In this document: in pieces, positions 1 to 64,000 of the stretch
How positions within the stretch are numbered: position 1 is the stretch's first letter
How the letters are laid out: each line of letters opens with the position of its first letter
From: a virus
DNA length: 64,000 nucleotides
Virus record (IMG/VR): IMGVR_UViG_3300032235_000911
Span: 31,645-95,644 of that record
Reading direction: 5' to 3' (one strand)
Made by a program: the position numbers and the translations under genes
The notes under the pieces: model-generated
What the model saw: the letters and a program-made list of their open reading frames with translations, nothing else
Database searches by the model: none
Told to the model about the DNA's origin: nothing

Positions 1-55
1 TTGATTTTGCTGCGTTATTTGTAAAATCGTTACTGCCTAGCTGTATTGTGGCCAT
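1..55 (-). CDS. 5' part of a probable virion protein running off the window (MATIQLGSNDFTNNAAKS...)
   Basis: ATG at 55 on minus strand, open to the window edge, preceded by a CTATATA motif at 82-88. Confidence 0.55.
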   Translation of the reverse strand, partial: MATIQLGSNDFTNNAAKS

Positions 56-124
56 GTTTATAAAAAATTATCCCGTTAACTTATATAGTTAGCGGGATAA
101 AATAATGTTATAGTGAAATAACTA

Positions 125-1072
125 TTAGAAGTCTAATCTGACACGCATGATTAGTTCCGTGCTTGGAGTCTTTTTGATGGGTTCTGACAATTTCGCAACT
201 GCTAATAGTTGATTTGAACTATCATATAACCCAACTGTTGTTATATATGCTGCTGATTCTTTCGTTGGATCGCTTTCTTTTACACGAATCATGCTATCTT
301 CAAGATAGGTTGGGTTTGCACTATAGTTGAATTCATTGTTGTATGCGCGACAGAAGTATATAGCAGAGTTCAATTCGGTTACCGCATTAAAACTAATAGC
401 GGTTACGCCATTATTGCTTGCGGCTTTAGCCGTTAATACATTTAATGTATTAGCAGATGGTGTGCCGGGATAGCCGACCAAGGTATTAGATGCCTTTAGT
501 ACAACAATGCCTGCTTCATAAAAAACTGCCCCAACGATAGTACTGCCTATTTTAAGCTTTAATAATCTTGCTTCTCCGGTTTGGACTTCGTATGAAGTAC
601 CATATTCCTCACACTCATTTGTCCCATTAATAGTTATCTCAAAACTGCCAGATGCAATTTTATCTTTAATAGAGTTTCTTGGAATTGATAAATATATATA
701 CCCACCGTCAGGCATATTTGTTCCACCAAATACGTCACTAAACTTTTTTAAATCCCCATTTGCTTTATAGCCTAACAGCAAATGCCTAAACTGAGTGTCG
801 ACTCTCTGTGCGATAGTTTGGGCAGCTGGTAGAGTTGTTATAGTGGCAATAGAACTATAGCCAGCAGTTATACCAAATGAAATACCTAAGTTTTCGACAT
901 CTGGATCTGCATTTACGCCATATACATAAAAACTGCTATTGCTCGCGTCAGACCCGCCATATCTGATTTGATAGCCATAATCAGCTGCGCGCGTTAAACT
1001 TTTAGCTTCTACAAGTTCCGTTGAGCTTGTCACTCTATCGTTATCTGTTAGTTGTTTAAATGATTGAGCCAT
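125..1072 (-). CDS. virion structural protein (tail-collar/tail-fibre-like C-terminus)
   Basis: 315 aa ORF; C-terminal ITTVGLYD..LLAVAKL.EPIKKT resembles tail-collar fibre protein ends; lies in structural operon. Confidence 0.6.
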   Translation of the reverse strand: MAQSFKQLTDNDRVTSSTELVEAKSLTRAADYGYQIRYGGSDASNSSFYVYGVNADPDVENLGISFGITAGYSSIATITTLPAAQTIAQRVDTQFRHLLLGYKANGDLKKFSDVFGGTNMPDGGYIYLSIPRNSIKDKIASGSFEITINGTNECEEYGTSYEVQTGEARLLKLKIGSTIVGAVFYEAGIVVLKASNTLVGYPGTPSANTLNVLTAKAASNNGVTAISFNAVTELNSAIYFCRAYNNEFNYSANPTYLEDSMIRVKESDPTKESAAYITTVGLYDSSNQLLAVAKLSEPIKKTPSTELIMRVRLDF

Positions 1073-1094
1073 TTTTTTACCTTATTTATTGTAG

Positions 1095-2045
1095 TTATGG
1101 TACATATTTGACGAACGCAACAGGAATATCAATAGAATAACCGGTTGTTGCACCAACTACCTTGACATGTGTTGGTATATAAACATAGCTTCTGGACGCC
1201 CAGCTTGTCACGCTTTTGCCATATTTATCAAAATGCGTAGAGTTGTTTACAAGATCCATTTTAGCCTTGATGCTAAACTCTAGTTTTGTACCCCTTGAGC
1301 CTTGGATAACCGAATCTGGGTTTTCGTTGAGGCTTGTGTCTGAGTTGTAGACCTTCATTTGTTTAACAAAATCTCCTGTGCCATCAAGAGTAAACTTATA
1401 CATTGCGATTTGGTCATCGTCAATAACTGGATCAACTGGCGCTGGTGTTCCATCTGGAAGCGTTAGTGCTCCAAAGCGGTTGTCGATAAACACATTATAT
1501 TCGCGTTCATAAAGATCTGGCATTGAAGCAAGCGAAACGGTTCGATCTGACTTTGAGCTATCTAGCCCTTGGTCTACGCGGACATAGTTTTGACCACTAG
1601 TTAAAATACCACTTGTTTTATTACCAAGAGAAACTGTAAGCGCTGCTGTTGTGTTTAGATCAGAACGATTGACGGGCACAGCGAAACCGGTAAAAGCACT
1701 ACCAAAGAATGCAGCAGTGTCATTTGGGCGATCCCCACCGGAAGCTGCGTTTAGCTTTAAAATAGGCAGGAAAAGCAAATTCTTTGAAGCTATTGTCAAA
1801 AGTTTGCTCTTTAGAGACGCAGCATTATTAGTAAAAGCCTCTAGGATAGGCGTAGCCATGATAAGTTCATCTTTGCGGGCACTTTCTACGCCCTCTTGAT
1901 ATAAACTATAGTCAATTTCGTCGTCACCAAGCGCAAACTTTACGATATTAAATGAACCATCGCCACGCGCAAGCAACAATCTACCGTAATCTGTAAGTAC
2001 TGCATCTAGTACGATGTCGCTGTTGTTATTTAAAAAAGTTGACAT
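1095..2045 (-). CDS. virion structural protein (tail-collar-like N-terminus)
   Basis: 316 aa; N-terminal LTDYGRLLLARG..IVKFALGDDEIDY motif typical of large-phage tail/baseplate proteins. Confidence 0.6.
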   Translation of the reverse strand: MSTFLNNNSDIVLDAVLTDYGRLLLARGDGSFNIVKFALGDDEIDYSLYQEGVESARKDELIMATPILEAFTNNAASLKSKLLTIASKNLLFLPILKLNAASGGDRPNDTAAFFGSAFTGFAVPVNRSDLNTTAALTVSLGNKTSGILTSGQNYVRVDQGLDSSKSDRTVSLASMPDLYEREYNVFIDNRFGALTLPDGTPAPVDPVIDDDQIAMYKFTLDGTGDFVKQMKVYNSDTSLNENPDSVIQGSRGTKLEFSIKAKMDLVNNSTHFDKYGKSVTSWASRSYVYIPTHVKVVGATTGYSIDIPVAFVKYVP

Positions 2046-2088
2046 ATTTTTATTCCTGTATAAGTTCTTCTATAAATAGAAGGGTATT

Positions 2089-4236
2089 TTATATTTTCTT
2101 GTTTAATTTTGCTTTTACCGTATAGCGCAGGATGCGGTTACTTTTTTTAGATCTAATCTGTAATACAAAGCCTCTATTCCATACCTTTTCGCTATCTGGA
2201 CCTAATTCTACGTCACTTATGCTTTCTGGTTGTTCTGTTCTAGGTATAAGCTGAATTTGGCTTGGTTTTATTAGTAAATATCTACGGAAGTTTTTATTTT
2301 TAATTTTTTCCATAGTTTTTTTGATATTTATTTCATTTTTTATTAGATATCTATATCCGTCATCGTCTCTAAGTTCTACTTCGTATATTTTTGATGGGTT
2401 TGAAGCAATATCGTGCGCGTTTAGGTATCTAAACATAAAATAGTATTTCTTATTAGGCACGATCATATCAAGTATGTCACGCTGATCGCTTGTTAATTCT
2501 AACGTTTTATATTTTTTTCCCTGAAAGGAGATGTAGCTTGTTGGACGATCTACTGTTTTATATATTTCTAACTTTACCATTCCATCTAATATTTTTGAAT
2601 GTATATTTTCCGGTATAATATTCTCTTGTGACTTACGGATTAATTCTAGCTGTTCAAGATCGCCTAACTCAACAGGTTCAAATACTTCATTTTCTTCTAG
2701 TGCAGATTGTTTGCGATGAATATAAAACTTGCCACTTTCATAAGCAAAGTCTATTTCTGGTTTTGTGGCTGGCGTATCGAGTACGGCACCATTAAAACGC
2801 GATACTGTAACCTCTAGTACTCTATAATCTATCGAGTTAGACACTGTAAACTTATAATATCCACTATCTATATCTCGCAACATCTCAAGGTCTTCATTTT
2901 CGTAATACGTATCATATGTATATTTATTGCCGTATACAAGAACATATGTTTTTAACGTATAAAAATATTCTGTACCGTATTTGATCTGTGAATCATAAAA
3001 ACTAATCAGGTTATCGCTGGTCACATCGAACCAAAATGTTTGTAATATTTTTGATTCGTGGTTAAAAAGTCTTTTTTCAATCTTATAGATTAAGACTTCA
3101 TTATTGGCTTTTTTATTAGTAAATTCTTGGTAGTTTCGTTTATTTTTAGAAATATCTTTTTTCAGTTTCTCAAGTATTCGTGAAAATTCCAACGCATCCG
3201 CGGGTGACGCATTATTATAAGTCTCCAGCGACAGCCAATCGCGTAACGAGTAGGAATTTATTTCATATTGACTAGCCCTGCTATCGGCAACAATATATTT
3301 TTTTATTTCCGCGTTTTCAGAGTTCTTTAAATGATCGGTTAGATTATTATATATTAGATTTTTATTTTTAAAGGTATGTACAATATTATCTTTTGAGTTT
3401 GCAAAATTTGAAAAAGTTAACTTCATATAGAATGGAAATGGTGATGCGTATTTTTCGAAAGACTTAATAATGTTTGTATATTCTATACGATTATTTATAT
3501 TTTGCGATGTTGCTTTTATCTCACTTAATACGATATTAGCATCTGTATTTTTTACCGCTTTAGCGTATGTTGTGTAGTATTTTTTAAATGCCTCAACGGT
3601 ATTTTCAAGCCTGCATAGCCCATCAACGACAGATTCTGGTATGAGACCACCAAGGCGAAGCGTTAAGTTCTCTAGCTCATCTCTTGCACTTAAGTCTTTA
3701 TTTTTTAAAATATTATATACTGTTGGCAGAACAGAGACGCTAAACATTGGATCAGCCAGCATCGCTTCGTATTCCGGCGCATGAAAGTTATATATAAATT
3801 CACGATTTATTACACTATTTGAATCTGGCTTGATAAGTGACTGTTCCGTTATTCTGTTTAATGTCTTTATATCGGTTGAGTGATCGTAGAAATTTTGATT
3901 TCTAACAGAATCAATCAAGTTTGTTGCATAATCTTTCCATGCAGATGAATCATACTCACGAGTCAACAAGCCATTCTGTAGGTAAGTTTCATTAAACCTA
4001 TCGCGATCAACGCGCAGCCTATATACATCACCATTTATATGGTCAATATTAAAAAGCGGTGTCATTTTTGGTCTATCTAGTCGGTTTCCATCAAATACAA
4101 AAAAATCACCAGAATAATATCTTATAAAATCAGACATTTGGGCAGTGTCTGATTTAAAATTTATATTTTCTAAATCTAGTTCTGCAACAAACGAATCTGC
4201 GTCGAGCATATTTATAGTATTTTTTAAGTTTTTCAT
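2089..4236 (-). CDS. hypothetical protein, probably virion structural
   Basis: 715 aa ORF, translationally coupled within the structural operon. Confidence 0.6.
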   Translation of the reverse strand: MKNLKNTINMLDADSFVAELDLENINFKSDTAQMSDFIRYYSGDFFVFDGNRLDRPKMTPLFNIDHINGDVYRLRVDRDRFNETYLQNGLLTREYDSSAWKDYATNLIDSVRNQNFYDHSTDIKTLNRITEQSLIKPDSNSVINREFIYNFHAPEYEAMLADPMFSVSVLPTVYNILKNKDLSARDELENLTLRLGGLIPESVVDGLCRLENTVEAFKKYYTTYAKAVKNTDANIVLSEIKATSQNINNRIEYTNIIKSFEKYASPFPFYMKLTFSNFANSKDNIVHTFKNKNLIYNNLTDHLKNSENAEIKKYIVADSRASQYEINSYSLRDWLSLETYNNASPADALEFSRILEKLKKDISKNKRNYQEFTNKKANNEVLIYKIEKRLFNHESKILQTFWFDVTSDNLISFYDSQIKYGTEYFYTLKTYVLVYGNKYTYDTYYENEDLEMLRDIDSGYYKFTVSNSIDYRVLEVTVSRFNGAVLDTPATKPEIDFAYESGKFYIHRKQSALEENEVFEPVELGDLEQLELIRKSQENIIPENIHSKILDGMVKLEIYKTVDRPTSYISFQGKKYKTLELTSDQRDILDMIVPNKKYYFMFRYLNAHDIASNPSKIYEVELRDDDGYRYLIKNEINIKKTMEKIKNKNFRRYLLIKPSQIQLIPRTEQPESISDVELGPDSEKVWNRGFVLQIRSKKSNRILRYTVKAKLNKKI

Positions 4237-6551
4237 TAGATGTCATCTACCGTTATAGTATAATCTGCGTCTGAATCTATATTTTGTATAGCCCCTGGTA
4301 TTACATTATATAACATATCATCAACAACACCAAGTATCGACGTTTGTACATCCTTACGGCCAGCCTCCTCTTGATATTTTACTATGTAATACTGATTCAG
4401 ATGTCGTAGGCCGTCAAAAAGCTTACTAACATTTAATTTTTCCATTGAGTAAAGGGAATAATTACTGCCTTTATATTTTTCTTCTTCTGTGAAGATACTA
4501 TTATAGTAAAATATTGATCTTGATTTAAGTTTTGGATCGTCTTTTGTCAAGGAATCAATAAGAGCTTTTGGGTTCTGTTGTTTGGAGGTATCATATGCGG
4601 CGTTGTACTGGATTACGGTATCACTAGTAGGTTTCTCTGGTGCTATAAATACAACTTGGTCTGCGGCGAGATACAGCGCAGTTACACCAGACCCAGCTAT
4701 CATTGCTTCGGAAGCTGGTGTGGAGTCCCCATTTATATCAAAAAGTATATTTTTAAAATACTTATCGGCTGAGGTATTGTTTTTTTGTAATAGCGTATCG
4801 ACTGTTATGCCGTCATCAAGAAACTGAAATACCGATGATGCATATTTATCATAATATTTCATATACTCAAAGTCTTTTTTTACATTCTTACTGCTAATAA
4901 CTTCACTTTGATATTCTCTTGCTTTTATATATATTTCGTTCAGCGCATCGATCTGGTTTTTATCAAGCAAGTCATTTATTAAATAAGAATTGCTTGGTAA
5001 ATCTACTGTAAATATCGAAAAGGTACTAACGCGATTTCTTGTTGTAAGCGATGGATTAGCATAATATTTACTGCTTTCTAAGTATTTTCTAACTTCGCGC
5101 TCTTCTGGTTGCAGAACTCTTGCGCCACTATTGACGTAGTCTAGCCTTGCAGTTAAGTTGTCAGTAACGGCAACCTCATAGCCAGTAGCAAAATCGTATG
5201 TATAATCTATTGCATTTTTAAATATTTTTGTATATCTAGTGCTGCTATCTTCCTTACGCGAAGAGCCAACTGTTTTACTATACTTAACATTTTTCGAAAA
5301 CTGCGCGCACACTTGATATAAATCTGTGATATGCTTCAATAGTTGTTCTAAGATATTTGTATTTGTTGTAAGTGGATGGCAGCATGAAACATAATTTGCA
5401 AGAAGTTGCTCTACCGGTATGTCTGTAAAGACAAATGTTGCCTCTGCGACCTCAATTAAAATATCCGATAGGATTGCAAAAAATTCTATTTCGATCTCAC
5501 CGCCATTACGATTTATATATTTTTCTTTTTGGTCAAAATCATTCTGAAAGAAATACCTGCCCGCATCCTCAATTAGTTCATGAGTCTGATAATAATGTAA
5601 TTTATTGCGATATTTGGCTATCTTCTCCTCAGCCAACAGTAATCTTGGTAGGATATATTCATCAAAAAATACTTCTGACGCATCAAAGATATCTAGATCA
5701 AGTTTTATATCATAAATAAAGCTATTGTTATTTTCATTTATTTCCGTAAAAGAAACAAGAAACTCGCAGGAGTTATCATTTAATCTATATGAATTAAAGA
5801 TAGCAGGGGTTATTTTATAATCTTCTTTGCTATCTGATATTTTTTTATATAATCTACAACCGTCTATTTTTATATAAGAATTGCTTGAGATATAATCAAA
5901 AAAAGATTTATAGTTTTGTAAGATATTGTAATTTTTAGAATTATTTGTTAAATATTTTCCAAGATCGATCTTTATAGTGCAGTTTGCGCTCTTATCAACA
6001 GTATAGCCAACATATAAGTCCTCTGAATAGTTTTTATTTAGCGTTGGAGTGAAACTACTGCCGCGTTTAAATTGTGGATTTAGTAAGCCAAAATCTTTTA
6101 TTTTATTTAAATATTGTAGTCCCTGGAATTCGATTCGCTGTTCACTTAAAACCTCTTCTGCTACCTTTGATCCAACGATGTAATCATTTCCGCAGTAGGC
6201 TATTACGTTAGAAATTTTTTCTTCGCCTCTCTCAAATACAACATAATTTTCATACTTTAAAGATTTACCGTCAACAAAAGAATTTAAGCTTTTAACTTTT
6301 GTTTGTTCTTTTGATCCGCTGTATGTTAGTTGCACTGTAAAATTATTTATAACATCGCTATTGGCCGACCAACGTGGCTGACCTGTATTTACGTCAACCT
6401 CGTCAAGCAGATAGAAATAAACTTTTACTTCTTTTTTATTTTTTGATAACTCTATTGATGAAATATAGACATCTGGCGCGAGATAATTATATCTACGATC
6501 GCCATCTATTCCGCTTAAATCTTGAACATCTAACACATCCAACATCAGCAA
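4236..6551 (-). CDS. hypothetical protein, probably virion structural
   Basis: 771 aa ORF, overlaps neighbours at start and stop. Confidence 0.6.
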   Translation of the reverse strand: MLMLDVLDVQDLSGIDGDRRYNYLAPDVYISSIELSKNKKEVKVYFYLLDEVDVNTGQPRWSANSDVINNFTVQLTYSGSKEQTKVKSLNSFVDGKSLKYENYVVFERGEEKISNVIAYCGNDYIVGSKVAEEVLSEQRIEFQGLQYLNKIKDFGLLNPQFKRGSSFTPTLNKNYSEDLYVGYTVDKSANCTIKIDLGKYLTNNSKNYNILQNYKSFFDYISSNSYIKIDGCRLYKKISDSKEDYKITPAIFNSYRLNDNSCEFLVSFTEINENNNSFIYDIKLDLDIFDASEVFFDEYILPRLLLAEEKIAKYRNKLHYYQTHELIEDAGRYFFQNDFDQKEKYINRNGGEIEIEFFAILSDILIEVAEATFVFTDIPVEQLLANYVSCCHPLTTNTNILEQLLKHITDLYQVCAQFSKNVKYSKTVGSSRKEDSSTRYTKIFKNAIDYTYDFATGYEVAVTDNLTARLDYVNSGARVLQPEEREVRKYLESSKYYANPSLTTRNRVSTFSIFTVDLPSNSYLINDLLDKNQIDALNEIYIKAREYQSEVISSKNVKKDFEYMKYYDKYASSVFQFLDDGITVDTLLQKNNTSADKYFKNILFDINGDSTPASEAMIAGSGVTALYLAADQVVFIAPEKPTSDTVIQYNAAYDTSKQQNPKALIDSLTKDDPKLKSRSIFYYNSIFTEEEKYKGSNYSLYSMEKLNVSKLFDGLRHLNQYYIVKYQEEAGRKDVQTSILGVVDDMLYNVIPGAIQNIDSDADYTITVDDI

Positions 6552-7396
6552 TCATCCTTAACAGGCCCATCGAAATTTGTTGAGTAGGTGCCTTGCATAA
6601 CTGGCTTTTGCGTTTTCTGTAGGCTCTTTATTAACTCAATATCTATTTCATCATCGGCTTCTATTTCTAAAAAATATTGTACTTCGCCGCTTGTTTGTTT
6701 TGTATCTCTATAAACTGTTGGCATTTCGTTTTGACTATAAAGTATCCCATCTATTATGTTTGATTGTTTTTGATCAAATATCAATTGATTTAACATATGT
6801 TCACCGGCATTTATATCTTCGATGTACACCTCAAGCTCAAAATTTTCAGCGTCATCTTCGCAGTTCATCTCTTTTAGATCAATGAGGATATAATCTTCGT
6901 GTATTGTCAGCGTTTTATCGTTATCAAAGTCAAAAGTAGATACATCTTTACCGTCTAAAGTTAGTTTATCTGTGTCTACTAGCTGTGCCTCGACATTAAT
7001 ATCGGTTAAATCAAACTGCTTTAGCGCATAGCTGGACTGTACTGTAATGAACTTATGTTTTTCGTGACTATACTGTAAGGTCTGTTCTTGGTAGTTCGCA
7101 GTTCCATTTAAAATGTTTATATCCCAAGCTGGTGCATACTCTGCCGCCATGGACGACTTGCCCATCGGGAACATCAATGCTTTACTGTTTCGAGTTAGCG
7201 AGCCAAACGTTATTGTGTCAAACAGTCTAGCTTGTATGCTATTTTGGTCTTCGTCTGCTCCGTTTTCATAAATTATACCATCGTCAAAAAAGCTTACAAA
7301 ATGCGGTTGTAATTTGCCTTTACTTAGACATTTCTTGCCGTGATTTGTAAGTTCAAATGCGATAACATCCTGTTTTTTATCTAAAAAATTAGGCAT
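6545..7396 (-). CDS. virion structural protein, distant paralog of 1095-2045
   Basis: N-terminal ELTNHGKKCLSKG..FVSFFDDGIIY parallels LTDYGRLLLARG..FALGDDEIDY. Confidence 0.55.
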   Translation of the reverse strand: MPNFLDKKQDVIAFELTNHGKKCLSKGKLQPHFVSFFDDGIIYENGADEDQNSIQARLFDTITFGSLTRNSKALMFPMGKSSMAAEYAPAWDINILNGTANYQEQTLQYSHEKHKFITVQSSYALKQFDLTDINVEAQLVDTDKLTLDGKDVSTFDFDNDKTLTIHEDYILIDLKEMNCEDDAENFELEVYIEDINAGEHMLNQLIFDQKQSNIIDGILYSQNEMPTVYRDTKQTSGEVQYFLEIEADDEIDIELIKSLQKTQKPVMQGTYSTNFDGPVKDDC

Positions 7397-10300
7397 TAGC
7401 TTTTGTTACCTTTAAAAACATCTGGTATTTTTATTTCTCTATTTTTAATCTGCTCTATCTCATCGCTTAGTACTCTAAACTGTATATCTGTATTTACTAA
7501 TGTAGGCTCGGTTGATAGTGTATCTGATGTATAACCTTCGCCGGCCTGTATATTAAGTAGCTCAACAAGAGAAAAGTGGTCGTAAGGCCAGTTAAATGTG
7601 TTCCATGGTATATCTGTATATCTTGTATCTTCATTTTTCTTTATTATTGAATTATATTCACGATTTGCCTTTCTTTTTACCTTAAAAACAATACCGTCAA
7701 GACTATCGTTTGTTAAATATTGTCTTACTTCTTCGGATAGCACCTCAAGTGGACTAAATTTATGTCTTATTTCTAATGTTTGTTCTTCCGGTGTAAAGCC
7801 AATCTTTGGAAGAGTACCTTGCCAAATTTTTGCTAGGTCGTCTTTGTCTAGTTCGTGTGTAAATTCCGCAACATAAAACACAAAAGGCTCAAGATTATTG
7901 CTGTTGTCTAGCCAGTTTAGATATGGAGGTATATTATACTCAAGCATATTTTTTATTAATTTAACGATGCTGTTGTTATAATTTAGATTTTTATTCCTAA
8001 AAAAGATATATTCTATCTCTTTTATTGTTTTCGTACGGTAGTCGAATCCCAAAATGGTTTTAATTGTCTCGGGATCTATTTTTATTAGATATTTGTCTTT
8101 TAGATATCCGCTTTGAACTTTTTTGAAAAGTGAATTATTTTCTGCGTTAACGGAAGTTGAGTATGGCAGTAATAACATTCCTTCGCTGATTATCTTTTTA
8201 TCAGCAATAGTTCCAATTGATTTAGATTCTTTTTTAAAGCCGACAAGATCCATTAAGGAACCGGTTTCTTCTGCGTTTACTCCGTCTGTATCTTCTAGAG
8301 TTAACTGGACGCTGTTGTTATCGCTTGGTACTGCGCCTAATCGGTTCCATATCCCGTTAATTTGAGAGCTAGTAACCTGAAGTGTTATTGGAATAGCGTT
8401 TGAGGCATAAAAATTATTAGGCAGAACGTTGTTATATTCATTTACGTATTCTGCAAGAACAGCACCATCTAAAACTATTTCTTTTGCTATGCTTGGTTCC
8501 TTTTTTTCATTTATGTAGTTAATAAGAGGCGATTCAAATTTTGTTTGAATTACCCATTTTCTGTTAGGCGTTGAAGTGGTAGTTTGTGAAATTTCTTGTC
8601 CTGTTATCGCATCAGTTGTAACTAAGGGCGATTCAACTAAGTCAAGAAGCCTACAACAACTATCTAAGTTCATAGCATGATAATATGTTATATTGAGTGG
8701 ATTCTCAGTGGAGTGATCCGAACCCCACTGAATTCTATTTATTGATATTCTGTTGATTTGATCTGCGGTAAATTTTTCCCCATTCCCGGTGTATTCAAAT
8801 TTTATATACGTATCCTTTCCGCCATCTCTAAGATATGGAGGTGCATATGGTAGATATATTTCATCGCTAACTGTCCCAGTATGATCCTTGCCAGAATAGT
8901 ATGCCTGGCATGGTGGACCAAAAAGCGACGTAACAGGTACATCGTTAGAAGCACTGTTGAACATACTAAAATTTTGTGATTTGCTTATCCTTAAATTCAT
9001 AACATATTTTTTACCATTTTCTGATAGCTTGAAGTTTTTTTCTCCAAGAGATTCAAAATATGTTAGTTCGTTATTTTTTAAGAAGAAGTTGGGAACTTCT
9101 GAAATAAAATTATTTATAGCATATCGGTATAAAGTATTTTGACCATTTTCAATGCTATCTATATCAATAGAAGGATATAGAAGCTCTGGCTTGATCTCTT
9201 CAAGTTCCGAAATCGTATTAGAAAAAAATGATATGTATCTTGTTGGATCTAGATAGTATAAATTTCTTCCTAGAAGAGACTTTAGTGACGACTTTGGATC
9301 TAAGATTGCTTCGAATGGCAGTATATTTGTTATTTTTTTAACTGCGATAGAGCTATCTATTTTAAATTCTACAGTGCAATCAACACTATTGCAATTCGGA
9401 TTATTAAGTGGATATGGCGTATTTACACTACTGTCTGTATAAATTCTTTTTAACACAGAACTATAGATCTCTTCACTTCCAAGTAAAGTGTTGGACGCTA
9501 GCACAGGGTAACTAACTGCCAAACCAGATTTAATTGAGTTAAATAATATTCCTGGAGCAAAAAATGGTTGTATCAAAGTTTGCGCACCATGCTTTGAAGA
9601 GCCGTTCGTAACCTTTAGATTGTTGAAATCATATTCTTCCTGAAAATATCTCGCAATTTGTTTCGTGCGTTCCGCTGGGTAGAATCCCGCATATGGTAAC
9701 ATTTTTTTGATACCACTAAGTCTTATTACAAATTCATTTGTTTTTTTATCAATAAATTTATTGATATTTATTTTAAATTTATAGATTTCGCTGTCGCTTA
9801 GTTGTACGTTGTCGTTGTATCCGCGCAAATTCAGACTAAGATCCAGGCTTTCACTCGAACCTGTTATGTCTCCTAAGATATTTGACATTACATATTCTGG
9901 TATTATTGAATAATTTTTAGAAATATGTTTTAAGTTTTCATAAAAACTTGCATACGAGTTATATGAGGCAGTTATCCTGCTGTCAACTGCGCCTTGGTAT
10001 GAATCATTTAGCAAAATTCTTGCTGTCACTGGATTCATATATGGCGCGCTGGCATAGCTAAGACCTGATATTTCTCCTAGATCGGTTATCGTTATAAAGT
10101 TATTAAAGATAAACTGTGGTTTTGGTTGTATTCTTTGTACAAATAGATTATTGTTTATAGGATTTTTTGTGTTTATTTTTCCTCTTGTAAATGGAAACAA
10201 CTCCTGATGTCCAAAAGGTCCTATATCACCATATGTTGAATCATCTAGAAAGTCAATTTCTAGTTTATCAAAACTATTTTTAAAAATATTTGTATTGTTG

Positions 10301-13300
10301 TTTGCATCAAGTGCATAAATTGAAGTAAAGTATCTTAATTTTATCTTGGTTTCTAGTGGTATAAAGTATTGCGCTATGCTTCTATGTGGATTTTGTGGAT
10401 TGTCTATGTCGTAAATATATGTTTTTGTTCCAATATGAGTTCCTTTTGATGGTACATCACTAGGTATCGTACTTGTGCTTACAATACTACTGCGCAAAAT
10501 ATATTCTTCCGGCGCAGAAATATTATTTGGATAATTTAAACAGTTTATCGCCCCAGCTGGCATAGTAGGAACTCTATCTAGTCTTTTCCTCTTCTCCAGG
10601 TCAGAGTTCCAGAAACTACGTATTAGCCCTGAGTTTCTATTATAGCTGTTGTCGCCCCAGACATATAAAAAGGCCATCCCAAAAGGTATTGTTATTAAAT
10701 CAATCCCCTGCTCATAATTTGATTTATTTCTTATATCATATAAGCCATGATATTCTTTGCGCGGATAAACAGTATCAAGCCGCGTAGAACTATTAACAAG
10801 AAGAGAAGAAGTTAATACATTTTCAATTTTTTTAATAAATGTATCATTTACATCTATTTTATTTGCACCAAAAAGCTTACTTTCAAGATCGTCATTTGCA
10901 AATCTTTTAAATTTTGAAGAATATGAAGACAGAACACTTAGATCCTCCAATGCATTTGCAACGCGAATATTATGCTCAGCTGGCGGGATCCATTCAACTG
11001 GCGGTTCCCGGTAGGATTGATTGCTTGAATATATATTGTTTCCCGAGCGTTGCTTGACAATATTTAAGCTTGGTATAATATTATAGTTATTATATCCATA
11101 TGCAGAAAAGTTGTTGTTTGAGTATGGAATTGCGCGCTGTATGAAATTATTATCTGCCTGTTCTATTCCTTGTGTTTCGCTTATTGTTTGTGTGCCAAGC
11201 GGCTCTGACTCTGCTATGTTTAAATCTTTTCGCATATCAAGCGATTTATTTAAAAGCGAACTATAAATAGAATATTCTTCTGTGTCAGAGAGGTCAGTTA
11301 AGCCGTCAGCGGAAGAGAATTTATTACGAAATACTGTTTTATTTTCTTTATCCCCACGATTATTTAAGGTTTTACCAGCTGTATTTAATACTTCGTAATT
11401 CTTCTGAAAGTTTTTGTTTAGGATATTTTTAATTGTTGTGTTTGTTTTTCTACCGTCCTCTTCGTGTTCGCCTATGCGAGCTTCCCCGAGAGCATCAATA
11501 CCTGCGCTGGCTGAGATAAGTGAATCCGTTACGGCAGTAGAGACTAGATTGACATCAAAATTCTTCTTTGTGTCAATCATAAGCGGAAGCGCATATTGAT
11601 ACTTGTTGCGCTCAAGCATATGGTTTTCAATACTGATTTTAAGACCGGAGTGCGTATTTGCATTCTCTGGTTTTATTTGATCAATAAGATATCCAAGCGA
11701 TGAATCGAGCCACTTATAAAACTCTAAATATCGTTCAATATCTGGTGTATTTACGACCTTTGAGAAGAAGTAGTTTTTTATTTTTTTAAGATTTACATAT
11801 TCATTTGCATATGCATTTGAATGTTCGGAAAATGCAAAAATATAATCTCCAATATTTGAAAACATATTAATCATTTCTTCTGAAATGATCTGATACATAC
11901 TGTTTTCTATAAACAGTGCTACTTTTTCTGGTTTTTTATTTAACGAGCGGGCAAAGTGATCATCTTCGTCAAGAGTTTGAATTGTTTCAAGCGATTCAAT
12001 CGTATCAAAGTTTAACTTTTTGTATGTTTTTACGTATTCCTTTTTGACAAAAGATAAATCGCCTTCCGTGAAACCATAGCCGATGCCGCTATTGTTATTA
12101 AAAATGTCGTACACTATTATCTGGCCATAACCATCTGGTGCGGTATTTTTTTCAAAATCCCAATAAAAAACACCCTTATCTGGTATTGTTTGTGGGTCTG
12201 GTATACCGTAGTTTGTTATATCTTTTGCGTGTTCAAGTAGTGTTTCATCAGCGAGAACGAAGTTCCACAGTGCAACATCTGTTGCTCTAATATCCGTCGA
12301 AACAGCGTTTGAGGATCCGATGGTTACATCCGTAATGTCATCTGTGAGGTTTAGAAATGCGTTAAAAGATTCGTAGTACTCACCAGTTGTATATTTTGTT
12401 GCAGTTAGATAATATTTTGTATCATCACTACGCAATGATATATTCCATGGTAATTGGTTATCTAATACCTTGAAACTATCTGTTTCGATAGATTCGGAAG
12501 ATGAAGATAGCTCAAAAGCCATTCCACCATCTGCTACGGATTTTAAAAATACACTAACAGCATTCGTAGAAAGCAGCGAAATCTTGGATTCTGTACTTAC
12601 TGGCAGGAATGCTTGCAACTCAAGAGTACCAGTTACTAGTCCAAGGCCGTTTATTGTTATATATTGATCATTTTTTAGAGAAACTGTTTTCTTGCGGATA
12701 ATTTTTTCTGCCGTTTTTGTTTCTACAGCGTTAAACACGCTTTTATCGGCATATAGATTTATTTTTACAAGATTTTCATCTACGCCATAGCTGTGAAGCA
12801 AGCTCTTGATAGACTTTTCAGTACCTTTACTTTTTAATATATATGCAAGATTGTTATATATATTTTGGTATATTTTGTTTTTAACTTTATAGATCTTGTC
12901 TTCAAAGATATATGTATCATTTCTGGAAGAGAGGTTCTCTATTCCATCTACTCCGCTGAAAAGATCAGTTACATCAAATCCTGTACTTGATATGATTTTA
13001 TCATAAAATGGATAGATACTATCAAGATCTGCTGTGTGTTTCTGATGTTTTAAGCTTGATATTTCTTTTATTTTATTATAAAGATCGTCAAAATACACTG
13101 ACATTAACTGAACTAGTTTTTTAAAGTTTTGTGTTCCAAGATCACCTTCTTCATCATATATCCACGATGGGAATTTTTTCCATAATGCATGTTTATTATT
13201 TTCATCATACTCGGTAGCTGCCTCTATTTTTTGCTCAAAATAAGTTTGTAAAGCAGGCGAAAATAAATTAAAATTTAAGTTTTTATCTAACCAAATAGTA

Positions 13301-13494
13301 TCAGACTTTTCTTTTGTTTTAACAAGCCCGCTTTCATCGATTGCGGAAGTGTCTAAACGAGAATCTGCACTATAATAGTTAAATACACCATCAAGACCAC
13401 GCCCAGAGTAATCAACTACGTATTGAGAATTGCTTGTTGTCCAGCCTTCGTTATATTTAAAATAAAATAATAAACTAGTTTTTTCACTTGACAT
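7396..13494 (-). CDS. large baseplate wedge/tail protein with LamG-like domains
   Basis: 2032 aa; YILKSKGTEKSIKSLL wedge (gp7/P2 gpI-like) motif; LamG-type FYFKYNEG..DYSG and FYWDFEK strands. Confidence 0.6.
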   Translation of the reverse strand: MSSEKTSLLFYFKYNEGWTTSNSQYVVDYSGRGLDGVFNYYSADSRLDTSAIDESGLVKTKEKSDTIWLDKNLNFNLFSPALQTYFEQKIEAATEYDENNKHALWKKFPSWIYDEEGDLGTQNFKKLVQLMSVYFDDLYNKIKEISSLKHQKHTADLDSIYPFYDKIISSTGFDVTDLFSGVDGIENLSSRNDTYIFEDKIYKVKNKIYQNIYNNLAYILKSKGTEKSIKSLLHSYGVDENLVKINLYADKSVFNAVETKTAEKIIRKKTVSLKNDQYITINGLGLVTGTLELQAFLPVSTESKISLLSTNAVSVFLKSVADGGMAFELSSSSESIETDSFKVLDNQLPWNISLRSDDTKYYLTATKYTTGEYYESFNAFLNLTDDITDVTIGSSNAVSTDIRATDVALWNFVLADETLLEHAKDITNYGIPDPQTIPDKGVFYWDFEKNTAPDGYGQIIVYDIFNNNSGIGYGFTEGDLSFVKKEYVKTYKKLNFDTIESLETIQTLDEDDHFARSLNKKPEKVALFIENSMYQIISEEMINMFSNIGDYIFAFSEHSNAYANEYVNLKKIKNYFFSKVVNTPDIERYLEFYKWLDSSLGYLIDQIKPENANTHSGLKISIENHMLERNKYQYALPLMIDTKKNFDVNLVSTAVTDSLISASAGIDALGEARIGEHEEDGRKTNTTIKNILNKNFQKNYEVLNTAGKTLNNRGDKENKTVFRNKFSSADGLTDLSDTEEYSIYSSLLNKSLDMRKDLNIAESEPLGTQTISETQGIEQADNNFIQRAIPYSNNNFSAYGYNNYNIIPSLNIVKQRSGNNIYSSNQSYREPPVEWIPPAEHNIRVANALEDLSVLSSYSSKFKRFANDDLESKLFGANKIDVNDTFIKKIENVLTSSLLVNSSTRLDTVYPRKEYHGLYDIRNKSNYEQGIDLITIPFGMAFLYVWGDNSYNRNSGLIRSFWNSDLEKRKRLDRVPTMPAGAINCLNYPNNISAPEEYILRSSIVSTSTIPSDVPSKGTHIGTKTYIYDIDNPQNPHRSIAQYFIPLETKIKLRYFTSIYALDANNNTNIFKNSFDKLEIDFLDDSTYGDIGPFGHQELFPFTRGKINTKNPINNNLFVQRIQPKPQFIFNNFITITDLGEISGLSYASAPYMNPVTARILLNDSYQGAVDSRITASYNSYASFYENLKHISKNYSIIPEYVMSNILGDITGSSESLDLSLNLRGYNDNVQLSDSEIYKFKININKFIDKKTNEFVIRLSGIKKMLPYAGFYPAERTKQIARYFQEEYDFNNLKVTNGSSKHGAQTLIQPFFAPGILFNSIKSGLAVSYPVLASNTLLGSEEIYSSVLKRIYTDSSVNTPYPLNNPNCNSVDCTVEFKIDSSIAVKKITNILPFEAILDPKSSLKSLLGRNLYYLDPTRYISFFSNTISELEEIKPELLYPSIDIDSIENGQNTLYRYAINNFISEVPNFFLKNNELTYFESLGEKNFKLSENGKKYVMNLRISKSQNFSMFNSASNDVPVTSLFGPPCQAYYSGKDHTGTVSDEIYLPYAPPYLRDGGKDTYIKFEYTGNGEKFTADQINRISINRIQWGSDHSTENPLNITYYHAMNLDSCCRLLDLVESPLVTTDAITGQEISQTTTSTPNRKWVIQTKFESPLINYINEKKEPSIAKEIVLDGAVLAEYVNEYNNVLPNNFYASNAIPITLQVTSSQINGIWNRLGAVPSDNNSVQLTLEDTDGVNAEETGSLMDLVGFKKESKSIGTIADKKIISEGMLLLPYSTSVNAENNSLFKKVQSGYLKDKYLIKIDPETIKTILGFDYRTKTIKEIEYIFFRNKNLNYNNSIVKLIKNMLEYNIPPYLNWLDNSNNLEPFVFYVAEFTHELDKDDLAKIWQGTLPKIGFTPEEQTLEIRHKFSPLEVLSEEVRQYLTNDSLDGIVFKVKRKANREYNSIIKKNEDTRYTDIPWNTFNWPYDHFSLVELLNIQAGEGYTSDTLSTEPTLVNTDIQFRVLSDEIEQIKNREIKIPDVFKGNKS

Positions 13495-14468
13495 TATATT
13501 ATACCTTGGTTTGTGTCATTTCCGTCTACTTGTGTAAACCAAAATCTTCCTATTTTTTCTATACTTCTAAAGCCATTCCATAATCGTGTTTCGTCTAAAT
13601 AAATTAAATTATTACCACCAAGGGTAAAAATAGGAGTATTCCCGAAGCTAGATGGTAGTTCTATGTTTTTATTTAATTTTAAAATACTCAATCCGAATGG
13701 AAAAATAACAGATTTCTTTTTATATAAATTAATCTCTAAATTGCTTAGCTGAACTTTTAATTCGCCATCTATAAAGAAATTTATTTTGTCTGTTGATATA
13801 TTAAATGCATAGTGGTGCCATTTGTCTAGTTCTATTGGGCAGTCAAGCTCGTAATCATTTGGAGTTGCATCAAGTACGTGCATCTTATTGTTTTCAAAAT
13901 ATATCTTCAATAAATCAATTACAAATGGATCATTATTATTGTCTTCTGTTATTGCTTTTATTGTTAAAATATCCGTTAGGTTTAGGTCATCTGCTTTTGC
14001 CCAAGTCTCAAACGTGATACCTTCTTCGAAATCTATAAAAGTATTATAGAGATTCATATCTCCGAGAAGATATGATTTTTTTGCTTCAGCGTTAAGATCT
14101 TTGATGGTTGAATAAACTTGAATATTTTGATCGGCTGCAATCTTTACCGATCCCACCGATCGCGGTATCTCATTTTGGAATAAATAAAACTCAAAATCAG
14201 TTAAAGAATTAATCCATTTTAACTTATCGGTTGAACTTCCATCATATGGAAAATATTGTACAATTTTTTGCACAGCGTCAGCATAATATTGAACTGCACT
14301 ACCAAATTTTGCAAAAGACGAAATCTTTGAGAAATCTACGCCAGAAAGAAACTTTCTTTGTTGTTCTGCCAGTTGGGGTATTTCTGTATCGTTGTTTAGA
14401 AAACCTTTTTCGTTAGCAAGTTGGTCAGGTACAAGCGCGCCGCCATTAAAAATATCTCGCGTATTCAT
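13494..14468 (-). CDS. LamG/concanavalin-A-like domain virion protein
   Basis: TFETW, DKWHHYAF, FFIDGEL, LDETRLWN motifs. Confidence 0.7.
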   Translation of the reverse strand: MNTRDIFNGGALVPDQLANEKGFLNNDTEIPQLAEQQRKFLSGVDFSKISSFAKFGSAVQYYADAVQKIVQYFPYDGSSTDKLKWINSLTDFEFYLFQNEIPRSVGSVKIAADQNIQVYSTIKDLNAEAKKSYLLGDMNLYNTFIDFEEGITFETWAKADDLNLTDILTIKAITEDNNNDPFVIDLLKIYFENNKMHVLDATPNDYELDCPIELDKWHHYAFNISTDKINFFIDGELKVQLSNLEINLYKKKSVIFPFGLSILKLNKNIELPSSFGNTPIFTLGGNNLIYLDETRLWNGFRSIEKIGRFWFTQVDGNDTNQGII

Positions 14469-15877
14469 TATTCCATCCTAAATCTAAATACTTCTGGGTA
14501 TTCCGTCTTTTTTACGCCATCGATAATCATAAATTTAATTCCGTATGAATATCCGGTCTCAAGCATTGACATATCTAGCATGAAATAATTGCCACTTGCG
14601 TCATAAGAGCATAGTGTCGACGGTTGTGGATAAACTCCATAATCTATTATAGTATAATTATCATTTATTCTAAAGAGTTTATAATAGAGATTTTTGTGTA
14701 TTGTGCCCTCTATCTCTTTACTTGCAACCGTATATATATTTGGTGACCAATTTTTTTCTCTGCTGTAGATTTTAAATTTAATAAGTTCGTCTTGGGTATA
14801 TGAACTTTTTAGGTTTGTTATATTAAGCACGTAAGTTGGGCTATCGATCTCGTCAAAAGTTCTAACTTTTGCGTCTATTTCGCCCTTATAAAACACAGTG
14901 GAACCGCTGACCCAGTAATCATTTATAGTTGAATCTTGCGATCCTGTTAGAATTACAGAGCAACGATATACCCCTGTTGATATTTTTTGTGAAACTGCTG
15001 ATCCTATATTTGTGTTTGTTTCATTTTTAAAAACAACGTTTGGTACAACACCAGAAGGCAAATCTTTCAGTGTGCCATTTATTTTATTATAAAAATATAA
15101 ATCTTGTGTATTATCTTCAGTTTCTGCGTTTGGAGAATAGAAGTAAAAATCTGGTCTATCGTCCGTAAATTCCGTACCCCAGCGGGCTTCTATACATGGA
15201 CGCTTAAAGAAATATTCTGAGCTTCTTGACGAAAACCTTTTTGTATAAAAGCTTTTATTATATTCCGGCTGCTCAAACGCACCAGACAATGCTATAATAA
15301 AGCCATAATTAGGAATAGTGGATGCTAGTTGCTCCTCTACGCTGTCGGTTACATCAACTTCTAAATCCTCTAGACCTGTTTCAAAATAAAAACTTTTTGC
15401 TTTATCTGGGTAATAATCGCCGCCCGCGGTTGACCAGCCACGCGATGAACTAGCATAAGTCCAGTTTGCGCCTTCTCCGTTTGTACCATTGTATCCAAGG
15501 TCCGCATAGCCTTCGAGGTCGAATCCATAGCCTTCCTGCCAATCAGAGCCAGAAATTGGAGCAACGATAACAGAAAATTTCTCAGGAACCTCAAACGCAT
15601 GTTTAATATTACTTAACTTTAAATAAAATGATACACTGCCTGAGTTTGGTAGCTTGCCTTCTTCTCGTAAATTATTTATTTTTTCTAATGGAAACTTTAT
15701 AAGTAAACGACTTAATTGTGGTTCTTCGGCCCCTTCTTGTGTTTTGTAATATACAGAAAAAACTTCTAACGCATCAGAGTTGCCTGTGTTTGAGTATATC
15801 GCTCTTGTTAGCGAATCTGCGCGAAATGCGTTTACTATTGTTGTGTCTGCCGACGCAGACAGTCTGAGTATTGACAT
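14468..15877 (-). CDS. virion structural protein, DNRLRE/CBM96-like domain
   Basis: ADTTI..SRLLIKF..WSTAGGD..VDVTD..NYGFII..FSSR..RP pattern. Confidence 0.55.
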   Translation of the reverse strand: MSILRLSASADTTIVNAFRADSLTRAIYSNTGNSDALEVFSVYYKTQEGAEEPQLSRLLIKFPLEKINNLREEGKLPNSGSVSFYLKLSNIKHAFEVPEKFSVIVAPISGSDWQEGYGFDLEGYADLGYNGTNGEGANWTYASSSRGWSTAGGDYYPDKAKSFYFETGLEDLEVDVTDSVEEQLASTIPNYGFIIALSGAFEQPEYNKSFYTKRFSSRSSEYFFKRPCIEARWGTEFTDDRPDFYFYSPNAETEDNTQDLYFYNKINGTLKDLPSGVVPNVVFKNETNTNIGSAVSQKISTGVYRCSVILTGSQDSTINDYWVSGSTVFYKGEIDAKVRTFDEIDSPTYVLNITNLKSSYTQDELIKFKIYSREKNWSPNIYTVASKEIEGTIHKNLYYKLFRINDNYTIIDYGVYPQPSTLCSYDASGNYFMLDMSMLETGYSYGIKFMIIDGVKKTEYPEVFRFRME

Positions 15878-17694
15878 TATATCGTTTTTCCTATTATATC
15901 TTGACCTATTCTAGCATTTTTTATTTCCCATATAGCATTTTTTGGCATTATTATGTAATTTCCGTCTGCGCTCCTGTTTCTTTCAATATCTAGAGATACA
16001 GAAGAATAGCCAAGAGAAGTTAGATTATTTACTTTTATTCTATCTTTTATATCAAGTACCCCATTTATTTTTCTAATCTCTCTATAGACATCCAAGATGT
16101 TAAATGGTTCTCCTATTTGTGCAGGAATTCGATATCTAAACTCAAGTTGTCTTGACACGGCATCTAGAACATTTGCTTTATCAAAATTTGGATCAACCAT
16201 TATAGTAAAACTTAAACCAAGGTTAACAACCTTGGCATCTAAAATATCAACGGTGTCTGTCAACATTTTATAGCCGGATAGCCAAAATTTTAAATTTTCC
16301 TTTATACGCGTATTTGATTGTATCATATGACCGGCGGTATCTTTGCAGGCAATATATAAATTTATATTATTCTTTGGGCTATTTGCATCTCTAACGGCTT
16401 TTGCTCTACCTATTGTCCCATATTTTGATGGTAGCATATATGCTAATGTTTCATAGTCTTTTGCTGTAACAGCACGATTTTGAGTTTGAAATATAGAACC
16501 TGCCAGATCTTTTATTTCTTCTATGTCTATATCAAGACTATCTCCAATAATAGGTTCCTCGTTTATAATCTGTATGCTGTTTATTATTGTATTTATTGTA
16601 TCGTTTGTAACGCTAGTGTTATTAAAAACATAATTTAAGCTTTTAACAACAACAACTTCACCTACTTCTGCATTGTTATTATAGCTTTTATTTTTTCTAT
16701 ATGTTATAGTTAGCTTTGTATTGTCTGGCCCTATACCGAATCTGTCTCCGTTTATGAGCCGATTTGGCTCAAAGACCTCTTCTGTTGTATAGTCCGTATT
16801 GTATCTTTCAAGAACGAATTTGCTTGGTTCTGTTACGACATCAACCGTTAAGTCATCATCTTGTTTGTATTGTTTTCCACCAAACATAATATATGGCAAT
16901 GTACCATCGAAGCCAAAAACAAATCTTCTCTGTGCGCTTACTGTTCTCAATAGAGATTTAAGTTCTGATGTTGGCTCCGTTAGCGGTATTGATTGATATA
17001 CAACGTTTTGTGAGAGGTTTGGGACTTCATAATATTCATTCCCGTCACTATCCAGAACAGAAGCTATCTCGACAATTGATAGATCTGGTAAATAAACTTT
17101 ATTAAACGGAATGAAGCTGCCTATTTGTTTTTCAAACGTAGAGATCTCACCGGAAATAACCGGGACGCTTAATTTTACTGCATAATACGTAGGGTTTTTT
17201 ACTTCATTTGTTCGTGCGATAACATATTGTTTACCGGTTTGATTTTCATCAATGATGATATCTTCTGTTGTCAAAAAAGTCTTTGTACCGTCCGCAGAAC
17301 TAAAGCTGGTGCCTCGCTTTATCACTGGTGCTTGGCTAAAATCTGGCTTTCCATCGCTACCGGCAGGCATTAGCATATAAATTGAAACGATCCCAGTTGT
17401 AGATGTTGTATTTGATCTCTTATATCCCAATTCAGTCGCAAGAGCTAATATGTTTTTTCTCTCCATAGCAGTTGCTAAAAAAGATTCATTGGACTGGTAA
17501 TCGATAAAATATGACAGTGAGTCGCCAACGTAGGCCATCGAATCGATTATAAAAGACGTTATACTGGCCTCTGACGCATCGGATAGCGTGTCTGGATAGA
17601 ATCTTGCTGCGTAATCTTTTAATTCTTTTTTAATAGTACTAAAATCTTTCGCAAGGTAGTTTATTTTAAAGTTTTTATTCATTTTAGCTTCCAA
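15877..17694 (-). CDS. baseplate wedge protein, T4 gp6/baseplate J-like
   Basis: INYLAKDFSTIKKEL, NESFLATA, LGYK, TQNRAVTAKDYE motifs. Confidence 0.85.
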   Translation of the reverse strand: MEAKMNKNFKINYLAKDFSTIKKELKDYAARFYPDTLSDASEASITSFIIDSMAYVGDSLSYFIDYQSNESFLATAMERKNILALATELGYKRSNTTSTTGIVSIYMLMPAGSDGKPDFSQAPVIKRGTSFSSADGTKTFLTTEDIIIDENQTGKQYVIARTNEVKNPTYYAVKLSVPVISGEISTFEKQIGSFIPFNKVYLPDLSIVEIASVLDSDGNEYYEVPNLSQNVVYQSIPLTEPTSELKSLLRTVSAQRRFVFGFDGTLPYIMFGGKQYKQDDDLTVDVVTEPSKFVLERYNTDYTTEEVFEPNRLINGDRFGIGPDNTKLTITYRKNKSYNNNAEVGEVVVVKSLNYVFNNTSVTNDTINTIINSIQIINEEPIIGDSLDIDIEEIKDLAGSIFQTQNRAVTAKDYETLAYMLPSKYGTIGRAKAVRDANSPKNNINLYIACKDTAGHMIQSNTRIKENLKFWLSGYKMLTDTVDILDAKVVNLGLSFTIMVDPNFDKANVLDAVSRQLEFRYRIPAQIGEPFNILDVYREIRKINGVLDIKDRIKVNNLTSLGYSSVSLDIERNRSADGNYIIMPKNAIWEIKNARIGQDIIGKTI

Positions 17695-18061
17695 GACTCA
17701 TATTAAATGTATCAGTATAATAATTTTTGTATCTAAAATCTATACTTATCGACAGGGAGTTTTGCTCAGGGATAATATTAACATTTGTTACTTCTACTTC
17801 TGGTATAAACATCGAGATTTGGTTTGCTATCGTTCTATAAATATCTATCTTATAGTTATTTCCTGTCATATTTTGATTTTCAAACAGTAATCTTCTTATT
17901 CCAACCCCAAAATTTGGATTCATAAGCTTTTCGCCTGGGTTTGTCAGTAACAACGTTTTTATTTTTTGCTTAATGTTATCTATAAAAACAGTTAAATAGA
18001 CAAATTTATTGTCTCCATCTAGTTGAAAGGGTATCTTTGGAGCGTATTTTTTCTCTGCCAT
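17684..18061 (-). CDS. baseplate wedge subunit, T4 gp25/GPW family
   Basis: IKTLLLTNPGEKLMNPNFGVGIRRLLFE motif; 125 aa; adjacent to the gp6-like gene. Confidence 0.9.
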   Translation of the reverse strand: MAEKKYAPKIPFQLDGDNKFVYLTVFIDNIKQKIKTLLLTNPGEKLMNPNFGVGIRRLLFENQNMTGNNYKIDIYRTIANQISMFIPEVEVTNVNIIPEQNSLSISIDFRYKNYYTDTFNMSLGS

Positions 18062-18088
18062 GTCAATAATAAATAGCGCCTATGATAA

Positions 18089-21000
18089 TTATTTACTTTC
18101 TTCTGGCTCAAACTTATCTATATCTTTTACTGCCTCTTTTTGAAGATCTGGTGTGCAAACTGGTGAAGTCTGTGCCTTGGCTTCTGCTTCTTGAGCAGGT
18201 AAACAAGGATCACCGCCAGGCTCTAGAGCCTTCAGTTTTCTTATTTCTTCCAGTGAATCTGCGTAATATTTGTATTCCTGTATAGAATCTAACGCTAGAT
18301 AAGTCCAGCCAACAGGTGTAGGTGTCAAAGCACCAAATGAACCACCAGTTATTCCAAGCGAAGTAACAAGGTCTGGCAAGACTGATTTGCCATCATCTAG
18401 GCGCTTATAGAATAATAGATCTGCGTATGTATTTGAGTTCTTTATTATGTCTTTTCTGTCTTGTGGATCTATAATTGACCATCCAAGTACGCCGCCTAGT
18501 GTTACAAGCTCGTTTATTTTTCTAGTTAATCCAATATTAATATCATTATTTTGCGCTTGGTTTAGCGTCATCATTCTTGCCGTATCTACCATTGCATTTA
18601 TAAAAAACTTTATGTACTTTGTATATTGAGGATTTAATCCGATCATAGCATAAGGCACAGGAGATAGTGCAACTTTGCTTAAAAATTGCTCAATTTGGTT
18701 CTGGTCTGGTGGTATTGTATTATATCCTACTTCGCTACTCCCGGTTGATGCGACTGTGTAGCGCCCTAGTATTTCTAGTAGACGAGATTTGGCACCGGAA
18801 TATATATGCTCTGTTTGAACATCGATATTAGTTGACATAAGAAAGTATATAAGAAGATGCGATCTTTCGTCCTCTATTATTTTTCTTGTCTCAGTTAGAG
18901 GATATGTGTAGGGAATTTCCTTACCGTCGCCATATCTAACATGAACCTTTAGGCTATCAGCTTGCGTATCGACTATAAATGATTGCTTACGTGTAGGGCG
19001 CGACTTTTTTGTCTTGGAACTAAAAATACGATTTAGTGTTTCTGCGACAAACTTCACACCAGTATACGTTGTTGTAAGATCTGCCGTAAAATCGATTGCC
19101 TTTTGTAAATCAGACTTTGTCTCTGCTTCGAATGCCTCTGGCTGTGCAATCATTTTATCCCAAAAGCTTGTATCCGTGAAACTAATTGTATCATTTGCTA
19201 ATGAGAAATCTACAAATCGTTTTATTTCTCTACGAATGTAATATTGTAGCGCCTCTTCGTTTTTGTTCGTCTTTGGGAATACAAGATCTTTAAATATTGC
19301 AGTTTGATATTCTACATAGATTTTTCCACCTACCTCCAGTAATTTATTAAAAAGAGGATTTGTGTTATCATTTTGATCAACATTTTCGTTTGAGCTATAT
19401 TTTCGTGTATCTAATTTTAAAAACTCAACAAATATATCAATAAAAATATTATTTTTATGTACTTCCTTTATCTCATCTCGCGTATAAGAAGCCCAGAATG
19501 GTATTGTTTTTACCATGTAATCTGTGACGAAAGATCTTACTATTAAATTAAATAAGATTCTTTCCATTGATTTTGTTGGATCTGCGCCTTTTTCACAAAT
19601 ATCTATTTTAAAATTATTTAATTCTCTAATCTTAAAATAATCATAGTTTAGGTAGTTTGGATTAATATTGCAATTTTTATATTTTGGATTTACCAGTAGA
19701 TGGTACTTCTTTAATCTTGAATATAGGCGCAGATACGAGTTGGTTGATATATCAACATTTTTTGTAACAGAATAGTCCGAGTCTTGCATTTTTTCTATTG
19801 CAGTTTCTTCTCCATCTATCCAATCGATAAATTTATCTATAAGGCCGTCTTCTGTCTTATAATAAATAAAATCTTTTGTTAAATCATAATCGGTTTTAAA
19901 ATATTCTGAGCCTGCAAAATTATTTAATACTATCTCTTGAAGTATTGCATATTCACTTGGCGGTAGTGTATTTGAAACTTTTTGTGTTTTTATATTAAAA
20001 AGTCTATTAACTGCAACAACATTATCTTTATTTGAAGTTGTTATGTTTAACGTTCTAGATATATCACTAGATATTTTTGTATCCAATGAAAATATACCTG
20101 ATTGTCTAAACTTTCTTACGTTTGAGACAATTTTTTCGTAATTTTTTATTTTGCTTATTAGCGGTTTAAACTTTTCAAGATAAATCTGCTGTAACAAATT
20201 TTTAGTATCAAGGTCTAGTTTCGCAAACTTGCTTTCCAGAACAGGTACAACCGTTGAAGAGTAAAGTAAATCATACGCGCTGGTTTGCGAATATATAGCA
20301 GCTCCTAATACCTCAGATTTTTTTTGGCTTATATCTTTTGCTAATTTAAAACCTTTTAAGATTACGAATCTGGCGTTTTCTTTATCCACGTATATAAATT
20401 TAACTTCTACTTCGTTACTGTTTATTATATTTGAGTTAATTGTTATTGCAATAAAATAATCTAGCGTTTTAAGGTGTGCGCCAAGTCTAGAGCCATTTGA
20501 CCATAGATCATGTAAACTACTACTACTCCCATTATCATCAAACGCTCGATTTGCCTCTATGCTCTCTAGCCAGATTCTTGTTTTATCTTTATTTTCGTCT
20601 AAAAATGCTTTAAATTCGCTATTATAGACAAACTCGCTTGCAGTACAAACAATATTAGCTTCCTGCAATTGATCATTTGCTCCCAAGAAAGAATTCGACA
20701 ACTCTTTTGAGGTTGTATCGTTTTGTGAATATGGATAATAAATAAGACGATGTTTGTCTATTTCGTTTCCTGGTCTTATAGTTACCGGATAGTCTACATT
20801 CAAGCCAAGATCTTCGTTGTACAATGTATATTCAACTGATCCTATCGTTTCTCCGGAGCTTTTTTGCCTTATAAGAGTTTTGTTTTTTGCAAATGATTCG
20901 ATTAAGTTATCAGACTCGTCGTTAAAGGTCGTTAAGATGTCACTAAAAGTTGCATCTAAAGAATTGGCGTAATTTTGAACAAGATAATCTGTTGCCTCGT

Positions 21001-23671
21001 TGTTTCCATCCGAGTCTCCACAGAATGGTGATACATCTATTGGTCCATAACCATTTTGTAATTTCTCAAAAAGTGTTTTTGCCTTAGAGACTTTTTTCTT
21101 TAATTGACTGTCTAGCGTTCCAAGATTTCTTGGGACTTTACCTTCGTGTAACTCTTTTCTCGCTAATAGCTCTTCGTTTGAACAAATATTTGTTGGCGTG
21201 ATTGGATTATTTACAATCGTAGTTATTTTTACTAAAATATCTGGATCTACTGTTGCTCCTATTTGTTTAAAAAATAATACTAATTTGTCTGGGTCGGATA
21301 ACAGAAAACTCAGATCATTCTCGCCAGAATAATATTTTGATTTTATTATATTTTTAACAAGTGTTAGTGCAAAACTTGATGGTTCACCTTTTAATAGATC
21401 AACTACTTCTGCGGGAGTTAATATGCAATTTATATCATTAAATAGTAAACCTAATAGATCAACTGTATATTCCTTATCGAAACCATATTCTTTTGGATTA
21501 TAAAAAAATCCTAATGCTTCCGATCTGTTTGCTTTTAATACCTGTTTGTCTGAGTTACTGTTAGCCGTCCCGCCGCCAAGGGCAGTTGGCTTAGATTCAA
21601 AAGGATTAGCGTAGTTATTTTCTGGGTTAAACAATCCATCTTCACATGACTGCGTTAGTGCATCTCGCACTGTATCAAAAACAAGAGTCAATAGACCTTG
21701 GTATAAAGATTTTGATAATTGTTTGCTAAAATTTTCATACGGGCTTTGTGTTTTTTTATTTAAAATAGCATCAAGTTGACCGCCTGGCTTAAATGTAGAT
21801 TTAATCTTACCGGCAAAATTTAAAGTTTTACTGATTGCAGAAAGTCCGCGTGCTAGATATGTAAGCCCTGGGTCATTTATGCAAAATAAGTTATAGTCAA
21901 GCTTTAAGCCGTTGTTTAAAGCGCGCAGGTATGCAGCGCCTTTTAGGTTTTTTATTTGCTGGTAATAATTAACATAGTTTATTATATCTGGGCCAATATT
22001 TTGTATGAGTTGCTTTACATCTGGGTCATCAAGCGATGTACCTTTGATTAAACAAAATATTCTATTTATTATAAGTTTATTTAAGTTTAATCTATTGCAG
22101 ATATAAATAACAGTATTTATATTAAAAGATTTTGCAGATTCTCCTAGTTGTTCGGCGACTCCGACAAGCGCATCAGTTGTAACTTGGGCCACGCCAGTAA
22201 CGGGCGTTAGCGCCTTTTTTGCTGGCTCAAGAATGTATTTAACGCCCCAACTATTATCCGGTGGTTCCCCTTCTAAACAATCTTCCATACTCTCTAATCG
22301 ATCTAATAAATACTTTTCGTTATCTTTCTTTTTTTCTTCTCCTTCGGAAGATATAAATATGTCATATATTGATCCACCAACATCCATAGTATCATTGATA
22401 GCTCTTTGTATGCTTGATGGCTTAAGACAATTTTCTTTTGATTCATTAAAAGCTAATCTAAATTCTGCAACTTTTTGTGGTGGTAGTTTTTTTCCATTAA
22501 CATAAACAGGTTCATCGACAAGTGAAATCTCTGGGTATTTTGCATATGTTTTTAAATATGTGATTATGTCTAATGCTTTATGGTCCGCTACCATTTGATC
22601 GTAGTTTAAGAAATAATTAAATATTCTTTTTGAATTAAATTCTGCTCTTAATCTTAATTGTGCTATTTGGTAGTTTTCTAGTTTTTCCGATGTACCATCT
22701 TTGTAAATCGTAACGGAGTTTATAGTTAAGTTGTCATCTAGACCGATAACGTACTCAATCGCAGATTCATCTATAAAAGAATATCCAAATATTGTAAACA
22801 TCTCGTTTGCCACGGTTAAAAACCGTCGCATTGTAGCGATTTCAAAATCAATAACAAATCCTTGTATAAATTTATTTGGGTATGTAACTTGCGTTATGTC
22901 GTCAGCACGTGAAGTAAAGAGTGATAGAATCTTATTTATTTCAGATCTTATCGTTTTGTTATTCAATGTTACTTCTTTTGTTACCGCGCCTATTTTAACA
23001 GGCTGCGTTGGTGCTTCAATAGAATCAAAATACCTTAATGGCATAGAGACAGTGAACGTTAAAGGCTCGCATTTTCTTTGTAAAGTAACATCTAGATCGT
23101 TATTTATAAACGCTGGTGTATTGTACGTTGATAGCAACAAGTCTATTGCCGCGTTATCAGATTCTCTTCCCATGCTTGCAAGCAAGATCTGTAGGCCTTC
23201 GTAGTATACTTCTTTCAATAAAGTGTTAAAAAGATATGTATCTAATGCCTTTTCATAATCGGTCTGTATTCTTACGGATAATAGACCGTTTTTTTTATCA
23301 ATATATGGAGTAAATACCTCTTTTAACCTTGGGTCTACTTCCTGCGCAGATGGATCTGGCATGTGGTCTTTTGTGTAGCTAATATTAAAATACGACTTAC
23401 CGTTTATTGAAATTAAGAAATCATTTTTTATGTATATACTTTTGTTATAATATGCATATTTTTCCGACCTTGGATCGATAACTTTTATCTCTGTCCACCC
23501 GCCCTGATAACCAAGATTCTCTTGTATCGACGCAACTTCATAGCCTTCTAGATCGCTATAGTCTTTTCTTTTTTCAAAGGAAATATCTTTTGGATAATCC
23601 TTTGAGACAATAACGTCAACGCCGGTTATTTGATGAGTTGCTTTTTTAAAATCTGGGTATAGAAAATCCAT
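18089..23671 (-). CDS. large hypothetical virion/tail protein
   Basis: 1860 aa ORF between spike and gp25-like genes; no motif recognised. Confidence 0.6.
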   Translation of the reverse strand: MDFLYPDFKKATHQITGVDVIVSKDYPKDISFEKRKDYSDLEGYEVASIQENLGYQGGWTEIKVIDPRSEKYAYYNKSIYIKNDFLISINGKSYFNISYTKDHMPDPSAQEVDPRLKEVFTPYIDKKNGLLSVRIQTDYEKALDTYLFNTLLKEVYYEGLQILLASMGRESDNAAIDLLLSTYNTPAFINNDLDVTLQRKCEPLTFTVSMPLRYFDSIEAPTQPVKIGAVTKEVTLNNKTIRSEINKILSLFTSRADDITQVTYPNKFIQGFVIDFEIATMRRFLTVANEMFTIFGYSFIDESAIEYVIGLDDNLTINSVTIYKDGTSEKLENYQIAQLRLRAEFNSKRIFNYFLNYDQMVADHKALDIITYLKTYAKYPEISLVDEPVYVNGKKLPPQKVAEFRLAFNESKENCLKPSSIQRAINDTMDVGGSIYDIFISSEGEEKKKDNEKYLLDRLESMEDCLEGEPPDNSWGVKYILEPAKKALTPVTGVAQVTTDALVGVAEQLGESAKSFNINTVIYICNRLNLNKLIINRIFCLIKGTSLDDPDVKQLIQNIGPDIINYVNYYQQIKNLKGAAYLRALNNGLKLDYNLFCINDPGLTYLARGLSAISKTLNFAGKIKSTFKPGGQLDAILNKKTQSPYENFSKQLSKSLYQGLLTLVFDTVRDALTQSCEDGLFNPENNYANPFESKPTALGGGTANSNSDKQVLKANRSEALGFFYNPKEYGFDKEYTVDLLGLLFNDINCILTPAEVVDLLKGEPSSFALTLVKNIIKSKYYSGENDLSFLLSDPDKLVLFFKQIGATVDPDILVKITTIVNNPITPTNICSNEELLARKELHEGKVPRNLGTLDSQLKKKVSKAKTLFEKLQNGYGPIDVSPFCGDSDGNNEATDYLVQNYANSLDATFSDILTTFNDESDNLIESFAKNKTLIRQKSSGETIGSVEYTLYNEDLGLNVDYPVTIRPGNEIDKHRLIYYPYSQNDTTSKELSNSFLGANDQLQEANIVCTASEFVYNSEFKAFLDENKDKTRIWLESIEANRAFDDNGSSSSLHDLWSNGSRLGAHLKTLDYFIAITINSNIINSNEVEVKFIYVDKENARFVILKGFKLAKDISQKKSEVLGAAIYSQTSAYDLLYSSTVVPVLESKFAKLDLDTKNLLQQIYLEKFKPLISKIKNYEKIVSNVRKFRQSGIFSLDTKISSDISRTLNITTSNKDNVVAVNRLFNIKTQKVSNTLPPSEYAILQEIVLNNFAGSEYFKTDYDLTKDFIYYKTEDGLIDKFIDWIDGEETAIEKMQDSDYSVTKNVDISTNSYLRLYSRLKKYHLLVNPKYKNCNINPNYLNYDYFKIRELNNFKIDICEKGADPTKSMERILFNLIVRSFVTDYMVKTIPFWASYTRDEIKEVHKNNIFIDIFVEFLKLDTRKYSSNENVDQNDNTNPLFNKLLEVGGKIYVEYQTAIFKDLVFPKTNKNEEALQYYIRREIKRFVDFSLANDTISFTDTSFWDKMIAQPEAFEAETKSDLQKAIDFTADLTTTYTGVKFVAETLNRIFSSKTKKSRPTRKQSFIVDTQADSLKVHVRYGDGKEIPYTYPLTETRKIIEDERSHLLIYFLMSTNIDVQTEHIYSGAKSRLLEILGRYTVASTGSSEVGYNTIPPDQNQIEQFLSKVALSPVPYAMIGLNPQYTKYIKFFINAMVDTARMMTLNQAQNNDINIGLTRKINELVTLGGVLGWSIIDPQDRKDIIKNSNTYADLLFYKRLDDGKSVLPDLVTSLGITGGSFGALTPTPVGWTYLALDSIQEYKYYADSLEEIRKLKALEPGGDPCLPAQEAEAKAQTSPVCTPDLQKEAVKDIDKFEPEESK

Positions 23672-24657
23672 TAGTTTACCTTGTTGTATATACTGTTTAC
23701 ATATTTTGGGCTAGAGGCGTCAAAATATTCTTTTATTAGAAGCTGGAACTTCATATTATTATTTATAATATCTGGTATTATCTTACTAAATAGCTCTGTT
23801 GATATTAATGGGCTATTTTCCTCCATTGGTTTATCACTAATGGCCTTACCAGTGTTTAGAGCGTGTTTATGACTCGCAAACGTATTATTTAATTTTGTTT
23901 GTAGATCTATGAAATTAGACATGGATGACTGGACTTCTTGTATCGTCGATATGATATTTTTTAATAATTCCAATAAATTATTGCCTTTAACCATCGGCTG
24001 AAGTTCGTTTGAAGGATCAGGATTATCATAACCAGCAATTATATCTATTCCGTTTAACATTGGATCTTCGCCAGAAGATAGTTGTGCAAGATGCTGTGTT
24101 ACAATTTTAACATTTTCTCTGCCTATAAGACGAATACAATCTGCCTTTGCAGCAAAGGCAGATCGGTTATCTGTATTCTCTAGCTCGTATCCCTCAAAGC
24201 CTTCAAGTTTAACTTTTACTTTTGGTAAGTTAAAGTAACTATCTATGTTTCCTCTTTGCGTTAAGTATATTCTTGCGGAATCTATTTCAAAATTCTTAGA
24301 AGAGAAATAAGCTTGACCATTGACCTTATCTATTGGGCGTAAACCCATGTGACCTGCAACAATATCTATTGCGCTAGCACCTGTTTGCCCTACTCCGCCT
24401 TTGCCGCTACCGACACCAGCAAAACGATCATTACCAAGAATTATCATGGAATTATTTTTTCCACGAATAACCTTTTCAGCTGATGTTTGTTCATAGTTGG
24501 TTGTTATCTCATCCCGCGCTGTGTTATTTACACCAGATTGTAAGGTAAAAGCTTGCGTGGCATCGATAGCAATTTTTCTAATAATATCGACTACTTCTGG
24601 GCTCAGGAAGGCGTTTCTTTCTTCCAGCTGCGAGTTTAATTTTTTTTCTTCTGCCAT
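23671..24657 (-). CDS. putative baseplate spike (gp5 C-terminal/gpV-like)
   Basis: beta-rich repeats, QPMVKGNNL and HxH (SHKH) tip motif; start chosen at the TAATG overlap. Confidence 0.55.
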   Translation of the reverse strand: MAEEKKLNSQLEERNAFLSPEVVDIIRKIAIDATQAFTLQSGVNNTARDEITTNYEQTSAEKVIRGKNNSMIILGNDRFAGVGSGKGGVGQTGASAIDIVAGHMGLRPIDKVNGQAYFSSKNFEIDSARIYLTQRGNIDSYFNLPKVKVKLEGFEGYELENTDNRSAFAAKADCIRLIGRENVKIVTQHLAQLSSGEDPMLNGIDIIAGYDNPDPSNELQPMVKGNNLLELLKNIISTIQEVQSSMSNFIDLQTKLNNTFASHKHALNTGKAISDKPMEENSPLISTELFSKIIPDIINNNMKFQLLIKEYFDASSPKYVNSIYNKVN

Positions 24658-26237
24658 TAAATAAACCTCTTCCCGTCCCAAAATTTATCGGGTTCATTCC
24701 AGACTGAACTTTTATCTCTATCGTAAACAGTCAATAATAACTCTTTATACGAATAACCTTTAACTATTTTTATAGGTTTTGTGAAGATATGCCAATTTGC
24801 AAGCAGCGGATCGCTATTTTTAAAGAAAAATAGTCGAGGATCTGACGCCACAAAACCAAAGTCTTTAAGTATTTGAGTTATATCTATCACGTGACGATCT
24901 ATTTTAATAATCTCTGGCTTGTCTAGCTTATATGTATTTTTTATTGAGTAAATATCAATTACCTGTTTAGTTGGTTTATACTTTATCTCGTTTAAATCTA
25001 TTACTTTCTTACAATTTCCATATATCTTCAAGCCATATCCACCGGGTACGCGCCTCGTGTAATCTGGTCCGATAAAATAATCGTCTGTTTCGATGTTCGA
25101 ATCTACCGTTAGCGCCGCATACGGATTTAAATTTATCTGCAAGCCAACGCGCCCAAGACTTGAGATTTTTTTATTATCTAATCTAGTATCTATAAAATCA
25201 CACAATAGAGGTATACCGTAGGTATTTAATATTTCTTTTATTTGTATAATATCTTTGGCTATATCTTCTCTGGCTTTTATATATTGTGCATTAAACTTTC
25301 TTGTGCTTTTTATACCCTTTGGATAATCAATCGGCACATCTAATATTTTCATCTTTGGAAATGTTGATGGAGGACTTTGCGTTACTTTGACCTTTTGAAG
25401 TGGCTGTGCAGTAGGAAGATCAAGAACGGCAGGACGGTCAGATACTACCGCTAATCTAGGATCGCAGTCTGGATCTGTTGCTTCTATAGAAGGTGCAGAA
25501 TCAAAGTCTACCGTGCCATTATTATTTGTTATGTACCGCCAGTCAGCATATGCATGATTTCCATATAAAGTTCTCTTCGGTATCTCCTCTTGAGACTGGG
25601 TCGGTCGCTCAAATTTTTGAACAAATATCGTTGCTGCTTTTTTTATGCTTGTCAGACTTTTCATCGGCACCAGCGTGTTTGTCTTATAATCAGTTTTTAA
25701 TTCATGAATTAAAAAAGCAAGTTGCCCTTTTATTGTTCTATAATCTTCCCCGTTATCGCTGCACCATTTTTTAAGATTAGTAAACCTACCTCCTCTTGTT
25801 TTAAATTGATCAATATGCGTACCTTCTTGCCACGGTTGATTATTTTTTAGTACTGGTGGTTTATCATTAAACAATATATGGATCAACCAAGCCCGTCTTT
25901 CTTCCGCGCTTGTCTGCTCTCCTTTCTGGATCTTTCTTTTATAAGTATCAGAGAGGGCTTTATTTGCTGGATCGTAATTTGTTTTTTCGATTGGATCAAT
26001 CCACTGTGCTAAACCATAAGCACCTGTGCCGTTAGCTTTGTCGATATAAGAATAATGTGCAGACTCAAGGCGCAGATTGCCAACAATGCCAGCCGCTGCC
26101 TGCGGGGTACAGCCAAGCTGTTTAATAAATAAATCTATCATGTATACTTCTAAAGCTCTATTGTCTACCGATAGACTATCTCCGCTTCTCTTTTTATCTT
26201 TAAGTTTTGTCTTTATTTCATCTGTGTTCATGCTCAT
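24657..26237 (-). CDS. tail lysozyme (Phage_lysozyme2 domain) with a degenerate peptidase-M15-like C-terminal domain
   Basis: QAAAGIVGNLRLES, GAYGLAQW, QLAFLIHEL, AATIFVQKFERP motifs. Confidence 0.8.
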   Translation of the reverse strand: MSMNTDEIKTKLKDKKRSGDSLSVDNRALEVYMIDLFIKQLGCTPQAAAGIVGNLRLESAHYSYIDKANGTGAYGLAQWIDPIEKTNYDPANKALSDTYKRKIQKGEQTSAEERRAWLIHILFNDKPPVLKNNQPWQEGTHIDQFKTRGGRFTNLKKWCSDNGEDYRTIKGQLAFLIHELKTDYKTNTLVPMKSLTSIKKAATIFVQKFERPTQSQEEIPKRTLYGNHAYADWRYITNNNGTVDFDSAPSIEATDPDCDPRLAVVSDRPAVLDLPTAQPLQKVKVTQSPPSTFPKMKILDVPIDYPKGIKSTRKFNAQYIKAREDIAKDIIQIKEILNTYGIPLLCDFIDTRLDNKKISSLGRVGLQINLNPYAALTVDSNIETDDYFIGPDYTRRVPGGYGLKIYGNCKKVIDLNEIKYKPTKQVIDIYSIKNTYKLDKPEIIKIDRHVIDITQILKDFGFVASDPRLFFFKNSDPLLANWHIFTKPIKIVKGYSYKELLLTVYDRDKSSVWNEPDKFWDGKRFI

Positions 26238-27727
26238 ACACCCATTGTATTTATGGTATTAAAGACTAGCATTGCCCATTCATCCGCCAGTTTACCGTAT
26301 CTATGCAAACCATCTATGCCTCTTGAGCGCTTATCCTGTGTCTGTAAATTTTGGCTACTAAATGCTACTATTTTTTTTATATCTGCTTTATCTTTAGCGA
26401 TCTCTACAAGATTATCTGTTTGAGCGGCTGATATTTTTCGTAAAAAATCATCATAAGCTGCGTATCTTGTATCTATCGCACTTTTTTCTTTATTTGCATC
26501 GTGGCCAACCCATGCTTTTCCTAACTTTGGAGGTGAAACTAGAAAAAAATTTACGCTATTTGTTTTTGCAACTATCTTTTTTAGATTATCTATATGCTTC
26601 TGAACGCTTAAACCAATGTCGTTTGAACCATGGCCTATTATAGCCAAATCAAATGGACCATGATATAACAGTTCGGCACTCAGATCAAATCCCTTTGGTC
26701 CAAGTTTATTATTTTTAATCGCACCATTCCAGACAGTATTTTTTGCATATGCATTTGTTCCAAGCCCGCCAACTGATAAATTTAGTACGGCAGCACCTTG
26801 TGCATTAAACAAACTGATAAGTTTTTGACCGAATTGACCTACCATATGTGAATCACCTAGTAAGAGTATTTTTTTACCAGCATACTTTCCACTACTTGTA
26901 TCTTTTGGACTCCTCAATACAGCAGGTGGTTCTCCATGAAAATTACCTTGCCTTGTCGTCTTCGAATCTCCCGCGCCACCTGATGGTGCATCCGATCCGC
27001 CGCCAGAGATGTCGGCTCCACCGGTTACGCTTTTCTTGACGCAGTCTGGTTTTTTTACATTTTCTGAAGGTGCTCCTTGTGGTTGCGCTGTTGGGATTTC
27101 TGTCGGTGTAGCTTGTTTTTGTAGACTCACGCCGCTGTTTTTATCTCCCTCATCTCCCTTGGATCCCACACCAGTCGGTAGCACCACTCTTTTGTTGCTA
27201 AATAAACCTATATATTTATTATCAAATGGATTAGCGAGTTCGGTTGTAAAATAATTTGGTGGAACTTTAACTCTTATAATATTTCCTGGCGCTGGGTGTT
27301 CTGACTCCATCAAGGTTCTAGATTGCGGATAAAATATTTTATGATTAAGATATGCTCTCTTCGAAGTTACATCTTGACCTAATAAATCTTCATAGTGTTG
27401 AACGTTGGAAATATCTTTTGTTGGGACTTCCGCTATAACATACGGTACGCCATTTGGCGTTTTCTTAACTTGCAACGCTATGCCAAGATATTCATCTTTC
27501 TCGAGTGTTGCAGAAGAGTGCTTATTTTGCATATCTTGCGATATAAGCGAACGATATGAAGTATTTACTGCGCTGCCTGCCGTTGCTTTTGTTATATCAA
27601 ATATCTTTGCATTTACTCTAGATAATATTGCAGATACTTGGAGATAGGTTTTACCTGAGCCGTTAAAAAGCTGCTCAATGAGGTCATCGCCAAGTAAATT
27701 TTTAGATAGCTGTTCGTTTGCTGCCAT
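26234..27727 (-). CDS. baseplate hub-like protein fused to an SGNH/GDSL hydrolase
   Basis: GDSH (block I), GG (II), GSND (III), DGLH (V); Gly/Ser/Pro linker; N-terminal PGNIIRV OB-fold-like strand. Confidence 0.7.
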   Translation of the reverse strand: MAANEQLSKNLLGDDLIEQLFNGSGKTYLQVSAILSRVNAKIFDITKATAGSAVNTSYRSLISQDMQNKHSSATLEKDEYLGIALQVKKTPNGVPYVIAEVPTKDISNVQHYEDLLGQDVTSKRAYLNHKIFYPQSRTLMESEHPAPGNIIRVKVPPNYFTTELANPFDNKYIGLFSNKRVVLPTGVGSKGDEGDKNSGVSLQKQATPTEIPTAQPQGAPSENVKKPDCVKKSVTGGADISGGGSDAPSGGAGDSKTTRQGNFHGEPPAVLRSPKDTSSGKYAGKKILLLGDSHMVGQFGQKLISLFNAQGAAVLNLSVGGLGTNAYAKNTVWNGAIKNNKLGPKGFDLSAELLYHGPFDLAIIGHGSNDIGLSVQKHIDNLKKIVAKTNSVNFFLVSPPKLGKAWVGHDANKEKSAIDTRYAAYDDFLRKISAAQTDNLVEIAKDKADIKKIVAFSSQNLQTQDKRSRGIDGLHRYGKLADEWAMLVFNTINTMGV

Positions 27728-27728
27728 A

Positions 27729-28037
27729 TTATTTCTCTTTTATCATATCAAAGAGATTTGATTTTTCCATCTCTGACATTCCACGATCAGTGCTGCCTTC
27801 ATTTTTTTGAATGATGCCGGCTATCTTAACAAGCTGCTCGTTGCTACGCTGGAGTGTTTCAAGATACTGTGATGCGATATGTCCGCTTGCAGCGTGAGCG
27901 GCATCGCCTGTTTTTTTCATATAAACAACAAGATCGGCCAACAGCATTTCTGCAGTTGACCGATCATCTTCTATGTTCTTGATGCTTGATTCTATTATAT
28001 CATTCAGGCTGCGCTTGGTCTTGGACATTTTCTTCAT
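27729..28037 (-). CDS. hypothetical helical protein
   Basis: 102 aa ORF, coupled to neighbours. Confidence 0.65.
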   Translation of the reverse strand: MKKMSKTKRSLNDIIESSIKNIEDDRSTAEMLLADLVVYMKKTGDAAHAASGHIASQYLETLQRSNEQLVKIAGIIQKNEGSTDRGMSEMEKSNLFDMIKEK

Positions 28038-29076
28038 CCTTTAAGTGGGTCACGGACCCACGATTCCATTTATTGATGAAGTAATTATACCTTGTTTTAA
28101 ATTTTTTCAGTCCAGATACGATTTGCTTAGTTGTTAATCCAGTTAATTCCCGCAAATATAAATAAACAGCCTTTTTATTAAAGATTTGTATGTCATCTTG
28201 GTTTTTTAATATTATTTTAATAGCCTCATAGACCTTGCGTTCGTTACCTTTTAGAGAAAGTTGGTCCCATTCATCCATTTCTTGCCATAAAGCTTTCCAA
28301 AATTCTTCTTTTTCACGTTCTTCATCGTAGCCGTTTGTTGTAAATAGATGCTCTTCTTCAAATTCCTGGGTAATGTCGTCAAGGCTTACCTCTCGTCCGC
28401 TGCTGTGTTTCTTAACCTTGTGAATGAACCAGTTTTTTGTGATAACAGAGAAATAGGAGAATGCCTTGCTGCCCTTACTTGTATCAAACTTATCAAGAAT
28501 CGTTGTAAGCCAGGTCTTGCATTCGTCTTTTAAATCTTCTATGTTGGGTAGACTTGTGAACTTATAGGTGTAAACAATCTTATCAACCATTTCATTGAAT
28601 GCTGGCTGGATAAGTGTTATATAAAGTATGCTTTTTTCATTACGATCCGTGCTGCTTGCATACTTTACGATTGCTTCTTCGTGCAGTTTGGTGAAATATT
28701 GATTCTTTTTTACCTCTTCTTTAGCCGGTAGGGACGACTCTACGATAACGACCGGCTTCTTGGGAGACTTTTTGACCTTCGGGGAGGCGAATGACGCCTT
28801 TGGTGGACGCCCCCTGCGCTTCATCAACGTAACCTTCGGTTTCGCCGTCTTCTTCACTATCTTCTTCGCTGTCCGCGTAGCCTTCAAACTGGGCTTTGAT
28901 TTTACTTTGGACTTGGGCTTTGCCTTGGTAGATACTGTTCGCTTCAAGGCCCGTTTCGTCTTGGGTTTGGCCTTGACTGCCTTCTTCTTGGATGGTGACG
29001 CCTTTCGCAAACTCTTGCGCGGCTTCGATAACGAAATTTGTTTCTTGGATCGCCCTTTTGATGCTTTCTTCGCCAT
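28000..29076 (-). CDS. phage late sigma factor (T4 gp55-like) with a Lys/Ala-rich, histone-H1-like N-terminal extension
   Basis: NQYFTKLHEEAI and KFDTSKGSKAFSYFSVITKNWF resemble gp55 sigma region 2; true start uncertain. Confidence 0.7.
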   Translation of the reverse strand: MAKKASKGRSKKQISLSKPRKSLRKASPSKKKAVKAKPKTKRALKRTVSTKAKPKSKVKSKPSLKATRTAKKIVKKTAKPKVTLMKRRGRPPKASFASPKVKKSPKKPVVIVESSLPAKEEVKKNQYFTKLHEEAIVKYASSTDRNEKSILYITLIQPAFNEMVDKIVYTYKFTSLPNIEDLKDECKTWLTTILDKFDTSKGSKAFSYFSVITKNWFIHKVKKHSSGREVSLDDITQEFEEEHLFTTNGYDEEREKEEFWKALWQEMDEWDQLSLKGNERKVYEAIKIILKNQDDIQIFNKKAVYLYLRELTGLTTKQIVSGLKKFKTRYNYFINKWNRGSVTHLKDEENVQDQAQPE

Positions 29077-29248
29077 GAAATTCTTCCAATGTATATAAAT
29101 TTTTGAGTGATTCGCTATACTCTTCTAACATTATAGCGAATTCCTTACGAACTTCAGCATCATACCAGAAACGCAGAAGTAGTTTACGAATATACCATAT
29201 AAATAGGATATTTACAGAGAAAGATAAGACTAACAGTAAATAAATCAT
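28721..29248 (-). CDS. membrane-anchored hypothetical protein with an acidic tail
   Basis: N-terminal TM helix, helical region, acidic C-terminus; ATGA overlap with the upstream gene. Confidence 0.7.
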   Translation of the reverse strand: MIYLLLVLSFSVNILFIWYIRKLLLRFWYDAEVRKEFAIMLEEYSESLKNLYTLEEFHGEESIKRAIQETNFVIEAAQEFAKGVTIQEEGSQGQTQDETGLEANSIYQGKAQVQSKIKAQFEGYADSEEDSEEDGETEGYVDEAQGASTKGVIRLPEGQKVSQEAGRYRRVVPTG

Positions 29249-29496
29249 GGGGTATAGTCCTTTCGACTACTTTGCTTGTCCGCTTCCAATACTTCGCGGC
29301 TTTCTTCTATGAACTTTTCTACCCTTTGACCAGCAGAAGTTTCTTTTTTAGTATCTTCTCGCCAGTTGAGAGTAGGAATAACCTTTGAAACTTCAATGGA
29401 TTGGCAGCGTGGGCATGGACCGCCCGCTTCCTCTGCGCCATGAAAGGTCTTGTACGAGCCTTTGCATGGCTTACAGTAATACTCATAGAAAGGCAC
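29245..29496 (-). CDS. FmdB-family zinc-ribbon protein
   Basis: MPFYEYYCKPC...CPRCQS..VSKV. Confidence 0.85.
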   Translation of the reverse strand: MPFYEYYCKPCKGSYKTFHGAEEAGGPCPRCQSIEVSKVIPTLNWREDTKKETSAGQRVEKFIEESREVLEADKQSSRKDYTP

Positions 29497-29499
29497 CGG

Positions 29500-29682
29500 T
29501 TACTCCGTTACAAACTTTGGTGGCTGCATTGCGATACTGGTTGGTGGATTTGCGACATAGAGATCGTCGCCTTCAACCTTGAAGTCAAATCCCTTGAGGG
29601 TTGGTACAATATCGCTCTGTTCCATAAGTGACTTCTGGAGTGCGATCATAATCGCACTAAGTGCCTGATTGCTCAATGTCAT
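29500..29682 (-). CDS. hypothetical protein
   Basis: 60 aa ORF with AAGGA RBS, same strand as the operon. Confidence 0.65.
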
Positions 29683-30232
29683 TTGTTTTATCCTTTTTGT
29701 ATAGTTGTAAAATTTCTTCTGCCCATTCTATTAAATCTTCTACTCTTTGGCCTTTTGGTTGCTTTGTAGACCATAATTCTAAATTTTCTATTCTGTTATC
29801 ACTTCTAACACCGTTGATATGATGTACATTTTCATGTGGTAAAAGATATCTTCCAATCTTTTTTTCCATAACGAGCCTGTGTTCAGCAACATAACCTTTT
29901 TTTTGCTTATATGGATGGTCGTCGACACCGATTAAAATATACCCAGCATGAGTCATGTATGCATGCTTTGGGTTCCTCCTCCTCTTACGACAATTTAAAC
30001 GTCCAGAGCAGGAGTAGCATCTTGTCGACGCTCTTGCTATCTTTTTTCCACACCCTCCTGCGCAGTCTTTATCTTTTATTCTTGCCGTTTTAACTTTTTG
30101 TTCTGCTGGTTTACTTTTTCTTTTACCAGAGCAGTATACACATATTTTTGATTTTCTTACTATTTTTCTTCCACATCCATCTTCGCAATCTTTATCTTTT
30201 TTATTCGCGAATCTTGGCAACTTTCGTTTCAT
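29657..30232 (-). CDS. HNH homing endonuclease with two N-terminal Cys4 repeats
   Basis: [23 protein letters not shown]; AAGGAG RBS before ATG 30232. Confidence 0.9.
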
Positions 30233-30326
30233 TTTGTTATCTCCTTTAATTAAATAGAAAGAGCATAACAAAAAGACTCATTATTTTCACTAAATTGCTG
30301 ATAGTGCTTGGTCTGATAGTGTCATT

Positions 30327-30881
30327 TTATTCTCCTTTTTTACATACTATTTTTAGTATTGCATTTTTTGCTGGGTATGGGTTTCTGTCATCATTGATTC
30401 TTGAAATATCACAAAAGCCATTTTTCTCTAAAAGATCTTTTAAGCTACTAAAGTTAAATCCATTTACGTGTCCCATACCTTTAACTTTGTACTCACTTTG
30501 GTTATGAAAACCGCCAAAAACATAAGACATTGCATTTTTCCAAGGATCATCTGTAGGGTTTAACCAGCCTACATTTGCATGTTGCAACCAATCTCCTTTA
30601 ATAATTCTCTCTGCAACCCATTGAATATCGGGTACTGTAATTTCTAATACTGCATTTTTTTTTAAAATGCGCTTGACCTCAGTTAAAACACGATCGAGGT
30701 CAAATATATAAATATGTTCTAAGACATCCCCCATATAAGCTTTACTAAAGGTTTCACTAACAAAAGGGTAAGGAGTTTCTAATAAATCGTGAACGCAATT
30801 CACTCCTTCCCAAGAATTAATATCCATTCTGATATCAGCATCAGATTTTGGAGAAGGCCCAGAGCCTATATCAATTATCAT
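30327..30881 (-). CDS. class I SAM-dependent methyltransferase
   Basis: IDIGSG, DVLEHI, RILKKNAVLEITVPD. Confidence 0.85.
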   Translation of the reverse strand: MIIDIGSGPSPKSDADIRMDINSWEGVNCVHDLLETPYPFVSETFSKAYMGDVLEHIYIFDLDRVLTEVKRILKKNAVLEITVPDIQWVAERIIKGDWLQHANVGWLNPTDDPWKNAMSYVFGGFHNQSEYKVKGMGHVNGFNFSSLKDLLEKNGFCDISRINDDRNPYPAKNAILKIVCKKGE

Positions 30882-30927
30882 TTATTTTCATCCTTTAATT
30901 GCTGAATTGTCATAAAATCATTTTTGC

Positions 30928-31881
30928 TTAACATATTAACTCCAATATTTTTTCAACAGCAAAGCTTGTAGTATAATAATTTAACACAAACTGTTTGGCC
31001 TTTTCAACTTTATCTTCGTCTCTGTCAAAGTGATATATTAGTTTCATTAATTCTTGTCTTGTTGTATAAGTTTGCCCATAATTTTTCATTTCTTTTGCGC
31101 CAGCAATCTCTCTAGAAATCCAGGGAGTCTTATTTAAGACTGCTTCTAATAGAACAAGACCAAAGCCTTCATGAGTAGAATTCATTATATATAAATCAGC
31201 TTCAAAAATAGCATTTAATACCTCTTGACGATCTTCTAATAAAATTGAACGAATTTTATTTGTATTTTTTGGCATCAAATCAGAATTTTGATATCCCGTT
31301 AAAACAAGCGTTGTATCCTTAATAGGTACTCGTAAATATAGTTCACATAATTCTTCCATACCTTTATGTGGCCAAAAACCACCAGAGCTAAGAAACATTT
31401 TAGGAGTATTAATACCGTATTTTTTTTTAAATCCAGATACTCCTACCGATATTTTTGGATTTATAGATATTGGTATATGTTTAGCTTTATTATATACATT
31501 ATATTTTTCAACATGTTTCCAGTCTGCTTCAGTACAACATCCAATATATTTAACATCATGTAGAGCTTTAATGCAGACATCTGAATCAGAAGGTAGAATT
31601 ATTAAATATAATATTGGACTTTTTATATTTTTAGCATTTGACAGAACAAAATTTTGAATAGCTACATCGCCACCATGAACTACGATTAAATCAAAAGATT
31701 CTTTTAAAATTGACACATCTGAGGTAACTTTTACACTATTTAAGTTACCATTATGTAAGCCAGTAAAAACAGTTACATCGTTGCCTTGCGCTACTGTTTC
31801 TTCTGCTAAATCTCTAATATGATTTTCGCTACCGCCAGGATAAGGTGCATATCGATGCACAACATATAATATTTTCTTCAT
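30928..31881 (-). CDS. glycosyltransferase family 4 (GT-B)
   Basis: YAPYPGGSE, HKGME, EGFGLVLLEA. Confidence 0.9.
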   Translation of the reverse strand: MKKILYVVHRYAPYPGGSENHIRDLAEETVAQGNDVTVFTGLHNGNLNSVKVTSDVSILKESFDLIVVHGGDVAIQNFVLSNAKNIKSPILYLIILPSDSDVCIKALHDVKYIGCCTEADWKHVEKYNVYNKAKHIPISINPKISVGVSGFKKKYGINTPKMFLSSGGFWPHKGMEELCELYLRVPIKDTTLVLTGYQNSDLMPKNTNKIRSILLEDRQEVLNAIFEADLYIMNSTHEGFGLVLLEAVLNKTPWISREIAGAKEMKNYGQTYTTRQELMKLIYHFDRDEDKVEKAKQFVLNYYTTSFAVEKILELIC

Positions 31882-31882
31882 A

Positions 31883-32692
31883 TTATTTTTCTAAATTATT
31901 TTTTAAAATAGGAACTCTATTATACTGATGAACTATGAAAAATTCATCAGTATTTTGATTTAAAACTCTATCTGATATTATTTTTGGTTGTGGCTCTAAA
32001 ATATATTTAGAAAAATTAAATGGCGAAACTTCCATTTTTGTTGGATCTAATGTTGTACCGCACTGGCAGCACCAACCTGATGCGAAATCAGCAAAAAAAA
32101 CCTCTTCTTTATAAGCAGTTTGTATCAAGAAGTTAAATGCAGCCTGATCCGGTGCAAAATATTTGTGTTCAACGCACATAGAAAAAATGTTCATGCATAA
32201 ATCTTGTATGCGATTTTTTTCTCCGGCAAACGAACCAGCATTATAGCTTGGTTTATCTTTTATAAAGTCAAAAAAATAACCAAAAGATTGTTTAAAATCA
32301 TTTTCTGCCCATTTTTCATCTTTATATTTTATACATTCACTACCTGCTACTATTTTTTTATCTTTTAAATTTTGTTCTAGCCAAAAAATAGGGTTTTTTT
32401 GAAAAACTATATCACCAAGATCAAGCAAGCAAACAAATTTATATTTAACTTTTTGTAATAAATTTGCATAAGACTTAAAACGCTCAACGACTATTCTTTT
32501 ATAGTTATTATTTTCTTCATGGATAAATTTAATATTATATTTTTTTAACTGATCTACTGTCTCTTGGTCAAATTTTGTATAAGTTATAACAAGGACATCG
32601 TCAATTGTGTTGACGAGTCGTAGAGAGATAATCCAATTTTTAATATTTTTCCATTGATAACCATAACATGATGTTAAAAATAAATTTTTCAT
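31883..32692 (-). CDS. GT-A-fold glycosyltransferase-like protein
   Basis: VERF, LLDLGDIVFQKNP, YNAGSFAG, DQAAFN, IVHQYNR. Confidence 0.7.
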   Translation of the reverse strand: MKNLFLTSCYGYQWKNIKNWIISLRLVNTIDDVLVITYTKFDQETVDQLKKYNIKFIHEENNNYKRIVVERFKSYANLLQKVKYKFVCLLDLGDIVFQKNPIFWLEQNLKDKKIVAGSECIKYKDEKWAENDFKQSFGYFFDFIKDKPSYNAGSFAGEKNRIQDLCMNIFSMCVEHKYFAPDQAAFNFLIQTAYKEEVFFADFASGWCCQCGTTLDPTKMEVSPFNFSKYILEPQPKIISDRVLNQNTDEFFIVHQYNRVPILKNNLEK

Positions 32693-32693
32693 T

Positions 32694-34631
32694 TTAAGGC
32701 TCTTTATCTAAATAAGAAAAATCTTTTATTTCAAATGTATTTTCAATCTCTCGTCTGAGACAAACTTTTCTACCGTCTGCTAGATTTTTTTCATAATATC
32801 TGCCGTCCAGATGCCAAACTGTGTTGTCTTCATCAAAAGATAATTTATATCCTTCTTTAATGAGTCTTTGTGAATACTCTACATCTTCGTTTATTTTTCC
32901 ATTATTTTCTGCATAATATTCGATTGACGCATCCCATTTATGTTTCTTAAAGACATCTGCGCGGAGTATCCAAAAGCAACCTGTTTGATATAGCTTTTTA
33001 TCTTCAGTGGGATGGGCGTAATCTACCATCGTATGAGGTTGGAACGTGGCGCGATCCCAATATCTATCTCCGTTTGGCAATAATATTCTATTACCTAAAA
33101 TATCCCAATCATTTTTCTTTGAAAAATTTAAAAATTTCTCTATCCAGTCATCTTCAAAAACAATATCGTCGTCTAAAAACACAATTGCATCGTACTTTGC
33201 GTTGCTTGCGCATATATTTCTTAGCTTCGCAAGAGACCCATTATCTGCTTCAATATTTGCATTTATTAAATTTACGCCACTAATATTATAGAATTGCTCT
33301 ATGCGACCAGCGATGCTAATTTCATAATTAGAAAAGTTGGAATTTTTACAAGTATTTTTAATACTATTAATAGATTTTATTGTTTTTTCTCGTTTCTTAC
33401 CATTTGTTGGAATGCAGAAACTTATTCCTTCAACATTCTTTAATGTGGCCTTGCTTGGCTTATAAAAAATATCAAGAGAGTAAAAAAAATCTTCTTGTAT
33501 TTTTTGCTTTGCAAATTTTTCCTTATTATGTGCAGCTAGTTTTTTTGCCCAGCTGTTAAATCTACCGCCGTCCTTATAGACTTCGCGCATACGGCTGCGT
33601 AAACTGCCTACAGTTGGATAGGCCCAAGCTGCTTGAGTTTCCATAACGCCAGGCCAGACATGCGAAGGATCGATCTGCTTAAGCTCAAAGTCTACCTTAG
33701 CAAATAACTTCTTATCATCTTCTCCGGTGAGGAAATCAAGATGGCCACTCCAATCAGTTGCAACTACAGGAAGACCAGCATTGACGGCTTCAAAGATAGG
33801 AAAACCAAAACCTTCGCCGTGTGTAGCGGTAACAAATGCCTTTATCTTGTTGTGGCGATAAAGACCCGCCATAGCCTCGTCAGTCATACGACCATGTACG
33901 AGGTGAACGCGGCACTTGCGTGCGCCCAGAGAGGCTAATAGGGCCGTTAAACGCGATTCTGTAGCGATCTTGTCCATGATGCTGTCGTTGGCTGTATTGG
34001 CCTTGATGACAAGACCTACATCTTCATCGCGGAACTCATCTACGAACGCTTTTATGAGGGCTTCCATGTTCTTGCGTGGTCCCCATTGGTTTACAGTAAG
34101 GAAATTATAGGCACTTGGTAGGTCCAGGGTGCTTTCTTGGGCCTGCGCTTCCTCGACGGGGAAGTGTACAACCTCAACTGGGGTTGTAACTTTAAATTGT
34201 TGGCCCTTATCGTTACCAAAAACAGTATTCATAAAGCCAGATTTACTAAATTCACTAATCGTGATAACTTTGTCCATTAAATTTGATGGCTCTAACCAAG
34301 CAGGACTGATTACATGCGTCTCAATACCGGCAGTATAGCCAATATTTATTGGTGCCATCCGCTTCCATTCATTTGGAATCGTAATCTGTAAGGCGATATC
34401 AAACTGCCCACCGGTCTGAACATGTTGCTGTGTCTTTATTTTGAGTGCATTTATCCATTTATACTGGTCATTTTCTTCAAATAGCCAACCGGTTTGACCC
34501 CAGGTTGTTAGATTTACATAGATATCATACTTCTCTGGGTGTTCCGCGAGTGCGTCAAGAGCAAATCGGCACATTTTACCATAGCCGGAAGCCGAAAGTA
34601 GTGGTCCGCTTACTAATATTTTCTTTTGCAT
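32694..34631 (-). CDS. GT4-GT2 fusion glycosyltransferase
   Basis: N-terminal SGYG..RKN..GEGFGFPIFEA (GT4); C-terminal ISFCIPT..RN..VFLDDD..ED (GT2). Confidence 0.85.
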   Translation of the reverse strand: MQKKILVSGPLLSASGYGKMCRFALDALAEHPEKYDIYVNLTTWGQTGWLFEENDQYKWINALKIKTQQHVQTGGQFDIALQITIPNEWKRMAPINIGYTAGIETHVISPAWLEPSNLMDKVITISEFSKSGFMNTVFGNDKGQQFKVTTPVEVVHFPVEEAQAQESTLDLPSAYNFLTVNQWGPRKNMEALIKAFVDEFRDEDVGLVIKANTANDSIMDKIATESRLTALLASLGARKCRVHLVHGRMTDEAMAGLYRHNKIKAFVTATHGEGFGFPIFEAVNAGLPVVATDWSGHLDFLTGEDDKKLFAKVDFELKQIDPSHVWPGVMETQAAWAYPTVGSLRSRMREVYKDGGRFNSWAKKLAAHNKEKFAKQKIQEDFFYSLDIFYKPSKATLKNVEGISFCIPTNGKKREKTIKSINSIKNTCKNSNFSNYEISIAGRIEQFYNISGVNLINANIEADNGSLAKLRNICASNAKYDAIVFLDDDIVFEDDWIEKFLNFSKKNDWDILGNRILLPNGDRYWDRATFQPHTMVDYAHPTEDKKLYQTGCFWILRADVFKKHKWDASIEYYAENNGKINEDVEYSQRLIKEGYKLSFDEDNTVWHLDGRYYEKNLADGRKVCLRREIENTFEIKDFSYLDKEP

Positions 34632-34632
34632 A

Positions 34633-35874
34633 TTAAATTTCCTTCACTGTTACACCGTTGTAACCCTTACGAGTATCCCAAGAGCCGTGTTTTTCGACAA
34701 AACGGTCAAGGATACCCCCCCAGGCTTCGGCATATTTGGTTAATGAGTACTTCTCGAGTATATGACCACGGCCAATCTTGCCCATAGCCTTGCGCTCTTC
34801 AGTGGTCTTGTTGTGCATTTGGACAAGAGCAGCGATAAATTCGTCCTTATTGACACGATCTTCGTAGATGTATGGTACTTCTTGACTACCAATGACTGCT
34901 TTTGACGCAGGCCAAACAGGAATACCGCAATAGAAGCCGTCCTTGTCCTTGACTTGCTCTTGTAAGCCACCCGTCATATTGACAATAATGGGAGTTTCGC
35001 ACGCAAGACTTTCTAATGTACCCATACCAACGCCTTCGGCATCGCTAATATTTAGGATACAATCTGCAGCGTTGTAGAAAAGTGCAAGTTGATGTTGTGA
35101 AACACGCCCATTTGAGATAGCAAACTGTTCCTTGGTTAATCCAAGACGTGTTGCAATCGCTTCTAAATCTTGACCATGAACATCTTTTGGATCAGTGTGC
35201 ATAACAAGTTGTGCTTTATCGTGTCCAACCTTGTCAAGAAACTCTTTAAACCACCAAACAATAGATCCGCTCATCTTACGACGGGCATTACGGTTGTTCC
35301 AGAAGAACAGTGTCTTGCCTGGGGTCTTTAAATGCTTCCATTCTGCTTCTGGTAGTGGCTTATAGATATCTGTATCGACTGCAAGTGGAACATAAGTTTC
35401 TTCAATCTCGGGTGCGGCTTCGCGAACGATGTCACTTGATACCTTGCTCATGGTTACAACCATATCATTTGATAGATAATATGGGCGATTAAAGAGCGGA
35501 GTTGGGAAGTTATCCCAAACGTGATAATAAAGAAATGGCACATGTGGCCGAATTTCTTGTTCGATCTGCCATAACCATGTCCAAAAACGTGGATCGGTCA
35601 TAAACCAAACAACATCTGGCTTCTCTGCATGTACGATGTCGCGAATTTGTTGTTGTGTTCCGTATCCATCAACGGGAATAACAGTTAAATCTTCACCCCA
35701 TTCCTGTGTTCGGATAGGACGATAGTCACTGTGCTTGACTGCTCCGCCAAGTTGGATAAATTTGTACTTACCAGTCTTCAACATACTCTCGATAAAGTAC
35801 TTGATGCTTGTTCCGACGCCGCTTGGGCTGAACATATGGTCACCAAGTACTAAAATTTTCTTCTTATCTGGCAT
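34633..35874 (-). CDS. glycosyltransferase family 4
   Basis: NRNARRK, AEGVGMGTLESLACETP, TGGLQEQ. Confidence 0.85.
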   Translation of the reverse strand: MPDKKKILVLGDHMFSPSGVGTSIKYFIESMLKTGKYKFIQLGGAVKHSDYRPIRTQEWGEDLTVIPVDGYGTQQQIRDIVHAEKPDVVWFMTDPRFWTWLWQIEQEIRPHVPFLYYHVWDNFPTPLFNRPYYLSNDMVVTMSKVSSDIVREAAPEIEETYVPLAVDTDIYKPLPEAEWKHLKTPGKTLFFWNNRNARRKMSGSIVWWFKEFLDKVGHDKAQLVMHTDPKDVHGQDLEAIATRLGLTKEQFAISNGRVSQHQLALFYNAADCILNISDAEGVGMGTLESLACETPIIVNMTGGLQEQVKDKDGFYCGIPVWPASKAVIGSQEVPYIYEDRVNKDEFIAALVQMHNKTTEERKAMGKIGRGHILEKYSLTKYAEAWGGILDRFVEKHGSWDTRKGYNGVTVKEI

Positions 35875-36844
35875 TATTTTGCTCCTGTTCAAGATCGGCA
35901 TTATACATAATGGTTGCCAGATCTTTAGCCTTTATTTTTGCTTCCCAGCCAAGAACCCGCTTTGCCTTGCTTGGATCACCAAGTAACAGCGGAACTTCGC
36001 TTGGGCGCATGTTACTTGCGCTTACAGAAACATAATCCATTAGATTATAGCCTGCTGCTTCGCTAACATAGTCGATAAACTGGCGAATCGTGTGAGTTTC
36101 GCCCGTCGCAAGGACATAATCATCCGCTATATCGTGGCGTAGCATGGCTTTCATGCCTTCAACATACTCTTTTGCATAACCCCAATCGCGACGGGCATCA
36201 AGATTGCCAAGCGAAAGTCCCGTTTGTAGGCCAAGCTTGATACGTGCAGCAGCCTTTGTGATCTTACGGGTTACAAACTGCTCGCCACGGCGTTCACTTT
36301 CGTGATTAAAAAGAATACCACTGCAGGCATATAGTCCATAAGCCTTGCGATAGTTGACGACAAGGTTATGTGCATATACTTTTGCTACTGCGTATGGGCT
36401 GTTTGGACTCAAAATAGTCGTTTCGCTCTGCGGAGCATTCATATTATCGCCAAACATCTCGCTTGTACTGGCCTGATAGAAGCGCGTTTGCGGAGAAAGG
36501 TTGCGGATTGCCTCAAGACAGTTTAACACACCGCTTGCATTTATCTGTGTAGTGCTTTCTGGGCTTGTAAAACTTGCTCCAACATGGCTTTGTGCTGCAA
36601 GATTATAAAATTCATCTGGCTTATAATCTTGCACTAACCTCCAAATCGAAGAAGCATCCGTTAAATCACCATTTTCAAGGGTTAGGTGCTGATCTTTCAG
36701 TAAATGTTGAATGTTTTCAAGCTTTTTATCTTCCATTGACGATCTTCGGATAAGGCCAACTACATTATGACCTTCTTTTAGAAGTGATTCGGCAAGATAA
36801 CTACCGTCCTGTCCGTTGATTCCAGTAACTATGCATGTACTCAT
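35864..36844 (-). CDS. gmd: GDP-mannose 4,6-dehydratase
   Basis: TGINGQDGSYL, YNLAAQSHV, YQASTSE, PYAVAK, LFNHES, RDWG. Confidence 0.95.
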   Translation of the reverse strand: MSTCIVTGINGQDGSYLAESLLKEGHNVVGLIRRSSMEDKKLENIQHLLKDQHLTLENGDLTDASSIWRLVQDYKPDEFYNLAAQSHVGASFTSPESTTQINASGVLNCLEAIRNLSPQTRFYQASTSEMFGDNMNAPQSETTILSPNSPYAVAKVYAHNLVVNYRKAYGLYACSGILFNHESERRGEQFVTRKITKAAARIKLGLQTGLSLGNLDARRDWGYAKEYVEGMKAMLRHDIADDYVLATGETHTIRQFIDYVSEAAGYNLMDYVSVSASNMRPSEVPLLLGDPSKAKRVLGWEAKIKAKDLATIMYNADLEQEQNNAR

Positions 36845-37602
36845 GGGCAATCCTCTGTTCCGCTAAACTCACAGTTCTTGCAGTTTAGTCTATTCTTAGG
36901 AAAAATTCCTTTGTTGATATTATGCACAGCGTTATTTAGAATTTTAAGTGCATTTTCAACTTTTTTTGGACCACTTGTGATGCGGAAGATCTCAACATTA
37001 TCCTTTTTAGCAGTGCGCTTGAGGAGCGCAAAGTGAGTTTCGATAGTCTTGAGATCAATGTTCTTGATTGAGCCAAAGAAATGCTTGTAGAGTGTAAGTT
37101 GATAGTTGGTCATTGGATCGCTTTTCTTCTGCATATCCCAACCCCAACTACAAGTCTTCCAGTCAATAACATGATACTTGCCGTCGTCAGTCTGTAGGAT
37201 AAGATCGACATAACCCTTGAACTGGAATTCTGTATCGGGAATCTGCTGTAGCAGTTCTTCTTCTGCAGAAACTACACGAAAACTGCCAAAGTATTGCTTC
37301 AATGCAGGTAATACAAGTGGCGCAAGCGAGATGCCTTGCGCATTCATTTGTTCAATTAGTTCAGTTTTTAGTTGACCATTCTCGGAAAGGATCTTGATTT
37401 CAGAATCAAACTTGTCCTTGAATGTTTCGACCTCATCGATTGATGGGTCAAGGGTTTTACGCTCGCAGGCTTCGTGGATTGCAGTACCAAAAGCAGTAAA
37501 CTCATTGCCGGTAAACTTACGCTTATCGTCAATATAGTTTAGTTTATACTTGTGTGGGCATTCCTGAAAGATCTTGAGCGCAGAGAAAGAAATATGGCGC
37601 AT
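36841..37602 (-). CDS. PD-(D/E)XK nuclease, Cas4/AddB-like
   Basis: ISFSAL..CP, FGTAIH, GYVDL..IDWKT, QLTLY, C-terminal CxxCxxxxxxC. Confidence 0.85.
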   Translation of the reverse strand: MRHISFSALKIFQECPHKYKLNYIDDKRKFTGNEFTAFGTAIHEACERKTLDPSIDEVETFKDKFDSEIKILSENGQLKTELIEQMNAQGISLAPLVLPALKQYFGSFRVVSAEEELLQQIPDTEFQFKGYVDLILQTDDGKYHVIDWKTCSWGWDMQKKSDPMTNYQLTLYKHFFGSIKNIDLKTIETHFALLKRTAKKDNVEIFRITSGPKKVENALKILNNAVHNINKGIFPKNRLNCKNCEFSGTEDCP

Positions 37603-37662
37603 GTAGTACTCCTTTTATTAGTGCATTGTAGCACGGAGTCTACCTGTTAGATAGGTCTTTCT

Positions 37663-38355
37663 TTACAGATCTCTTGTTTTTATTACCTCTGCTATCTTGC
37701 GATAGAGGGCTGGTGAAATATCACGAATGTATTGCGGACCTTCGATGAAATAATGTTCAAATCCATTAGCAAAATATTCTCGCAGTGATGTGCAACCATA
37801 TGGAGAAATAAACAAGTTACTCGTCATTACGCCAAGGTTATCATACCCTATATCAGCATTCAAGAAGTTATCAAATCGCTGATCGAACTGTGGGTTCAAG
37901 AACATTTTTTTATCAACTGGGTAGTCGTCTTTGAGCATCTGGTAAAGACTCTTGCGCTTACCAAGGAACTCAATCTGGACGCTATTATCGCCATAAATAA
38001 ACTGCCCAGCAACCTCTTCGGCTGCATGGGCAAGTTCGTGAACAAGTGTGTTAAAAAGTGCGCTATTGTCTTCGTGATTTGGTCCTACAAGTATCGAACC
38101 GCTGATATAAAGTGAGTCCACTTGGCGATCATTTAATGGCTTGAAGTTGCCGATATATATTGCGTCAACTTCTCCGAAAAGTCGTCCTGGTAAACGCTTT
38201 TCTATGCTCTTTAAGACCGTTCCAACATCAGCAGAGCCACTTAAATCACCCTCTATTTTGACTGTAATATGGCCAAAAAGTTGGTGGTCTTTTAGTTTCT
38301 CTGCTCGCCTCTTGGACTCAACGATATATGTTATCATGTTAGGAATCTTCTTCAC
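37663..38355 (-). CDS. zincin metallopeptidase-like protein
   Basis: HELAH plus downstream REYFANGFE. Confidence 0.65.
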   Translation of the reverse strand: MKKIPNMITYIVESKRRAEKLKDHQLFGHITVKIEGDLSGSADVGTVLKSIEKRLPGRLFGEVDAIYIGNFKPLNDRQVDSLYISGSILVGPNHEDNSALFNTLVHELAHAAEEVAGQFIYGDNSVQIEFLGKRKSLYQMLKDDYPVDKKMFLNPQFDQRFDNFLNADIGYDNLGVMTSNLFISPYGCTSLREYFANGFEHYFIEGPQYIRDISPALYRKIAEVIKTRDL

Positions 38356-38971
38356 TATCTAAAACTTCTTGGTAATCCCAAAAAATCTGTTCTAGTCTTG
38401 TAGACATTTCATACTTTCCATTTATAAAATCTACAAGACCAACTTTATATAAGTCAATGGTAATTTGTTCTGCGCTTTCGTGCGCTGCATTGTGTAATTG
38501 TACGGCAGTTTTTTCATTATTTCCAGTAAATAAATATAAATTTCTTATATCATTGTTTTGTTTATTTTTATCTATGTGATGTACGATTTCATCTTTTTCA
38601 AGAAATCTACCGATCTCTTTTTCCATAACTAAAATATGTTCAAAAATATAATTTCCGCCTTTTCTATCTTTTTTTCTTGGATGATCTTCATCGACAATTA
38701 TCTGTCGATAGCCTCTACCTTGATTGTATCTAACACCACCATTATTAATTTTTCTTAGAGATGTTCTTATATTTTTTTTATGTTCTTCTGAATATTTCTT
38801 ACCAGTTTGCTTCATTTTAGTTGAGCAAGATTTACAACGGTGTTTATTACTAATTGCCTCTTTTCTTACCGCACTTGAATAAGGTATCTCCCTCTCTCGT
38901 TTACAAAATTCGCACTCAACTAAAACTATCTTTTCAAACCATGTGCCTTCTTTTACTATGCTTTTAATCAT
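38339..38971 (-). CDS. HNH homing endonuclease
   Basis: EHILVME..IVHHIDKNKQNNDIRNL; N-terminal CxxC..CxxC. Confidence 0.9.
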   Translation of the reverse strand: MIKSIVKEGTWFEKIVLVECEFCKREREIPYSSAVRKEAISNKHRCKSCSTKMKQTGKKYSEEHKKNIRTSLRKINNGGVRYNQGRGYRQIIVDEDHPRKKDRKGGNYIFEHILVMEKEIGRFLEKDEIVHHIDKNKQNNDIRNLYLFTGNNEKTAVQLHNAAHESAEQITIDLYKVGLVDFINGKYEMSTRLEQIFWDYQEVLDSEEDS

Positions 38972-39021
38972 TTTTATTTCTCCCACTTCATTATATAGTG
39001 TTGAAAAAATAAAAAAGCAAC

Positions 39022-40353
39022 CTAAAGAATACTTGCGGCCAAACTTGCAACGGAACTCCGCTCGCCCTTCTGCAAAGTTATATGACCGGCTAATTCAAAG
39101 TCTTTGAACTTCTCAACGGCATAAGTTAAACCGTTTGTAGTGGCATCAACATAGGCATTATCGATCTGTTCAATATCGCCAGTTAGGATGATTTTTGTAT
39201 CTTCACCGACGCGAGTTACGATAGTTTTTAGTTCGTGCATTGAAAGATTTTGTGCTTCGTCGATAATGATAAATGCGTTGCTGATCGAGCGTCCGCGAAT
39301 GAAAGTAAGCGCTTCCATTTCGATTGTTCCCTTCTCAACAAGCATTTTTAGATGCTCTTTGTCGTCGCCCATTAGGAACTCAAGATTGTCTTGAACTGGA
39401 GCGAGCCAAGGTGTCATTTTCTCTTCAAGAGTGCCTGGTAGGAAGCCGATATCGCGGCCCATAGGCTGCACAGGACGCGATACAATGAGTTTCTTGTAGG
39501 TTGTGTCCGCAAGGATCTGTTGAAGCGCTGCAGCGATGGCTATGAGCGTTTTACCGCCGCCTGCACGACCAAGAATCGATACAATCTTGATATCTGGGTC
39601 CATGAGCATATCGAGTGCGAAGTGTTGTTCTTTGTTTTTTGCACGGATATCCCAGACACCGTCTGAGAACTCTTGAACCTTGCGTAGTGCATGGTTATAG
39701 TTCTTAAACTTAGCAAGCGCAGTCTTTTTTTCGTTAGCATTTGAAACAAGCATTACGAATTGATTTGGATATAATCTCTTATCTTTTTCGGCAATATAAA
39801 GTTTTTCACCTTGATAAAAACGGTCAATAATCGCATCGTCTACGAGGTGAGTTGTAAAGCCGGTATAGACTTCTTCAAGTTTTTCTACGACCTGGTTTGG
39901 GACATAATCTTCAGTTAGAAGACCAAGAGCATCGCACTTTACGCGAACATTAATATCTTGTGAAACAAGAATAACTTGTGGTTTTTCTTTTAGTGTTTCG
40001 TCGCTTTCTGTGATTGTTTTAACAGTAAAAGCAGTACAAATGATTTGATTATCTGGATCAGACCAGGTCAAGTTATCTGGCAATAACTCTTGTTCTGCCG
40101 AAAGAACTGTTAGTGTTCCAAGGGCTTTTCCAAGCTTGATTCCGGTGGCCAAACTACCCTTCTCGCGTAGTTCGTCAAGGATACGGATTGTTTGACGAGC
40201 GTGGGCACCAACGCCATCTTGACGCTTTTTGTGCTTGTCTACTTCCTCAAGAACCTTGAGTGGAAGTACTACGTCGTTCTTTTTATAACTGTATAGTGCA
40301 TTTGGATCGCTTAGTAGAACGTTCGTATCAAGAACGTAGATTTTTTTTGACAT
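39022..40353 (-). CDS. phoH: PhoH-family ATPase with N-terminal PIN domain
   Basis: YVLDTNVLL (PIN), GRAGGGKT (Walker A), RGRS, IIDEAQN, GDIEQID. Confidence 0.95.
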   Translation of the reverse strand: MSKKIYVLDTNVLLSDPNALYSYKKNDVVLPLKVLEEVDKHKKRQDGVGAHARQTIRILDELREKGSLATGIKLGKALGTLTVLSAEQELLPDNLTWSDPDNQIICTAFTVKTITESDETLKEKPQVILVSQDINVRVKCDALGLLTEDYVPNQVVEKLEEVYTGFTTHLVDDAIIDRFYQGEKLYIAEKDKRLYPNQFVMLVSNANEKKTALAKFKNYNHALRKVQEFSDGVWDIRAKNKEQHFALDMLMDPDIKIVSILGRAGGGKTLIAIAAALQQILADTTYKKLIVSRPVQPMGRDIGFLPGTLEEKMTPWLAPVQDNLEFLMGDDKEHLKMLVEKGTIEMEALTFIRGRSISNAFIIIDEAQNLSMHELKTIVTRVGEDTKIILTGDIEQIDNAYVDATTNGLTYAVEKFKDFELAGHITLQKGERSSVASLAASIL

Positions 40354-41659
40354 TATTTGGTTTCCCTGTGTAATCGCTAACCCTTAAACTCAATATTTTT
40401 TCTTTTATTGTATCACTAATATGGAGATTTTCTAAAGTATTTTTTAATTTTTCTGCTGTTAGGGTTGCTCCTCTAGTTACTTCCTTAACTAGGTCGTAGG
40501 CGTTTTTTACATTCTCTTTTCTTAAGAGAGTCTGGATGCCTTCCGCGACCAGTTCGGGATATTTTTCCAGATCCTTTTGAATATTTTCCTCATTTATTTG
40601 TAGTTTTTTGAGTCCATCAACTATGTTTTTGGCTGCTAAAACAACATGTCCAAAAGGTACTCCAAGATTTCTTACGACGGTTGAATCGCTTAAATCTCGT
40701 TGTAGTCTTGAGACTTGTAACTTGCTGCTCATGAAGTTAAAAATAGCGTTTGCATACTCTAAATTACCTTCTGCGTTTTCAAATTCAATAGGGTTTATCT
40801 TCTGTGGCATAGTAGAAGAACCTACTTCTTCTGGTCTTACAGATTTTTTAAAATAACCATATGAAGTGTATAACCAAATGTCTCTTGAAAAGTTAATAAG
40901 AATATTATTAATCCTTACAACTGTCGCAAAATACTCAGCAAGCCAGTCATTATTGTCGACTTGAGTTGTGATTTCTGAGCGAAAAAGACCATAACTATTA
41001 CAAAAACTTTCAGCAAATTTGTTCCAATCGTGGTCAGGGTAAGCGAGATTGTGAGCATTCATGTTACCTACTGCTCCACCAAACTTAGCCTTGAAGGCGT
41101 GTACAAAAAGTTTCTCAAACTGTTCTTGTAAACGGTAAATAAATACCTCAATTTCCTTTCTTAGAACCGTTGGAACGGCGGCTTGACCATGAGTTCTTGC
41201 GGGGATTATAACATCACAACGCTCTGAGAACTTGATCATTTCCTTCTTTAGGACATGAAATTCTTTCACGAGATAGCCATTATCAAACTCGCGAATAGTG
41301 CGCGAAGTAGCGATACTATTGATGTCCTGGCTTGTCAGGCCAAAGTGAATATATTCTTTATATTGGGGAATACCCTGCATATCAAAACTTTCACGAATAT
41401 ACAGCTCAATAGCCTTTATGTCGTGACGAGTCTTCTTCTCTAAGCCTTGGATATAAGGTGGGACTATTGTGCTTTTGATTTGTTTTACAAGCCTAATTTC
41501 TTCTTTTGTAAGACCAAGTTTTAGTTCTTCTGCAAGTGCAAGGAAGTAATCAATTTCAATTTCTGTTTTTAGTTTTAACTGCGATTCCTCACTAAAATAC
41601 TTTGTAAGTTCCCGTGTTTTTTCACGGTAACGACCGTCAAGTGGGCTGATAGTTTCCAT
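40328..41659 (-). CDS. purB: adenylosuccinate lyase
   Basis: ISPLDGRY, HFGLTSQD, RTHGQ, SSTMPQKINP fumarate-lyase signature, SRLQRDLSDS. Confidence 0.95.
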   Translation of the reverse strand: METISPLDGRYREKTRELTKYFSEESQLKLKTEIEIDYFLALAEELKLGLTKEEIRLVKQIKSTIVPPYIQGLEKKTRHDIKAIELYIRESFDMQGIPQYKEYIHFGLTSQDINSIATSRTIREFDNGYLVKEFHVLKKEMIKFSERCDVIIPARTHGQAAVPTVLRKEIEVFIYRLQEQFEKLFVHAFKAKFGGAVGNMNAHNLAYPDHDWNKFAESFCNSYGLFRSEITTQVDNNDWLAEYFATVVRINNILINFSRDIWLYTSYGYFKKSVRPEEVGSSTMPQKINPIEFENAEGNLEYANAIFNFMSSKLQVSRLQRDLSDSTVVRNLGVPFGHVVLAAKNIVDGLKKLQINEENIQKDLEKYPELVAEGIQTLLRKENVKNAYDLVKEVTRGATLTAEKLKNTLENLHISDTIKEKILSLRVSDYTGKPNNVKKNLRS

Positions 41660-42216
41660 TACGCTGCCGCCTTTTTATTGTGCTTTGTAACAAAATCATT
41701 CATTGCAATAGAGCCGGCTACAGCAGCATTAAGACTACGGACAGATCCAAACTGAGGAATAAATACGAAATGATCGCATAAAGCAAGCGTTTCGGGTGTA
41801 ATCCCCACCCCTTCTTCACCAAGAATAAGAAGAGGATTCCGAGGCCATTCGAAATCATGAAGAGCAACAGAGGCAGGCACAGTATTTTCAAGAGCAACAA
41901 AGGTGTAGGTATCCTTTAGCTTTAGTAGCTCGTCACGATTCTTTAATCTTTTTACATCAGTGTAGTGATGTGTTCCTACTGTCCCTCGTCGATCCCATTG
42001 TTTGCTTCCAAGAAAAAATACCTCCCGCCCGTTAAACGCATTTGTGCTGCGGATGACAGACGAGAGGTTAAAATCACCTTGAAAATTTTCCATGAGTACG
42101 GCATATGGAAAGGCCTTTGATTGCAAATCTTGTCGAATTAATTCAGTTGTCCACTTAATTAGTCGGTCATTTTTATATGAATCAATGATGTTTCGGTTAT
42201 CAACTGTATTTTCCAT
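41659..42216 (-). CDS. TrmH/SpoU-family RNA 2'-O-methyltransferase
   Basis: NLSSVIRS, LILGEEGVGI, IPQFG..RSLNAAVA SPOUT motifs. Confidence 0.9.
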   Translation of the reverse strand: MENTVDNRNIIDSYKNDRLIKWTTELIRQDLQSKAFPYAVLMENFQGDFNLSSVIRSTNAFNGREVFFLGSKQWDRRGTVGTHHYTDVKRLKNRDELLKLKDTYTFVALENTVPASVALHDFEWPRNPLLILGEEGVGITPETLALCDHFVFIPQFGSVRSLNAAVAGSIAMNDFVTKHNKKAAA

Positions 42217-42227
42217 ATGCCCTCCTT

Positions 42228-42443
42228 TTAGGACTCAAAACATTCGTCGATTACAGCAAGCGTATCGTATTTTGGATCCCACTTTTTATCCTGCCATGTA
42301 TTCATCATCTTGCGCCAAGTGTGAATTGGAATATGAATTTCATCGTTTCCGTGGCGTAGAAGAATAAAACTTTGACCAGCAATCATCTCCTCGTAACCAG
42401 AAGTCTTTGCCGCTTCGTCGTAGAACCAATTTAGTTTTGACAT
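42228..42443 (-). CDS. hypothetical protein
   Basis: 71 aa, GGAGG RBS, upstream TTGACC-17-TACATT promoter. Confidence 0.7.
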   Translation of the reverse strand: MSKLNWFYDEAAKTSGYEEMIAGQSFILLRHGNDEIHIPIHTWRKMMNTWQDKKWDPKYDTLAVIDECFES

Positions 42444-42514
42444 TTGCCCTCCAAGGCAATAAAAAACCCTACAAGAGGCAATGTACCACTTGTAGGGAGT
42501 TAGGTCAAGGTGTT

Positions 42515-43072
42515 TTAAATAACTGTATCTGTTTCGCTTGTGTAGTAATCTTTAATCTCTTGTAGCTTGTTGCATAGTAAGCCAAACAAACCTTCTTCTG
42601 TTTCATTTATAAACAGAGTGTAACCTACCCTTCTTGCTGTCTCTACAAATACTCCACTTTGTCCTGATATTGTCTTTACTCCGTTAACTTCCCCATCGTA
42701 CTCAAAGGCTGGGCCTTCTAGATTAATAAGAATATTGCTCCGCGGGAAATTTAGTATAATCGCATAATCTCCATACTTATGGGCGCGCTCGACAGCGTTT
42801 TCATGTCCAGTTTGGAACTTATTTTCAGAACATCCAACAATTTTTCCATTATAACAAAGCCAACCACCATCTGGTTCAATTTGAGTTGGCTTTCCTGCCT
42901 TCGTCCTTGACGTTGTTGCCGTGCCGTACAAATCTTCTGTTGTAATGTACGGCTTTAGCGTAAACTCTGGGAATTCTGACACTGCTTTTTTTAAAGCACG
43001 AATAAAGATTTTTTCTGATTCCTCAGAATTATCGGTGATTGCTGCACGGCCTTTATTTTTTTGCATTGTCAT
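42515..43072 (-). CDS. EcoRI-like PD-(D/E)XK restriction endonuclease
   Basis: IEPDGG..SENKFQ..NAVERAHK parallels EcoRI IKPDGG..EAKHQ..NAIERSHK; directly downstream of an MTase. Confidence 0.6.
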   Translation of the reverse strand: MTMQKNKGRAAITDNSEESEKIFIRALKKAVSEFPEFTLKPYITTEDLYGTATTSRTKAGKPTQIEPDGGWLCYNGKIVGCSENKFQTGHENAVERAHKYGDYAIILNFPRSNILINLEGPAFEYDGEVNGVKTISGQSGVFVETARRVGYTLFINETEEGLFGLLCNKLQEIKDYYTSETDTVI

Positions 43073-43073
43073 G

Positions 43074-43940
43074 TTATCTCCCTATGATAAGAAACTCTTT
43101 TGCCTTCTTGGCTTCAAAGCCAGTGGCTGTTTTTTTTCTTCTGCCAGCAGTATACGTCACATCATAGGTCTTGACAAGCATGTTATATTGCTTCTCGATA
43201 AGATAGTTTTCAAAAAACTGATCTCCCAAATCGCGATTCGTGATCCACGATTCTGCACCAGCAGATCTGCATGCTTCAGCAAAATCTACAACTTCCTTTT
43301 GCATATCATCATCAAAGTTTGTGGCATATTTTGTAAATCCGCCACGATATGGTGGATCCATGAAAACCCAGCTATTTGGTGTTACATGTGATAATACCTG
43401 TTTATAGTCACCGCAAAGTATTGTTGTATTTTGTAGAAGGTCGTGCCATTTTTTTACATTGTCTTTGTTATAAACTTCAGTAGTTTCATCCAGTAAGCCC
43501 GCTGGTGTTCCAAATCGATTGTTTGTATTTTTATTGATTTGCCAGATGCCATTGAAGCCCGTCTTCATCAAAAAATAAAGCACTGCACTTTCTTCTGTTT
43601 TTGTCCAATTTTTATAATCAAATGCATATTCTTTTCTTAGGTCAAAGTAAAACTTTTTTCTGTCTGCTTTTGATAGCGGCAGATACTGGTCTGATAACGT
43701 GTCTAGCTTATCTGTGAATGTCTGTAGATCGCTCTTTACGGATCGATATATGTCAATAATGTATTCATTTACATCATTAATGACAAATTTAGCTTTTGGA
43801 TTTATCTGTGCTGCTTTTAGGAAAACTGCTCCCCCGCCAAAAAACGGCTCAATGTATGTGTCAAAAGAGGCAGGTAACTCATCCTTGTAGTGCTTTAGCA
43901 TTTTATTTTTACCGCCAGCCCACATAAATAATGGTTTCAT
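43074..43940 (-). CDS. DNA adenine methyltransferase, Dam/D12 class
   Basis: WAGGK, YIEPFFGGGAV, INDVN, FMDPPY. Confidence 0.92.
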   Translation of the reverse strand: MKPLFMWAGGKNKMLKHYKDELPASFDTYIEPFFGGGAVFLKAAQINPKAKFVINDVNEYIIDIYRSVKSDLQTFTDKLDTLSDQYLPLSKADRKKFYFDLRKEYAFDYKNWTKTEESAVLYFLMKTGFNGIWQINKNTNNRFGTPAGLLDETTEVYNKDNVKKWHDLLQNTTILCGDYKQVLSHVTPNSWVFMDPPYRGGFTKYATNFDDDMQKEVVDFAEACRSAGAESWITNRDLGDQFFENYLIEKQYNMLVKTYDVTYTAGRRKKTATGFEAKKAKEFLIIGR

Positions 43941-43966
43941 AAAAGCTCCTTTTATCTAGAAACGTA

Positions 43967-43999
43967 ACACATCCTACGCCTGTTTATATTTCTTGTCAA
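43967..43999 (-). promoter_or_regulatory. sigma70-type promoter of the MTase-REase pair
   Basis: TTGACA-17-TAGGAT on minus strand. Confidence 0.65.
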
Positions 44000-44602
44000 C
44001 TAGGCTAAAATTTCGTCAACCATTCCGTACTTTAGGCAAGTCTTTGCGTCAAACCACAGATCCCGCTTGAGCATTTCTTTGATTGTTTTCTCTGGGATTT
44101 TTGTGTGTTCCCGATAGATTCCGTAAATTGTTTCCATAAACAATGTGCTGTTCTTGAAGTCATCTACCATATCTTCGTACTTGCCCCAAACACCACCACT
44201 TAGTTGGTGAATTAGCATGTATCCATGCTTATTAATGTAACGCTTGCCGGTTGCAACAACGCTCATTAGCGTAGCAGCAGAAGCCGCAGATCCGTCTACA
44301 ATCGTATTTACAGGCACTTTGCAACTCCGAATGTAGTCAACGGCGGCAAAGCCGTCAAGAAGGCTTCCGCCTGGACTGTTGATGTGTAGTTTGATTGGTG
44401 GCGGTGGAATTTCATGGGTAGCACCCAGCGTGATTTGTTTGACTGCAATGTCCCGCAGCATTTTATTTAGTGATAATACGCTGTCTTTTGTTACTTCTGA
44501 GTAGAAAAGAATACGGCTTCCGCTGCTTTCAACACAGCAGCCGTCTTCGTCTTCTTCAACTTTCAGTGGCTTATTGCCCGGATTTTTTCCTAATGTAAAC
44601 AT
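44000..44602 (-). CDS. ClpP-like serine protease
   Basis: INSPGG, GSAASAA (Ser), LIHQ (His), RDLWF (Asp); AGGAG RBS; TTGAAA-17-TATCAT promoter upstream. Confidence 0.9.
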   Translation of the reverse strand: MFTLGKNPGNKPLKVEEDEDGCCVESSGSRILFYSEVTKDSVLSLNKMLRDIAVKQITLGATHEIPPPPIKLHINSPGGSLLDGFAAVDYIRSCKVPVNTIVDGSAASAATLMSVVATGKRYINKHGYMLIHQLSGGVWGKYEDMVDDFKNSTLFMETIYGIYREHTKIPEKTIKEMLKRDLWFDAKTCLKYGMVDEILA

Positions 44603-44651
44603 TTTGTTCTCCTTTACAAGAATGATAGCACAAGTCCAAATAGATTTCAAT

Positions 44652-44680
44652 AAAAAACCCTGCCTTTTTAGGGGCAGGGT
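44652..44680 (-). terminator. intrinsic terminator
   Basis: ACCCTGCC/GGCAGGGT stem followed by a T-run on the minus strand. Confidence 0.7.
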
Positions 44681-44704
44681 CAGGAGGAGGGAGAATGAAA
44701 AAAG

Positions 44705-44947
44705 TTAGTTCTTTACTACTTCTTGCTCGGTCGAACCTTGTGAGAGTCCAAGGCGCTCGGCTAGTTGCGCATTTACTGCTACTAGCTTTGGAATATCACG
44801 GAGGAGGTTTGCAATATCCATAAGTGCTGCTACTGCATTGCTTACAACTTGATTGACTTGTGCTACTTGTTGTTCTGCGGGAGTGAGAGGACGAGCATCG
44901 GCGGGAGTCTTGGCTTCGCCGTTTAGTACGCTTAGTGTTTCAGACAT
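44705..44947 (-). CDS. hypothetical protein
   Basis: 80 aa ORF with RBS and downstream terminator. Confidence 0.7.
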   Translation of the reverse strand: MSETLSVLNGEAKTPADARPLTPAEQQVAQVNQVVSNAVAALMDIANLLRDIPKLVAVNAQLAERLGLSQGSTEQEVVKN

Positions 44948-45041
44948 TTTATTTCCCTTTCGTTAAGTTTTTAGAGTGCAAATCTCTTGCGCTCCACTAT
45001 TTATTTAAAATACCTATATTTTATTGCTATACTAGCAAAGT

Positions 45042-45119
45042 TGGTGGAGCGCCCGAGTACCGCCCTCGGCTGATTTCTGCTTGCAAAGCAGACGAACACA
45101 CTATGCATTCCCGCGCCCC
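45042..45119 (-). tRNA. atypical tRNA-Ala(UGC)
   Basis: cloverleaf: GGGGCGC/GCGCTCC acceptor with G3:U70, A73, encoded CCA; anticodon loop TTTGCAA; T-loop GGCGGTA is non-canonical. Confidence 0.7.
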
Positions 45120-45136
45120 TCGCGGAGGAGATAACG

Positions 45137-45673
45137 ATGAAGACTATAACACAGAACTGTCAAAATTGTAACACTTTTTTTCAAGCACAACTTCGTGAAG
45201 TAAATAGAGGCAATGCTAAATATTGCTCAAAAAAATGTAGTGCCACTGGCGTAAAAAAGAAACTTTTACAAAAAGGAGTTGCCAGCAGAGAACATAACGT
45301 AGAATGTGCTTACTGCAAGAAAACATTCTACAAAAATGAATCAAAAATAAAAAATTCAAAAACAAATACACATTTTTGCTGTAGAGAACATAAAGATATC
45401 GGTCAAAGAATTGAGACTGGCATAAAACAAATCCAACCCAGCCACTACGGCGAAACATATACAGACTATCGCGCTCTTATTTTTCGCCATAAAGAGCATA
45501 AATGCGAACGCTGCAACTACGATAAACACCCAGAAGTTTTAGAAGTCCACCACAAAGACAGAAACCGTGAAAATAATACTGTTGAAAACTTAGAAGTTAT
45601 TTGCCCCAATTGCCATATGACTGAGCATTTCTTAAGTAAAGACGGCAAGTGGAAACTAAAACTAATAAAATAA
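45137..45673 (+). CDS. HNH homing endonuclease inserted in the tRNA cluster
   Basis: CERC..LEVHHKDRNRENNTVENL..CPNCH; Cys-rich N-terminus; GGAGGAG RBS; opposite strand to neighbours. Confidence 0.9.
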   Translation: MKTITQNCQNCNTFFQAQLREVNRGNAKYCSKKCSATGVKKKLLQKGVASREHNVECAYCKKTFYKNESKIKNSKTNTHFCCREHKDIGQRIETGIKQIQPSHYGETYTDYRALIFRHKEHKCERCNYDKHPEVLEVHHKDRNRENNTVENLEVICPNCHMTEHFLSKDGKWKLKLIK

Positions 45674-45675
45674 AG

Positions 45676-45760
45676 TGGAAAAAGAAAGATTCGAACTTTC
45701 GGAACCTTGCGGTTCGGCTATTTAGTAGATAGCTGCCTTCGACCACTCGGCCATTTTTCC
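45676..45760 (-). tRNA. tRNA-Ser(ACU), class II
   Basis: GGAAAAA/TTTTTCC acceptor, GCTAT-CTACTAA-ATAGC anticodon arm, long variable arm, TTCGAAT T-loop; CCA not encoded. Confidence 0.85.
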
Positions 45761-45761
45761 A

Positions 45762-45920
45762 TTATTCATAAATTGCTTGTGACGGTTTCTCTGGGCGTTG
45801 GGGACAGAAGTTGCATCGTATATCATCACACTTCTCTTCGGTCCAGACATCACATATTTGGCAAAACATTGCATCGTAATACTGATTACGATTTAGATTT
45901 TCTTTATGTTCTTCGTGCAT
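45762..45920 (-). CDS. small Cys-rich protein
   Basis: MHEEHK..CQICD..KCDDIRCNFC; GAGG RBS. Confidence 0.6.
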   Translation of the reverse strand: MHEEHKENLNRNQYYDAMFCQICDVWTEEKCDDIRCNFCPQRPEKPSQAIYE

Positions 45921-45936
45921 AAAGGCCTCTATAAAA

Positions 45937-46013
45937 TGGTCGGAGTAGAAGGATTTGAACCTACGACCCTCTGGTCCCAAACCAGATGCTCTACCAGACT
46001 GAGCCATACTCCG
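45937..46013 (-). tRNA. tRNA-Pro(UGG)
   Basis: canonical cloverleaf, anticodon loop TTTGGGA, CCA encoded. Confidence 0.95.
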
Positions 46014-46016
46014 AGA

Positions 46017-46091
46017 TGGAGCGAGTGGACGGATTTGAACCGACGACATCTAGTTTGGAAGACTAGAGTTCTACCCCTGAACTACACTCGC
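46017..46091 (-). tRNA. tRNA-Gly(UCC)
   Basis: canonical cloverleaf, loop CTTCCAA, U73, CCA encoded. Confidence 0.95.
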
Positions 46092-46117
46092 GCTAAAACT
46101 AAACTTTTAAAGAACAT

Positions 46118-46193
46118 TGGAGCCTCCTACCCGACTTGAACGGGTCACATCCTGATTACAAAACAGGTGCTCTGCCAGATGAGCTAAGGAGGC
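46118..46193 (-). tRNA. tRNA-Thr(UGU)
   Basis: cloverleaf, loop TTTGTAA, CCA encoded. Confidence 0.92.
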
Positions 46194-46618
46194 ACTAAAC
46201 TTTTTCCTTTGCCACTACGCAACTCTTTGCGACGAATTGCTACATGATCCATTATATATCTATAAATATAGAACTTTTTAGTTACCTTTGAAAAGTCGTC
46301 AAGGTTCATCCCCAATAATGCTGCCCCTTCACTTGGCGTTTGGGTTATTGAGATTGCAGCCTTGACGACCGCATCACGAACTATTTTACCAATTTGGCCC
46401 CATGATAATAATCCAAACAATGGGGCACGCAAAGAACGAGTTGTTAGTTCTAATTTTATAGCAATAAGATCTTCAAGTGGCATATTAGCTATAAATATTT
46501 CTGTTATTTCGTCTATCTTACCACCGGCTCTGTATTCTTTCAAGAAACTTCGGTAGCGTTTTGTTTTTTCTATTAAATATTTATCTTCTTCTGCTGGTTG
46601 TCTACTTTTGTGTTCCAT
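46184..46618 (-). CDS. hypothetical protein with a possible Fis-type HTH
   Basis: VVKAAISIT..SEGAALLGMN. Confidence 0.55.
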   Translation of the reverse strand: MEHKSRQPAEEDKYLIEKTKRYRSFLKEYRAGGKIDEITEIFIANMPLEDLIAIKLELTTRSLRAPLFGLLSWGQIGKIVRDAVVKAAISITQTPSEGAALLGMNLDDFSKVTKKFYIYRYIMDHVAIRRKELRSGKGKSLVPP

Positions 46619-46883
46619 CTTTTACTGTTCCAAGTATACCGTATCCAGCAATATCCCGCCAAGGACTTTCTCCAAAAGCGTCTTTTTTGTTTGCAATGCG
46701 GAAAAGTTTATCAATAACACGAATAACTGCCAAGGCATCGCTATATTGATGTGGCAGTATTCCGTTTGGATACAGTGCTTCTAGTATTTTGTGACTTTCC
46801 GCAAAAGAACTACCATAAGCAGCGTTCTTTTCGGCTACAAGTTGACCAATCTCTTCTGCTGTTTGCTCATAAACTGTTTTCAT
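46602..46883 (-). CDS. nucleotide-modification-associated (DUF1599/Nmad1-like) protein
   Basis: KNAAYGSSF..RVIDKLFRI..WRDIAGYGIL. Confidence 0.7.
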   Translation of the reverse strand: MKTVYEQTAEEIGQLVAEKNAAYGSSFAESHKILEALYPNGILPHQYSDALAVIRVIDKLFRIANKKDAFGESPWRDIAGYGILGTVKDGTQK

Positions 46884-46913
46884 AAGGGCAGTATACAGCA
46901 GAAGAGAAAGGGA

Positions 46914-47162
46914 TTAAACTGATTTCTTTTTCTTACCTGTTGGTGCTGGTATTTCCACAACTTCTTCAGCAACAATAAGTTCGGGCTGAAGATCTGCTAC
47001 CACTTCTGGTACAGTCTCTACCGCTGCCTCAACTACTGGTTCTGGAACTACAACTGGCTCTACCTTTTTTACTTCTTCTTTCTTCTCTTCTTGAACTACA
47101 GATTTAGCTTTTTCTACTGCTAAACTGATTCTATAAAGTTGTTTACGTTTTGAAGGGTTCAT
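46914..47162 (-). CDS. hypothetical low-complexity (Glu/Val/Pro) protein
   Basis: 82 aa ORF with AAGGA RBS. Confidence 0.65.
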   Translation of the reverse strand: MNPSKRKQLYRISLAVEKAKSVVQEEKKEEVKKVEPVVVPEPVVEAAVETVPEVVADLQPELIVAEEVVEIPAPTGKKKKSV

Positions 47163-47177
47163 ATTTCTGTTTCCTTT

Positions 47178-48221
47178 TTAGATTGCCTTACTGATATTTG
47201 CTTCACCACCTGATGTTGCCGGTGGTGTACCTGGCGCGGTAGCTTTTGTTGCCTTATCGTTCAGTTCAGTTTCAAACGCTTGACCAGTTAGTTTGATTGA
47301 TTGAACAAGATTTTGAATAAATGGAACGCGATCTTCGGGGTCAAGTTTATTTACGAATGGTGCGATCATACCAGCAAAGGTTGGACCGTCTTCGTCATAG
47401 GCTGCAATCGCCCCAGCGCGACCTTTACCACTATCTGCAACGCCTTGCAAGCTTGTACTTGCCTGTTGCGAAAGAGCATTGATCATTTGTTTATTTTGCT
47501 CTTCTGGATCAACTGGCTCGGCTGGTGCGCCGTCTGCCATTTCACCGTCCTGTTCCTCTAACGCGGCTGCATCGCTTGGCAGAACAGGTTGTGAGCCTAC
47601 TGGAGGCGCTGCGTTTACTGGCTCTTGCTCGGTTGGTTGAACAACCTGCTCTCCAGAAAGTTGGCGCTCAAGACCACCAAGAACACTCTCCATATATTTA
47701 CCAAGAACTGCAACATACTTATTACGATTTTCTGGCTTGTCGGGCATGGACATAAATGTTTTCTTGTAGCCAGTAAAGATTTTATCCATTGCATCGCGGG
47801 TAAAGTTATCAACGGTTGTTGGTAACATTGGCTTTTCAGCTTTTTCTGCTAAAAGTGAACGGATAACCTTGCGTAACTTTTGTTCCTGTAGGTATTCGCG
47901 ACCTTTGTTTTCATAAAACTCAAGTTTAGAAAGAAAAATAACCTTACGGATTGCTTCACGGAGCATGCGCTCGCCTTCGGAAACATGCGCTAACTTATAT
48001 TTGGCACGCTTCTTGCCGCCGTCCTTTGGTTTTATTGCGGCACCGACACCTTGTACTGCCATTGATGCATTCATTTCATTGATTCCTTCGTTTTCTTCTT
48101 TATGTTTAAAATATTGAACTTCCCGCTCGTGTTTTTCCGCTGCTGCTTTTGTATCAAAAGTGCCTAAATTTTTTCCCTTACCGGAATAAAGACGAAACTT
48201 ATTTCCAAGTGGACGGATCAT
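47178..48221 (-). CDS. hypothetical protein, possibly internal virion protein
   Basis: 347 aa; GKNLGTFDTKAAAEKHE and repeated LRxxIRxxI/L motifs. Confidence 0.6.
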   Translation of the reverse strand: MIRPLGNKFRLYSGKGKNLGTFDTKAAAEKHEREVQYFKHKEENEGINEMNASMAVQGVGAAIKPKDGGKKRAKYKLAHVSEGERMLREAIRKVIFLSKLEFYENKGREYLQEQKLRKVIRSLLAEKAEKPMLPTTVDNFTRDAMDKIFTGYKKTFMSMPDKPENRNKYVAVLGKYMESVLGGLERQLSGEQVVQPTEQEPVNAAPPVGSQPVLPSDAAALEEQDGEMADGAPAEPVDPEEQNKQMINALSQQASTSLQGVADSGKGRAGAIAAYDEDGPTFAGMIAPFVNKLDPEDRVPFIQNLVQSIKLTGQAFETELNDKATKATAPGTPPATSGGEANISKAI

Positions 48222-48781
48222 TACTTCTTGATCCCAAATTTTTTAAGAAGATCTTGATAAATAAGTTCTTCGCGGTCGTTATAAACAGCAGGACGCTCGC
48301 TTGGTACATAAGCATGTGCCTCTTTTAGAGCCGGATTGACAACAACTTCTTCTTTTGTTTGTTCTTTTTTGTCGCTCATTTTTTTATATCCTTTTTTGTA
48401 GGCTTCCCATTCACGAAATGCAATATTTCCACGCTCAAAAGCATCGGCTTCGATACCCTTGAGGAACTCATCGTCCATTATATAGTTTGGATCTTCGGCA
48501 GCCGAGGTATCATGGCCTTCAAAACCGCCTTCGTGCCACTGAACATGGTGTAGTAGTTCGTGGGCAAGCGAGCGTAGGATGTCTTTTGGGTGGCGATTGG
48601 TTACATAAATAACCAGCTCTTGGCTATTGTGGTCATAGTGACCAGTAAAACCAAGAATATTATTGCCATTTTTTTTACTTTTTGCAAAAGTTATATGTGG
48701 TTGGCTATCGTAGCCAAACTTTTTTTGCATAAAGTGGCAGAGATCATCGACCAGTTCGTAAAATTCGTTGTTTAGTGCCAT
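48221..48781 (-). CDS. HExxH metallopeptidase-like protein
   Basis: DILRSLAHELLHHVQ..EADAF. Confidence 0.65.
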   Translation of the reverse strand: MALNNEFYELVDDLCHFMQKKFGYDSQPHITFAKSKKNGNNILGFTGHYDHNSQELVIYVTNRHPKDILRSLAHELLHHVQWHEGGFEGHDTSAAEDPNYIMDDEFLKGIEADAFERGNIAFREWEAYKKGYKKMSDKKEQTKEEVVVNPALKEAHAYVPSERPAVYNDREELIYQDLLKKFGIKK

Positions 48782-48831
48782 AAAAAAACTACCTACGCTA
48801 AGAGTTATCTTAACATAAGTAGTCTATATGT

Positions 48832-48963
48832 TTAATAAATATCAATAATTACGACAGTTTCTTGTTCCTGCTGCTGTGCTTCCTGTTTTTGAAGCCACCT
48901 TTCGTACTCTAACCGGTAGTCTGGTAGTTCTAACTGTAGTTGTTGCGGAGATTCCTGCTGCAT
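48832..48963 (-). CDS. small Gln/Glu-rich protein (43 aa, not in ORF track)
   Basis: MQQESPQQLQLELPDY..VVIIDIY; AGGAGG RBS and late-type motif upstream. Confidence 0.65.
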   Translation of the reverse strand: MQQESPQQLQLELPDYRLEYERWLQKQEAQQQEQETVVIIDIY

Positions 48964-48989
48964 GGCATTGCCTCCTATATAGTAATTAG

Positions 48990-49172
48990 TTAGGCAATAG
49001 GTATCCAGGCGTAAAATTTATCCTCACCCATCTTAGTAATGAATTGGGCAACAAAATTTTCTTCGCATTCCATAAAAAGACGGGCAATAACTTCGTGCTT
49101 TGCTGCTTCGCTACCCATTTTTAATACCTTGACAGTATAAAAAGCACTGCTTAGTTCCTTTGCTTCTATCAT
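48990..49172 (-). CDS. hypothetical protein
   Basis: 60 aa; GGAG RBS; ATGA overlap. Confidence 0.6.
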   Translation of the reverse strand: MIEAKELSSAFYTVKVLKMGSEAAKHEVIARLFMECEENFVAQFITKMGEDKFYAWIPIA

Positions 49173-49756
49173 TTTTTATCTCCATATGGATCAAACGGGT
49201 GGTTGAAATCAAAAGCAACAGCGTCAGCCTCACCGGCAAGATTTTCAAACGCAGCAATGGTACGCAGGACATCAACGAGTGCTGTGTGACTACGCCCAAG
49301 GCCCTCGATTTTATAATATTCGCAAAGGGCATCAAGTGAACTACGGTTTAGTTTGCCGTCTGACACAAGTTGATCGCCCATGTGCTTTGTATCAAAATAC
49401 TTTTTCCATTTTGGACGACCAAAATAAACATCGTCAAAACTTTTATTGATAAAACGGTAATCAAAAACAGCATTTTGTCCAACAATATAATCACAGTTTT
49501 CAAGCATGGGCAGCACAATGTGCGCTACTTGATCAAAAGTAGGCGCATGTTGCCACTCTAAATGGTCGTAGCCGTTGATTTTTAGGGCTACGGGCGAAGC
49601 CCGTTCGATGTATTTGGGTTTTATTTTGCTATTATACTGCTCAATGATAGTGCCTTTGTAGGGTTTAAAGTCTACGCGTACGCAAGCAATGTCAATAATC
49701 TCATGATCAAGCAGATCAAGACCAGTTGTTTCCGTATCAAAAAAAGTTAGTATCAA
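49169..49756 (-). CDS. DEDDh 3'-5' exonuclease (DNA polymerase III epsilon-like)
   Basis: FFDTETTG, QNAVFD, HTALVD; TTG start inferred from GGAG RBS and TTGA overlap. Confidence 0.88.
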   Translation of the reverse strand: MILTFFDTETTGLDLLDHEIIDIACVRVDFKPYKGTIIEQYNSKIKPKYIERASPVALKINGYDHLEWQHAPTFDQVAHIVLPMLENCDYIVGQNAVFDYRFINKSFDDVYFGRPKWKKYFDTKHMGDQLVSDGKLNRSSLDALCEYYKIEGLGRSHTALVDVLRTIAAFENLAGEADAVAFDFNHPFDPYGDKK

Positions 49757-50274
49757 AGTGTTGCTCCAAGCCAAAAACGCCATGACTCGGGCATCTTGGA
49801 ATCAAAGTTAAAAAAGTATTCTACGTCATGAATATACGGAAGTATAGCAGGTTTTACAACCGGCTTAAGTAGTTTCATGCCGCAAGTGGCAAGAGATTTG
49901 TCGCCTTTGCGTTGATTGCAGGCAACACAGCATGTAACAACATTGGTCCAACTTGTTTTGCCGCCACGAGTCTTTGGAAGAACGTGGTCAAGTGTAAAAA
50001 CATTGATAGAAACATGGTTGGCGCAGTATTGGCAACGGCCCTCGTCGCGAATCCAAACATTTTTACGGGAGAAGCGCACGCTTTTGACACGGTTGCGCCG
50101 GGAAGCGTTGAAAACAACAACAGAAGGGATGCGCATAGAGGTAGAAGGGCTGCGGATTTCTTCTGTATACTCAGAAAGAATTTTTACCTTGCCAGAATAG
50201 ACAAGCGTAACGGCTTTTTCCCAAGGGATAAGCCCAAGAGGTTCATAGGTGTGACTTAGTGTTAGTACTTTCAT
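49753..50274 (-). CDS. HNH endonuclease (McrA/HNH_5-like)
   Basis: RDEGRCQYC..TLDHVLPKTRGG..NVVTCCVACNQRK; TTGCCA-17-TATAGT promoter upstream. Confidence 0.9.
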   Translation of the reverse strand: MKVLTLSHTYEPLGLIPWEKAVTLVYSGKVKILSEYTEEIRSPSTSMRIPSVVVFNASRRNRVKSVRFSRKNVWIRDEGRCQYCANHVSINVFTLDHVLPKTRGGKTSWTNVVTCCVACNQRKGDKSLATCGMKLLKPVVKPAILPYIHDVEYFFNFDSKMPESWRFWLGATL

Positions 50275-50329
50275 GGTTGTTCCTCACAGTTATGGCCACT
50301 ATAGCCCATTGTGGGGACAGTGGCAAGCG

Positions 50330-50551
50330 TTACTTTATTACACCCTTGGCATCGGGATCAAAATCTTTATTGATATGCCCGCAGTTGGTGCATGCAAAAG
50401 TAGCAACAGGAACAACTATTTCTTTGCCGCTTGGCGAAAGCAGGGCGCTTATTTTTTTAATAAGTGCAACTTCACGGAAAGTACGACCGGCGCAACTTTC
50501 GCAGACAACAGAAACAGCATTTTGGAGATCAATATTATTAGAAGAGTTCAT
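50330..50551 (-). CDS. zinc-ribbon protein
   Basis: CESC..CTNCGH. Confidence 0.7.
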   Translation of the reverse strand: MNSSNNIDLQNAVSVVCESCAGRTFREVALIKKISALLSPSGKEIVVPVATFACTNCGHINKDFDPDAKGVIK

Positions 50552-50601
50552 GCGATGTCCTTTCATAGCAATATAAATAGATTATACTGCAAATAAAAGG
50601 C

Positions 50602-50934
50602 TTATTTAATACTCATAAGTATCATGCCAAGAAATACAGCGGCAAGACCAACAAGTCGGTGGGTGCTTAGTTGCTCACCAAGTACAAAAAGAGCAGTTAT
50701 ATACCAACTGGCATGGAAGAAAAAAGTTTGAAATACGCTTGTATAGGTAAGAGAGAAGATATTAGAACGGAGTAGATAGGCGTATGTACTGGCTGTAACA
50801 ATGCTAAATAGGTAACTGGTCCACCAAGGGGACACACCGTCACGAATCCAGCGAGCATTGTGGGCGGCAATATAGCCTGCCGCCATTAAAAGTAGTGCTA
50901 TACCTACCGCTTTGAGCAAATTAGTATGGGTCAT
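50602..50934 (-). CDS. small 4-TM membrane protein, SMR/EamA-like
   Basis: four hydrophobic segments; LGEQLS..RLVGLAAVFLG. Confidence 0.65.
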   Translation of the reverse strand: MTHTNLLKAVGIALLLMAAGYIAAHNARWIRDGVSPWWTSYLFSIVTASTYAYLLRSNIFSLTYTSVFQTFFFHASWYITALFVLGEQLSTHRLVGLAAVFLGMILMSIK

Positions 50935-50970
50935 ATGGGGAGTATAGCACCAACGGTAAAATATTTATAC

Positions 50971-51222
50971 CTATCGCATTGGGCTATCGGGTTGTCCGGT
51001 GCGGGGTTTTGGCTTTTGGCCATCAAGAAGTGCCTGTAGTTTATCGGCAAACTCAGCAATCTCGACTTCATGGCCAGGAAAAGCATCAGTAATTTGACGA
51101 AGAGCCATTATGGCACTGTTGGCTTTAGAAACTTGCTCTGTATCATTGCCTGTTTGGAACTCTTGACCACGATCAAGTTCTTCTAAAATAAGTTTTTTAA
51201 GACTATCCCTGTTTAGTTTCAT
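50971..51222 (-). CDS. hypothetical protein
   Basis: MKLNRDSLKKLILEEL; AGGAG RBS; late-type motif upstream. Confidence 0.7.
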   Translation of the reverse strand: MKLNRDSLKKLILEELDRGQEFQTGNDTEQVSKANSAIMALRQITDAFPGHEVEIAEFADKLQALLDGQKPKPRTGQPDSPMR

Positions 51223-51259
51223 ACTATATAACTCCTATGCTGTATATAAGTAGTGTCTA

Positions 51260-51487
51260 CTATAAACCGCGTGCGAGATAATCAAGAAAAAAGTTGTAGT
51301 CTTCGTCAGAGGACCAGTCCAAACCATCAAGTTCTCCAAGAAAACTTTGTACACGGCCTTCATACATACCGATACCTTCAGCGATACGCCGACCAAGTTG
51401 CCTACGAACAGCCCCTCGATATAGTTGGCGACGATCAAACTGATCAACAATATCCATCACAACTGCAAGTTTACCCTCATCCAGCAT
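51260..51487 (-). CDS. hypothetical protein
   Basis: GGAGG RBS before ATG 51487; TTGCAA-17-TATAGA promoter upstream. Confidence 0.65.
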   Translation of the reverse strand: MLDEGKLAVVMDIVDQFDRRQLYRGAVRRQLGRRIAEGIGMYEGRVQSFLGELDGLDWSSDEDYNFFLDYLARGL

Positions 51488-51608
51488 AGTTATCCTCCAA
51501 GATAGGTAGTCTATACCATAAATAAGTACCGGTTGCAACCATTTTTTCGGCACATTTCCTACGTCGTCCCAAAACTGCCGAAATCTTATATCCCTTTGGC
51601 ACATAGAG

Positions 51609-51692
51609 AGAGAAAAAGTCCTAAATTTTCTTAGAGAATTTGTTCGACGATCCGACAAAAGAGAAAAAGTTTCAAAATTTCTTAGAGAATTT
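51609..51692. repeat. two imperfect 33-bp direct repeats at the arm divergence point
   Basis: AGAGAAAAAGTcctaaatTTTCTTAGAGAATTT (51609-51641) and AGAGAAAAAGTttcaaaaTTTCTTAGAGAATTT (51660-51692). Confidence 0.75.
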
Positions 51693-51830
51693 ATGCTTCG
51701 GCTATGCTTATAACGCCGTAAAAGACTTTCTCGCAGTAAGTGATTTAGCCCTTATCCCTCCACCCCTGCCTCCCCCTCCCCCCCTGCGTCAAATAAAAAA
51801 CAAAGTCAAGCTCAAAAAGGGGGAACAAAA

Positions 51831-51874
51831 AATAAAGGCCGTGCAAGGGACCGGCCCCTGCTGACCACCAAAAA
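51831..51874 (+). repeat. cassette-boundary palindrome copy 1 (right half only)
   Basis: core GGGACCGGCCCC 51847-51858, right arm CCACCAAAAA; TTGCAT 23 nt after the core. Confidence 0.8.
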
Positions 51875-51881
51875 TAAAACT

Positions 51882-51933
51882 TTGCATGGGGACGGGAAGT
51901 GTGGGATAAGACTCTCACGCCGCACGGTGCGGC
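51882..51933 (+). promoter_or_regulatory. sigma70-type promoter plus leader hairpin
   Basis: TTGCAT-17-GATAAG; GCCGC-ACGGT-GCGGC. Confidence 0.65.
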
Positions 51934-51946
51934 AAGGAGACAGGCG

Positions 51947-52183
51947 ATGAAGATTGATTCCCGCGAAGTGTATGGCGACGACGACGTGCGTGTTGACTGC
52001 GACTGCAACGCGGACAAGGCGTGCAACGAGTGCGTCGACGGTGGACTCTACGAAGGTGGGCAGTTGCCCCCGCCGCCTCCGTTCATCCTGCTTGACTCCC
52101 CCTTGACACCCGATGAGGCACGCGCTATGCACGCCCTCATGCACTGCGAAGACGAACAGCTCTGCACCTTCTGCAACCAGTAA
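51947..52183 (+). CDS. small Cys-rich acidic protein
   Basis: AAGGAG RBS; CDC..CNEC..HC..CTFC. Confidence 0.7.
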   Translation: MKIDSREVYGDDDVRVDCDCNADKACNECVDGGLYEGGQLPPPPPFILLDSPLTPDEARAMHALMHCEDEQLCTFCNQ

Positions 52184-52201
52184 CAGGAAAGGATAAAACA
52201 A

Positions 52202-52390
52202 ATGGCGAACGAACCGAAGTGCGGTGGCAGTCATACAAAGTACGACGGGTCATGGTGGGACAGGGATAGCCGTGGAATAGAAACGGCTCGCGTATGCGAT
52301 GAATGTATTGACGCTAAGCGAGCAAAGTATCGTCCAGGAATCTTTTGTAACCCAGACTACTGGACAGACGAGCAGGTTGACGGCGACTAA
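52202..52390 (+). CDS. small CxxC protein whose 3' half is duplicated beyond the HNH gene
   Basis: 62 aa; AAGGA RBS; DSRGIETARVCDEC..KYRP. Confidence 0.75.
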   Translation: MANEPKCGGSHTKYDGSWWDRDSRGIETARVCDECIDAKRAKYRPGIFCNPDYWTDEQVDGD

Positions 52391-53109
52391 CCAGAGTGTC
52401 TATTTCCTTTTTTAATATTATCTACAGCCGATAGCGGTTGAAGGTTATCCAACCCCCAGCAGAGGCGAAAGGCATCATCTGCTGGGGTTTCATATGCAAA
52501 CCAAGACTTTGGCTTTATATGGTCAACGTGCCAATATGTCCCATAGTTATCCCAAGTCATACCCTCCTTTAATAAAGGCTCAAGATGGGCAACCAGTTGT
52601 TCAAGACTATAGCCGACAAGTTCTTCCCAAGAGCGACCGCCTTTACTTTCCTTGAGAGATTTCCACAGCGCAGTCCCGATAGCATGATCTAGTTTGCTCT
52701 GAGGATTGTTCTTTCTTTTTTCCCTTGAATGTTTTTGTGCCTCTGCAAGCCGCCCAGACTCTTTGTATTTCTGGTTTGCCTTTGCTAACGCTCCACTCTC
52801 TTTATATTTTTTCAAGTATTCTTTTCGTTTTTCTTTGTATTCAGAGGTTTGCGCTCTAGCTTTCCTTTTTTCTTTATATCCCTCAGTTTGATAATATGTT
52901 TTACCATACTCCCTCTTTTGCTCTTTGTAATGTAGTGCCGCCTCTCTTATCTTTTTTTGTTCTTTATAGTGCAATGTCTGCCTTTGCGCTTTAAGCTTTT
53001 GTTTAATACATTCTTTGCATAATGTGCTCAGCCCGTCCGACTTATTCTGGTCTTTATAATATTCATTAGCGTTCTTGTCCGCCTTGCATTTATTGCATAT
53101 TTTGTTCAT
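52387..53109 (-). CDS. HNH homing endonuclease
   Basis: KICNKC..CKEC, MTWDNYG..WHVDHIKP..NLQPL..DNIKK; AT-rich, opposite strand to neighbours. Confidence 0.9.
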   Translation of the reverse strand: MNKICNKCKADKNANEYYKDQNKSDGLSTLCKECIKQKLKAQRQTLHYKEQKKIREAALHYKEQKREYGKTYYQTEGYKEKRKARAQTSEYKEKRKEYLKKYKESGALAKANQKYKESGRLAEAQKHSREKRKNNPQSKLDHAIGTALWKSLKESKGGRSWEELVGYSLEQLVAHLEPLLKEGMTWDNYGTYWHVDHIKPKSWFAYETPADDAFRLCWGLDNLQPLSAVDNIKKGNRHSG

Positions 53110-53185
53110 ATTGTTCCCTTTGCGGAATGCCGCGTGTATCGTTCATTATAACTAGTTTCTTTATTTGTTTAAACCATATTTATTT

Positions 53186-53320
53186 GACGCCCGTGGTATC
53201 CCGCTTGCCCGTGTGTGTATGGAATGCATCAACGTGAAGCTGGCAAAGTATCGGCCCGAAGTGTTGACCAACAGTAACTATGACTTGATGGATTGTCCCC
53301 TTGATGAGGATAGGTGGTAA
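53186..53320 (+). pseudogene. orphan 3' half paralogous to 52202-52390
   Basis: reads DARGIPLARVCMECINVKLAKYRPEVLTNSNY..*; no RBS or ATG; in-frame TAG at 53153. Confidence 0.75.
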
Positions 53321-53321
53321 C

Positions 53322-53594
53322 ATGAGCAATGATATCATTGATGTCCCATTCGTCAACCTAACCGAGAAGCGCATCAAGTGGGCAGGGTTGCGGGTTACTC
53401 TACCGTTCGTCGCGTTCCTGTTTGGGTTCCTTATCATCCCCGTCGCTGCGACCTGTATGGGGGAAGCGCCGCAACTCATGACTGATATCTATGACCGTGG
53501 GGCTTTTATCTGTGGGGTATTCAGCGTGCTGGGTCTTGCCTTTGCTCTTGGTACATATATATTCGCCCTGTGGTATAGCAGCCGCTACGAATAA
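53322..53594 (+). CDS. 2-TM membrane protein
   Basis: AGGTGG RBS; two hydrophobic helices. Confidence 0.75.
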   Translation: MSNDIIDVPFVNLTEKRIKWAGLRVTLPFVAFLFGFLIIPVAATCMGEAPQLMTDIYDRGAFICGVFSVLGLAFALGTYIFALWYSSRYE

Positions 53595-53612
53595 TGATAG
53601 CCCCGCCCTGCC

Positions 53613-53656
53613 AATATGGGGGGCAAAGGGGGCCGGCCCCTGCTGACCACTGAAAA
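53613..53656 (+). repeat. cassette-boundary palindrome copy 2
   Basis: core GGGGCCGGCCCC 53629-53640. Confidence 0.9.
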
Positions 53657-53662
53657 AAGAAG

Positions 53663-53716
53663 TTGCCCATCCTGCCCCACCCCTGTATAAAGACACCATC
53701 AGCGGCACGGAGCCGC
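53663..53716 (+). promoter_or_regulatory. sigma70-type promoter plus ANGGA leader hairpin
   Basis: TTGCCC-17-TATAAA; GCGGC-ACGGA-GCCGC. Confidence 0.75.
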
Positions 53717-53729
53717 AGGGAGAAGAAGG

Positions 53730-53816
53730 ATGCACAAGCCCAGCAAGTTGACCTTGACAGACATTCTCGGCTGCACTATGTTTATGGCGTTCTTCATCTC
53801 GCTGCTTTTCCTCTAG
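53730..53816 (+). CDS. 28-aa hydrophobic peptide
   Basis: MHKPSKLTLTDILGCTMFMAFFISLLFL; GGGAG RBS. Confidence 0.65.
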   Translation: MHKPSKLTLTDILGCTMFMAFFISLLFL

Positions 53817-53824
53817 GAGTCACC

Positions 53825-53896
53825 ATGCGCCGGTCCACGTTCCTCTCCATTCTTTATGTCACCCTCGTTGTCGGCGGTGCCTACCTTTTCACCTAA
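53825..53896 (+). CDS. 23-aa hydrophobic peptide
   Basis: MRRSTFLSILYVTLVVGGAYLFT; AGGAG RBS. Confidence 0.65.
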   Translation: MRRSTFLSILYVTLVVGGAYLFT

Positions 53897-53914
53897 TACC
53901 CGAAAGGAACTCCC

Positions 53915-53989
53915 ATGTTTCCCTACGCAATGGCAGCAGTTTGGGTCGTTACCGCAATCTTCAGCCTTTCACAGAATGGAGCAGAGTAA
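53915..53989 (+). CDS. 24-aa hydrophobic peptide
   Basis: MFPYAMAAVWVVTAIFSLSQNGAE; AAGGA RBS. Confidence 0.6.
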   Translation: MFPYAMAAVWVVTAIFSLSQNGAE

Positions 53990-54102
53990 TGATTCGCTCA
54001 ATCAAGCGATTCTTTGGCATCCCGCCTAATGTGTACGACCTTCCCTATCAGCAGCGCGTCTATATTGTCGCGCTTTCAACCGCAGTTCAGCGCATTAAAT
54101 AG
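53989..54102 (+). CDS. 37-aa peptide
   Basis: MIRSIKRFFGIPPNVYDLPYQQRVYIVALSTAVQRIK; GGAG RBS; TAATG coupling. Confidence 0.6.
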   Translation: MIRSIKRFFGIPPNVYDLPYQQRVYIVALSTAVQRIK

Positions 54103-54206
54103 GTTCTTTATATTTATTGCCTTTTATTATATTTTCTTTTGCCTCTGCCGCCTAATACTGGCATAACCACCCTGCCTCAATCACGAGGCTACGAAAGGGT
54201 CCGCTA

Positions 54207-54431
54207 ATGGGTAAAAAGAAGCAGGAGATTGCCCCTGTTCATCAACGAATCTTGAATCTTTACAAGGCTTTTACCCTTGTCAATGGTTATCAGCCCTCAT
54301 ATGTTCAAGTTGGGCAAGTTCTGAACATCAGCGGCGCGGCTGTTGGCAACCATATTCGGCAGATGGAACGGGCTGGTCTCGTTCGTCGTCCGCCGGAGAA
54401 GTGGGGCCGAGGTCTGACCCTCCTTCGTTAG
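54207..54431 (+). CDS. stand-alone LexA-like winged-helix DNA-binding domain
   Basis: QRIL..NGYQPSYVQVG..LNISGAAVGNHIRQMERAGLVRR..RGL; TTGCCT-17-CATAAC promoter upstream. Confidence 0.75.
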   Translation: MGKKKQEIAPVHQRILNLYKAFTLVNGYQPSYVQVGQVLNISGAAVGNHIRQMERAGLVRRPPEKWGRGLTLLR

Positions 54432-54450
54432 AGTAAGTCCCCGCCCAGCC

Positions 54451-54494
54451 TTTTTGGTGGGCAAACGGGGCCGGCCCTGCTCAACCACCAAAAA
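54451..54494 (+). repeat. cassette-boundary palindrome copy 3
   Basis: TTTTTGGTGG-N6-GGGGCCGGCCCT-N6-CCACCAAAAA (perfect 10-bp outer arms). Confidence 0.9.
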
Positions 54495-54500
54495 TAAAAG

Positions 54501-54557
54501 TTGCACGCTGCCCGTCAATCGGGGTATAAAGTCTTTCATACGGTGGATGGACCGCCG
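54501..54557 (+). promoter_or_regulatory. sigma70-type promoter plus ANGGA leader hairpin
   Basis: TTGCAC-18-TATAAA; CGGTGG-ATGGA-CCGCCG. Confidence 0.75.
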
Positions 54558-54569
54558 AGGAGACTGCCG

Positions 54570-54773
54570 ATGAGCGACAAGAAGTTGATTCCTAACCATT
54601 CAATGATTGACTATCGGCGTGGCGAGTATGCCGATGCTGTCACGCGTCTCCTCACAAATCTCGAATACGATAACAATCGTAAGAACCTTCCTCCCTACCT
54701 TCTCGAGATTGTAGATGATGCACTCGCAAAGCGTAAAGCGTGGATGAACGAGCCGCTCTATCGTGAGGGGTAA
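54570..54773 (+). CDS. hypothetical protein
   Basis: GAGGAG RBS; MSDKKLIPNH... Confidence 0.75.
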   Translation: MSDKKLIPNHSMIDYRRGEYADAVTRLLTNLEYDNNRKNLPPYLLEIVDDALAKRKAWMNEPLYREG

Positions 54774-54780
54774 ATAAAAG

Positions 54781-54830
54781 TTGCACGCTGGCAGGAAGTG
54801 TGAGATAACGCCTCTGCCCGATGGACGGGC
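54781..54830 (+). promoter_or_regulatory. sigma70-type promoter plus ANGGA leader hairpin
   Basis: TTGCAC-17-GATAAC; GCCCG-ATGGA-CGGGC. Confidence 0.7.
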
Positions 54831-54844
54831 AACGGAGACAGACG

Positions 54845-55099
54845 ATGGAAACGCCCAGCCGCCCCAATGCTCACATTCTTGACCTTTCAAACACGCTTGC
54901 CAACTGCCGTCCCATTGTTTCGCGTGATTGGCGGATTGTCAACGGTAAGGTCCACCTCATTACGGTTGTTCGCGATGGTCGCCCAGGCGTAGGAGCCTAT
55001 GAGGCAATCATCGTGAATGAAACGCAGTCCTGCCAGACTTGGGGAAAGAACGCTCGCACCCTGCTCGCCGCTGCCAAGCGTCGCGCTGGCACCCTGTAA
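54845..55099 (+). CDS. hypothetical protein
   Basis: GGAG RBS; METPSRPNAH... Confidence 0.75.
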   Translation: METPSRPNAHILDLSNTLANCRPIVSRDWRIVNGKVHLITVVRDGRPGVGAYEAIIVNETQSCQTWGKNARTLLAAAKRRAGTL

Positions 55100-55106
55100 A
55101 ATGTGC

Positions 55107-55161
55107 TTGCATCCCGTTAAGCAGTCTGCTAAATAGTCTCAACATGCTGCATGGAGCAGCA
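55107..55161 (+). promoter_or_regulatory. sigma70-type promoter plus ANGGA leader hairpin
   Basis: TTGCAT-17(TGn)-TAAATA; TGCTGC-ATGGA-GCAGCA. Confidence 0.65.
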
Positions 55162-55172
55162 GGAGAACGTCA

Positions 55173-55481
55173 ATGACCGTCGAGAGCAACAAGTTTTTTG
55201 CCCCTGTCAACTGCGCGATTATCAAGGATGGGGACGGTACAAAGCGTCACGCTGAGTTCGTCTATGCAAAGGACATTCCGACTGAGTTCCTGCCCGATGG
55301 TCTGAACAGTCTTGAACTGGAGAACAAGCGGCACCCGTGGAATGTGAATGGTCTGGCGTGGGATATGAGCGTCAATGCTTGGCGCAATATGAAGAACGCC
55401 GAGAATGTCAAGTCCTCGCTTGAACTGTTCACCTATTACAACCTGCCTGACAAGATGTATTCCTGCTGGCGGGAGGGGTAA
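55173..55481 (+). CDS. hypothetical protein
   Basis: 102 aa; AGGAG RBS. Confidence 0.75.
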   Translation: MTVESNKFFAPVNCAIIKDGDGTKRHAEFVYAKDIPTEFLPDGLNSLELENKRHPWNVNGLAWDMSVNAWRNMKNAENVKSSLELFTYYNLPDKMYSCWREG

Positions 55482-55484
55482 CAT

Positions 55485-55694
55485 ATGAGCAAACTGACGG
55501 CAAGGCAGAACGAAACCCTCCAAGTTATCAAAGCACATATCAAAAAGAATGGTTATCCTCCGACCATTCGTGAGATTGGTGCGGCGATGGGTATTGTTTC
55601 GCCCAATGGGGTTGCTGAACACTTGGACCACTTGGAAGGCAAGGGCTACATATCCCGCAATCATAGAATATCACGAGCAATCGTCGTACTATGA
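55485..55694 (+). CDS. stand-alone LexA N-terminal DNA-binding domain
   Basis: LTARQ..GYPPTIREIGAAMGIVSPNGVAEHLDHLEGKGYISR..SRAI; no peptidase S24 domain. Confidence 0.9.
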   Translation: MSKLTARQNETLQVIKAHIKKNGYPPTIREIGAAMGIVSPNGVAEHLDHLEGKGYISRNHRISRAIVVL

Positions 55695-55712
55695 TTGAAA
55701 CCCCGCCCCGCC

Positions 55713-55756
55713 TTTTTGGGGGGCAAAGGGGGCCGGCCCCTGCCAGCCACTGAATA
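55713..55756 (+). repeat. cassette-boundary palindrome copy 4
   Basis: core GGGGCCGGCCCC 55729-55740. Confidence 0.9.
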
Positions 55757-55762
55757 TTTTAT

Positions 55763-55815
55763 TTGTCACCGGCACGGACTCCCGCTATAACGGTTTCACG
55801 GTCGATGAACGACCG
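55763..55815 (+). promoter_or_regulatory. sigma70-type promoter plus leader hairpin
   Basis: TTGTCA-17-TATAAC; CGGTCG-ATGAA-CGACCG. Confidence 0.75.
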
Positions 55816-55828
55816 ATGGAGACAGAAG

Positions 55829-56146
55829 ATGCCGAAGTTGACCAGCAACCGCGCCGCCGCTGCACTCACCCACGGTCGCAAGTTCAGCAGCAAGAACACG
55901 AAGGTCGATTCATCCGGCCTTTACCTCTTCGGCAATCATATTGCCCGCGACGCTGGTGAGGGCCATGTTGCAATCACCAACCGTGGGCATTTCACCCTTA
56001 CCACGAAGGACCGGCTGAACGCCATTCCTAATGTTTCAATCTATCAGAAGAACTATCAATGGTTCTTGAATGATAAGGCGTGGGACGGTGAGTGGGTTAT
56101 TGTTGCGCCCGATGGTACGTGGGCACCCGAAGTCAAGATTTGGTAA
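55829..56146 (+). CDS. hypothetical phage early protein
   Basis: GGAG RBS; LFGNHIA..TLTTKDRLN..QKNYQW. Confidence 0.8.
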   Translation: MPKLTSNRAAAALTHGRKFSSKNTKVDSSGLYLFGNHIARDAGEGHVAITNRGHFTLTTKDRLNAIPNVSIYQKNYQWFLNDKAWDGEWVIVAPDGTWAPEVKIW

Positions 56147-56170
56147 TAGAGTAAACCCCGCCCCCACCGA

Positions 56171-56214
56171 TATTTGGTGGGCAAGCGGGGCCGGCCCCTT
56201 CTGACCCCTACTTT
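56171..56214. repeat. cassette-boundary palindrome copy 5 (convergent junction, no promoter)
   Basis: core GGGGCCGGCCCC 56187-56198, hairpins on both sides. Confidence 0.9.
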
Positions 56215-56231
56215 TGGGGTCGGGCTACATT

Positions 56232-56300
56232 CTATCGCCAGTTTAGAATGATACCGGCACCGGCAACAAATGCAGCAAAGAATGACATAACAAGTGGCAT
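56232..56300 (-). CDS. 22-aa hydrophobic peptide
   Basis: MPLVMSFFAAFVAGAGIILNWR; AGGAG RBS. Confidence 0.6.
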   Translation of the reverse strand: MPLVMSFFAAFVAGAGIILNWR

Positions 56301-56308
56301 CAAATCTC

Positions 56309-56389
56309 CTATCGACAGAGGAATCGTACAACCCCCACCGTCGTCACAAGCACAGTGGGGAGGAACGCACCAACAAGGAAATAAATCAT
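56309..56389 (-). CDS. 26-aa hydrophobic peptide
   Basis: MIYFLVGAFLPTVLVTTVGVVRFLCR; GGAG RBS. Confidence 0.55.
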   Translation of the reverse strand: MIYFLVGAFLPTVLVTTVGVVRFLCR

Positions 56390-56472
56390 TAGTGCAGGAC
56401 TCCACCGTTATTGCGGTATTCTTCAAGGCTGATGATATCTGCTTCCGTTGCCGGTCGGGGAGGCGGTTCGGA

Positions 56473-56703
56473 CTACAAGCCAGCAGCAAGAAGCGTTTCA
56501 TGAACGAACTGGGTAAGAATACCCGTCAGCGTTGCAACATCATTCATACAGGCAGCGGCAAACCCGTCCTTCTGGACCTGCTCAATGTCGCCAGCGTTAA
56601 CAGCGGTGTAATCGTCCACAACCTCTGCAACCCGCTCCGAGAACTGGGTAAGGTGGCCAAGCAGCGTCATCTGGACTTCTTCCTTTGTCAACTTGTCACT
56701 CAT
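56473..56703 (-). CDS. hypothetical helical protein
   Basis: GGAG RBS; MSDKLTKEEVQ... Confidence 0.7.
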   Translation of the reverse strand: MSDKLTKEEVQMTLLGHLTQFSERVAEVVDDYTAVNAGDIEQVQKDGFAAACMNDVATLTGILTQFVHETLLAAGL

Positions 56704-56704
56704 G

Positions 56705-56788
56705 TTACTCTCCGATGCTGGCAAGTGCCAGCGTTGAAATGAACCCTACCACAAGGAAGGTGAGACTGTCAAACACGAACTGCACCAC
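56705..56788 (-). CDS. 27-aa hydrophobic peptide
   Basis: GTG start; MVQFVFDSLTFLVVGFISTLALASIGE; AGGAGG RBS; TTGGCA-17-TAAGTT promoter upstream. Confidence 0.6.
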   Translation of the reverse strand: MVQFVFDSLTFLVVGFISTLALASIGE

Positions 56789-56845
56789 CTCTTGCCTCCT
56801 GAGTGAGCGTAACTTACAGCATCCCCATGCCCCTGCCAACTGTTT

Positions 56846-56889
56846 TTTTTGGTGGTTGACGGGGGCCGGCCCCTCTGCCCCCCTACTTC
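56846..56889 (-). repeat. cassette-boundary palindrome copy 6
   Basis: core 56862-56873; TTGGCA 22 nt from the core on the minus strand. Confidence 0.9.
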
Positions 56890-56911
56890 TGGGCGGGCGT
56901 CGGGACTAGGT

Positions 56912-57589
56912 CTATCCGAAGAACTTTTCCTGCGCCGTCGTCAGATTCCGGCCACCGTGATACACCAGCCCGATTGCGATATCGCCTTCAATGGCGGGGA
57001 TATCATTCACATTGCCGTCAATGTAGAACGCCGCCTGTCGGGCCTCATCATTCGAGAATATGCGCGAATGGGGCTTGCCAAGGTTCACAAGGTTGTCGTA
57101 CTTACCGCCCAATGACTGCGTGATTCGCAGGTTCGCAGGGGCAACCGATAGGTCAAGGTGGAGACTCTTAGTGTATGCGTAGAAGATAACATCGGGGTAT
57201 GCACGGGCAACCTTGCACCATGCGTCAAGGTAGCTCTGGGAATAGAAGTCACCGGCATCATGCAACCGGACGACATTGTACGGCTTACGCTTGCGGGGTG
57301 TCTTGACAACCAGCGCGGCAAGGTCCGCGATGATAAGGTCCGCGAAGTCCGACCGCTGCGAAAGCGTCAGGTTGTGGTGACGCGCCGCGACAACATTCTT
57401 GAAACGATAGGTTCCCTGCTTTGCATAGCAGACACCGCGACAAGCCAGCGCGGCGGGGCAAGTGTTCATCTTCTCGCCGTTCATGGTAAAGTCTACATCG
57501 GCAGGAAGCCCGAAGCCGACGACGCGATACTCGCCGCCCGAAGTCTTCAACAGCTTTGCGTTGCCTTCCGTCCAAACCGCGTTCGCCAT
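56912..57589 (-). CDS. Gp88-like protein (radical-SAM-like Cys motif)
   Basis: GNAKL, TCPAALACRGVCYA, RLHDAGDF, YAYTKS. Confidence 0.8.
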   Translation of the reverse strand: MANAVWTEGNAKLLKTSGGEYRVVGFGLPADVDFTMNGEKMNTCPAALACRGVCYAKQGTYRFKNVVAARHHNLTLSQRSDFADLIIADLAALVVKTPRKRKPYNVVRLHDAGDFYSQSYLDAWCKVARAYPDVIFYAYTKSLHLDLSVAPANLRITQSLGGKYDNLVNLGKPHSRIFSNDEARQAAFYIDGNVNDIPAIEGDIAIGLVYHGGRNLTTAQEKFFG

Positions 57590-57602
57590 CGTCGTTCTCC
57601 AT

Positions 57603-57655
57603 CGGTGTCCGTCACCGTGAAAAGACTTATCTCACAAGTCGGGGTGGGGTGGCAA
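57603..57655 (-). promoter_or_regulatory. sigma70-type promoter plus ANGGA leader hairpin
   Basis: TTGCCA-18-GATAAG; CGGTG-ACGGA-CACCG. Confidence 0.7.
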
Positions 57656-57661
57656 ACTTTT

Positions 57662-57705
57662 TTTTTGGGGGTTGATAGGGGCCGGCCCCGCTTGCCCACT
57701 TTTTT
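57662..57705 (-). repeat. cassette-boundary palindrome copy 7
   Basis: core 57678-57689. Confidence 0.9.
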
Positions 57706-57735
57706 TCGTGAGCAGGGGGCCGTTCTATTTATAGA

Positions 57736-58158
57736 CTAATCAAACTGCCGCTCATATTCCTCAATTGCAGCATCCTTTATGCTCTCCCATTCCTCTGCTG
57801 TGAACATTGAGGTATTGATAACAGCAGCGGGCTGGAGGCTATCATCAAGGAGGTGAATTTGAATGATATCAACATCGTGGCCTGGACCGTCAATGTAATC
57901 GTTGACAGCGGCATAGACACGAAAGAGGTCAGCATCACGTTCCCAATCAACAACAACATTGTGACTATCGGAAACATGGGGAAGAACGGCAGCAGGCATT
58001 TTTTTTCCTCGTGCAGCATACTTGTTTGTATGCTTGCGGTTATCGCGAAAGGTACCAGCCTTTGTAACGCCATTGATAATGACAACCATAAAAGGGTCAC
58101 GGCTCTTGACGGAGCGAGGGTTGACCTTTATGGACTTCACGTTACGCACGGCTGGCAC
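57736..58158 (-). CDS. hypothetical protein (basic N-half, acidic C-half)
   Basis: 140 aa ORF; internal GAGGA-ATG may be a second start. Confidence 0.65.
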   Translation of the reverse strand: MPAVRNVKSIKVNPRSVKSRDPFMVVIINGVTKAGTFRDNRKHTNKYAARGKKMPAAVLPHVSDSHNVVVDWERDADLFRVYAAVNDYIDGPGHDVDIIQIHLLDDSLQPAAVINTSMFTAEEWESIKDAAIEEYERQFD

Positions 58159-58177
58159 CTTTCACATTTAGATGATA

Positions 58178-58405
58178 CTACGGAACAACAATCTTGGCAA
58201 TACGGAAACGGTTATTCTTGTTTGTATTGCGGAACTCGCGGCTGATGTCTCGGGCGACCTTGCGGGTACGCAGGACCAGCGGACCCTTTTCGTCCACAAT
58301 GGTCTGCCAAGTCGGGGAGGCACTACCCCCCTGCCCCTTCTCCTTCCGGCTAACCTGCACGGCCCACATCGTATTGTGCTTCGTCGTCTTGAACTTGTAC
58401 GGCAT
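58178..58405 (-). CDS. small basic hypothetical protein
   Basis: AGGAGG RBS. Confidence 0.7.
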   Translation of the reverse strand: MPYKFKTTKHNTMWAVQVSRKEKGQGGSASPTWQTIVDEKGPLVLRTRKVARDISREFRNTNKNNRFRIAKIVVP

Positions 58406-58425
58406 CTCTCTATCCTCCTGCCCCT

Positions 58426-58680
58426 CTATCGGGTGGGCGTCCGATTGTGAACGTGTGTGAACTCACCCACGGTCCAACCGTGGGCTTCAAGTGTCTCTTT
58501 GTATGCCACAGCAACGCTCTGCGCGTCAAGGGCAATCATTTCGTCCGTCCAACTATCTTCATTGTCTGGCAACTTGCTGGGGCGTGTCACCATTTCAAGG
58601 TCAAGTGCATAGCACACTTCACCAAATGAACTAACGCCAGCCGTTCTCTTGGAACTCAGAATCTCCCTCGTCGTCGGCAT
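58426..58680 (-). CDS. hypothetical protein
   Basis: GAGGA RBS; MPTTREILSS... Confidence 0.6.
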   Translation of the reverse strand: MPTTREILSSKRTAGVSSFGEVCYALDLEMVTRPSKLPDNEDSWTDEMIALDAQSVAVAYKETLEAHGWTVGEFTHVHNRTPTR

Positions 58681-58903
58681 CTTCGTTTTCCTCTGCGTCC
58701 TCAAGACGCTCTGCGGCTGCACGGGCAAGGTTCCTCATACCATACTGCTCGTTTGGAGTCCAGTCCTCAATGTCGGCATCGCTGCCGTCCTCTGCTTCGA
58801 TGCGCTCAATCTTTACTACACCGTTGGAATAGCGGGTGGCATGGACCGTAAACTCTCCGTCCTTGTCACGATAGGGAAAACTTACGGTTGTCGCAATACT
58901 CAT
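58631..58903 (-). CDS. acidic hypothetical protein
   Basis: GAGGA RBS; MSIATTVSFPY... Confidence 0.7.
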   Translation of the reverse strand: MSIATTVSFPYRDKDGEFTVHATRYSNGVVKIERIEAEDGSDADIEDWTPNEQYGMRNLARAAAERLEDAEENEDADDEGDSEFQENGWR

Positions 58904-58905
58904 TT

Positions 58906-59142
58906 TTATTCTTCCTCGGCCAGCATGGCCCACAGACTGTTCTTTGTAGCAGGTTCACGAACCTCTGTCAACTGCTTTCGGAGTGACAGAACCCGATGCT
59001 CCATGACTATATTGAGCGATTGCCAATGCACTTCGACCATATCAAAACCTTCCTCCTCGTACTGGCAAACAATAACTCCCTTCCCATGCTCGGGATGGAT
59101 GATGATGGTCCCGCTGCGGAGGCTTGGCTCGCTGTTCGTCAT
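58906..59142 (-). CDS. small SH3-like protein, probably leaderless
   Basis: GTIIIHPEHGKGVIV..VEVHW; ATG 7 nt after the -10 box. Confidence 0.7.
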   Translation of the reverse strand: MTNSEPSLRSGTIIIHPEHGKGVIVCQYEEEGFDMVEVHWQSLNIVMEHRVLSLRKQLTEVREPATKNSLWAMLAEEE

Positions 59143-59185
59143 GAGTGGCTTTATCTCACAGGCAACCCCCCGCTGTCACCAAGTT

Positions 59186-59229
59186 TTTTTAGTGGGCGGT
59201 GGGGGCCGGCCCCGCTTGCCCCCTGTTTT
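59186..59229 (-). repeat. cassette-boundary palindrome copy 8
   Basis: core 59202-59213; GTGACA 22 nt away (minus), TTGACA 24 nt away (plus). Confidence 0.9.
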
Positions 59230-59278
59230 CTGCAGGCTTGACAAGGTGGCGCGGTGCGTTATGTTTTAGGGATAGAAC

Positions 59279-59298
59279 GCCCCCCCTTTCGGGGGGGC
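59279..59298. terminator. GC-rich hairpin downstream of 59316-59660
   Basis: GCCCCCCC-TTTC-GGGGGGGC (GAAA tetraloop on the minus strand). Confidence 0.55.
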
Positions 59299-59315
59299 TG
59301 ACGCTTGCCCTACGA

Positions 59316-59660
59316 TTAGGGGTTAGCGGAAATCTGCTCCTCGCTCTCGGCCTCCTCCAGCGCAGCCAGTTTAGCCTGAAGCGCGGCAAACTGGTCGGCA
59401 ACATCGTTTTCGACCTCCGGCACCGGCTCCTCCGTAGAGGATTCACTCTCCGGCGAGAGTACGCTAACCGTATCGGTTGGGAAGTACCCACCATTACGTC
59501 CACGGCGGCAGTTGACGGAACCATCGGAGGTCAGCTCCTTGAGGACGGACAGGGCATCCTCACCGTGGGTGCTGATGATTGCACTCTTGGGGCAAGGACG
59601 CTTGTTCTCCTGCTGATACTCGGCAACGAACTGGAGAAGGTCAGACTTGGAAACGGCCAT
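59316..59660 (-). CDS. winged-helix protein with an acidic/coiled-coil tail
   Basis: LKELTSDGSVNCRRGRNGGY wing (Rrf2-like); TTGCAG-17-TAGAGT promoter upstream. Confidence 0.7.
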   Translation of the reverse strand: MAVSKSDLLQFVAEYQQENKRPCPKSAIISTHGEDALSVLKELTSDGSVNCRRGRNGGYFPTDTVSVLSPESESSTEEPVPEVENDVADQFAALQAKLAALEEAESEEQISANP

Positions 59661-59742
59661 CGGGAACCTCTACGCTGGACTGTGCCAGCTTGTTGGGGGC
59701 TGTATTGCCCTCTCAACTTGACGGACTCTAGCAGACTTACGG

Positions 59743-59886
59743 TTAGGCTGCAAGTGGAAAAAGGAAATCTTCACCGCACTCTGGACATAAGCAGACCTCT
59801 TTGGTAAAGAACATATCGTTCTCGTCGAACACCTCTGTTTCGCCAATCTCTACCGCTTCGCAGTGGTCGCAATCAACGGCTTCCAT
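59743..59886 (-). CDS. 47-aa zinc-ribbon protein (not in ORF track)
   Basis: MEAVDCDHC..CLCPECGEDFLFPLAA; GGAGG RBS; TAGACA-17-TATTAT promoter upstream. Confidence 0.7.
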   Translation of the reverse strand: MEAVDCDHCEAVEIGETEVFDENDMFFTKEVCLCPECGEDFLFPLAA

Positions 59887-59948
59887 CCCTACCTCCCTCC
59901 TGCTGATGGTTGAATAATACCCCCACTCCCTCCTGCTGTCTACCCCTA

Positions 59949-59992
59949 TTTTTGGTGGGCAGGGGGGGCCGGTCCCTCTCTACCCCTATATC
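59949..59992. repeat. cassette-boundary palindrome copy 9 (divergent junction, promoter on both sides)
   Basis: core GGGGCCGGTCCC 59965-59976; TAGACA 22 nt away (minus) and TTGACC 23 nt away (plus). Confidence 0.88.
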
Positions 59993-60035
59993 TTTTCTCT
60001 TGACCCTGCCCCCCGTTCTGCCCTACTATCTCTCC

Positions 60036-60245
60036 ATGAGCCAACGAGTCCTGCCGGAAGTCGGTGAGTTATGGGTCTATTGCGACGAAGGTGAGCGGCC
60101 ATTTCTGTTTTTGCAACGGTTGCCAACACCCTCATGGGGCGACCATGAGGTTGGCGCACTCTATCGCGCACTAGATATAAAGTATGGTAGTATTAGAGAA
60201 ATAGAAGTAGGACAGTATCTCCAAAACTATCACAAGGTAGGATAA
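60036..60245 (+). CDS. EVGELW-family SH3-like paralog 1, probably leaderless
   Basis: LPEVGELW..FLFL; ATG 6 nt after TACTAT. Confidence 0.75.
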   Translation: MSQRVLPEVGELWVYCDEGERPFLFLQRLPTPSWGDHEVGALYRALDIKYGSIREIEVGQYLQNYHKVG

Positions 60246-60246
60246 C

Positions 60247-60483
60247 ATGGCAGACTTGACTGACAAGCAGAAGCAGGAAATGTGGAAGAAGTGTCCTTTC
60301 AAGTTGGGCGATACGGTACTTGGCAACGATGATAAGCCTTGGATTATTATGGATATTGTGGAGTGGCATAGTTTTTCTACTTGGACAATGAAAATCTATG
60401 ACCATCAAACTACAGAGCAGCGTGATGAACTGCTTGACATCTACAGTAACCAAGTGCTAGATGAGAACTTTTACGAGGGATAA
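60247..60483 (+). CDS. small SH3/KOW-like protein
   Basis: PFKLGDTVL..WIIMDI. Confidence 0.7.
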   Translation: MADLTDKQKQEMWKKCPFKLGDTVLGNDDKPWIIMDIVEWHSFSTWTMKIYDHQTTEQRDELLDIYSNQVLDENFYEG

Positions 60484-60484
60484 G

Positions 60485-60667
60485 ATGCCGCTGGAACCCG
60501 AAGCTGGCGAGTTATGGAAGTGGTTTGGAGGCCAGCATTTTCTACTGCTGCAAAAGAAATCCCAGTACGGTGACAAGTTTGTGGTATTAGAACTTGCAAC
60601 GGGTAGCATAAAGGATATGTACTTTCACAAAAGCGAGATAGGTAGTTCATGGATAAAGGTTGCATAA
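60485..60667 (+). CDS. EVGELW-family paralog 2
   Basis: PEAGELWKW..FLLL..WIKVA. Confidence 0.75.
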   Translation: MPLEPEAGELWKWFGGQHFLLLQKKSQYGDKFVVLELATGSIKDMYFHKSEIGSSWIKVA

Positions 60668-60669
60668 AC

Positions 60670-60843
60670 ATGGAGGTTGGCGAGGTATGGAGATGGGTGG
60701 ATGAGAACCCCCTCCTTCTCCTGCTAAGGGAAGAAGAAATGGACGGCGGTATATTTTTTCTCTGTCTTGACTTGACGACAGAGGAGAAGTTCAGTATGGT
60801 TTTCCATCCAGCACTCATGGACCGCTGGACGAGGTTAGCATGA
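60670..60843 (+). CDS. EVGELW-family paralog 3
   Basis: EVGEVWRW..LLLL..WTRLA. Confidence 0.7.
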   Translation: MEVGEVWRWVDENPLLLLLREEEMDGGIFFLCLDLTTEEKFSMVFHPALMDRWTRLA

Positions 60844-61172
60844 CCTGTGTAGAGTGTGGTGACGAGTACGGATGGGACAAGAACCGTGCCAAGTTGGGCG
60901 GCAAGCGTACCCACTGTGGCGACTGTGCCGACGAAACCAGCGTCCGTTATGTTGGCGTTTCGGCTGGCGAAGGTAAGATGAGTGCCGTTCAAGTGTTGAA
61001 GTTTGATAATCCTGCTGACCGTGAGGCGTATGTTGAGGCTTGGAAGGTCAATAGCGGACTCTACAAAGGCAAGAGTTGCCAGATTGGTCGTGGACTTACT
61101 AGCACCCCATCTGTCAAGTTCCAGACCGTTACAACCAACAACCCCAATGCTAACCATAAAGGTAAAGCATGA
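60840..61172 (+). CDS. zinc-finger hypothetical protein
   Basis: CVECG..HCGDCA. Confidence 0.75.
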   Translation: MTCVECGDEYGWDKNRAKLGGKRTHCGDCADETSVRYVGVSAGEGKMSAVQVLKFDNPADREAYVEAWKVNSGLYKGKSCQIGRGLTSTPSVKFQTVTTNNPNANHKGKA

Positions 61173-61378
61173 ATATCCCAGACCGCTTACCAGAAGTGGG
61201 CGAAATATGGGGATGGGGAAACTCTAAAAAATATGTCAAGTTTCTTGTGCTTGGCATAGAACATGATAGTAACAAAGACCTATTGCCATACACAATGAGA
61301 GGAATAGTATTGGACTCAAAAGAAACAGTTGTATCTGATAGATACAGTTTTCATTCATACTGGTCGAGGATAGCGTGA
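61169..61378 (+). CDS. EVGELW-family paralog 4
   Basis: LPEVGEIW..FLVLGI..WSRIA. Confidence 0.75.
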   Translation: MNIPDRLPEVGEIWGWGNSKKYVKFLVLGIEHDSNKDLLPYTMRGIVLDSKETVVSDRYSFHSYWSRIA

Positions 61379-61590
61379 CAATCATTCCCGAAATCGGTGA
61401 ACTGTGGGAGTACCGCAACGGGGGGCAACACCTTTGCGTGCTTGTGCTTGGCGTGAGTGCCGCCATAAAAACGGATGGAGTAGAGATTCGGTGCATAAAC
61501 ATAATAAATAGCGGCTTTTCAAGGGACAGCGAATATTGGTGTTTCTCAACGGAGGAACACCAGCGTTCAAACTGGAAGAAGGTGGCGTGA
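61375..61590 (+). CDS. EVGELW-family paralog 5
   Basis: PEIGELW..VLVLGV..WKKVA. Confidence 0.75.
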   Translation: MTIIPEIGELWEYRNGGQHLCVLVLGVSAAIKTDGVEIRCINIINSGFSRDSEYWCFSTEEHQRSNWKKVA

Positions 61591-61820
61591 TGGCGAAGCG
61601 TAAAGCAGCAGAGATTGGCGAGTTGTGGATTCGCAGCATTGGCGGCGAACAGGAAGGCTTACTCATACTGGGGATTGAGAAGAATCACCGTGAGATTGGA
61701 TTGGATTATTATTCTTACACGGTACTTGAGCCAATGACAGGGCAGACCTTCACCTTTGATAAAATCTTTCCTATCCGTGAAAGTTACACGGCTGGTACGC
61801 GATGGAAACGGGCAGATTAG
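61590..61820 (+). CDS. EVGELW-family paralog 6
   Basis: AEIGELW..LLILGI..WKRAD. Confidence 0.75.
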   Translation: MAKRKAAEIGELWIRSIGGEQEGLLILGIEKNHREIGLDYYSYTVLEPMTGQTFTFDKIFPIRESYTAGTRWKRAD

Positions 61821-61858
61821 GTGGTTTGGCGGGGCCGGCCCCCCTTGACCCCTATTTT
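61815..61858 (+). repeat. cassette-boundary palindrome copy 10
   Basis: core 61831-61842; TTGACC-18-CATAAG starts 23 nt after the core. Confidence 0.9.
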
Positions 61859-61916
61859 TTCCTGCTTGACCCCTGCTCCCCGTTTATGGCATAAGACTGG
61901 ACATCGGAGGTGACGC

Positions 61917-62132
61917 ATGAGTGTTGAGGCTACGCTTGCACAGATGGCTGGCGAGGATAGCGCGGAAACAAAGGGATGGGACGATGGCATGGATTTTGCC
62001 AATACTCTCAAGATGGGAGTTCTTGAAGAACTGCGTGAGTTGCGCCGTCTGAACTACCCAGACGCCTACATCGACGCATGGAAAGCCTCTGCAAGTAGTA
62101 TTTTTTACACCTTGACTGACGAGAGCAAGTAG
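61917..62132 (+). CDS. hypothetical acidic protein
   Basis: GGAGG RBS. Confidence 0.75.
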   Translation: MSVEATLAQMAGEDSAETKGWDDGMDFANTLKMGVLEELRELRRLNYPDAYIDAWKASASSIFYTLTDESK

Positions 62133-62169
62133 GATAAAGTTGCATTTCACCCTGCAACGGAGGTAAGTC

Positions 62170-62958
62170 ATGGCTCGCAAGAAGGCAGCGATTCAACCGT
62201 TTGATTTTTCGGATTTCTCCTGCGATACGGATAAGTTGACGCTGGACAAGTATAAAACCGATGCCGACATTCTTGCACGGTTGGAGTTTATCGACAAGAA
62301 CAAGGAACATGGTGAATATTACCTGAAGCGAAACATTCAGTTTATGAAGAACGGTGAGACCTTCCAGTCATTCAACAAGTGGACAAAGCGTAATATTCTG
62401 CAAGTCCTTTGGAGGTATGAGGACACGCTTCAGCAGCAGGAAACCGTCCGTTTCCGTGAGTGGTACGATAAGCGTGAGGACGCGCAGCAGGCATGGCGCG
62501 AGTGCTGGTCCTCCATGTACGGGCTGCACAGTTGGCAGGGTTATTTCAACAATGGCACCTATTCCGCACAGGAAACACGGGACGAATGGGCCAAGTTGGA
62601 AACCGCTGGTCCCTCTGACCCCTGTATGTGGGATGAATTTCTCTGTAACTACGCTGTAAAAAGTTATGTGGAACTGCACCGCAATCCTAAGTATGAGATT
62701 GGCGACCTTGTGCTGCTCCGTAAGGCATACATTGGAAGCTGGCGTTATGACCCCGATACGGAACTTGATATTGCGATTCCCCGTCTTGGCACCATCATGG
62801 GTTACAAGGACGAAACAGGCGGCAAGCGCAAGAGTTCGTCAAGTGCTGGTAGCCGCACCGTCTCAGTCCTGTGGCTTGGAAAGAATGATATCATTGATGT
62901 AATGGAGAAGACTATCAAGTTGGAATGTCGCAAGGGTCACAAGATGGGCAAGGTCTAA
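62170..62958 (+). CDS. hypothetical protein with a C-terminal SH3/KOW-like domain
   Basis: 262 aa; GGAGG RBS; PKYEIGDLV..LGTIM..VSVLW. Confidence 0.8.
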   Translation: MARKKAAIQPFDFSDFSCDTDKLTLDKYKTDADILARLEFIDKNKEHGEYYLKRNIQFMKNGETFQSFNKWTKRNILQVLWRYEDTLQQQETVRFREWYDKREDAQQAWRECWSSMYGLHSWQGYFNNGTYSAQETRDEWAKLETAGPSDPCMWDEFLCNYAVKSYVELHRNPKYEIGDLVLLRKAYIGSWRYDPDTELDIAIPRLGTIMGYKDETGGKRKSSSSAGSRTVSVLWLGKNDIIDVMEKTIKLECRKGHKMGKV

Positions 62959-62979
62959 CCCCTACTCCCTCTCCTGCTG

Positions 62980-63023
62980 GAAACGGTGGGCAGAGGGGGC
63001 CGGCCCCCACCGCACCCTATTTT
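62980..63023 (+). repeat. cassette-boundary palindrome copy 11
   Basis: core 62996-63007 (14-bp palindrome 62995-63008); TTGACC-17-TATGTT starts 23 nt after the core. Confidence 0.9.
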
Positions 63024-63081
63024 TTTATCCTTGACCCCCTGAACGGGCTGTTGTATGTTTCTTTTCAAGAAGGAGGCAGAC

Positions 63082-63450
63082 ATGGCTTTTCAGTGGCACG
63101 GTAGAGACAATGGCGAACTTGTGTGGGAGCAGCAGATTACCCGTTACTATTTCATTAGCGACGAGGAGATTATCACAAAGCACCGTCATGGTGAAAGCAG
63201 CCCCATCAAGGTGGGAACCCGTCTTAAACTCACAAAAAGCGAGGCACATAAGTTTTTCAAGCATGGCTATATTGAATACAAAACCGTAACTTGGAATGAA
63301 AAAAAGGATCTTTTTGACCGTATCGTCGTACCGTTGACAAAGGGTACAATCGGGAAGGATATCGAAACGAGGTATCTAAAGCAGAGTCCATGTACACAGG
63401 AAGAAGTGTCGCCCCGCAAGAAGAAGCTTGCAAACCCAACAGAACCCTGA
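63082..63450 (+). CDS. hypothetical protein
   Basis: AAGGAGG RBS; MAFQWHGRDN... Confidence 0.8.
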   Translation: MAFQWHGRDNGELVWEQQITRYYFISDEEIITKHRHGESSPIKVGTRLKLTKSEAHKFFKHGYIEYKTVTWNEKKDLFDRIVVPLTKGTIGKDIETRYLKQSPCTQEEVSPRKKKLANPTEP

Positions 63451-63482
63451 TAAAGTCCACCTTACTTTAAAAGGAGCCACCG

Positions 63483-63659
63483 ATGACCGACAAGTTGACG
63501 CTGGAGCTGGATTACGATAGTGCCAACCTGCTCCTGCACGTTATCCGAGAAGGGCTTGATAACGGCTGTCGTGGTCTTGAAGTAGACGACGAGGATAAAG
63601 TTATGGATGTGCGTGATGCGCTCCTTAACTGGTTGACAGACCAACAGAAGGCATGGTAG
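63483..63659 (+). CDS. 58-aa hypothetical protein (not in ORF track)
   Basis: AAGGAG RBS; MTDKLTLELDYDSANLLLHVI... Confidence 0.7.
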   Translation: MTDKLTLELDYDSANLLLHVIREGLDNGCRGLEVDDEDKVMDVRDALLNWLTDQQKAW

Positions 63660-63693
63660 GTTCTACATTCACCCGCAACAGGAGGAGTAGACG

Positions 63694-63876
63694 ATGACAC
63701 GACAGTTTGTAAGGTGCTGCGACTACAATAAGGCTGACGACAATATCTATTTTGACGAGCATCCCGATAGCCTCTGTTTCCGCGATGCAAGGGGCGATGA
63801 CCCTTTTGAGTATTGCCCTTGGTGTGGTGTCCTGCTGGATTGGAACCTGCCGATGACAGAAGGAAAAAAGAAGTAG
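63694..63876 (+). CDS. small Cys-rich protein
   Basis: AGGAGG RBS; RCC..YCPWCG. Confidence 0.75.
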   Translation: MTRQFVRCCDYNKADDNIYFDEHPDSLCFRDARGDDPFEYCPWCGVLLDWNLPMTEGKKK

Positions 63877-63998
63877 TTGACAAGGCTGGCAAGACAAGGT
63901 AAGATGGGTTCACAAGTTGGGGATGCACTTAGGCCCCCTCTGCTCATTGAAAAAAGAATAAAAAAGAAGTTGAAAGAAGTAGAGAGTTGTGGTATAGT
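63877..63998 (+). promoter_or_regulatory. two tandem sigma70-type promoters
   Basis: TTGACA-17-TAAGAT (63877-63905) and TTGAAA-17-TATAGT (63970-63998). Confidence 0.7.
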
Positions 63999-64000
63999 AG

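Follow-up and report, generated by a model that had tools for sequence, protein, structure and literature searches.

The early genes of an uncultured ~193-kb phage are organised as about 11 small units, each with its own promoter, and a short palindrome recurs between them. What is this palindrome, and what does it do for the genes that it separates? The window analysed here is a stretch of 64,000 nucleotides (positions 31,645 to 95,644 of IMG/VR record IMGVR_UViG_3300032235_000911); the record in hand comprises 95,644 bp, ~49% of the genome. An earlier note on the window had proposed two possible roles for the palindrome, namely a protein site centred near -63 and a recombination joint that shuffles early genes.

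The phage encodes a gp17-type terminase with 31-44% identity to those of known phages, the closest being Flavobacterium phage immuto and Microcystis phage Mel-JY01. Because of this terminase type, the phage is placed in the wider T4 superfamily, of which it is, by sequence, a distant member. A baseplate wedge protein and a tail lysozyme are also encoded in the record; the match to a late sigma factor is weak. The phage has close relatives. The right arm of the DNA is GC-rich and carries small genes, with every palindrome core located between its transcription units. It contains ~35 ORFs of 23-262 aa, mostly without a family match; the host-directed proteins include two LexA-domain proteins, a Kyano_Gp96-family protein, a GP88-family protein, and an HNH endonuclease. 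An independent assembly of 192,879 bp contains exact copies of both the structural and the arm proteins; this rules out an assembly chimera as the source of the arm.

The 12-bp core was found in 11 copies when one mismatch was allowed, against 0.01 expected from 100 shuffles (Table 1). Eight copies are perfect and three carry one transition. All 11 were recovered exactly at the starts that the earlier note had listed, and all are intergenic in our own gene map, as it had claimed, occupying 11 of the 17 arm gaps of at least 40 nt. The note had seen no core in the first 51.8 kb; we found none elsewhere in the whole 95,644-bp record at two mismatches, and the profile scan that it had suggested, in which nhmmer was run with the 34-mer as profile, also returned just the 11 copies. 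The alignment showed, in agreement with the note, conserved outer arms, variable 6-nt spacers, and a perfect 10-bp outer inverted repeat in copy 3. The four central bases of the core, which would form the loop of a hairpin, are identical in 11/11 copies. The spacers, which would lie in its stem, are weakly complementary.

Table 1. Positions in the window of the palindrome units, putative promoters, half units, and candidate DNA-binding proteins.
Feature	Position	Strand	Description
Unit 1	51836..51869		core 51847-51858, 1 mismatch; left arm degenerate; divergent from late-gene block
Unit 2	53618..53651		core 53629-53640; tandem + junction
Unit 3	54456..54489		core 54467-54478, 1 mismatch; perfect 10-bp outer inverted repeat
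Unit 4	55718..55751		core 55729-55740; tandem + junction
Unit 5	56176..56209		core 56187-56198; convergent; hairpin-type halves on both sides; without promoter; putative inversion breakpoint
Unit 6	56851..56884		core 56862-56873; tandem junction, minus strand
Unit 7	57667..57700		core 57678-57689; tandem junction, minus strand
Unit 8	59191..59224		core 59202-59213; promoters on both sides
Unit 9	59954..59987		core 59965-59976, 1 mismatch; divergent; promoter-type halves on both sides; putative inversion breakpoint
Unit 10	61820..61853		core 61831-61842; arm-core-arm hairpin, T-run (terminator-like), then promoter
Unit 11	62985..63018		core 62996-63007; T-run next, then promoter
Promoter, unit 1	51881..51910	+	class A: A-tract, -35 at offset 22-23
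Promoter, unit 2	53663..53691	+	class A
Promoter, unit 3	54501..54530	+	class A
Promoter, unit 4	55763..55791	+	class A; consensus matches 10 of 12
Promoter, unit 6	56811..56839	-	class A
Promoter, unit 7	57626..57655	-	class A; drives GP88-family gene 56912-57589
Promoter, unit 8, first	59150..59179	-	class A
Promoter, unit 8, second	59238..59265	+	class B; consensus -35; antisense into 114-aa winged-helix gene
Promoter, unit 9	59914..59942	-	class A; 10 of 12
Promoter, unit 9	60000..60029	+	class B
Promoter, unit 10	61866..61895	+	class B: T-tract, -35 at offset 23
Promoter, unit 11	63031..63059	+	class B
Promoter-only half unit	54772..54810	+	exact 19-nt copy of unit 3 A-tract/-35; -10 at 17 nt; without palindrome
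Degenerate half unit, record end	63932..63998	+	half core, arm-like stretch, A-tract, promoter 63970-63998
74-aa winged-helix protein	54207..54431	+	LexA_DNA_bind / MarR-like
69-aa protein	55485..55694	+	stand-alone LexA N-terminal DNA-binding domain
114-aa winged-helix protein	59316..59660	-	long C-terminal helix; conserved, 57 homologues

Promoters lie at a fixed distance from the core. On the 22 flanks, 12 sigma70-like promoters begin 22-24 nt from the core edge (binomial P ~5e-14 against the arm's own background); they match the consensus at 8-10 of 12 positions. They are present at 10 of the 11 copies. Eight lie right of the core (copies 1-4 and 8-11) and four left of it (copies 6-9), the latter on the minus strand. 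The note's figure of ten copies thus stands, with its range of 22-23 nt widened to 22-24 nt; its picture of one promoter side per unit needs amending, since copies 8 and 9 have promoters on both sides and copy 5 has none. When the units were aligned in promoter orientation, the distal half was conserved and two arm/promoter classes emerged. An AT-rich tract of 11-13 nt separates the arm from the -35 box. It is an A-tract in 7/8 class A units, with a mixed AT-rich tract in unit 4, and a T-tract in the four class B units. GGAG-type Shine-Dalgarno sites lie 5-12 nt ahead of the first start codon of the units. From the promoter hexamers, the core centre was computed at -63.5 to -65.5 relative to transcription starts that are themselves predictions. 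At least three putative arm promoters (~54781, 63877, and 63970) have no palindrome nearby; the core is, therefore, not obligatory for promoter function.

Each unit is directional and spans ~75-150 bp. It opens with the stop codon of the upstream gene and continues with an operon-end hairpin, the palindrome, whose right arm lies between the core and the A/T tract, this tract, the promoter, a leader hairpin, and a ribosome-binding site. The order palindrome, promoter, leader, small genes, and hairpin given in the note is correct in architecture; the hairpin is not a separate element on the far side, as it had stated, and overlaps the repeat, with a 3' strand predicted to run through the left arm and the spacer into the first G-run of the core. 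Of the 10 units that receive incoming transcription, 9 have this distal hairpin predicted at -16 to -25 kcal/mol; none is predicted at 1+ and 9-, the purely divergent halves. Copy 1, with its degenerate left arm and without an upstream hairpin, is indeed only the promoter half. The arm-core-arm hairpin is predicted at -10 to -22 kcal/mol. Against shuffled sequence, single hairpins in this GC-rich DNA reach only modest z-scores (-0.8 to -4.4). On the promoter strand of the class A units (1-4 and 6-9), an A-run is present and neither hairpin is followed by a U-run; thus, units 10 and 11 are the only ones with an evident classical intrinsic terminator, their arm-core-arm hairpin (-16 to -18 kcal/mol) being followed by a U-run. 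T-runs also occur on the plus strand at units 5-9; directly after the hairpin, a U-run is confined to class B units. A simple terminator scan flagged none of the units.

The cores are also found at divergent and convergent junctions. Copy 5 is convergent and consists of two hairpin-type halves; copy 9 consists of two promoter-type halves. These are the half types predicted for an inversion through cores 5 and 9, and both breakpoints of such an inversion appear to lie inside the two cores. Undoing the inversion would turn all 11 units in one direction and place the eight A-tract units together, before the three T-tract units. The pattern at copies 5 and 9 is one internal support for recombination at the cores; the convergent and divergent arrangement could also be functional design instead of history.

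The note had not recognised the element as a known one; a described counterpart exists. Promoter-early stem-loop (PeSL) cassettes occur in the T4-type phages RB49/phi1, PST/T4, and nt-1/KVP40 and consist of a G-run/C-run stem-loop, an AT-rich tract, a sigma70 promoter, a Shine-Dalgarno site, and a start codon (PMC2839356, PMC4122927). They lie in hyperplastic regions of small ORFans, and it was proposed that they insulate cassettes and shuffle genes by inter-unit recombination; their stem-loops stop transcription in reporter assays, and the authors speculated that the G/C motif may be a protein target (PMC2839356, PMC4122927). The PeSL description also includes mini-circles and, when close relatives are compared, indels and replacements that have the units on their flanks. 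The same intergenic composite unit, with a stem-loop, AT tract, sigma70-like early promoter, and Shine-Dalgarno site, is found here; both sets are clustered among small ORFans, and both include promoter-only half units. In RB49/phi1, the stem-loop varies in sequence and also in its position relative to the promoter, inside which it mostly lies (PMC2839356, PMC4122927). Here, in contrast, a 12-bp palindrome whose sequence does not vary even in the would-be loop, and whose outer arms are conserved, always lies upstream at a fixed 22-24 nt, making the array stricter than a typical PeSL set. Further differences are the divergent and convergent junctions, the second hairpin that overlaps the core, and the carrier, which is just a distant T4-superfamily member. 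By this comparison, the array is a stricter variant of PeSL cassettes, not a new kind of element.

We consider it probable that the palindromes are the upstream module of such PeSL-like composite regulatory cassettes. The right arm would carry early genes dependent on host RNA polymerase, in about 11 short transcription units that the repeated elements would insulate and drive, as PeSLs do. The 11-13-nt A/T tract would be UP-element-like, and the repeats could serve as a substrate for cassette-reordering recombination, of which the core 5-9 inversion would be an example.

A classical PeSL acting as RNA would need no protein reader. The arm-core-arm hairpin would be a terminator, attenuator, or stabiliser, and core invariance would result from recent amplification or gene conversion. 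This fits the termination observed with published stem-loops (PMC2839356, PMC4122927), the hairpins with a U-run at units 10 and 11, and the substitutions in copies 3 and 9, which preserve G-U pairing on the plus strand. However, it fits less well with an invariant loop next to weakly complementary stem spacers and with an A-run instead of a U-run after the class A hairpins. In 9/10 units with incoming transcription (the exception is unit 10), the competing hairpin upstream has a predicted stability equal to or above that of the arm-core-arm hairpin; it would form first, consuming the 5' half of the core. Moreover, the core is kept at junctions 1 and 9, which no transcript should cross. We regard an RNA-only element as unlikely. 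Within the PeSL-like explanation, the case for a dimeric protein that reads the core as double-stranded DNA, not merely as an RNA stem, is evenly balanced. It is favoured by the invariant loop and free spacers, by the sequestration of the 5' half in RNA by the competing hairpin, and by the persistence of the core where it is untranscribed. If the core were solely an operator, one regulator, which could be the 114-aa winged-helix protein, a LexA-domain protein, or a host factor, would co-activate or shut off all early promoters from about -64, with no role in termination or recombination. Arms and core that are fixed around free spacers, a core-to--35 distance that holds within 2 nt across two classes with differing tracts, and three winged-helix proteins encoded in the arm are consistent with this. 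Class I activators and operators (CRP at -61.5; Rrf2/IscR palindromes) likewise place a dyad at a fixed position immediately upstream of the UP-element region, in the class I case near -61.5 or one helical turn farther out and with a dimeric activator, whereas the core centre here is ~-63.5 to -65.5, copy 5 is a full site without a promoter, the three promoters named above have no site, and the cognate protein is only a candidate. Such a pure operator is improbable.

A site-specific recombination site of the integron or shufflon type, with a dedicated recombinase, is the least credible reading and highly improbable. Integron attC and shufflon sfx sites are also inverted repeats, perfect or imperfect, that bound cassettes and can act as crossover points, and here the palindromic core lies exactly at cassette boundaries, with the putative inversion ending in cores on both sides. 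Those systems, however, need a neighbouring tyrosine recombinase. The search for a tyrosine or serine recombinase that the note had called for gave no match to PF00589 (Phage_integrase) or PF00239 (Resolvase) in 95.6 kb (~49% of the genome); the profile searches were positive in 14/14 and 12/14 control genomes. Integron cassettes are promoterless and share a common promoter, whereas each cassette here has its own, and a single rearrangement is all that the array suggests. The integron- or shufflon-like shuffling put forward in the note thus finds no backing. REP/BIME elements of enterobacterial chromosomes are likewise GC-rich imperfect palindromes at operon ends in transcribed intergenic DNA. 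Roles proposed for them are the stabilisation of upstream mRNA and protein binding. As described, they are set apart as host-chromosome repeats without an attached promoter or an invariant core.

The arm encodes three small winged-helix proteins, each a candidate for reading the core (Table 1). The 114-aa protein has an Rrf2-like fold, although its fold matches are weak (best E 0.03), and its candidacy is conjectural. The LexA-like recognition helix is similar to its counterpart in E. coli LexA, and this similarity suggests an SOS box rather than the core as the target. Tentatively, and with considerable doubt, one site might combine three functions: operator of a phage dimeric winged-helix regulator (best the 114-aa Rrf2-like protein), insulator, and recombination joint. 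Bound at about -64, the regulator would switch all early promoters in concert and prevent read-through between cassettes, and the palindrome, being its own inverted repeat, would double as the crossover point for cassette inversion and reshuffling.

The gene for the 114-aa protein lies inside the array, and the antisense promoter of unit 8 faces it.

The 12-bp palindromic core was searched for with at most one mismatch, and 11 sites were found in the window versus 0.01 expected from shuffled sequences. Their positions matched exactly those listed in an earlier note, which had proposed the array from the sequence alone. Eight of the 11 cores are perfect; copies 1, 3, and 9 carry one transition each. 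The window is the final 64 kb of a 95,644-bp IMG/VR record with a CheckV completeness of 49%. No further core was detected anywhere in this record, either with two mismatches allowed or by nhmmer with a profile built on the 34-mer unit (core, spacers, and outer arms), which bears out the confinement of the copies to the right arm. Chance or low complexity as a source of the copies was ruled out by the shuffle counts and the whole-record scan. The array is confirmed and highly non-random. The cores are intergenic, as had been noted, and 11 of the 17 gaps of at least 40 nt in the arm hold one.

The array coincides with a step in composition. Over the record's first 83 kb, the G+C content is 33-44%, and starting at copy 1 it is 48-55%. 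Within 51600-52000 of the window, the rise at copy 1 is from approximately 42% to approximately 50-55%, and the level remains high until the record ends. Because the step persists to the record end, the early arm differs in composition from the remaining phage. An assembly chimera was excluded as the reason for this jump, since an independent 192,879-bp contig carries exact copies of structural and arm proteins, and of PhoH and the terminase. Left of 51.6 kb, all genes lie on the minus strand, and the gene content is typical of a large myovirus (see the table below). The terminase shares 44% identity with that of Flavobacterium phage immuto, 42% with that of Microcystis phage Mel-JY01, and approximately 34% with gp17 of T4-like cyanophages; these values place the phage in the T4 superfamily as a distant, uncultured member. 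The region beyond 51.8 kb contains approximately 35 small ORFs of 23-262 aa, the majority without a family match. The recognizable ones include one Kyano_Gp96-family protein, one GP88-family protein, two stand-alone LexA-type domains, and a 114-aa winged-helix protein. The Rfam search of the window returned four tRNAs only, with no match in the arm. The AT-rich HNH/endonuclease-VII-like gene within cassette 1 looks like a recent mobile insertion, because its 90% cluster contains this phage alone. Of the further HNH genes, the right-hand one abuts the gene of a DNA polymerase exonuclease subunit (49169-49783). Three of the four tiny ORFs opening cassette 2 are visibly hydrophobic, and these ORFs may encode membrane peptides.

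Features of the window and of the palindrome units, with metagenome loci carrying telomere repeats (unit labels give the unit number and the strand of its promoter)
Feature	Position or members	Strand	Remarks
Baseplate wedge protein, tail lysozyme, head protease	left of 51.6 kb	-	
PhoH, glycosyltransferases, methyltransferase	left of 51.6 kb	-	
Late sigma, primase, gp17-type large terminase	left of 51.6 kb	-	late sigma, weak match
HNH genes	45137-45673 and 49753-50274		
Four clustered tRNA genes	45675-46193	-	Ser-ACT, Pro-TGG, Gly-TCC, Thr-TGT; adjoining an HNH gene
HNH/endonuclease-VII-like gene	52387-53109	-	AT-rich; opposite strand within cassette 1
Four tiny ORFs opening cassette 2	53731-54102		23-37 codons; own ribosome-binding site each
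74-aa protein	54207-54431	+	weaker LexA/MarR-like match
69-aa protein	55485-55694	+	full LexA N-terminal domain; Pfam E 6.5e-26; 1.3e-10 to E. coli LexA DNA-binding domain
114-aa winged-helix protein	59316-59660	-	
Promoter-only half unit	54772-54810		exact 19-nt repeat of unit 3
Degenerate half unit	63932-63998		
Class A proximal halves	1+, 2+, 3+, 4+, 6-, 7-, 8-, 9-		CCACC arm; A-tract (unit 4: mixed AT-rich); TTGnCA-type -35; offset 22
Class B proximal halves	8+, 9+, 10+, 11+		CCCCT arm; T-tract; TTGACC-type -35; offset 23-24
Class A leaders	51910-51946, 53692-53730, 54531-54569, 54810-54844, 55792-55828, 57590-57625		short GC hairpin (GGA-containing loop) directly before GGAG-type ribosome-binding site
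Telomere-repeat loci	L034, L036, L038, L050, L052, L057, L060, L062, L081, L082, L085, L096, L100, L101, L122, L124, L141, L147		

The best -35/-10 pair was scored for each of the 22 flanks of the cores. Twelve flanks showed a match of 8-10 of 12 positions in which 22, 23, or 24 nt separate the core edge from the start of the -35 hexamer. Over the same 13 kb, matches of this kind arise at a background rate of 0.9% per position, which puts the binomial P at ~5e-14. Plus-strand promoters lie to the right of copies 1-4 and 8-11, and minus-strand promoters to the left of copies 6-9; hence copies 8 and 9 have a promoter on each side and copy 5 on neither. The proposal of a -35 box at 22-23 nt in 10 of 11 copies therefore stands in its count, and the range widens to 22-24 nt. 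The promoter sides agree with the coding direction, which is rightward after copies 1-4 and 9-11 and leftward in segments 5-8 (the stretches following those copies). The core is therefore found at tandem (2-4, 6-8, 10, and 11), divergent (1 and 9), and convergent (5) junctions. Since three or more promoters of the arm have no core, the core is not required for promoter function.

The units were aligned in one orientation with the promoter to the right. The proximal (promoter) halves then split into two classes, A and B. The distal half is also conserved, with a GGTGG arm, a GCAA-type spacer, and, upstream, a C-rich block right after the stop codon. A distal hairpin is predicted by RNA folding in 9 of the 10 units with incoming transcription (-16 to -25 kcal/mol); in it, the C-block is base-paired to the arm, the spacer, and the core's first G-run. 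It is missing from the two halves that are purely divergent (1+ and 9-), and its upstream strands vary between units together with the spacers. An arm-core-arm hairpin of -10 to -22 kcal/mol competes with it for the same G-block. Only in units 10 and 11 is the arm-core-arm hairpin followed by a U-run in the fashion of an intrinsic terminator; A-runs come after the class A units. In many units, a short leader hairpin whose loop contains GGA lies beside the Shine-Dalgarno sequence, downstream of the -10 box. The cassette architecture given in the earlier note is correct.

The earlier note did not recognize the array as a known element. Its ordered parts match the promoter-early stem-loop (PeSL) cassettes of T4-type phages, which were reported in coliphages RB49/phi1 and subsequently in PST/T4 and nt-1/KVP40 (PMC2839356, PMC4122927). 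Common to both are a G-run/C-run stem-loop, a sigma70-like promoter preceded by an AT-rich tract, and a Shine-Dalgarno sequence, and both kinds of unit cluster in hyperplastic ORFan regions. 'Half' PeSLs have been published, and two half units occur here. The element is a variant of this described class and not a new class of element. It differs from the published PeSLs in several respects. The position of the stem-loop in RB49/phi1 is variable and mostly within the promoter, whereas here the distance from core to promoter is fixed within 2 nt; the core here is invariant, including the would-be loop; and it is kept at divergent junctions and at a promoterless convergent junction. PeSLs were described in a small number of cultured T4-type phages as loosely similar stem-loop/promoter units, in which a protein reading of the G/C motif was left open. 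The present array, from an uncultured and distant relative, is unusually clean, with one invariant palindrome, fixed spacing, and every boundary type. Candidate DNA-binding proteins are encoded beside it, and the cores show an apparent inversion; whether such cassettes are under protein control and are the breakpoints of early-gene shuffling is therefore straightforward to examine.

Both functional roles proposed for the core, a protein-binding site and a recombination joint, are possible. PeSL stem-loops stop transcription in reporters, and a protein target in the G/C motif was suggested by the PeSL authors as a speculation (PMC2839356, PMC4122927). The core sequence here is invariant, even in its four central bases, the would-be loop of an RNA hairpin, and the spacers within the putative stem are variable and poorly complementary. 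The distance between core and promoter is constant within 2 nt over two classes with different intervening tracts. The core is retained at junctions 1 and 9, which no transcript should cross, and at the promoterless junction 5. In transcripts, the upstream hairpin would form first and take the 5' half of the core. By inference, the invariant loop bases, the fixed spacing, the persistence at junctions 1, 5, and 9, and the competing upstream hairpin together speak for a palindrome that a dimeric protein may read as duplex DNA, more than for a plain RNA stem.

As to a recombination joint, recombination between PeSL units accounts for indels between sister phages and gives mini-circles (PMC2839356, PMC4122927). 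In the present array, copy 5 has a distal (hairpin) half on each side and copy 9 a proximal half on each side, as expected if the segment between two tandem units had inverted by a crossover within the palindrome. With this inversion undone, all 11 units would be co-directional, with eight class A units ahead of three class B units. This evidence is suggestive only, because convergent and divergent junctions set up for functional reasons could yield the same halves. The suggested comparison with an integron- or shufflon-like system is not borne out in two defining features: the cassettes have their own promoters, and the recombinase search that the earlier note called for gave no match to tyrosine or serine recombinase families in the 95,644-bp record, which covers about half of the genome.

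Relatives of the phage were sought by protein and by motif, and close ones certainly exist. Homologs of the 262-aa arm protein were found at 97-63% identity, and 90%-identical clusters occur on dozens of related contigs (0.5-28 kb) and on genomes of 151 and 195 kb. The identity to relatives, whose contigs were recognized by length alone, is 86-99% for proteins of segments 6, 9, 10, and 11 and approximately 58-61% for the 114-aa protein. The lower value hints at mosaicism, or equally at fast evolution of the acidic linker of this protein, and was given no weight as evidence. The earlier note had advised a scan of related phages; the nearest cultured relatives, Mel-JY01 and immuto, contain neither the core nor a repeated GC-rich palindrome, and the sole recurrent 12-mer in Mel-JY01 falls in a coding repeat. 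The motif scan of IMG/VR gave no arrays, and its 27 hits were single chance matches in GC-rich contigs. That of metagenome contigs gave 120 loci, all GC-rich chance hits or poly-G/telomere-repeat artifacts at contig ends, and none was related to the phage by blastn or tblastx. A protein-guided search of IMG/VR and GTDB genomes found no related loci, and the literature search for the core sequence returned only unrelated papers. Some low-GC (18-32%) metagenome contigs have GGGGATT-type telomere repeats at their ends, running into poly-G/poly-C around the same 12-mer. These loci are probably sequencing or assembly artifacts at eukaryotic chromosome ends, unrelated to the phage.

Three small winged-helix proteins of 69, 74, and 114 aa are encoded in the arm and are candidate readers of the palindrome. 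The 69-aa and 74-aa LexA-type domains both lack a cleavable C-terminal domain. The recognition helix of the 69-aa protein resembles the one in E. coli LexA and so points to host SOS boxes, not the palindrome, as the likely target; no E. coli-type SOS box pattern was found in the window. This protein may be an uncleavable LexA mimic that keeps the host SOS regulon shut in infection. The 114-aa protein has 57 metagenomic homologs at 38-89% identity, some labeled by JGI as IscR or transcriptional regulator. Its basic wing is invariant, an amphipathic helix at the C-terminus is conserved, and its winged-helix domain is predicted with a pLDDT of approximately 90. Fold matches are weak (best E 0.03) and fall on Rrf2-family regulators (CymR, IscR, RsrR, and NsrR), MarR, and LexA. 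The near-consensus plus-strand promoter of unit 8 (59238-59265) points antisense into the 114-aa gene.

Follow-up and report, generated by a model that had tools for sequence, protein, structure and literature searches.

Many early genes of the uncultured T4-like phage studied here, through a 64,000-nucleotide stretch of its contig (hereafter the window), are preceded by small GC-rich leader hairpins that recur in five related phage contigs, at the same position behind an early promoter, in one orientation relative to transcription and with a bias toward A-Y-G-G loops. These features support a selected, strand-specific element acting at the RNA level, and its best reading is as the leader part of a mobile early promoter cassette similar to the PeSLs of T4-type phages. 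As for its role, we give about even chances to a stem-loop that shields the mRNA 5' end, keeps the ribosome site free and offers its loop to a putative factor that is not CsrA-like.

A first-pass annotation of the window had listed seven leader hairpins with differing stems and a recurring loop, and a check of the sequence located all of them (Table 1). The stems consist of 5-6 Watson-Crick pairs and no two have the same sequence. The placement described for them, after a -10 box and with a GGA in the Shine-Dalgarno sequence just downstream, also proved correct throughout: each hairpin starts 5-10 nt 3' of a -10-like hexamer, itself 17-18 nt 3' of a TTGnnn -35 box as in sigma70-type promoters, and is followed after 0-3 nt by a GGAG(A) ribosome site and, another 6-8 nt on, by an ATG. 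The minimum-free-energy fold contained the hairpin in all nine leaders tested and left the ribosome site open, while whole-leader folding z-scores were unremarkable, with no gain in folding energy over shuffled GC-rich sequence. In the 12.2-kb GC-rich arm we counted six GC-rich hairpins with a pentaloop of the form AYGGN; 100 shuffles gave 0.2 on average and never more than 2. The 95.6-kb contig contains four further ANGGA hairpins, whose stems are weak; they lie within genes and are compatible with chance. Cassette 2 stands at the head of a run of four tiny hydrophobic ORFs.

Table 1. Early arm, hairpin cassettes and leaders of like layout (window coordinates).
Feature	Span	Strand	-35	-10	Hairpin	Stem	Loop	Ribosome site	ATG	Remarks
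GC-rich early arm	51831-63023									about 52% GC vs about 36% in remainder of contig; PeSL-like cassette array
Cassette 1	51881-51949	+	51881-51886	51905-51910	51919-51933	5 bp	ACGGT	GGAG	51947	
Cassette 2	53663-53732	+	53663-53668	53686-53691	53702-53716	5 bp	ACGGA	GGAG	53730	
Cassette 3	54501-54572	+	54501-54506	54525-54530	54541-54557	6 bp	ATGGA	GGAG	54570	
Cassette 4	54780-54847	+	54780-54785	54804-54809	54815-54831	6 bp	ATGGA	GGAG	54845	
Cassette 5	55106-55175	+	55106-55111	55130-55135	55145-55161	6 bp	ATGGA	GGAG	55173	
Cassette 6	55763-55831	+	55763-55768	55786-55791	55799-55815	6 bp	ATGAA	GGAG	55829	Kyano_Gp96-like gene
Cassette 7	57587-57655	-	57650-57655	57626-57631	57603-57617	5 bp	ACGGA	GGAG	57589-57587	GP88-family gene
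Like layout, other loop	56701-56772	-	56767-56772	56743-56748	56717-56732	6 bp	ACTT (tetraloop)	GGAG	56703-56701	
Like layout, variant loop	58901-58971	-	58966-58971	58943-58948	58918-58930		A-TGC-T	GAGG	58903-58901	

Over the six contigs we counted 28 copies of the hairpin, all within GC-rich early arms and mostly ahead of unrelated ORFan genes. Every copy lies behind a promoter of the form TTGACN, a 17-18 nt spacer and TAnnnT; the distance from the -10 box to the start of the stem is 5-13 nt (mode 7-8), an A precedes the stem in 18 of the 28, and the ribosome-site core follows 0-3 nt past the stem in most copies. A covariance-model scan of 1.17 Mb, which had been proposed as a check, found the motif solely in the early arms of these six contigs, with no copy elsewhere in their records, and the motif is limited to one sublineage of phages. 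A promoter-anchored scan blind to the loop covered five of the six hairpin-bearing contigs (no match on L113) and yielded 22 distinct 5' hairpins, with AYGGN loops in 16, near variants in 4 and other loops in 2. An alignment of the 28 sequences had 92% of its cells paired and changes on both sides of all six pairs, although covariation statistics on it involve some circularity, presence of a stem having been the criterion for choosing the sequences. The genes led by the hairpin are almost all ORFans without homologues in relatives; the sole exception that is conserved there, the GP88-family gene, also occurs in relatives without the hairpin.

The loop had been described as an ANGGA pentaloop, and this stands for five of the seven listed leaders; family-wide, the conserved form is A-Y-G-G-D, with A-Y-G-G as its core and A, T or G as its fifth base. 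The 28 copies comprise ATGGA (9), ATGGT (7), ACGGT (4), ATGGG (3), ACGGA (2) and others (3). Position 1 is A in every copy, 24 of the 28 read AYGGN, and position 5 is T or G in 14; in the family alignment these are pentaloops with C or T as the second base throughout and G-C or C-G as the closing pair. Taken in the sense of transcription, the loop is invariably A-Y-G-G-D, minus-strand genes included, which argues for an RNA rather than a duplex DNA element. Hairpins with other loops occur at the same position (ACTT and A-TGC-T in the window, GAAG and ATAA in relatives), and the leaders of the GP88 orthologues of G002 and L112 keep the stem and differ at three of five loop bases, suggesting that structure outweighs exact loop sequence. 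Selection on RNA structure, already suspected in the first-pass annotation, is thus supported by the fixed position of 28 copies in six contigs, with differing stems and a recurring loop.

Judged by its large terminase and baseplate proteins, this phage is distantly T4-like, and among deposited phage genomes the best large-terminase match shares 44% identity. Its early arm holds 27 promoter-like sites versus 10.6 in shuffles, and 11 copies of a GGGGCCGGCCCC-type palindrome, with an A-tract and then a sigma70-like promoter behind each of them. This palindrome and the GC hairpin that precedes it fold stably, each cassette being bounded by a strong GC-rich hairpin or palindrome; no U tract follows the upstream GC palindromes, and a terminator scan called none. 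In T4-type phages, PeSLs combine an AT-rich tract, a sigma70 promoter, a polyG/polyC stem-loop and a ribosome site with ORFans (Arbiol et al., 2010, PMC2839356; Comeau et al., 2014, PMC4122927), and their stem-loops are recombination points in RB49 and phi1 (PMC2839356). The arm is built on the same lines: modules made up of an AT-rich tract, a strong sigma70-like early promoter, a candidate polyG/polyC stem-loop, a ribosome site and a start codon recur between genes and flank variable ORFans in what is likewise a hyperplastic part of a T4-type genome. PeSLs differ in that their stem-loop is found ahead of the promoter, inside it or overlapping it, and serves as a terminator, whereas the upstream palindrome here lacks a U tract and a second, separate hairpin with a conserved loop follows the -10 box at the predicted mRNA 5' end. 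Moreover, PeSLs belong to T4-type phages and the phage here is just distantly T4-like.

The first-pass annotation interpreted the hairpins as CsrA/RsmA-type operators, at which a host or phage CsrA dimer would bridge the GGA of the loop and that of the ribosome site, coupling early translation to Csr status or titrating CsrA. The listed leaders do resemble known CsrA/RsmE sites (the hcnA, glgC and hag leaders and the RsmZ and CsrB loops; PMC4005645): beside the ANGGA loops, all seven carry another GGA about 10-13 nt off, within the ribosome site, and an ACGGA hairpin loop belongs to the solved RsmE-hcnA target ACGGAU (PMC4005645). CsrA itself has a patchy distribution, even in phyla where it might be unexpected (21 of 151 sampled Bacteroidota genomes). 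However, a loop GGA within an A(N)GGA core falls from 5/7 here to 11/28 family-wide, the remaining loops ending in GGT, GGG, TGA or GAA, and a loop GGA paired with a ribosome-site GGA, present in five of the seven leaders, was found in 1 of 21 leaders of relatives, two leaders having no GGA at all; the dual-GGA layout is therefore not a conserved property of the element. CsrA/RsmE is specific for the final A, and in the framework of PMC4005645 its high-affinity sites are ANGGAX hexaloops or pentaloops with a purine N (AGGGA or AAGGA) on stems with a C-G/U-A closure. The hairpins here show instead an unconserved final A, a pyrimidine at loop base 2, a G-C or C-G closing pair and a fixed, predicted 5'-terminal position that CsrA does not require. 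Nor did the search for a phage csrA homologue return a CsrA-like frame: PF02599 had no match in G000 (the window's contig) and G002-G005 at E <= 1, or in G000, G002, G161, G162 and G164 at E <= 10 (G163 left out), completeness being 49% for G000, 89% for G002 and 17-35% for the other hairpin-bearing contigs, and three complete, more distant relatives had no such frame at E <= 1. The operator proposal was thus not borne out; as a conserved function it is not supported, for the window's phage alone it is a minority possibility, and as a whole we consider it quite improbable.

One loop on differing stems before many unrelated early genes is nevertheless the signature of a common trans-acting reader, and confinement to a single sublineage would be expected if that lineage encodes it. 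T4-type phages silence early mRNAs post-transcriptionally, RegB cutting single-stranded GGA followed by an A-rich stretch (PMC1702504), and here, too, A-rich sequence comes after the GGAG of the ribosome sites. The T4 RegB/S1 targets and RegA operators (PMC1702504; PMC3014915) are class-wide post-transcriptional marks of early mRNAs, at or beside the ribosome site, as the hairpins would be. RegB sites, however, are single-stranded and need no hairpin, and no RegB (PF10715) or RegA (PF01818) match was found in five records, the window's contig and four relatives. None of the early-arm genes co-occurs with the hairpin across contigs except the GP88-family gene, whose presence also in hairpin-less relatives speaks against it, and loops may change between orthologues while the stem persists. 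A phage-encoded repressor or endoribonuclease unrelated to CsrA that would shut off the early ORFan class jointly, as a functional analogue of RegA/RegB, is an unlikely reader; a loop-binding repressor of the phage's own had been the fallback in the first-pass annotation. Turning to transcription, the boxB of phage lambda is also a 5-bp GC stem with a conserved pentaloop near an early promoter and is read on nascent RNA, so that the hairpins just past these early promoters, in cassettes bounded by strong GC-rich structures, could act on RNA polymerase like nut boxB or put and confer resistance to the structured sites between cassettes. The lambda loop, GAAAA or GAAGA, is a GNRA-like pentaloop and the loop here is not; the family alignment contains no boxA-like companion or conserved flanking box, the hairpins between cassettes have no U tracts and none of them was called a terminator, and tight abutment to the ribosome site favours control of translation or decay over elongation, making this a very improbable account. 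Least probable of all is a DNA-level element, whether a cruciform, a joint at which cassettes recombine and are shuffled, or an operator bound by a protein such as one of the two with LexA domains. The arm does encode two stand-alone LexA DNA-binding domains, and the recombination at RB49 and phi1 PeSL stem-loops (PMC2839356) offers a precedent, but here the stems, which would be the half-sites, vary and the asymmetric centre is kept, the reverse of a dimeric DNA operator; the loop keeps its orientation relative to transcription, and it is the upstream palindrome, not the hairpin, that forms the strongly conserved DNA repeat.

We therefore return to a leader stem-loop that shields the 5' end and carries a readable loop. 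The reusable cassette would run from upstream GC palindrome through A-tract, sigma70-type promoter and 5' stem-loop to GGAG ribosome site. The predicted start for host RNA polymerase lies 6-8 nt past the -10 box, most often on the A that directly precedes the stem, and the spacing of stem and promoter, with the frequent preceding A, would place the stem at about +1 to +4 or +6, as judged from promoter geometry. The mRNA would then begin with a few unpaired bases at most, followed by a stable 5-7 bp GC-rich stem-loop abutting the ribosome site. Its most likely role in cis would be to leave RppH, the RNase E 5' sensor and RNase J no single-stranded 5' end to work from, and it would also keep the adjoining ribosome site unpaired whatever gene sits behind. 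PMC3997798 describes 5'-terminal pairing as an established protection, RppH needing at least two unpaired 5' nucleotides, and lists the stabilisation of ompA and papA mRNAs by 5' stem-loops (Emory, Bouvet and Belasco, 1992). Those stabilisers, too, are stable stem-loops a few nt from the 5' end (a predicted end here) and 5' of the ribosome site, and the same block of RppH, the RNase E 5' sensor and RNase J is expected of them; they are single-gene elements not known to have a conserved loop, in contrast to an A-Y-G-G family ahead of many genes in six contigs.

A pure stabiliser does not explain the prevalence of AYGGN loops or the invariant A at position 1. Because the near-fixed A-Y-G-G loop exceeds what a stabiliser needs, we propose that it is probably the contact for a putative trans-acting factor, with base requirements that are not CsrA-like, a postulate for which there is no candidate. 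More specifically, and only tentatively, the hairpin may be the operator of a phage or host RNA-binding factor unrelated to CsrA, RegA and RegB that jointly controls translation or decay of the shuffled early ORFan cassettes. One lineage of uncultured T4-like phages would then, if this is true, possess a new post-transcriptional regulon whose carrier is a mobile promoter-leader module. Finally, should the upstream GC palindromes, which lack a U tract, fail to terminate transcription, read-through transcripts would carry the hairpin internally.

The 95.6-kb contig, whose final 64 kb form the window, was rated 49% complete and carries an identifiable baseplate wedge protein and PhoH. With 44% identity to the protein of Flavobacterium phage immuto, 42% to that of Microcystis phage Mel-JY01 and 31-34% to those of cyanomyoviruses, its large terminase is, judging from sequence, T4-like at a distance. 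Up to window position ~50,000, nearly all genes are on the minus strand with a GC content of ~36%, and the final 12 kb form an early arm of small genes with 52% GC. Within each genome, the early arms (window 51831-64000 in this contig; 41-56 kb in the related contig G002) had 50-57% GC versus 29-41% for the remainder. Searched at the nucleotide level, the region had no match among deposited phage genomes, and an Rfam search of the arm recovered no family, the sole match (E = 0.35) being a chance one.

The first-pass annotation had described seven hairpins in early-gene leaders of this arm (window 51919-57617), and all seven were confirmed where it had placed them. Their stems consist of 5-6 Watson-Crick pairs of differing sequence, with the loops ATGGA (three), ACGGA (two), ACGGT and ATGAA (one each). 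The proposed order of elements was also borne out: every hairpin begins 5-10 nt past a -10-like hexamer, itself preceded at 17-18 nt by a -35 box, and GGAG(A) lies 0-3 nt past the stem, followed after 6-8 nt by ATG (7/7). In the predicted folds, the hairpin was present in every leader and the ribosome site was unpaired. Six GC-rich hairpins in the arm have a pentaloop of the form AYGGN, versus 0.2 in shuffled sequences.

Features of the early arm and of a leader in a relative, with their coordinates
Feature	Position	Strand or location	Detail
Hairpin at the same position as the seven	window 56717-56732	arm promoter	other loop, ACTT
Hairpin at the same position as the seven	window 58918-58930	arm promoter	other loop, A-TGC-T
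Stand-alone LexA DNA-binding domain	window 54207-54431	arm	74 aa, without protease domain
Stand-alone LexA DNA-binding domain	window 55485-55694	arm	69 aa, without protease domain
Four tiny ORFs	window 53730-54102	downstream of one hairpin leader	~23-37 codons, own ribosome site each
Gene-end GC hairpin and GGGGCCGGCCCC palindrome	window 53600-53650, 54440-54490, 55700-55750, 56155-56225		stable predicted fold
Arm promoter	window 59140-59182, start 59142	minus	ATG 7 nt past -10 hexamer
Arm promoter	window 60000-60038, start 60036	plus	ATG 6 nt past -10 hexamer
GGTAAGGTTGAGRG-like leader, example	G004 111-119 kb		L088 and neighbours

Our terminase search yielded ~200 related IMG/VR contigs. The only conserved hairpin-led gene belongs to the GP88 family, and a search with it retrieved the early arms of relatives. 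The same leader architecture was found in five further contigs, namely G161 to G164 and G002 (162 kb, 89% complete, terminase 75% identical). All six contigs share the order TTGACN, 17-18 nt, TAnnnT, a spacer of 5-13 nt (mode 7-8, mostly ending in A), a GC-rich stem-loop of 4-7 bp, ribosome site and start codon. We counted 28 hairpin copies over these contigs, most of which are incomplete; orthologous leaders are common to L107 and L114 and to G002 and L112, so that the 28 copies represent ~22 independent hairpins. The loops were ATGGA (9), ATGGT (7), ACGGT (4), ATGGG (3), ACGGA (2), ATTGA (2) and ATGAA (1). The first position is A and the second C or T in 28/28, the third is G in 26/28, the fourth is G in 27/28, and the fifth is A, T or G, with C in 0/28. 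The leader alignment was built in fixed register (MAFFT paired the loop ATGGAG with the ribosome-site ATGGAG), and stem pair statistics were computed on sequences preselected for having a stem. A promoter-anchored scan blind to the loop returned 22 hairpins: 16 with AYGGN, four near variants and two unrelated loops.

A covariance model (R1) built from the 28 copies was run on phage DNA totalling 1.17 Mb; it detected only these copies and one weak extra match, and the full records of G161 to G164 yielded no additional copies. There was no match in the cultured relatives immuto and Mel-JY01 or in the complete, more distant relatives G003 and G005, nor did the partial contig G165 give one; the weak extra match (E = 0.26) came from the complete relative G004 (187 kb). 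Hence, the element is characteristic of a single sublineage, distinguished by its GC-rich early arms, and among the relatives the motif was found only where such arms occur. G004 has a different conserved leader, without hairpin (GGTAAGGTTGAGRG-like), after strong extended -10 promoters, and leader modules look specific to each lineage.

The hairpins had been read as CsrA/RsmA-type operators. Taken by themselves, the leaders of this phage do resemble CsrA sites, as five of the seven have one GGA in the loop and another in the ribosome site. This layout held in 1 of 21 leaders of the relatives, and two leaders lack GGA altogether. The supposedly conserved ANGGA loop did not survive the comparison, its last A being freely swapped for T or G across the family. 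In the solved RsmE complexes, each A and G of A(N)GGA other than N is recognised base-specifically and is irreplaceable; optimal sites have an ANGGAX hexaloop, or a pentaloop with a purine at N (PMC4005645). In contrast, N is always a pyrimidine in the loops described here and the final A is variable. A loop GGA in one genome was insufficient to call a CsrA site, and relatives were needed to show that its last A is unconserved. A phage csrA homologue was not found either: searches, repeated at a lax threshold for the hairpin-bearing contigs, gave no CsrA-like frame in the window's contig or G002, in three of the other four hairpin-bearing contigs (G161, G162 and G164) or in three complete relatives.

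CsrA could conceivably be supplied by the host. Relatives of the large terminase are binned in MAGs of Flavobacteriaceae, Pelagibacter, Legionellales, archaea and others, a scatter that looks like mis-binning driven by composition; CsrA was absent from five of these bins, which are incomplete. In Bacteroidota, one candidate host phylum, CsrA is patchy, not absent, with PF02599 above cut-off in 21 of 151 sampled genomes, a higher share than expected. No psbA was found in the clade, and the stand-alone LexA domain matched only other stand-alone LexA domains, of phages and Bacillota. AGGA/GGAG motifs resembling ribosome sites are frequent ahead of late genes, speaking against a host in which sites of this kind go unused.

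Nearly all genes downstream of the hairpins are ORFans. The cassette resembles the promoter-early stem-loop (PeSL) cassette of T4-type phages, which likewise combines an AT-rich tract, a strong sigma70 promoter, a polyG/polyC stem-loop, a ribosome site and ORFans (PMC2839356; PMC4122927), but it adds a second hairpin past the -10 box. From promoter geometry, this hairpin would start roughly between mRNA positions +1 and +6. Pairing at the 5' terminus is an established block to RppH, the RNase E 5' sensor and RNase J (PMC3997798). The hairpin would thus block 5'-end-dependent decay enzymes and, adjoining the ribosome site, would stop the latter from pairing with any upstream sequence. The tightly kept position, the other loops in a minority of copies and one orthologous pair in which the stem is kept and the loop altered at three of five bases suggest that RNA structure is the primary requirement. 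That the hairpin acts on RNA polymerase in the manner of a nut or put site appears improbable to us, and a site working at the DNA level highly improbable.

The A-Y-G-G loop, present in 24 of the 28 copies, is a stronger bias than a stabiliser needs, and the loop is therefore likely read by a putative trans-acting factor. A phage-encoded operator protein or nuclease acting at the hairpin for early shut-off would be compatible with a stabilising leader whose loop is read in trans; we consider it unlikely, though not negligible. No RegA or RegB homologues were found in the phage records searched. All-against-all comparison of arm ORFs revealed no gene specific to hairpin-bearing contigs, and a co-occurring phage protein was consequently dropped as the loop reader. 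We also rejected a pseudoknot, as a complement to the loop lies within 70 nt downstream in just 2 of 28 leaders, by our judgement no more often than by chance. Pairing of the loop with the tRNA CCA end, an anticodon or the 16S tail was considered and set aside as numerology.

Host-takeover and anti-defence functions accumulate among the early ORFan genes of large phages. To our knowledge, the class-wide expression of these genes is poorly known outside T4. The portable promoter-leader module would provide an identical predicted 5' end structure and ribosome site to any inserted gene, carrying the PeSL idea beyond transcription into the mRNA leader. If a dedicated loop reader exists, the hairpin could serve as bait for a new RNA-binding regulator; otherwise, it would be a naturally occurring standard part that stabilises and insulates the 5' end.

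A GGGGCCGGCCCC-type palindrome also occurs 11 times in the arm versus 0.4 expected, in most cases with an A-tract and a sigma70-type promoter downstream. An exact scan of IMG/VR for the palindrome gave a single match, in an unrelated GC-rich contig. The two stand-alone LexA domains are candidate binders of this repeat. Where the palindrome accompanies a GC hairpin at gene ends, neither strand shows a U tract and no terminator was called by the scan; the pair may not be an intrinsic terminator and might instead bind a protein or stabilise the 3' end. The short distance between the -10 hexamer and ATG at two arm promoters predicts leaderless mRNAs beside the hairpin-led ones. Among the four tiny ORFs, which may encode small membrane peptides, the first three are hydrophobic. 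Contig-wide, a TATTTA-like motif recurs 15-25 nt ahead of many late gene starts, at the minus-strand structural genes, and could be a late promoter for the phage's own sigma factor.

Follow-up and report, generated by a model that had tools for sequence, protein, structure and literature searches.

Palindrome-centred, PeSL-like elements as probable recombination joints in the early-gene arm of a freshwater phage with a T4-type portal

Background

In the 64,000-nucleotide stretch of viral DNA analyzed here (the window; positions 31,645 to 95,644 of IMG/VR record IMGVR_UViG_3300032235_000911), a block of minus-strand genes at 56.2-59.9 kb lies inside a plus-strand arm, and a short palindrome sits at each of the two strand switches. 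Does this arrangement record an inversion of the block through the palindromes, as an earlier reading of the letters alone had proposed, or are the palindromes joints of another kind? The question bears on how phage genomes are shuffled: PeSL-type elements are the best-documented 'linker' sequences channelling modular shuffling in large lytic phages, and they have so far been linked to deletion, insertion and replacement. In the freshwater lineage described below, a strict palindrome forms the centre of the PeSL-like elements, and variants found in nature have single cassettes flipped and relocated at these elements. If our interpretation is correct, a palindromic linker would free cassette exchange from the constraint of orientation, and this would help to explain bidirectional, mosaic early regions.

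A family of palindrome-centred elements in the arm

The core GGGGCCGGCCCC occurs in 11 copies at one mismatch or fewer, all within 51847-62996 (0.01 copies are expected in shuffled sequence), and the rest of the 95.6-kb contig holds no further copy. Nearly all of the larger intergenic gaps of the arm contain such an element, so a palindrome at both strand switches is unsurprising in itself; the two strand switches flanking the HNH gene at 52387-53109 are without one. Compared with one another, each read outward from the core, the 22 half-elements fall into a gene-end class and a promoter class. All promoter halves carry an A- or T-tract that separates the palindrome arm from the -35 box, and a promoter consensus scan returned 25 promoter-like sites against 10.8 expected, both promoters of copy 9 among them. 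The z-scores of RNA folds were between -3.2 and -4.5 for the surroundings of copies 5 and 7 and not significant for those of copies 3 and 9, and a simple terminator scan did not call the elements as intrinsic terminators. The elements are predicted to have promoter and terminator activity.

The core is kept alike at convergent, divergent and co-directional junctions, and it is uniform inside one genome and different among genomes (GGGGCCGGCCCC, GGGCTAGCCC and others), with both CCGG and CTAG among the centres. The 14-kb arm gave no match in a megablast search of GenBank phages, and an IMG/VR pattern scan for arm plus core gave just isolated matches in two unrelated contigs. Querying IMG/VR with a single protein likewise returned no match, whereas an alignment-based query returned homologues. 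The features of the block and its surroundings are listed in Table 1.

Table 1. Genes, elements and junctions in and around the minus-strand block (positions in the window)
Feature	Position	Strand	Evidence or remarks
Last plus-strand gene left of the block, Kyano_Gp96-like	55763-56146	+	PF23790, 2.5e-12; homologue in L154
Copy 5, convergent junction	56157-56226	.	Core 56187-56198, perfect; gene-end hairpin on each side; no promoter
Exact inverted repeat, 23 nt	56177-56199 and 57677-57699	.	Arm plus core of copies 5 and 7; brackets A-B-GP88
Minus-strand coding block	56232-59886	-	Pfam match of GP88; homologues of D to I
Genes A (56232-56501) and B (56473-56703)	56232-56703	-	Small ORFans between copies 5 and 6
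Copy 6 core	56862-56873	-	Ordinary: GP88 end half, then predicted gene B promoter
GP88-family gene, 225 aa	56912-57589	-	Pfam PF17338, 2e-44
Copy 7 core	57678-57689	-	Ordinary: gene D end half, then predicted GP88 promoter
Genes D, E, F, G, H, I and J	57736-59886	-	D to I, tblastn; J, ORF list
Copy 8 core	59202-59213	.	Left: predicted minus-strand promoter for genes H to D
Copy 8 right half	59238-59265	+	TTGACA-16-TATGTT, promoter-like, antisense into gene I
Copy 9, divergent junction	59914-60029	.	Core 59965-59976, GGGGCCGGTCCC, 1 mismatch
First plus-strand gene right of the block	60036-60245	+	ATG at 60036
Plus-strand flanking gene	60840-61172	+	Has homologues

Anatomy of the strand-switch junctions

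Homologues, Pfam matches and the core scan bear out the basic layout described by the sequence-only reading, a minus-strand block inside a plus-strand arm with a palindrome at both switches. Its description of copy 5 as two end halves around a perfect core, with no promoter, also stands: both halves (5L and 5R) are nearest to gene-end halves, the expected hairpins are present (CCACC...GGTGG on the left, GACCCC-TACTTTT-GGGGTC on the right), and the promoter scan found no promoter-like site near this copy. For copy 9, the two promoter halves were recovered by scan and by class (9L and 9R are nearest to promoter halves), with predicted promoters TAGACA-17-TATTAT at 59942-59914 on the minus strand and TTGACC-18-TACTAT at 60000-60029 on the plus strand, but the core is not perfect.

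Two further arguments had been drawn from this anatomy. The presence of a core at a promoterless convergent junction had been called hard to explain if the core served only as an activator site; in RNA folds of both strands of copy 5, a half-core pairs with the C-run past the inner hairpin (z-scores of -4.5 and -3.7), so that each half-core is predicted to close the adjoining gene-end hairpin, and this would explain the core at copy 5. It had also been pointed out that flipping the block would restore two ordinary elements, but a flip would do so at every strand switch of an array composed of end half, palindrome and promoter half, and the observation is not diagnostic. Given an array of that order, a convergent junction will consist of two end halves and a divergent junction of two promoter halves; the anatomy of both junctions follows from gene orientation alone.

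The block keeps its orientation among relatives

We took gene orientation in relatives from tblastn homologues, longest-ORF strand maps being too noisy in GC-rich DNA, and we compared sequencing runs by way of Logan assembled contigs; the long contigs of the closest GP88 homologues (P0006-P0009, 86-88% identity) were left out of the orientation comparison. Genes D to I have tblastn homologues in L154, L016, L127, L017, L097, L094 and L093. Judged against the right-hand neighbours of the block (60840 and 62170) and the anchor genes on the portal side, they have the orientation of the window in L154, L016, L127 and L017, and in L154 all 12 of the 12 shared genes are oriented as in the window. 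In other lake samples, contigs of about 90% identity retain both junctions, and contigs from other studies bridge the window's arrangement at copy 9 (X2 record 10 and X5 record 21) and at copy 5 (X5 record 18). An independent assembly of the source run has one difference from the window in 10 kb, and the assembled contigs of the run, which drop rare variants, show a single arrangement. Orthologues of the copy-9 junction are present in L127 (element at 11425) and L017 (element at 9137), both with the same T variant of the core, and the GP88 protein of these two relatives is just 58% identical to that of the window.

With these comparisons in hand, it seems to us very improbable that the block was flipped, once or still, by crossing over between copies 5 and 9 through their symmetric 12-bp cores, including the version in which it could be a site-specific switch reversing which genes each promoter drives. 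Such a flip would account for the single palindrome at each junction with halves of the predicted kinds, and inversion of a cassette at elements of this type does happen in relatives (see below). However, every covering relative and near-identical contig has the block in one orientation with the same two junctions, an outcome that the sequence-only reading had itself named as speaking against a flip, and the copy-9 junction, with its asymmetric core, has been conserved across deep divergence. The exact inverted match of copies 5 and 9 is just 8 nt long and the core of copy 9 is itself mismatched, which leaves the block ends without matching inverted crossover sites; nor did a search for serine and tyrosine recombinases (PF00239, PF00589) find a match in the 95.6-kb contig, which is about 49% complete, so that a recombinase could lie elsewhere. 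Polarity, too, argues against a flip: in distant relatives without palindromes the shared genes are all co-oriented with the anchor genes, which suggests that the flanking plus-strand arms differ, and not the block. This polarity argument is based on few shared genes. The sequences compared give no support to a flip of the 56.2-59.9 kb block.

A single-gene cassette occurs in either orientation

The GP88 cassette, one gene between copies 6 and 7, is found among relatives in both orientations and at two positions, and cassette order varies among close relatives. GP88 is inverted relative to gene D in four independent contigs (L097, at 91% amino acid identity, L094, L093 and L092), and its orientation groups set the window, L154 and L016 against L097, L094, L093 and L092, and L017 and L112 against L127. 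Two sister pairs on the GP88 tree differ in orientation (the window and L097; L127 and L017), implying at least two orientation changes.

The best-resolved pair is L127 and L017, in which the flanks align plus/minus and the GP88 cassette aligns plus/plus, the alignments overlapping solely inside the elements (L127 9859-9902 and 10674-10729). When the inversion is traced by half-cores, the arms adjoining the core remain with the outer flanks; the whole palindrome stays put, and the breakpoints are at its inner edges. The crossover of this case could not be placed in the 12-bp core or at its centre, the breakpoints being at the element edges. The L127 arrangement is represented by a single contig.

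L112 and L016 carry cassettes bounded by GGGCTAGCCC in permuted order; the GP88 of the two is 94.7% identical and its neighbours are 76-84% identical, a disparity that points to exchange of whole cassettes. The homology shared with contigs of other lakes begins or ends at cores 56187, 59213 and 55743 (apparent joints there with sides of 30-46 nt on repeated elements were excluded from the rearrangements). In five independent rearrangement comparisons there is exactly one palindrome per junction, with none lost or doubled. The elements sit at gene boundaries, where alignments often end, so the match between breakpoints and elements is partly to be expected. The idea of a segment able to adopt either orientation survives for the GP88 cassette between its elements and fails for the block as a whole; the alignments support the view that a palindrome-bounded segment occurs in either orientation among relatives, with breakpoints inside the elements.

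Relation to known systems

The closest known system is that of the promoter/stem-loop cassettes of T4-type phages. The PeSLs (promoter-early stem-loops) of T4-type myoviruses combine a sigma-70 promoter, an AT-rich upstream region and a polyG/polyC stem-loop, and these elements recombine (Arbiol et al. 2010, PMC2839356; Comeau et al. 2014, PMC4122927). The elements described here resemble them in being repeated intergenic composite motifs that cluster among small, mostly ORFan early genes; in having a sigma-70-like promoter (predicted by consensus scan) with an A/T-rich tract upstream; in their stem-loop of a G-run and a C-run (G4-CCGG-C4 in the 11 copies); in a motif sequence that varies by phage lineage; in the coincidence of insertion, deletion and replacement boundaries between relatives with the motifs (L112 and L016, L127 and L017, the window and L097, and the contigs of other lakes); and in their association with a T4-type portal, which this contig encodes (Portal_T4 match, 3e-77; the Gp23 Pfam model has no match in the contig, nor does it in control genomes). 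They differ in the form and place of the stem-loop, which here is a strict 12-bp palindrome flanked by partly palindromic arms and precedes the promoter, with the end hairpin on one side and the A/T tract on the other, whereas in phi1 and RB49 the PeSL stem-loop is usually found between the -35 and -10 boxes or overlapping them (PMC2839356). Moreover, the present array is bidirectional, has cassettes inverted in relatives, and is known from sequence alone. A word search of the two PeSL papers (PMC2839356, PMC4122927) turned up no mention of cassette inversion, 'inverse PCR' being the one related phrase, and inversion at PeSL-like elements appears to be new.

With the G- and C-segments of the Gin, Cin and Hin systems and with the R64 shufflon, the GP88 cassette shares a segment found in either orientation between inverted repeat sites, and a flip that alters which genes are co-oriented with their neighbours; unlike in those systems, both orientations are here observed between diverged lineages, and the sites are full regulatory elements at every cassette junction. 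The array also recalls the attC sites of integrons in its small single-gene cassettes, its imperfectly palindromic sites of varying sequence and its changing order. It differs from them in that each cassette has its own predicted promoter half and that the array belongs to the early region of a phage carrying a T4-type portal. No attI/Pc platform was noticed, and with no PF00589 match in the contig for an IntI-type integrase the arm does not qualify as an integron array. In the modular theory of Susskind and Botstein, and for the nin region of lambdoid phages, short conserved sequences at module boundaries have reportedly been proposed to channel recombination; to our knowledge these are not palindromic promoter/terminator units, and we know of no description linking them to inversion.

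The elements as recombination joints

We consider it probable (roughly 0.65) that the PeSL-like elements have acted as recombination joints over evolutionary time, and that the block is old and fixed and not a recent or switchable inversion. They would be regulatory cassettes of the early-gene arm, in a phage whose portal is of the T4 type. In the order of transcription, each junction has a gene-end hairpin, then a G4-N4-C4 palindrome whose arms are partly palindromic, followed by an A/T tract and a sigma-70-type promoter. Like PeSLs, the elements would be preferred sites of recombination. The palindromic centre would allow elements to pair in either orientation, and a cassette between paired elements could then be deleted, inserted, moved or re-inserted flipped; such pairing would explain GP88 in both orientations and at two positions. 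The anatomy of the elements, the conservation of the junctions and the location of breakpoints in the elements are the observations from which this reading starts. At the palindromes themselves, we infer that homologous or short-homology recombination, or excision and re-insertion, could be at work.

The elements might instead be purely regulatory (terminator or attenuator, operator and promoter, perhaps bound by a phage-encoded dimeric protein) and have no part in rearrangement, with breakpoints coinciding with them because rearrangements that cut genes are lost. This alternative, unlikely in our judgment though to be taken seriously, sits well with half-cores that form part of the end hairpins, with the retention of the core at all three types of junction, and with a core uniform within and varying among genomes, which fits a cognate binding protein. 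It is harder to reconcile with five independent comparisons that show exactly one palindrome per junction and with the cassette-level exchange between L112 and L016, and recombination between the analogous PeSLs has been shown by experiment (PMC2839356).

Hardly credible is the suggestion that the orientation differences are artefacts of assemblers placing a segment either way round, although a de Bruijn graph can leave the orientation of a segment ambiguous when palindromic repeats lie at both of its ends. Beyond the 12-bp core the flanking copies are unlike one another, and the longest exact matches they share are 8-23 nt, lengths that the k-mer sizes usual in metagenome assembly exceed; inverted GP88 recurs in four diverged contigs from four samples; and the independent assembly of the source run matches the window.

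A bolder extension of the joint reading, distinctly unlikely as we see it, makes the cores crossover sites of a dedicated recombination activity that flips and transposes promoter-gene cassettes during infection. The activity might come from the missing half of the genome, or from HNH/EndoVII-like nucleases acting on extruded cruciforms. Were this true, a lytic phage with a T4-type portal would possess a system akin to a shufflon or an integron, and its populations would hold a variety of early-gene orders and orientations.

Gene content of the block and the antisense half of copy 8

Nine of the ten block genes are without a significant Pfam or PHROG match, gene J having one marginal PHROG match (E 0.0056). 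Genes A, B and J have no homologue in the fetched relative loci; A and B are covered at about 91% identity by contigs of other lakes. Copy 8 is a double-promoter element, yet it lies within a co-directional block. The widely conserved frame of gene I (59316-59660) is the minus-strand one, and not the antisense frame; an antisense promoter half of the copy-8 type is also joined to the 3' end of this gene in L017 and L127.

Palindromic elements of the early arm

The window makes up the final 64 kb of a linear phage contig of 95.6 kb (IMG/VR, approximately 49% complete). Its minus-strand arm (1-50 kb, 33-40% GC) carries tail genes, PhoH and glycosyltransferases; the contig has a T4-type portal gene still further upstream. 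Beyond about 51.8 kb the DNA is richer in GC (48-54%) and tightly packed with small genes, mostly without known family. This step from structural arm to early cassette arm, at about 50000-52000, is not a chimeric join, because the same anchor genes adjoin such arms in relatives.

The core GGGGCCGGCCCC, with at most one mismatch, occurs 11 times (0.01 copies expected in shuffled sequence), always within 51847-62996 and nowhere in the rest of the contig. Every copy is embedded centrally in a larger composite element, which along transcription consists of a gene stop, a C-run/G-run hairpin, the arm GGnGGGCAAAG, the core, an arm resembling TGCTGACCACC, an A-/T-tract and a -35/-10 promoter; promoter, terminator and other regulatory functions of these elements are predicted. 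Nearly all sizeable intergenic gaps of the early arm have an element, and elements at both strand switches of the minus-strand block are therefore expected. The core is uniform inside each genome and different between related genomes (with CCGG or CTAG at its centre, among other types; see the table), which suggests that it evolves either in concert, via gene conversion, or together with a binding protein. One relative without the palindrome (L021) has ordinary promoter/hairpin repeats instead.

Features of the early arm, and core variants in related loci (L numbers, from IMG/VR and JGI metagenomes)
Feature	Position	Strand	Remark
Copy-9 promoter TAGACA-17-TATTAT	59942-59914	-	consensus scan
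Copy-9 promoter TTGACC-18-TACTAT	60000-60029	+	consensus scan
Copy 8, one side			predicted promoter for genes H to D
Copy 8, other side: promoter-like half	59238-59265	+	10/12 matches; antisense into gene I 3' end
Gene I	59316-59660	-	114 aa
Copies 5 and 7, arm plus core	56177-56199 / 57677-57699		exact inverted match, 23 nt
HNH/EndoVII-like endonuclease gene	52387-53109	-	antisense within plus-strand arm
HNH/EndoVII-like endonuclease gene	49753-50274	-	
Core variant GGGCTAGCCC			L154, L016, L112, L093, L094
Core variant GGGRCCGRYCCC			L127, L017
Core variant, approximately GGGGACGCCTCCC			L097

Anatomy of the strand-switch junctions

The sequence-only reading proposed that the block between copies 5 and 9 (here genes A, B, GP88 and D to J) was turned round by inversion through the palindrome cores. 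Its description of the setting was accurate: the block consists of genuine minus-strand genes inside a plus-strand arm, with a palindrome at both switches. When all 22 half-elements were compared, each read outward from the core, the two from copy 5 were closest to the gene-end type and the two from copy 9 to the promoter type, and a consensus scan found no promoter-like site at copy 5, again as had been read; the copy-9 core, GGGGCCGGTCCC, has one mismatch and is asymmetric. Flipping the block would indeed restore ordinary elements on paper, but this anatomy is not diagnostic of inversion, because an array of end half, palindrome and promoter half always gives two end halves at a convergent junction and two promoter halves at a divergent one. 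The strongest argument of that reading was that a perfect core at a promoterless junction is hard to reconcile with an activator-only role, and RNA folding offers an answer. In RNA folds of copy 5 (either strand) and copy 7 (z -3.2 to -4.5), base pairs form between the 5' half-core and a C-run upstream of the inner hairpin; the half-core is thus the predicted closing strand of the adjacent gene-end hairpin, and a convergent junction would have a whole palindrome because both of its hairpins require their half-core.

Half types do not strictly follow strand switches, as seen at copy 8, which lies inside the co-directional block. Its well-formed antisense promoter-like half is joined to the gene I 3' end in two distant relatives, L017 (about 9815-9860) and L127 (about 10703-10760), as well, and could yield antisense RNA or convergent transcription across gene I. 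Among the small genes of the block, gene I is conserved most widely. Judged by eye, its product seems to have a small basic domain at the N-terminus and then an acidic tail; it matches nothing in Pfam or PHROG and is a candidate regulator that would bind the palindromic elements.

Orientation of the block in relatives

We located the window genes by tblastn on related loci from IMG/VR and JGI metagenomes; homologues of GP88 (PF17338 family) are plentiful in lake metagenomes. In this synteny check, inversion of the 56.2-59.9 kb block was not supported, the relatives that cover it having the same orientation and junctions. In L154 (GP88 75% identical) all 12 of 12 shared genes have the relative orientation of the window, and in L016/L121, L127 and L017 the homologues of 60840 and 62170 (genes named by start coordinate) run opposite to genes D to I, and those of the anchor genes 49753 and 50602 run with them. 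Contigs of other studies, about 90% identical, bridge copy 9 (X2 record 10, X5 record 21) and copy 5 (X5 record 18) in the window arrangement, and a second, independent assembly of the source run agrees with the window over all 10 kb but for one difference. Elements in L127 and L017 align with the copy-9 junction and share its asymmetric core, its two promoters and its two start codons; the junction is therefore older than the split of lineages in which GP88 identity is as low as about 58%.

No recurrent palindrome is present in more distant relatives (L012, L021, L099, L013, L152 and others), in which homologues of 60840, GP88, 52202, D and the anchors all have one orientation, and the gene order anchors, 52202, GP88, 60840 is kept. 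Outgroup polarity, resting on these few genes, would make the block's orientation that of the outgroup and the flanking plus-strand arms derived.

Inversion and movement of single cassettes

Comparison of orientations between assembled contigs of diverged lineages supports a narrower form of the proposal that a symmetric core permits either orientation: it appears to hold for single palindrome-bounded cassettes on an evolutionary time scale, and neither for the block nor with a crossover placed at the core centre. In L097 (GP88 91% identical in amino acids, 86% in nucleotides) the 3' ends of GP88 and D face each other; positions 1-471 align with window 57382-56912 in reverse and 574-905 with window 57756-58090 forward, and the junction has one lineage-specific palindromic element flanked by two end hairpins. 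The convergent arrangement recurs in L094, L093 and L092, from other samples. GP88 lies between I and F, co-oriented, in L017 and L112, and in L127 it occupies that place the other way round. When L127 is aligned with L017, the GP88 cassette matches plus/plus and its flanks plus/minus; the alignments overlap solely at L127 9859-9902 and 10674-10729, around cores at 9875 and 10691. On close inspection the core and both arms remain with the outer flanks, so the breakpoints are the inner palindrome edges and a crossover at the core centre is not demonstrable. In the GP88 tree, orientation differs within the sister pairs window/L097 and L127/L017, requiring at least two changes. Assembly error could in principle produce such differences in orientation, but it is unlikely here: the flanking element copies have just 8-23 nt of exact match in common, and the inverted GP88 state was found again in four diverged contigs.

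Cassettes also differ in order. In L112 and L016, whose GP88 genes are almost the same, the cassettes are each bounded by GGGCTAGCCC and differently ordered; the GP88 cassette (L112:736-1451 against L016:9937-10655) is 94.7% identical and the neighbouring cassettes 76-84%, a contrast that points to cassette-level exchange and looks like a recent transfer of a single cassette. Around copies 2 and 3 (window 53600-54800), cassettes are skipped, replaced or reordered in contigs from other lakes (runs X2, X3 and X5); most of these joints fall on short repeated-element stretches, and they were left out of the rearrangement count.

Comparison with PeSL cassettes and possible mechanism

The closest documented system is the promoter-early stem-loop (PeSL) of T4-type phages, in which a sigma-70 promoter, an AT-rich tract and a polyG/polyC stem-loop have terminator and promoter activity, neighbouring copies recombine to give mini-circles, and motif variants are specific to each lineage (PMC2839356; PMC4122927). 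A term search of these two papers found no mention of inversion at PeSL (sole match, 'inverse PCR'). PeSL-like elements are of a known kind, and the inversion of cassettes at palindromic elements appears to be new. By analogy, we infer that PeSL-type recombination may operate at the window's elements too. A palindromic centre would allow two elements to pair in either orientation, and an excised cassette could re-insert either way round, which would produce inversions and relocations besides insertions and deletions. The inverted match between copies 5 and 7, the longest among nine element pairs compared, brackets A-B-GP88, a segment of variable orientation among relatives; we note it as a candidate recombination substrate, not as evidence.

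The 95.6-kb contig, about half of the genome, encodes neither a tyrosine nor a serine recombinase. The strand switches flanking the endonuclease gene within the plus-strand arm are without a palindrome, and homologues of this gene differ among relatives in position, copy number and orientation (L016 has two copies).
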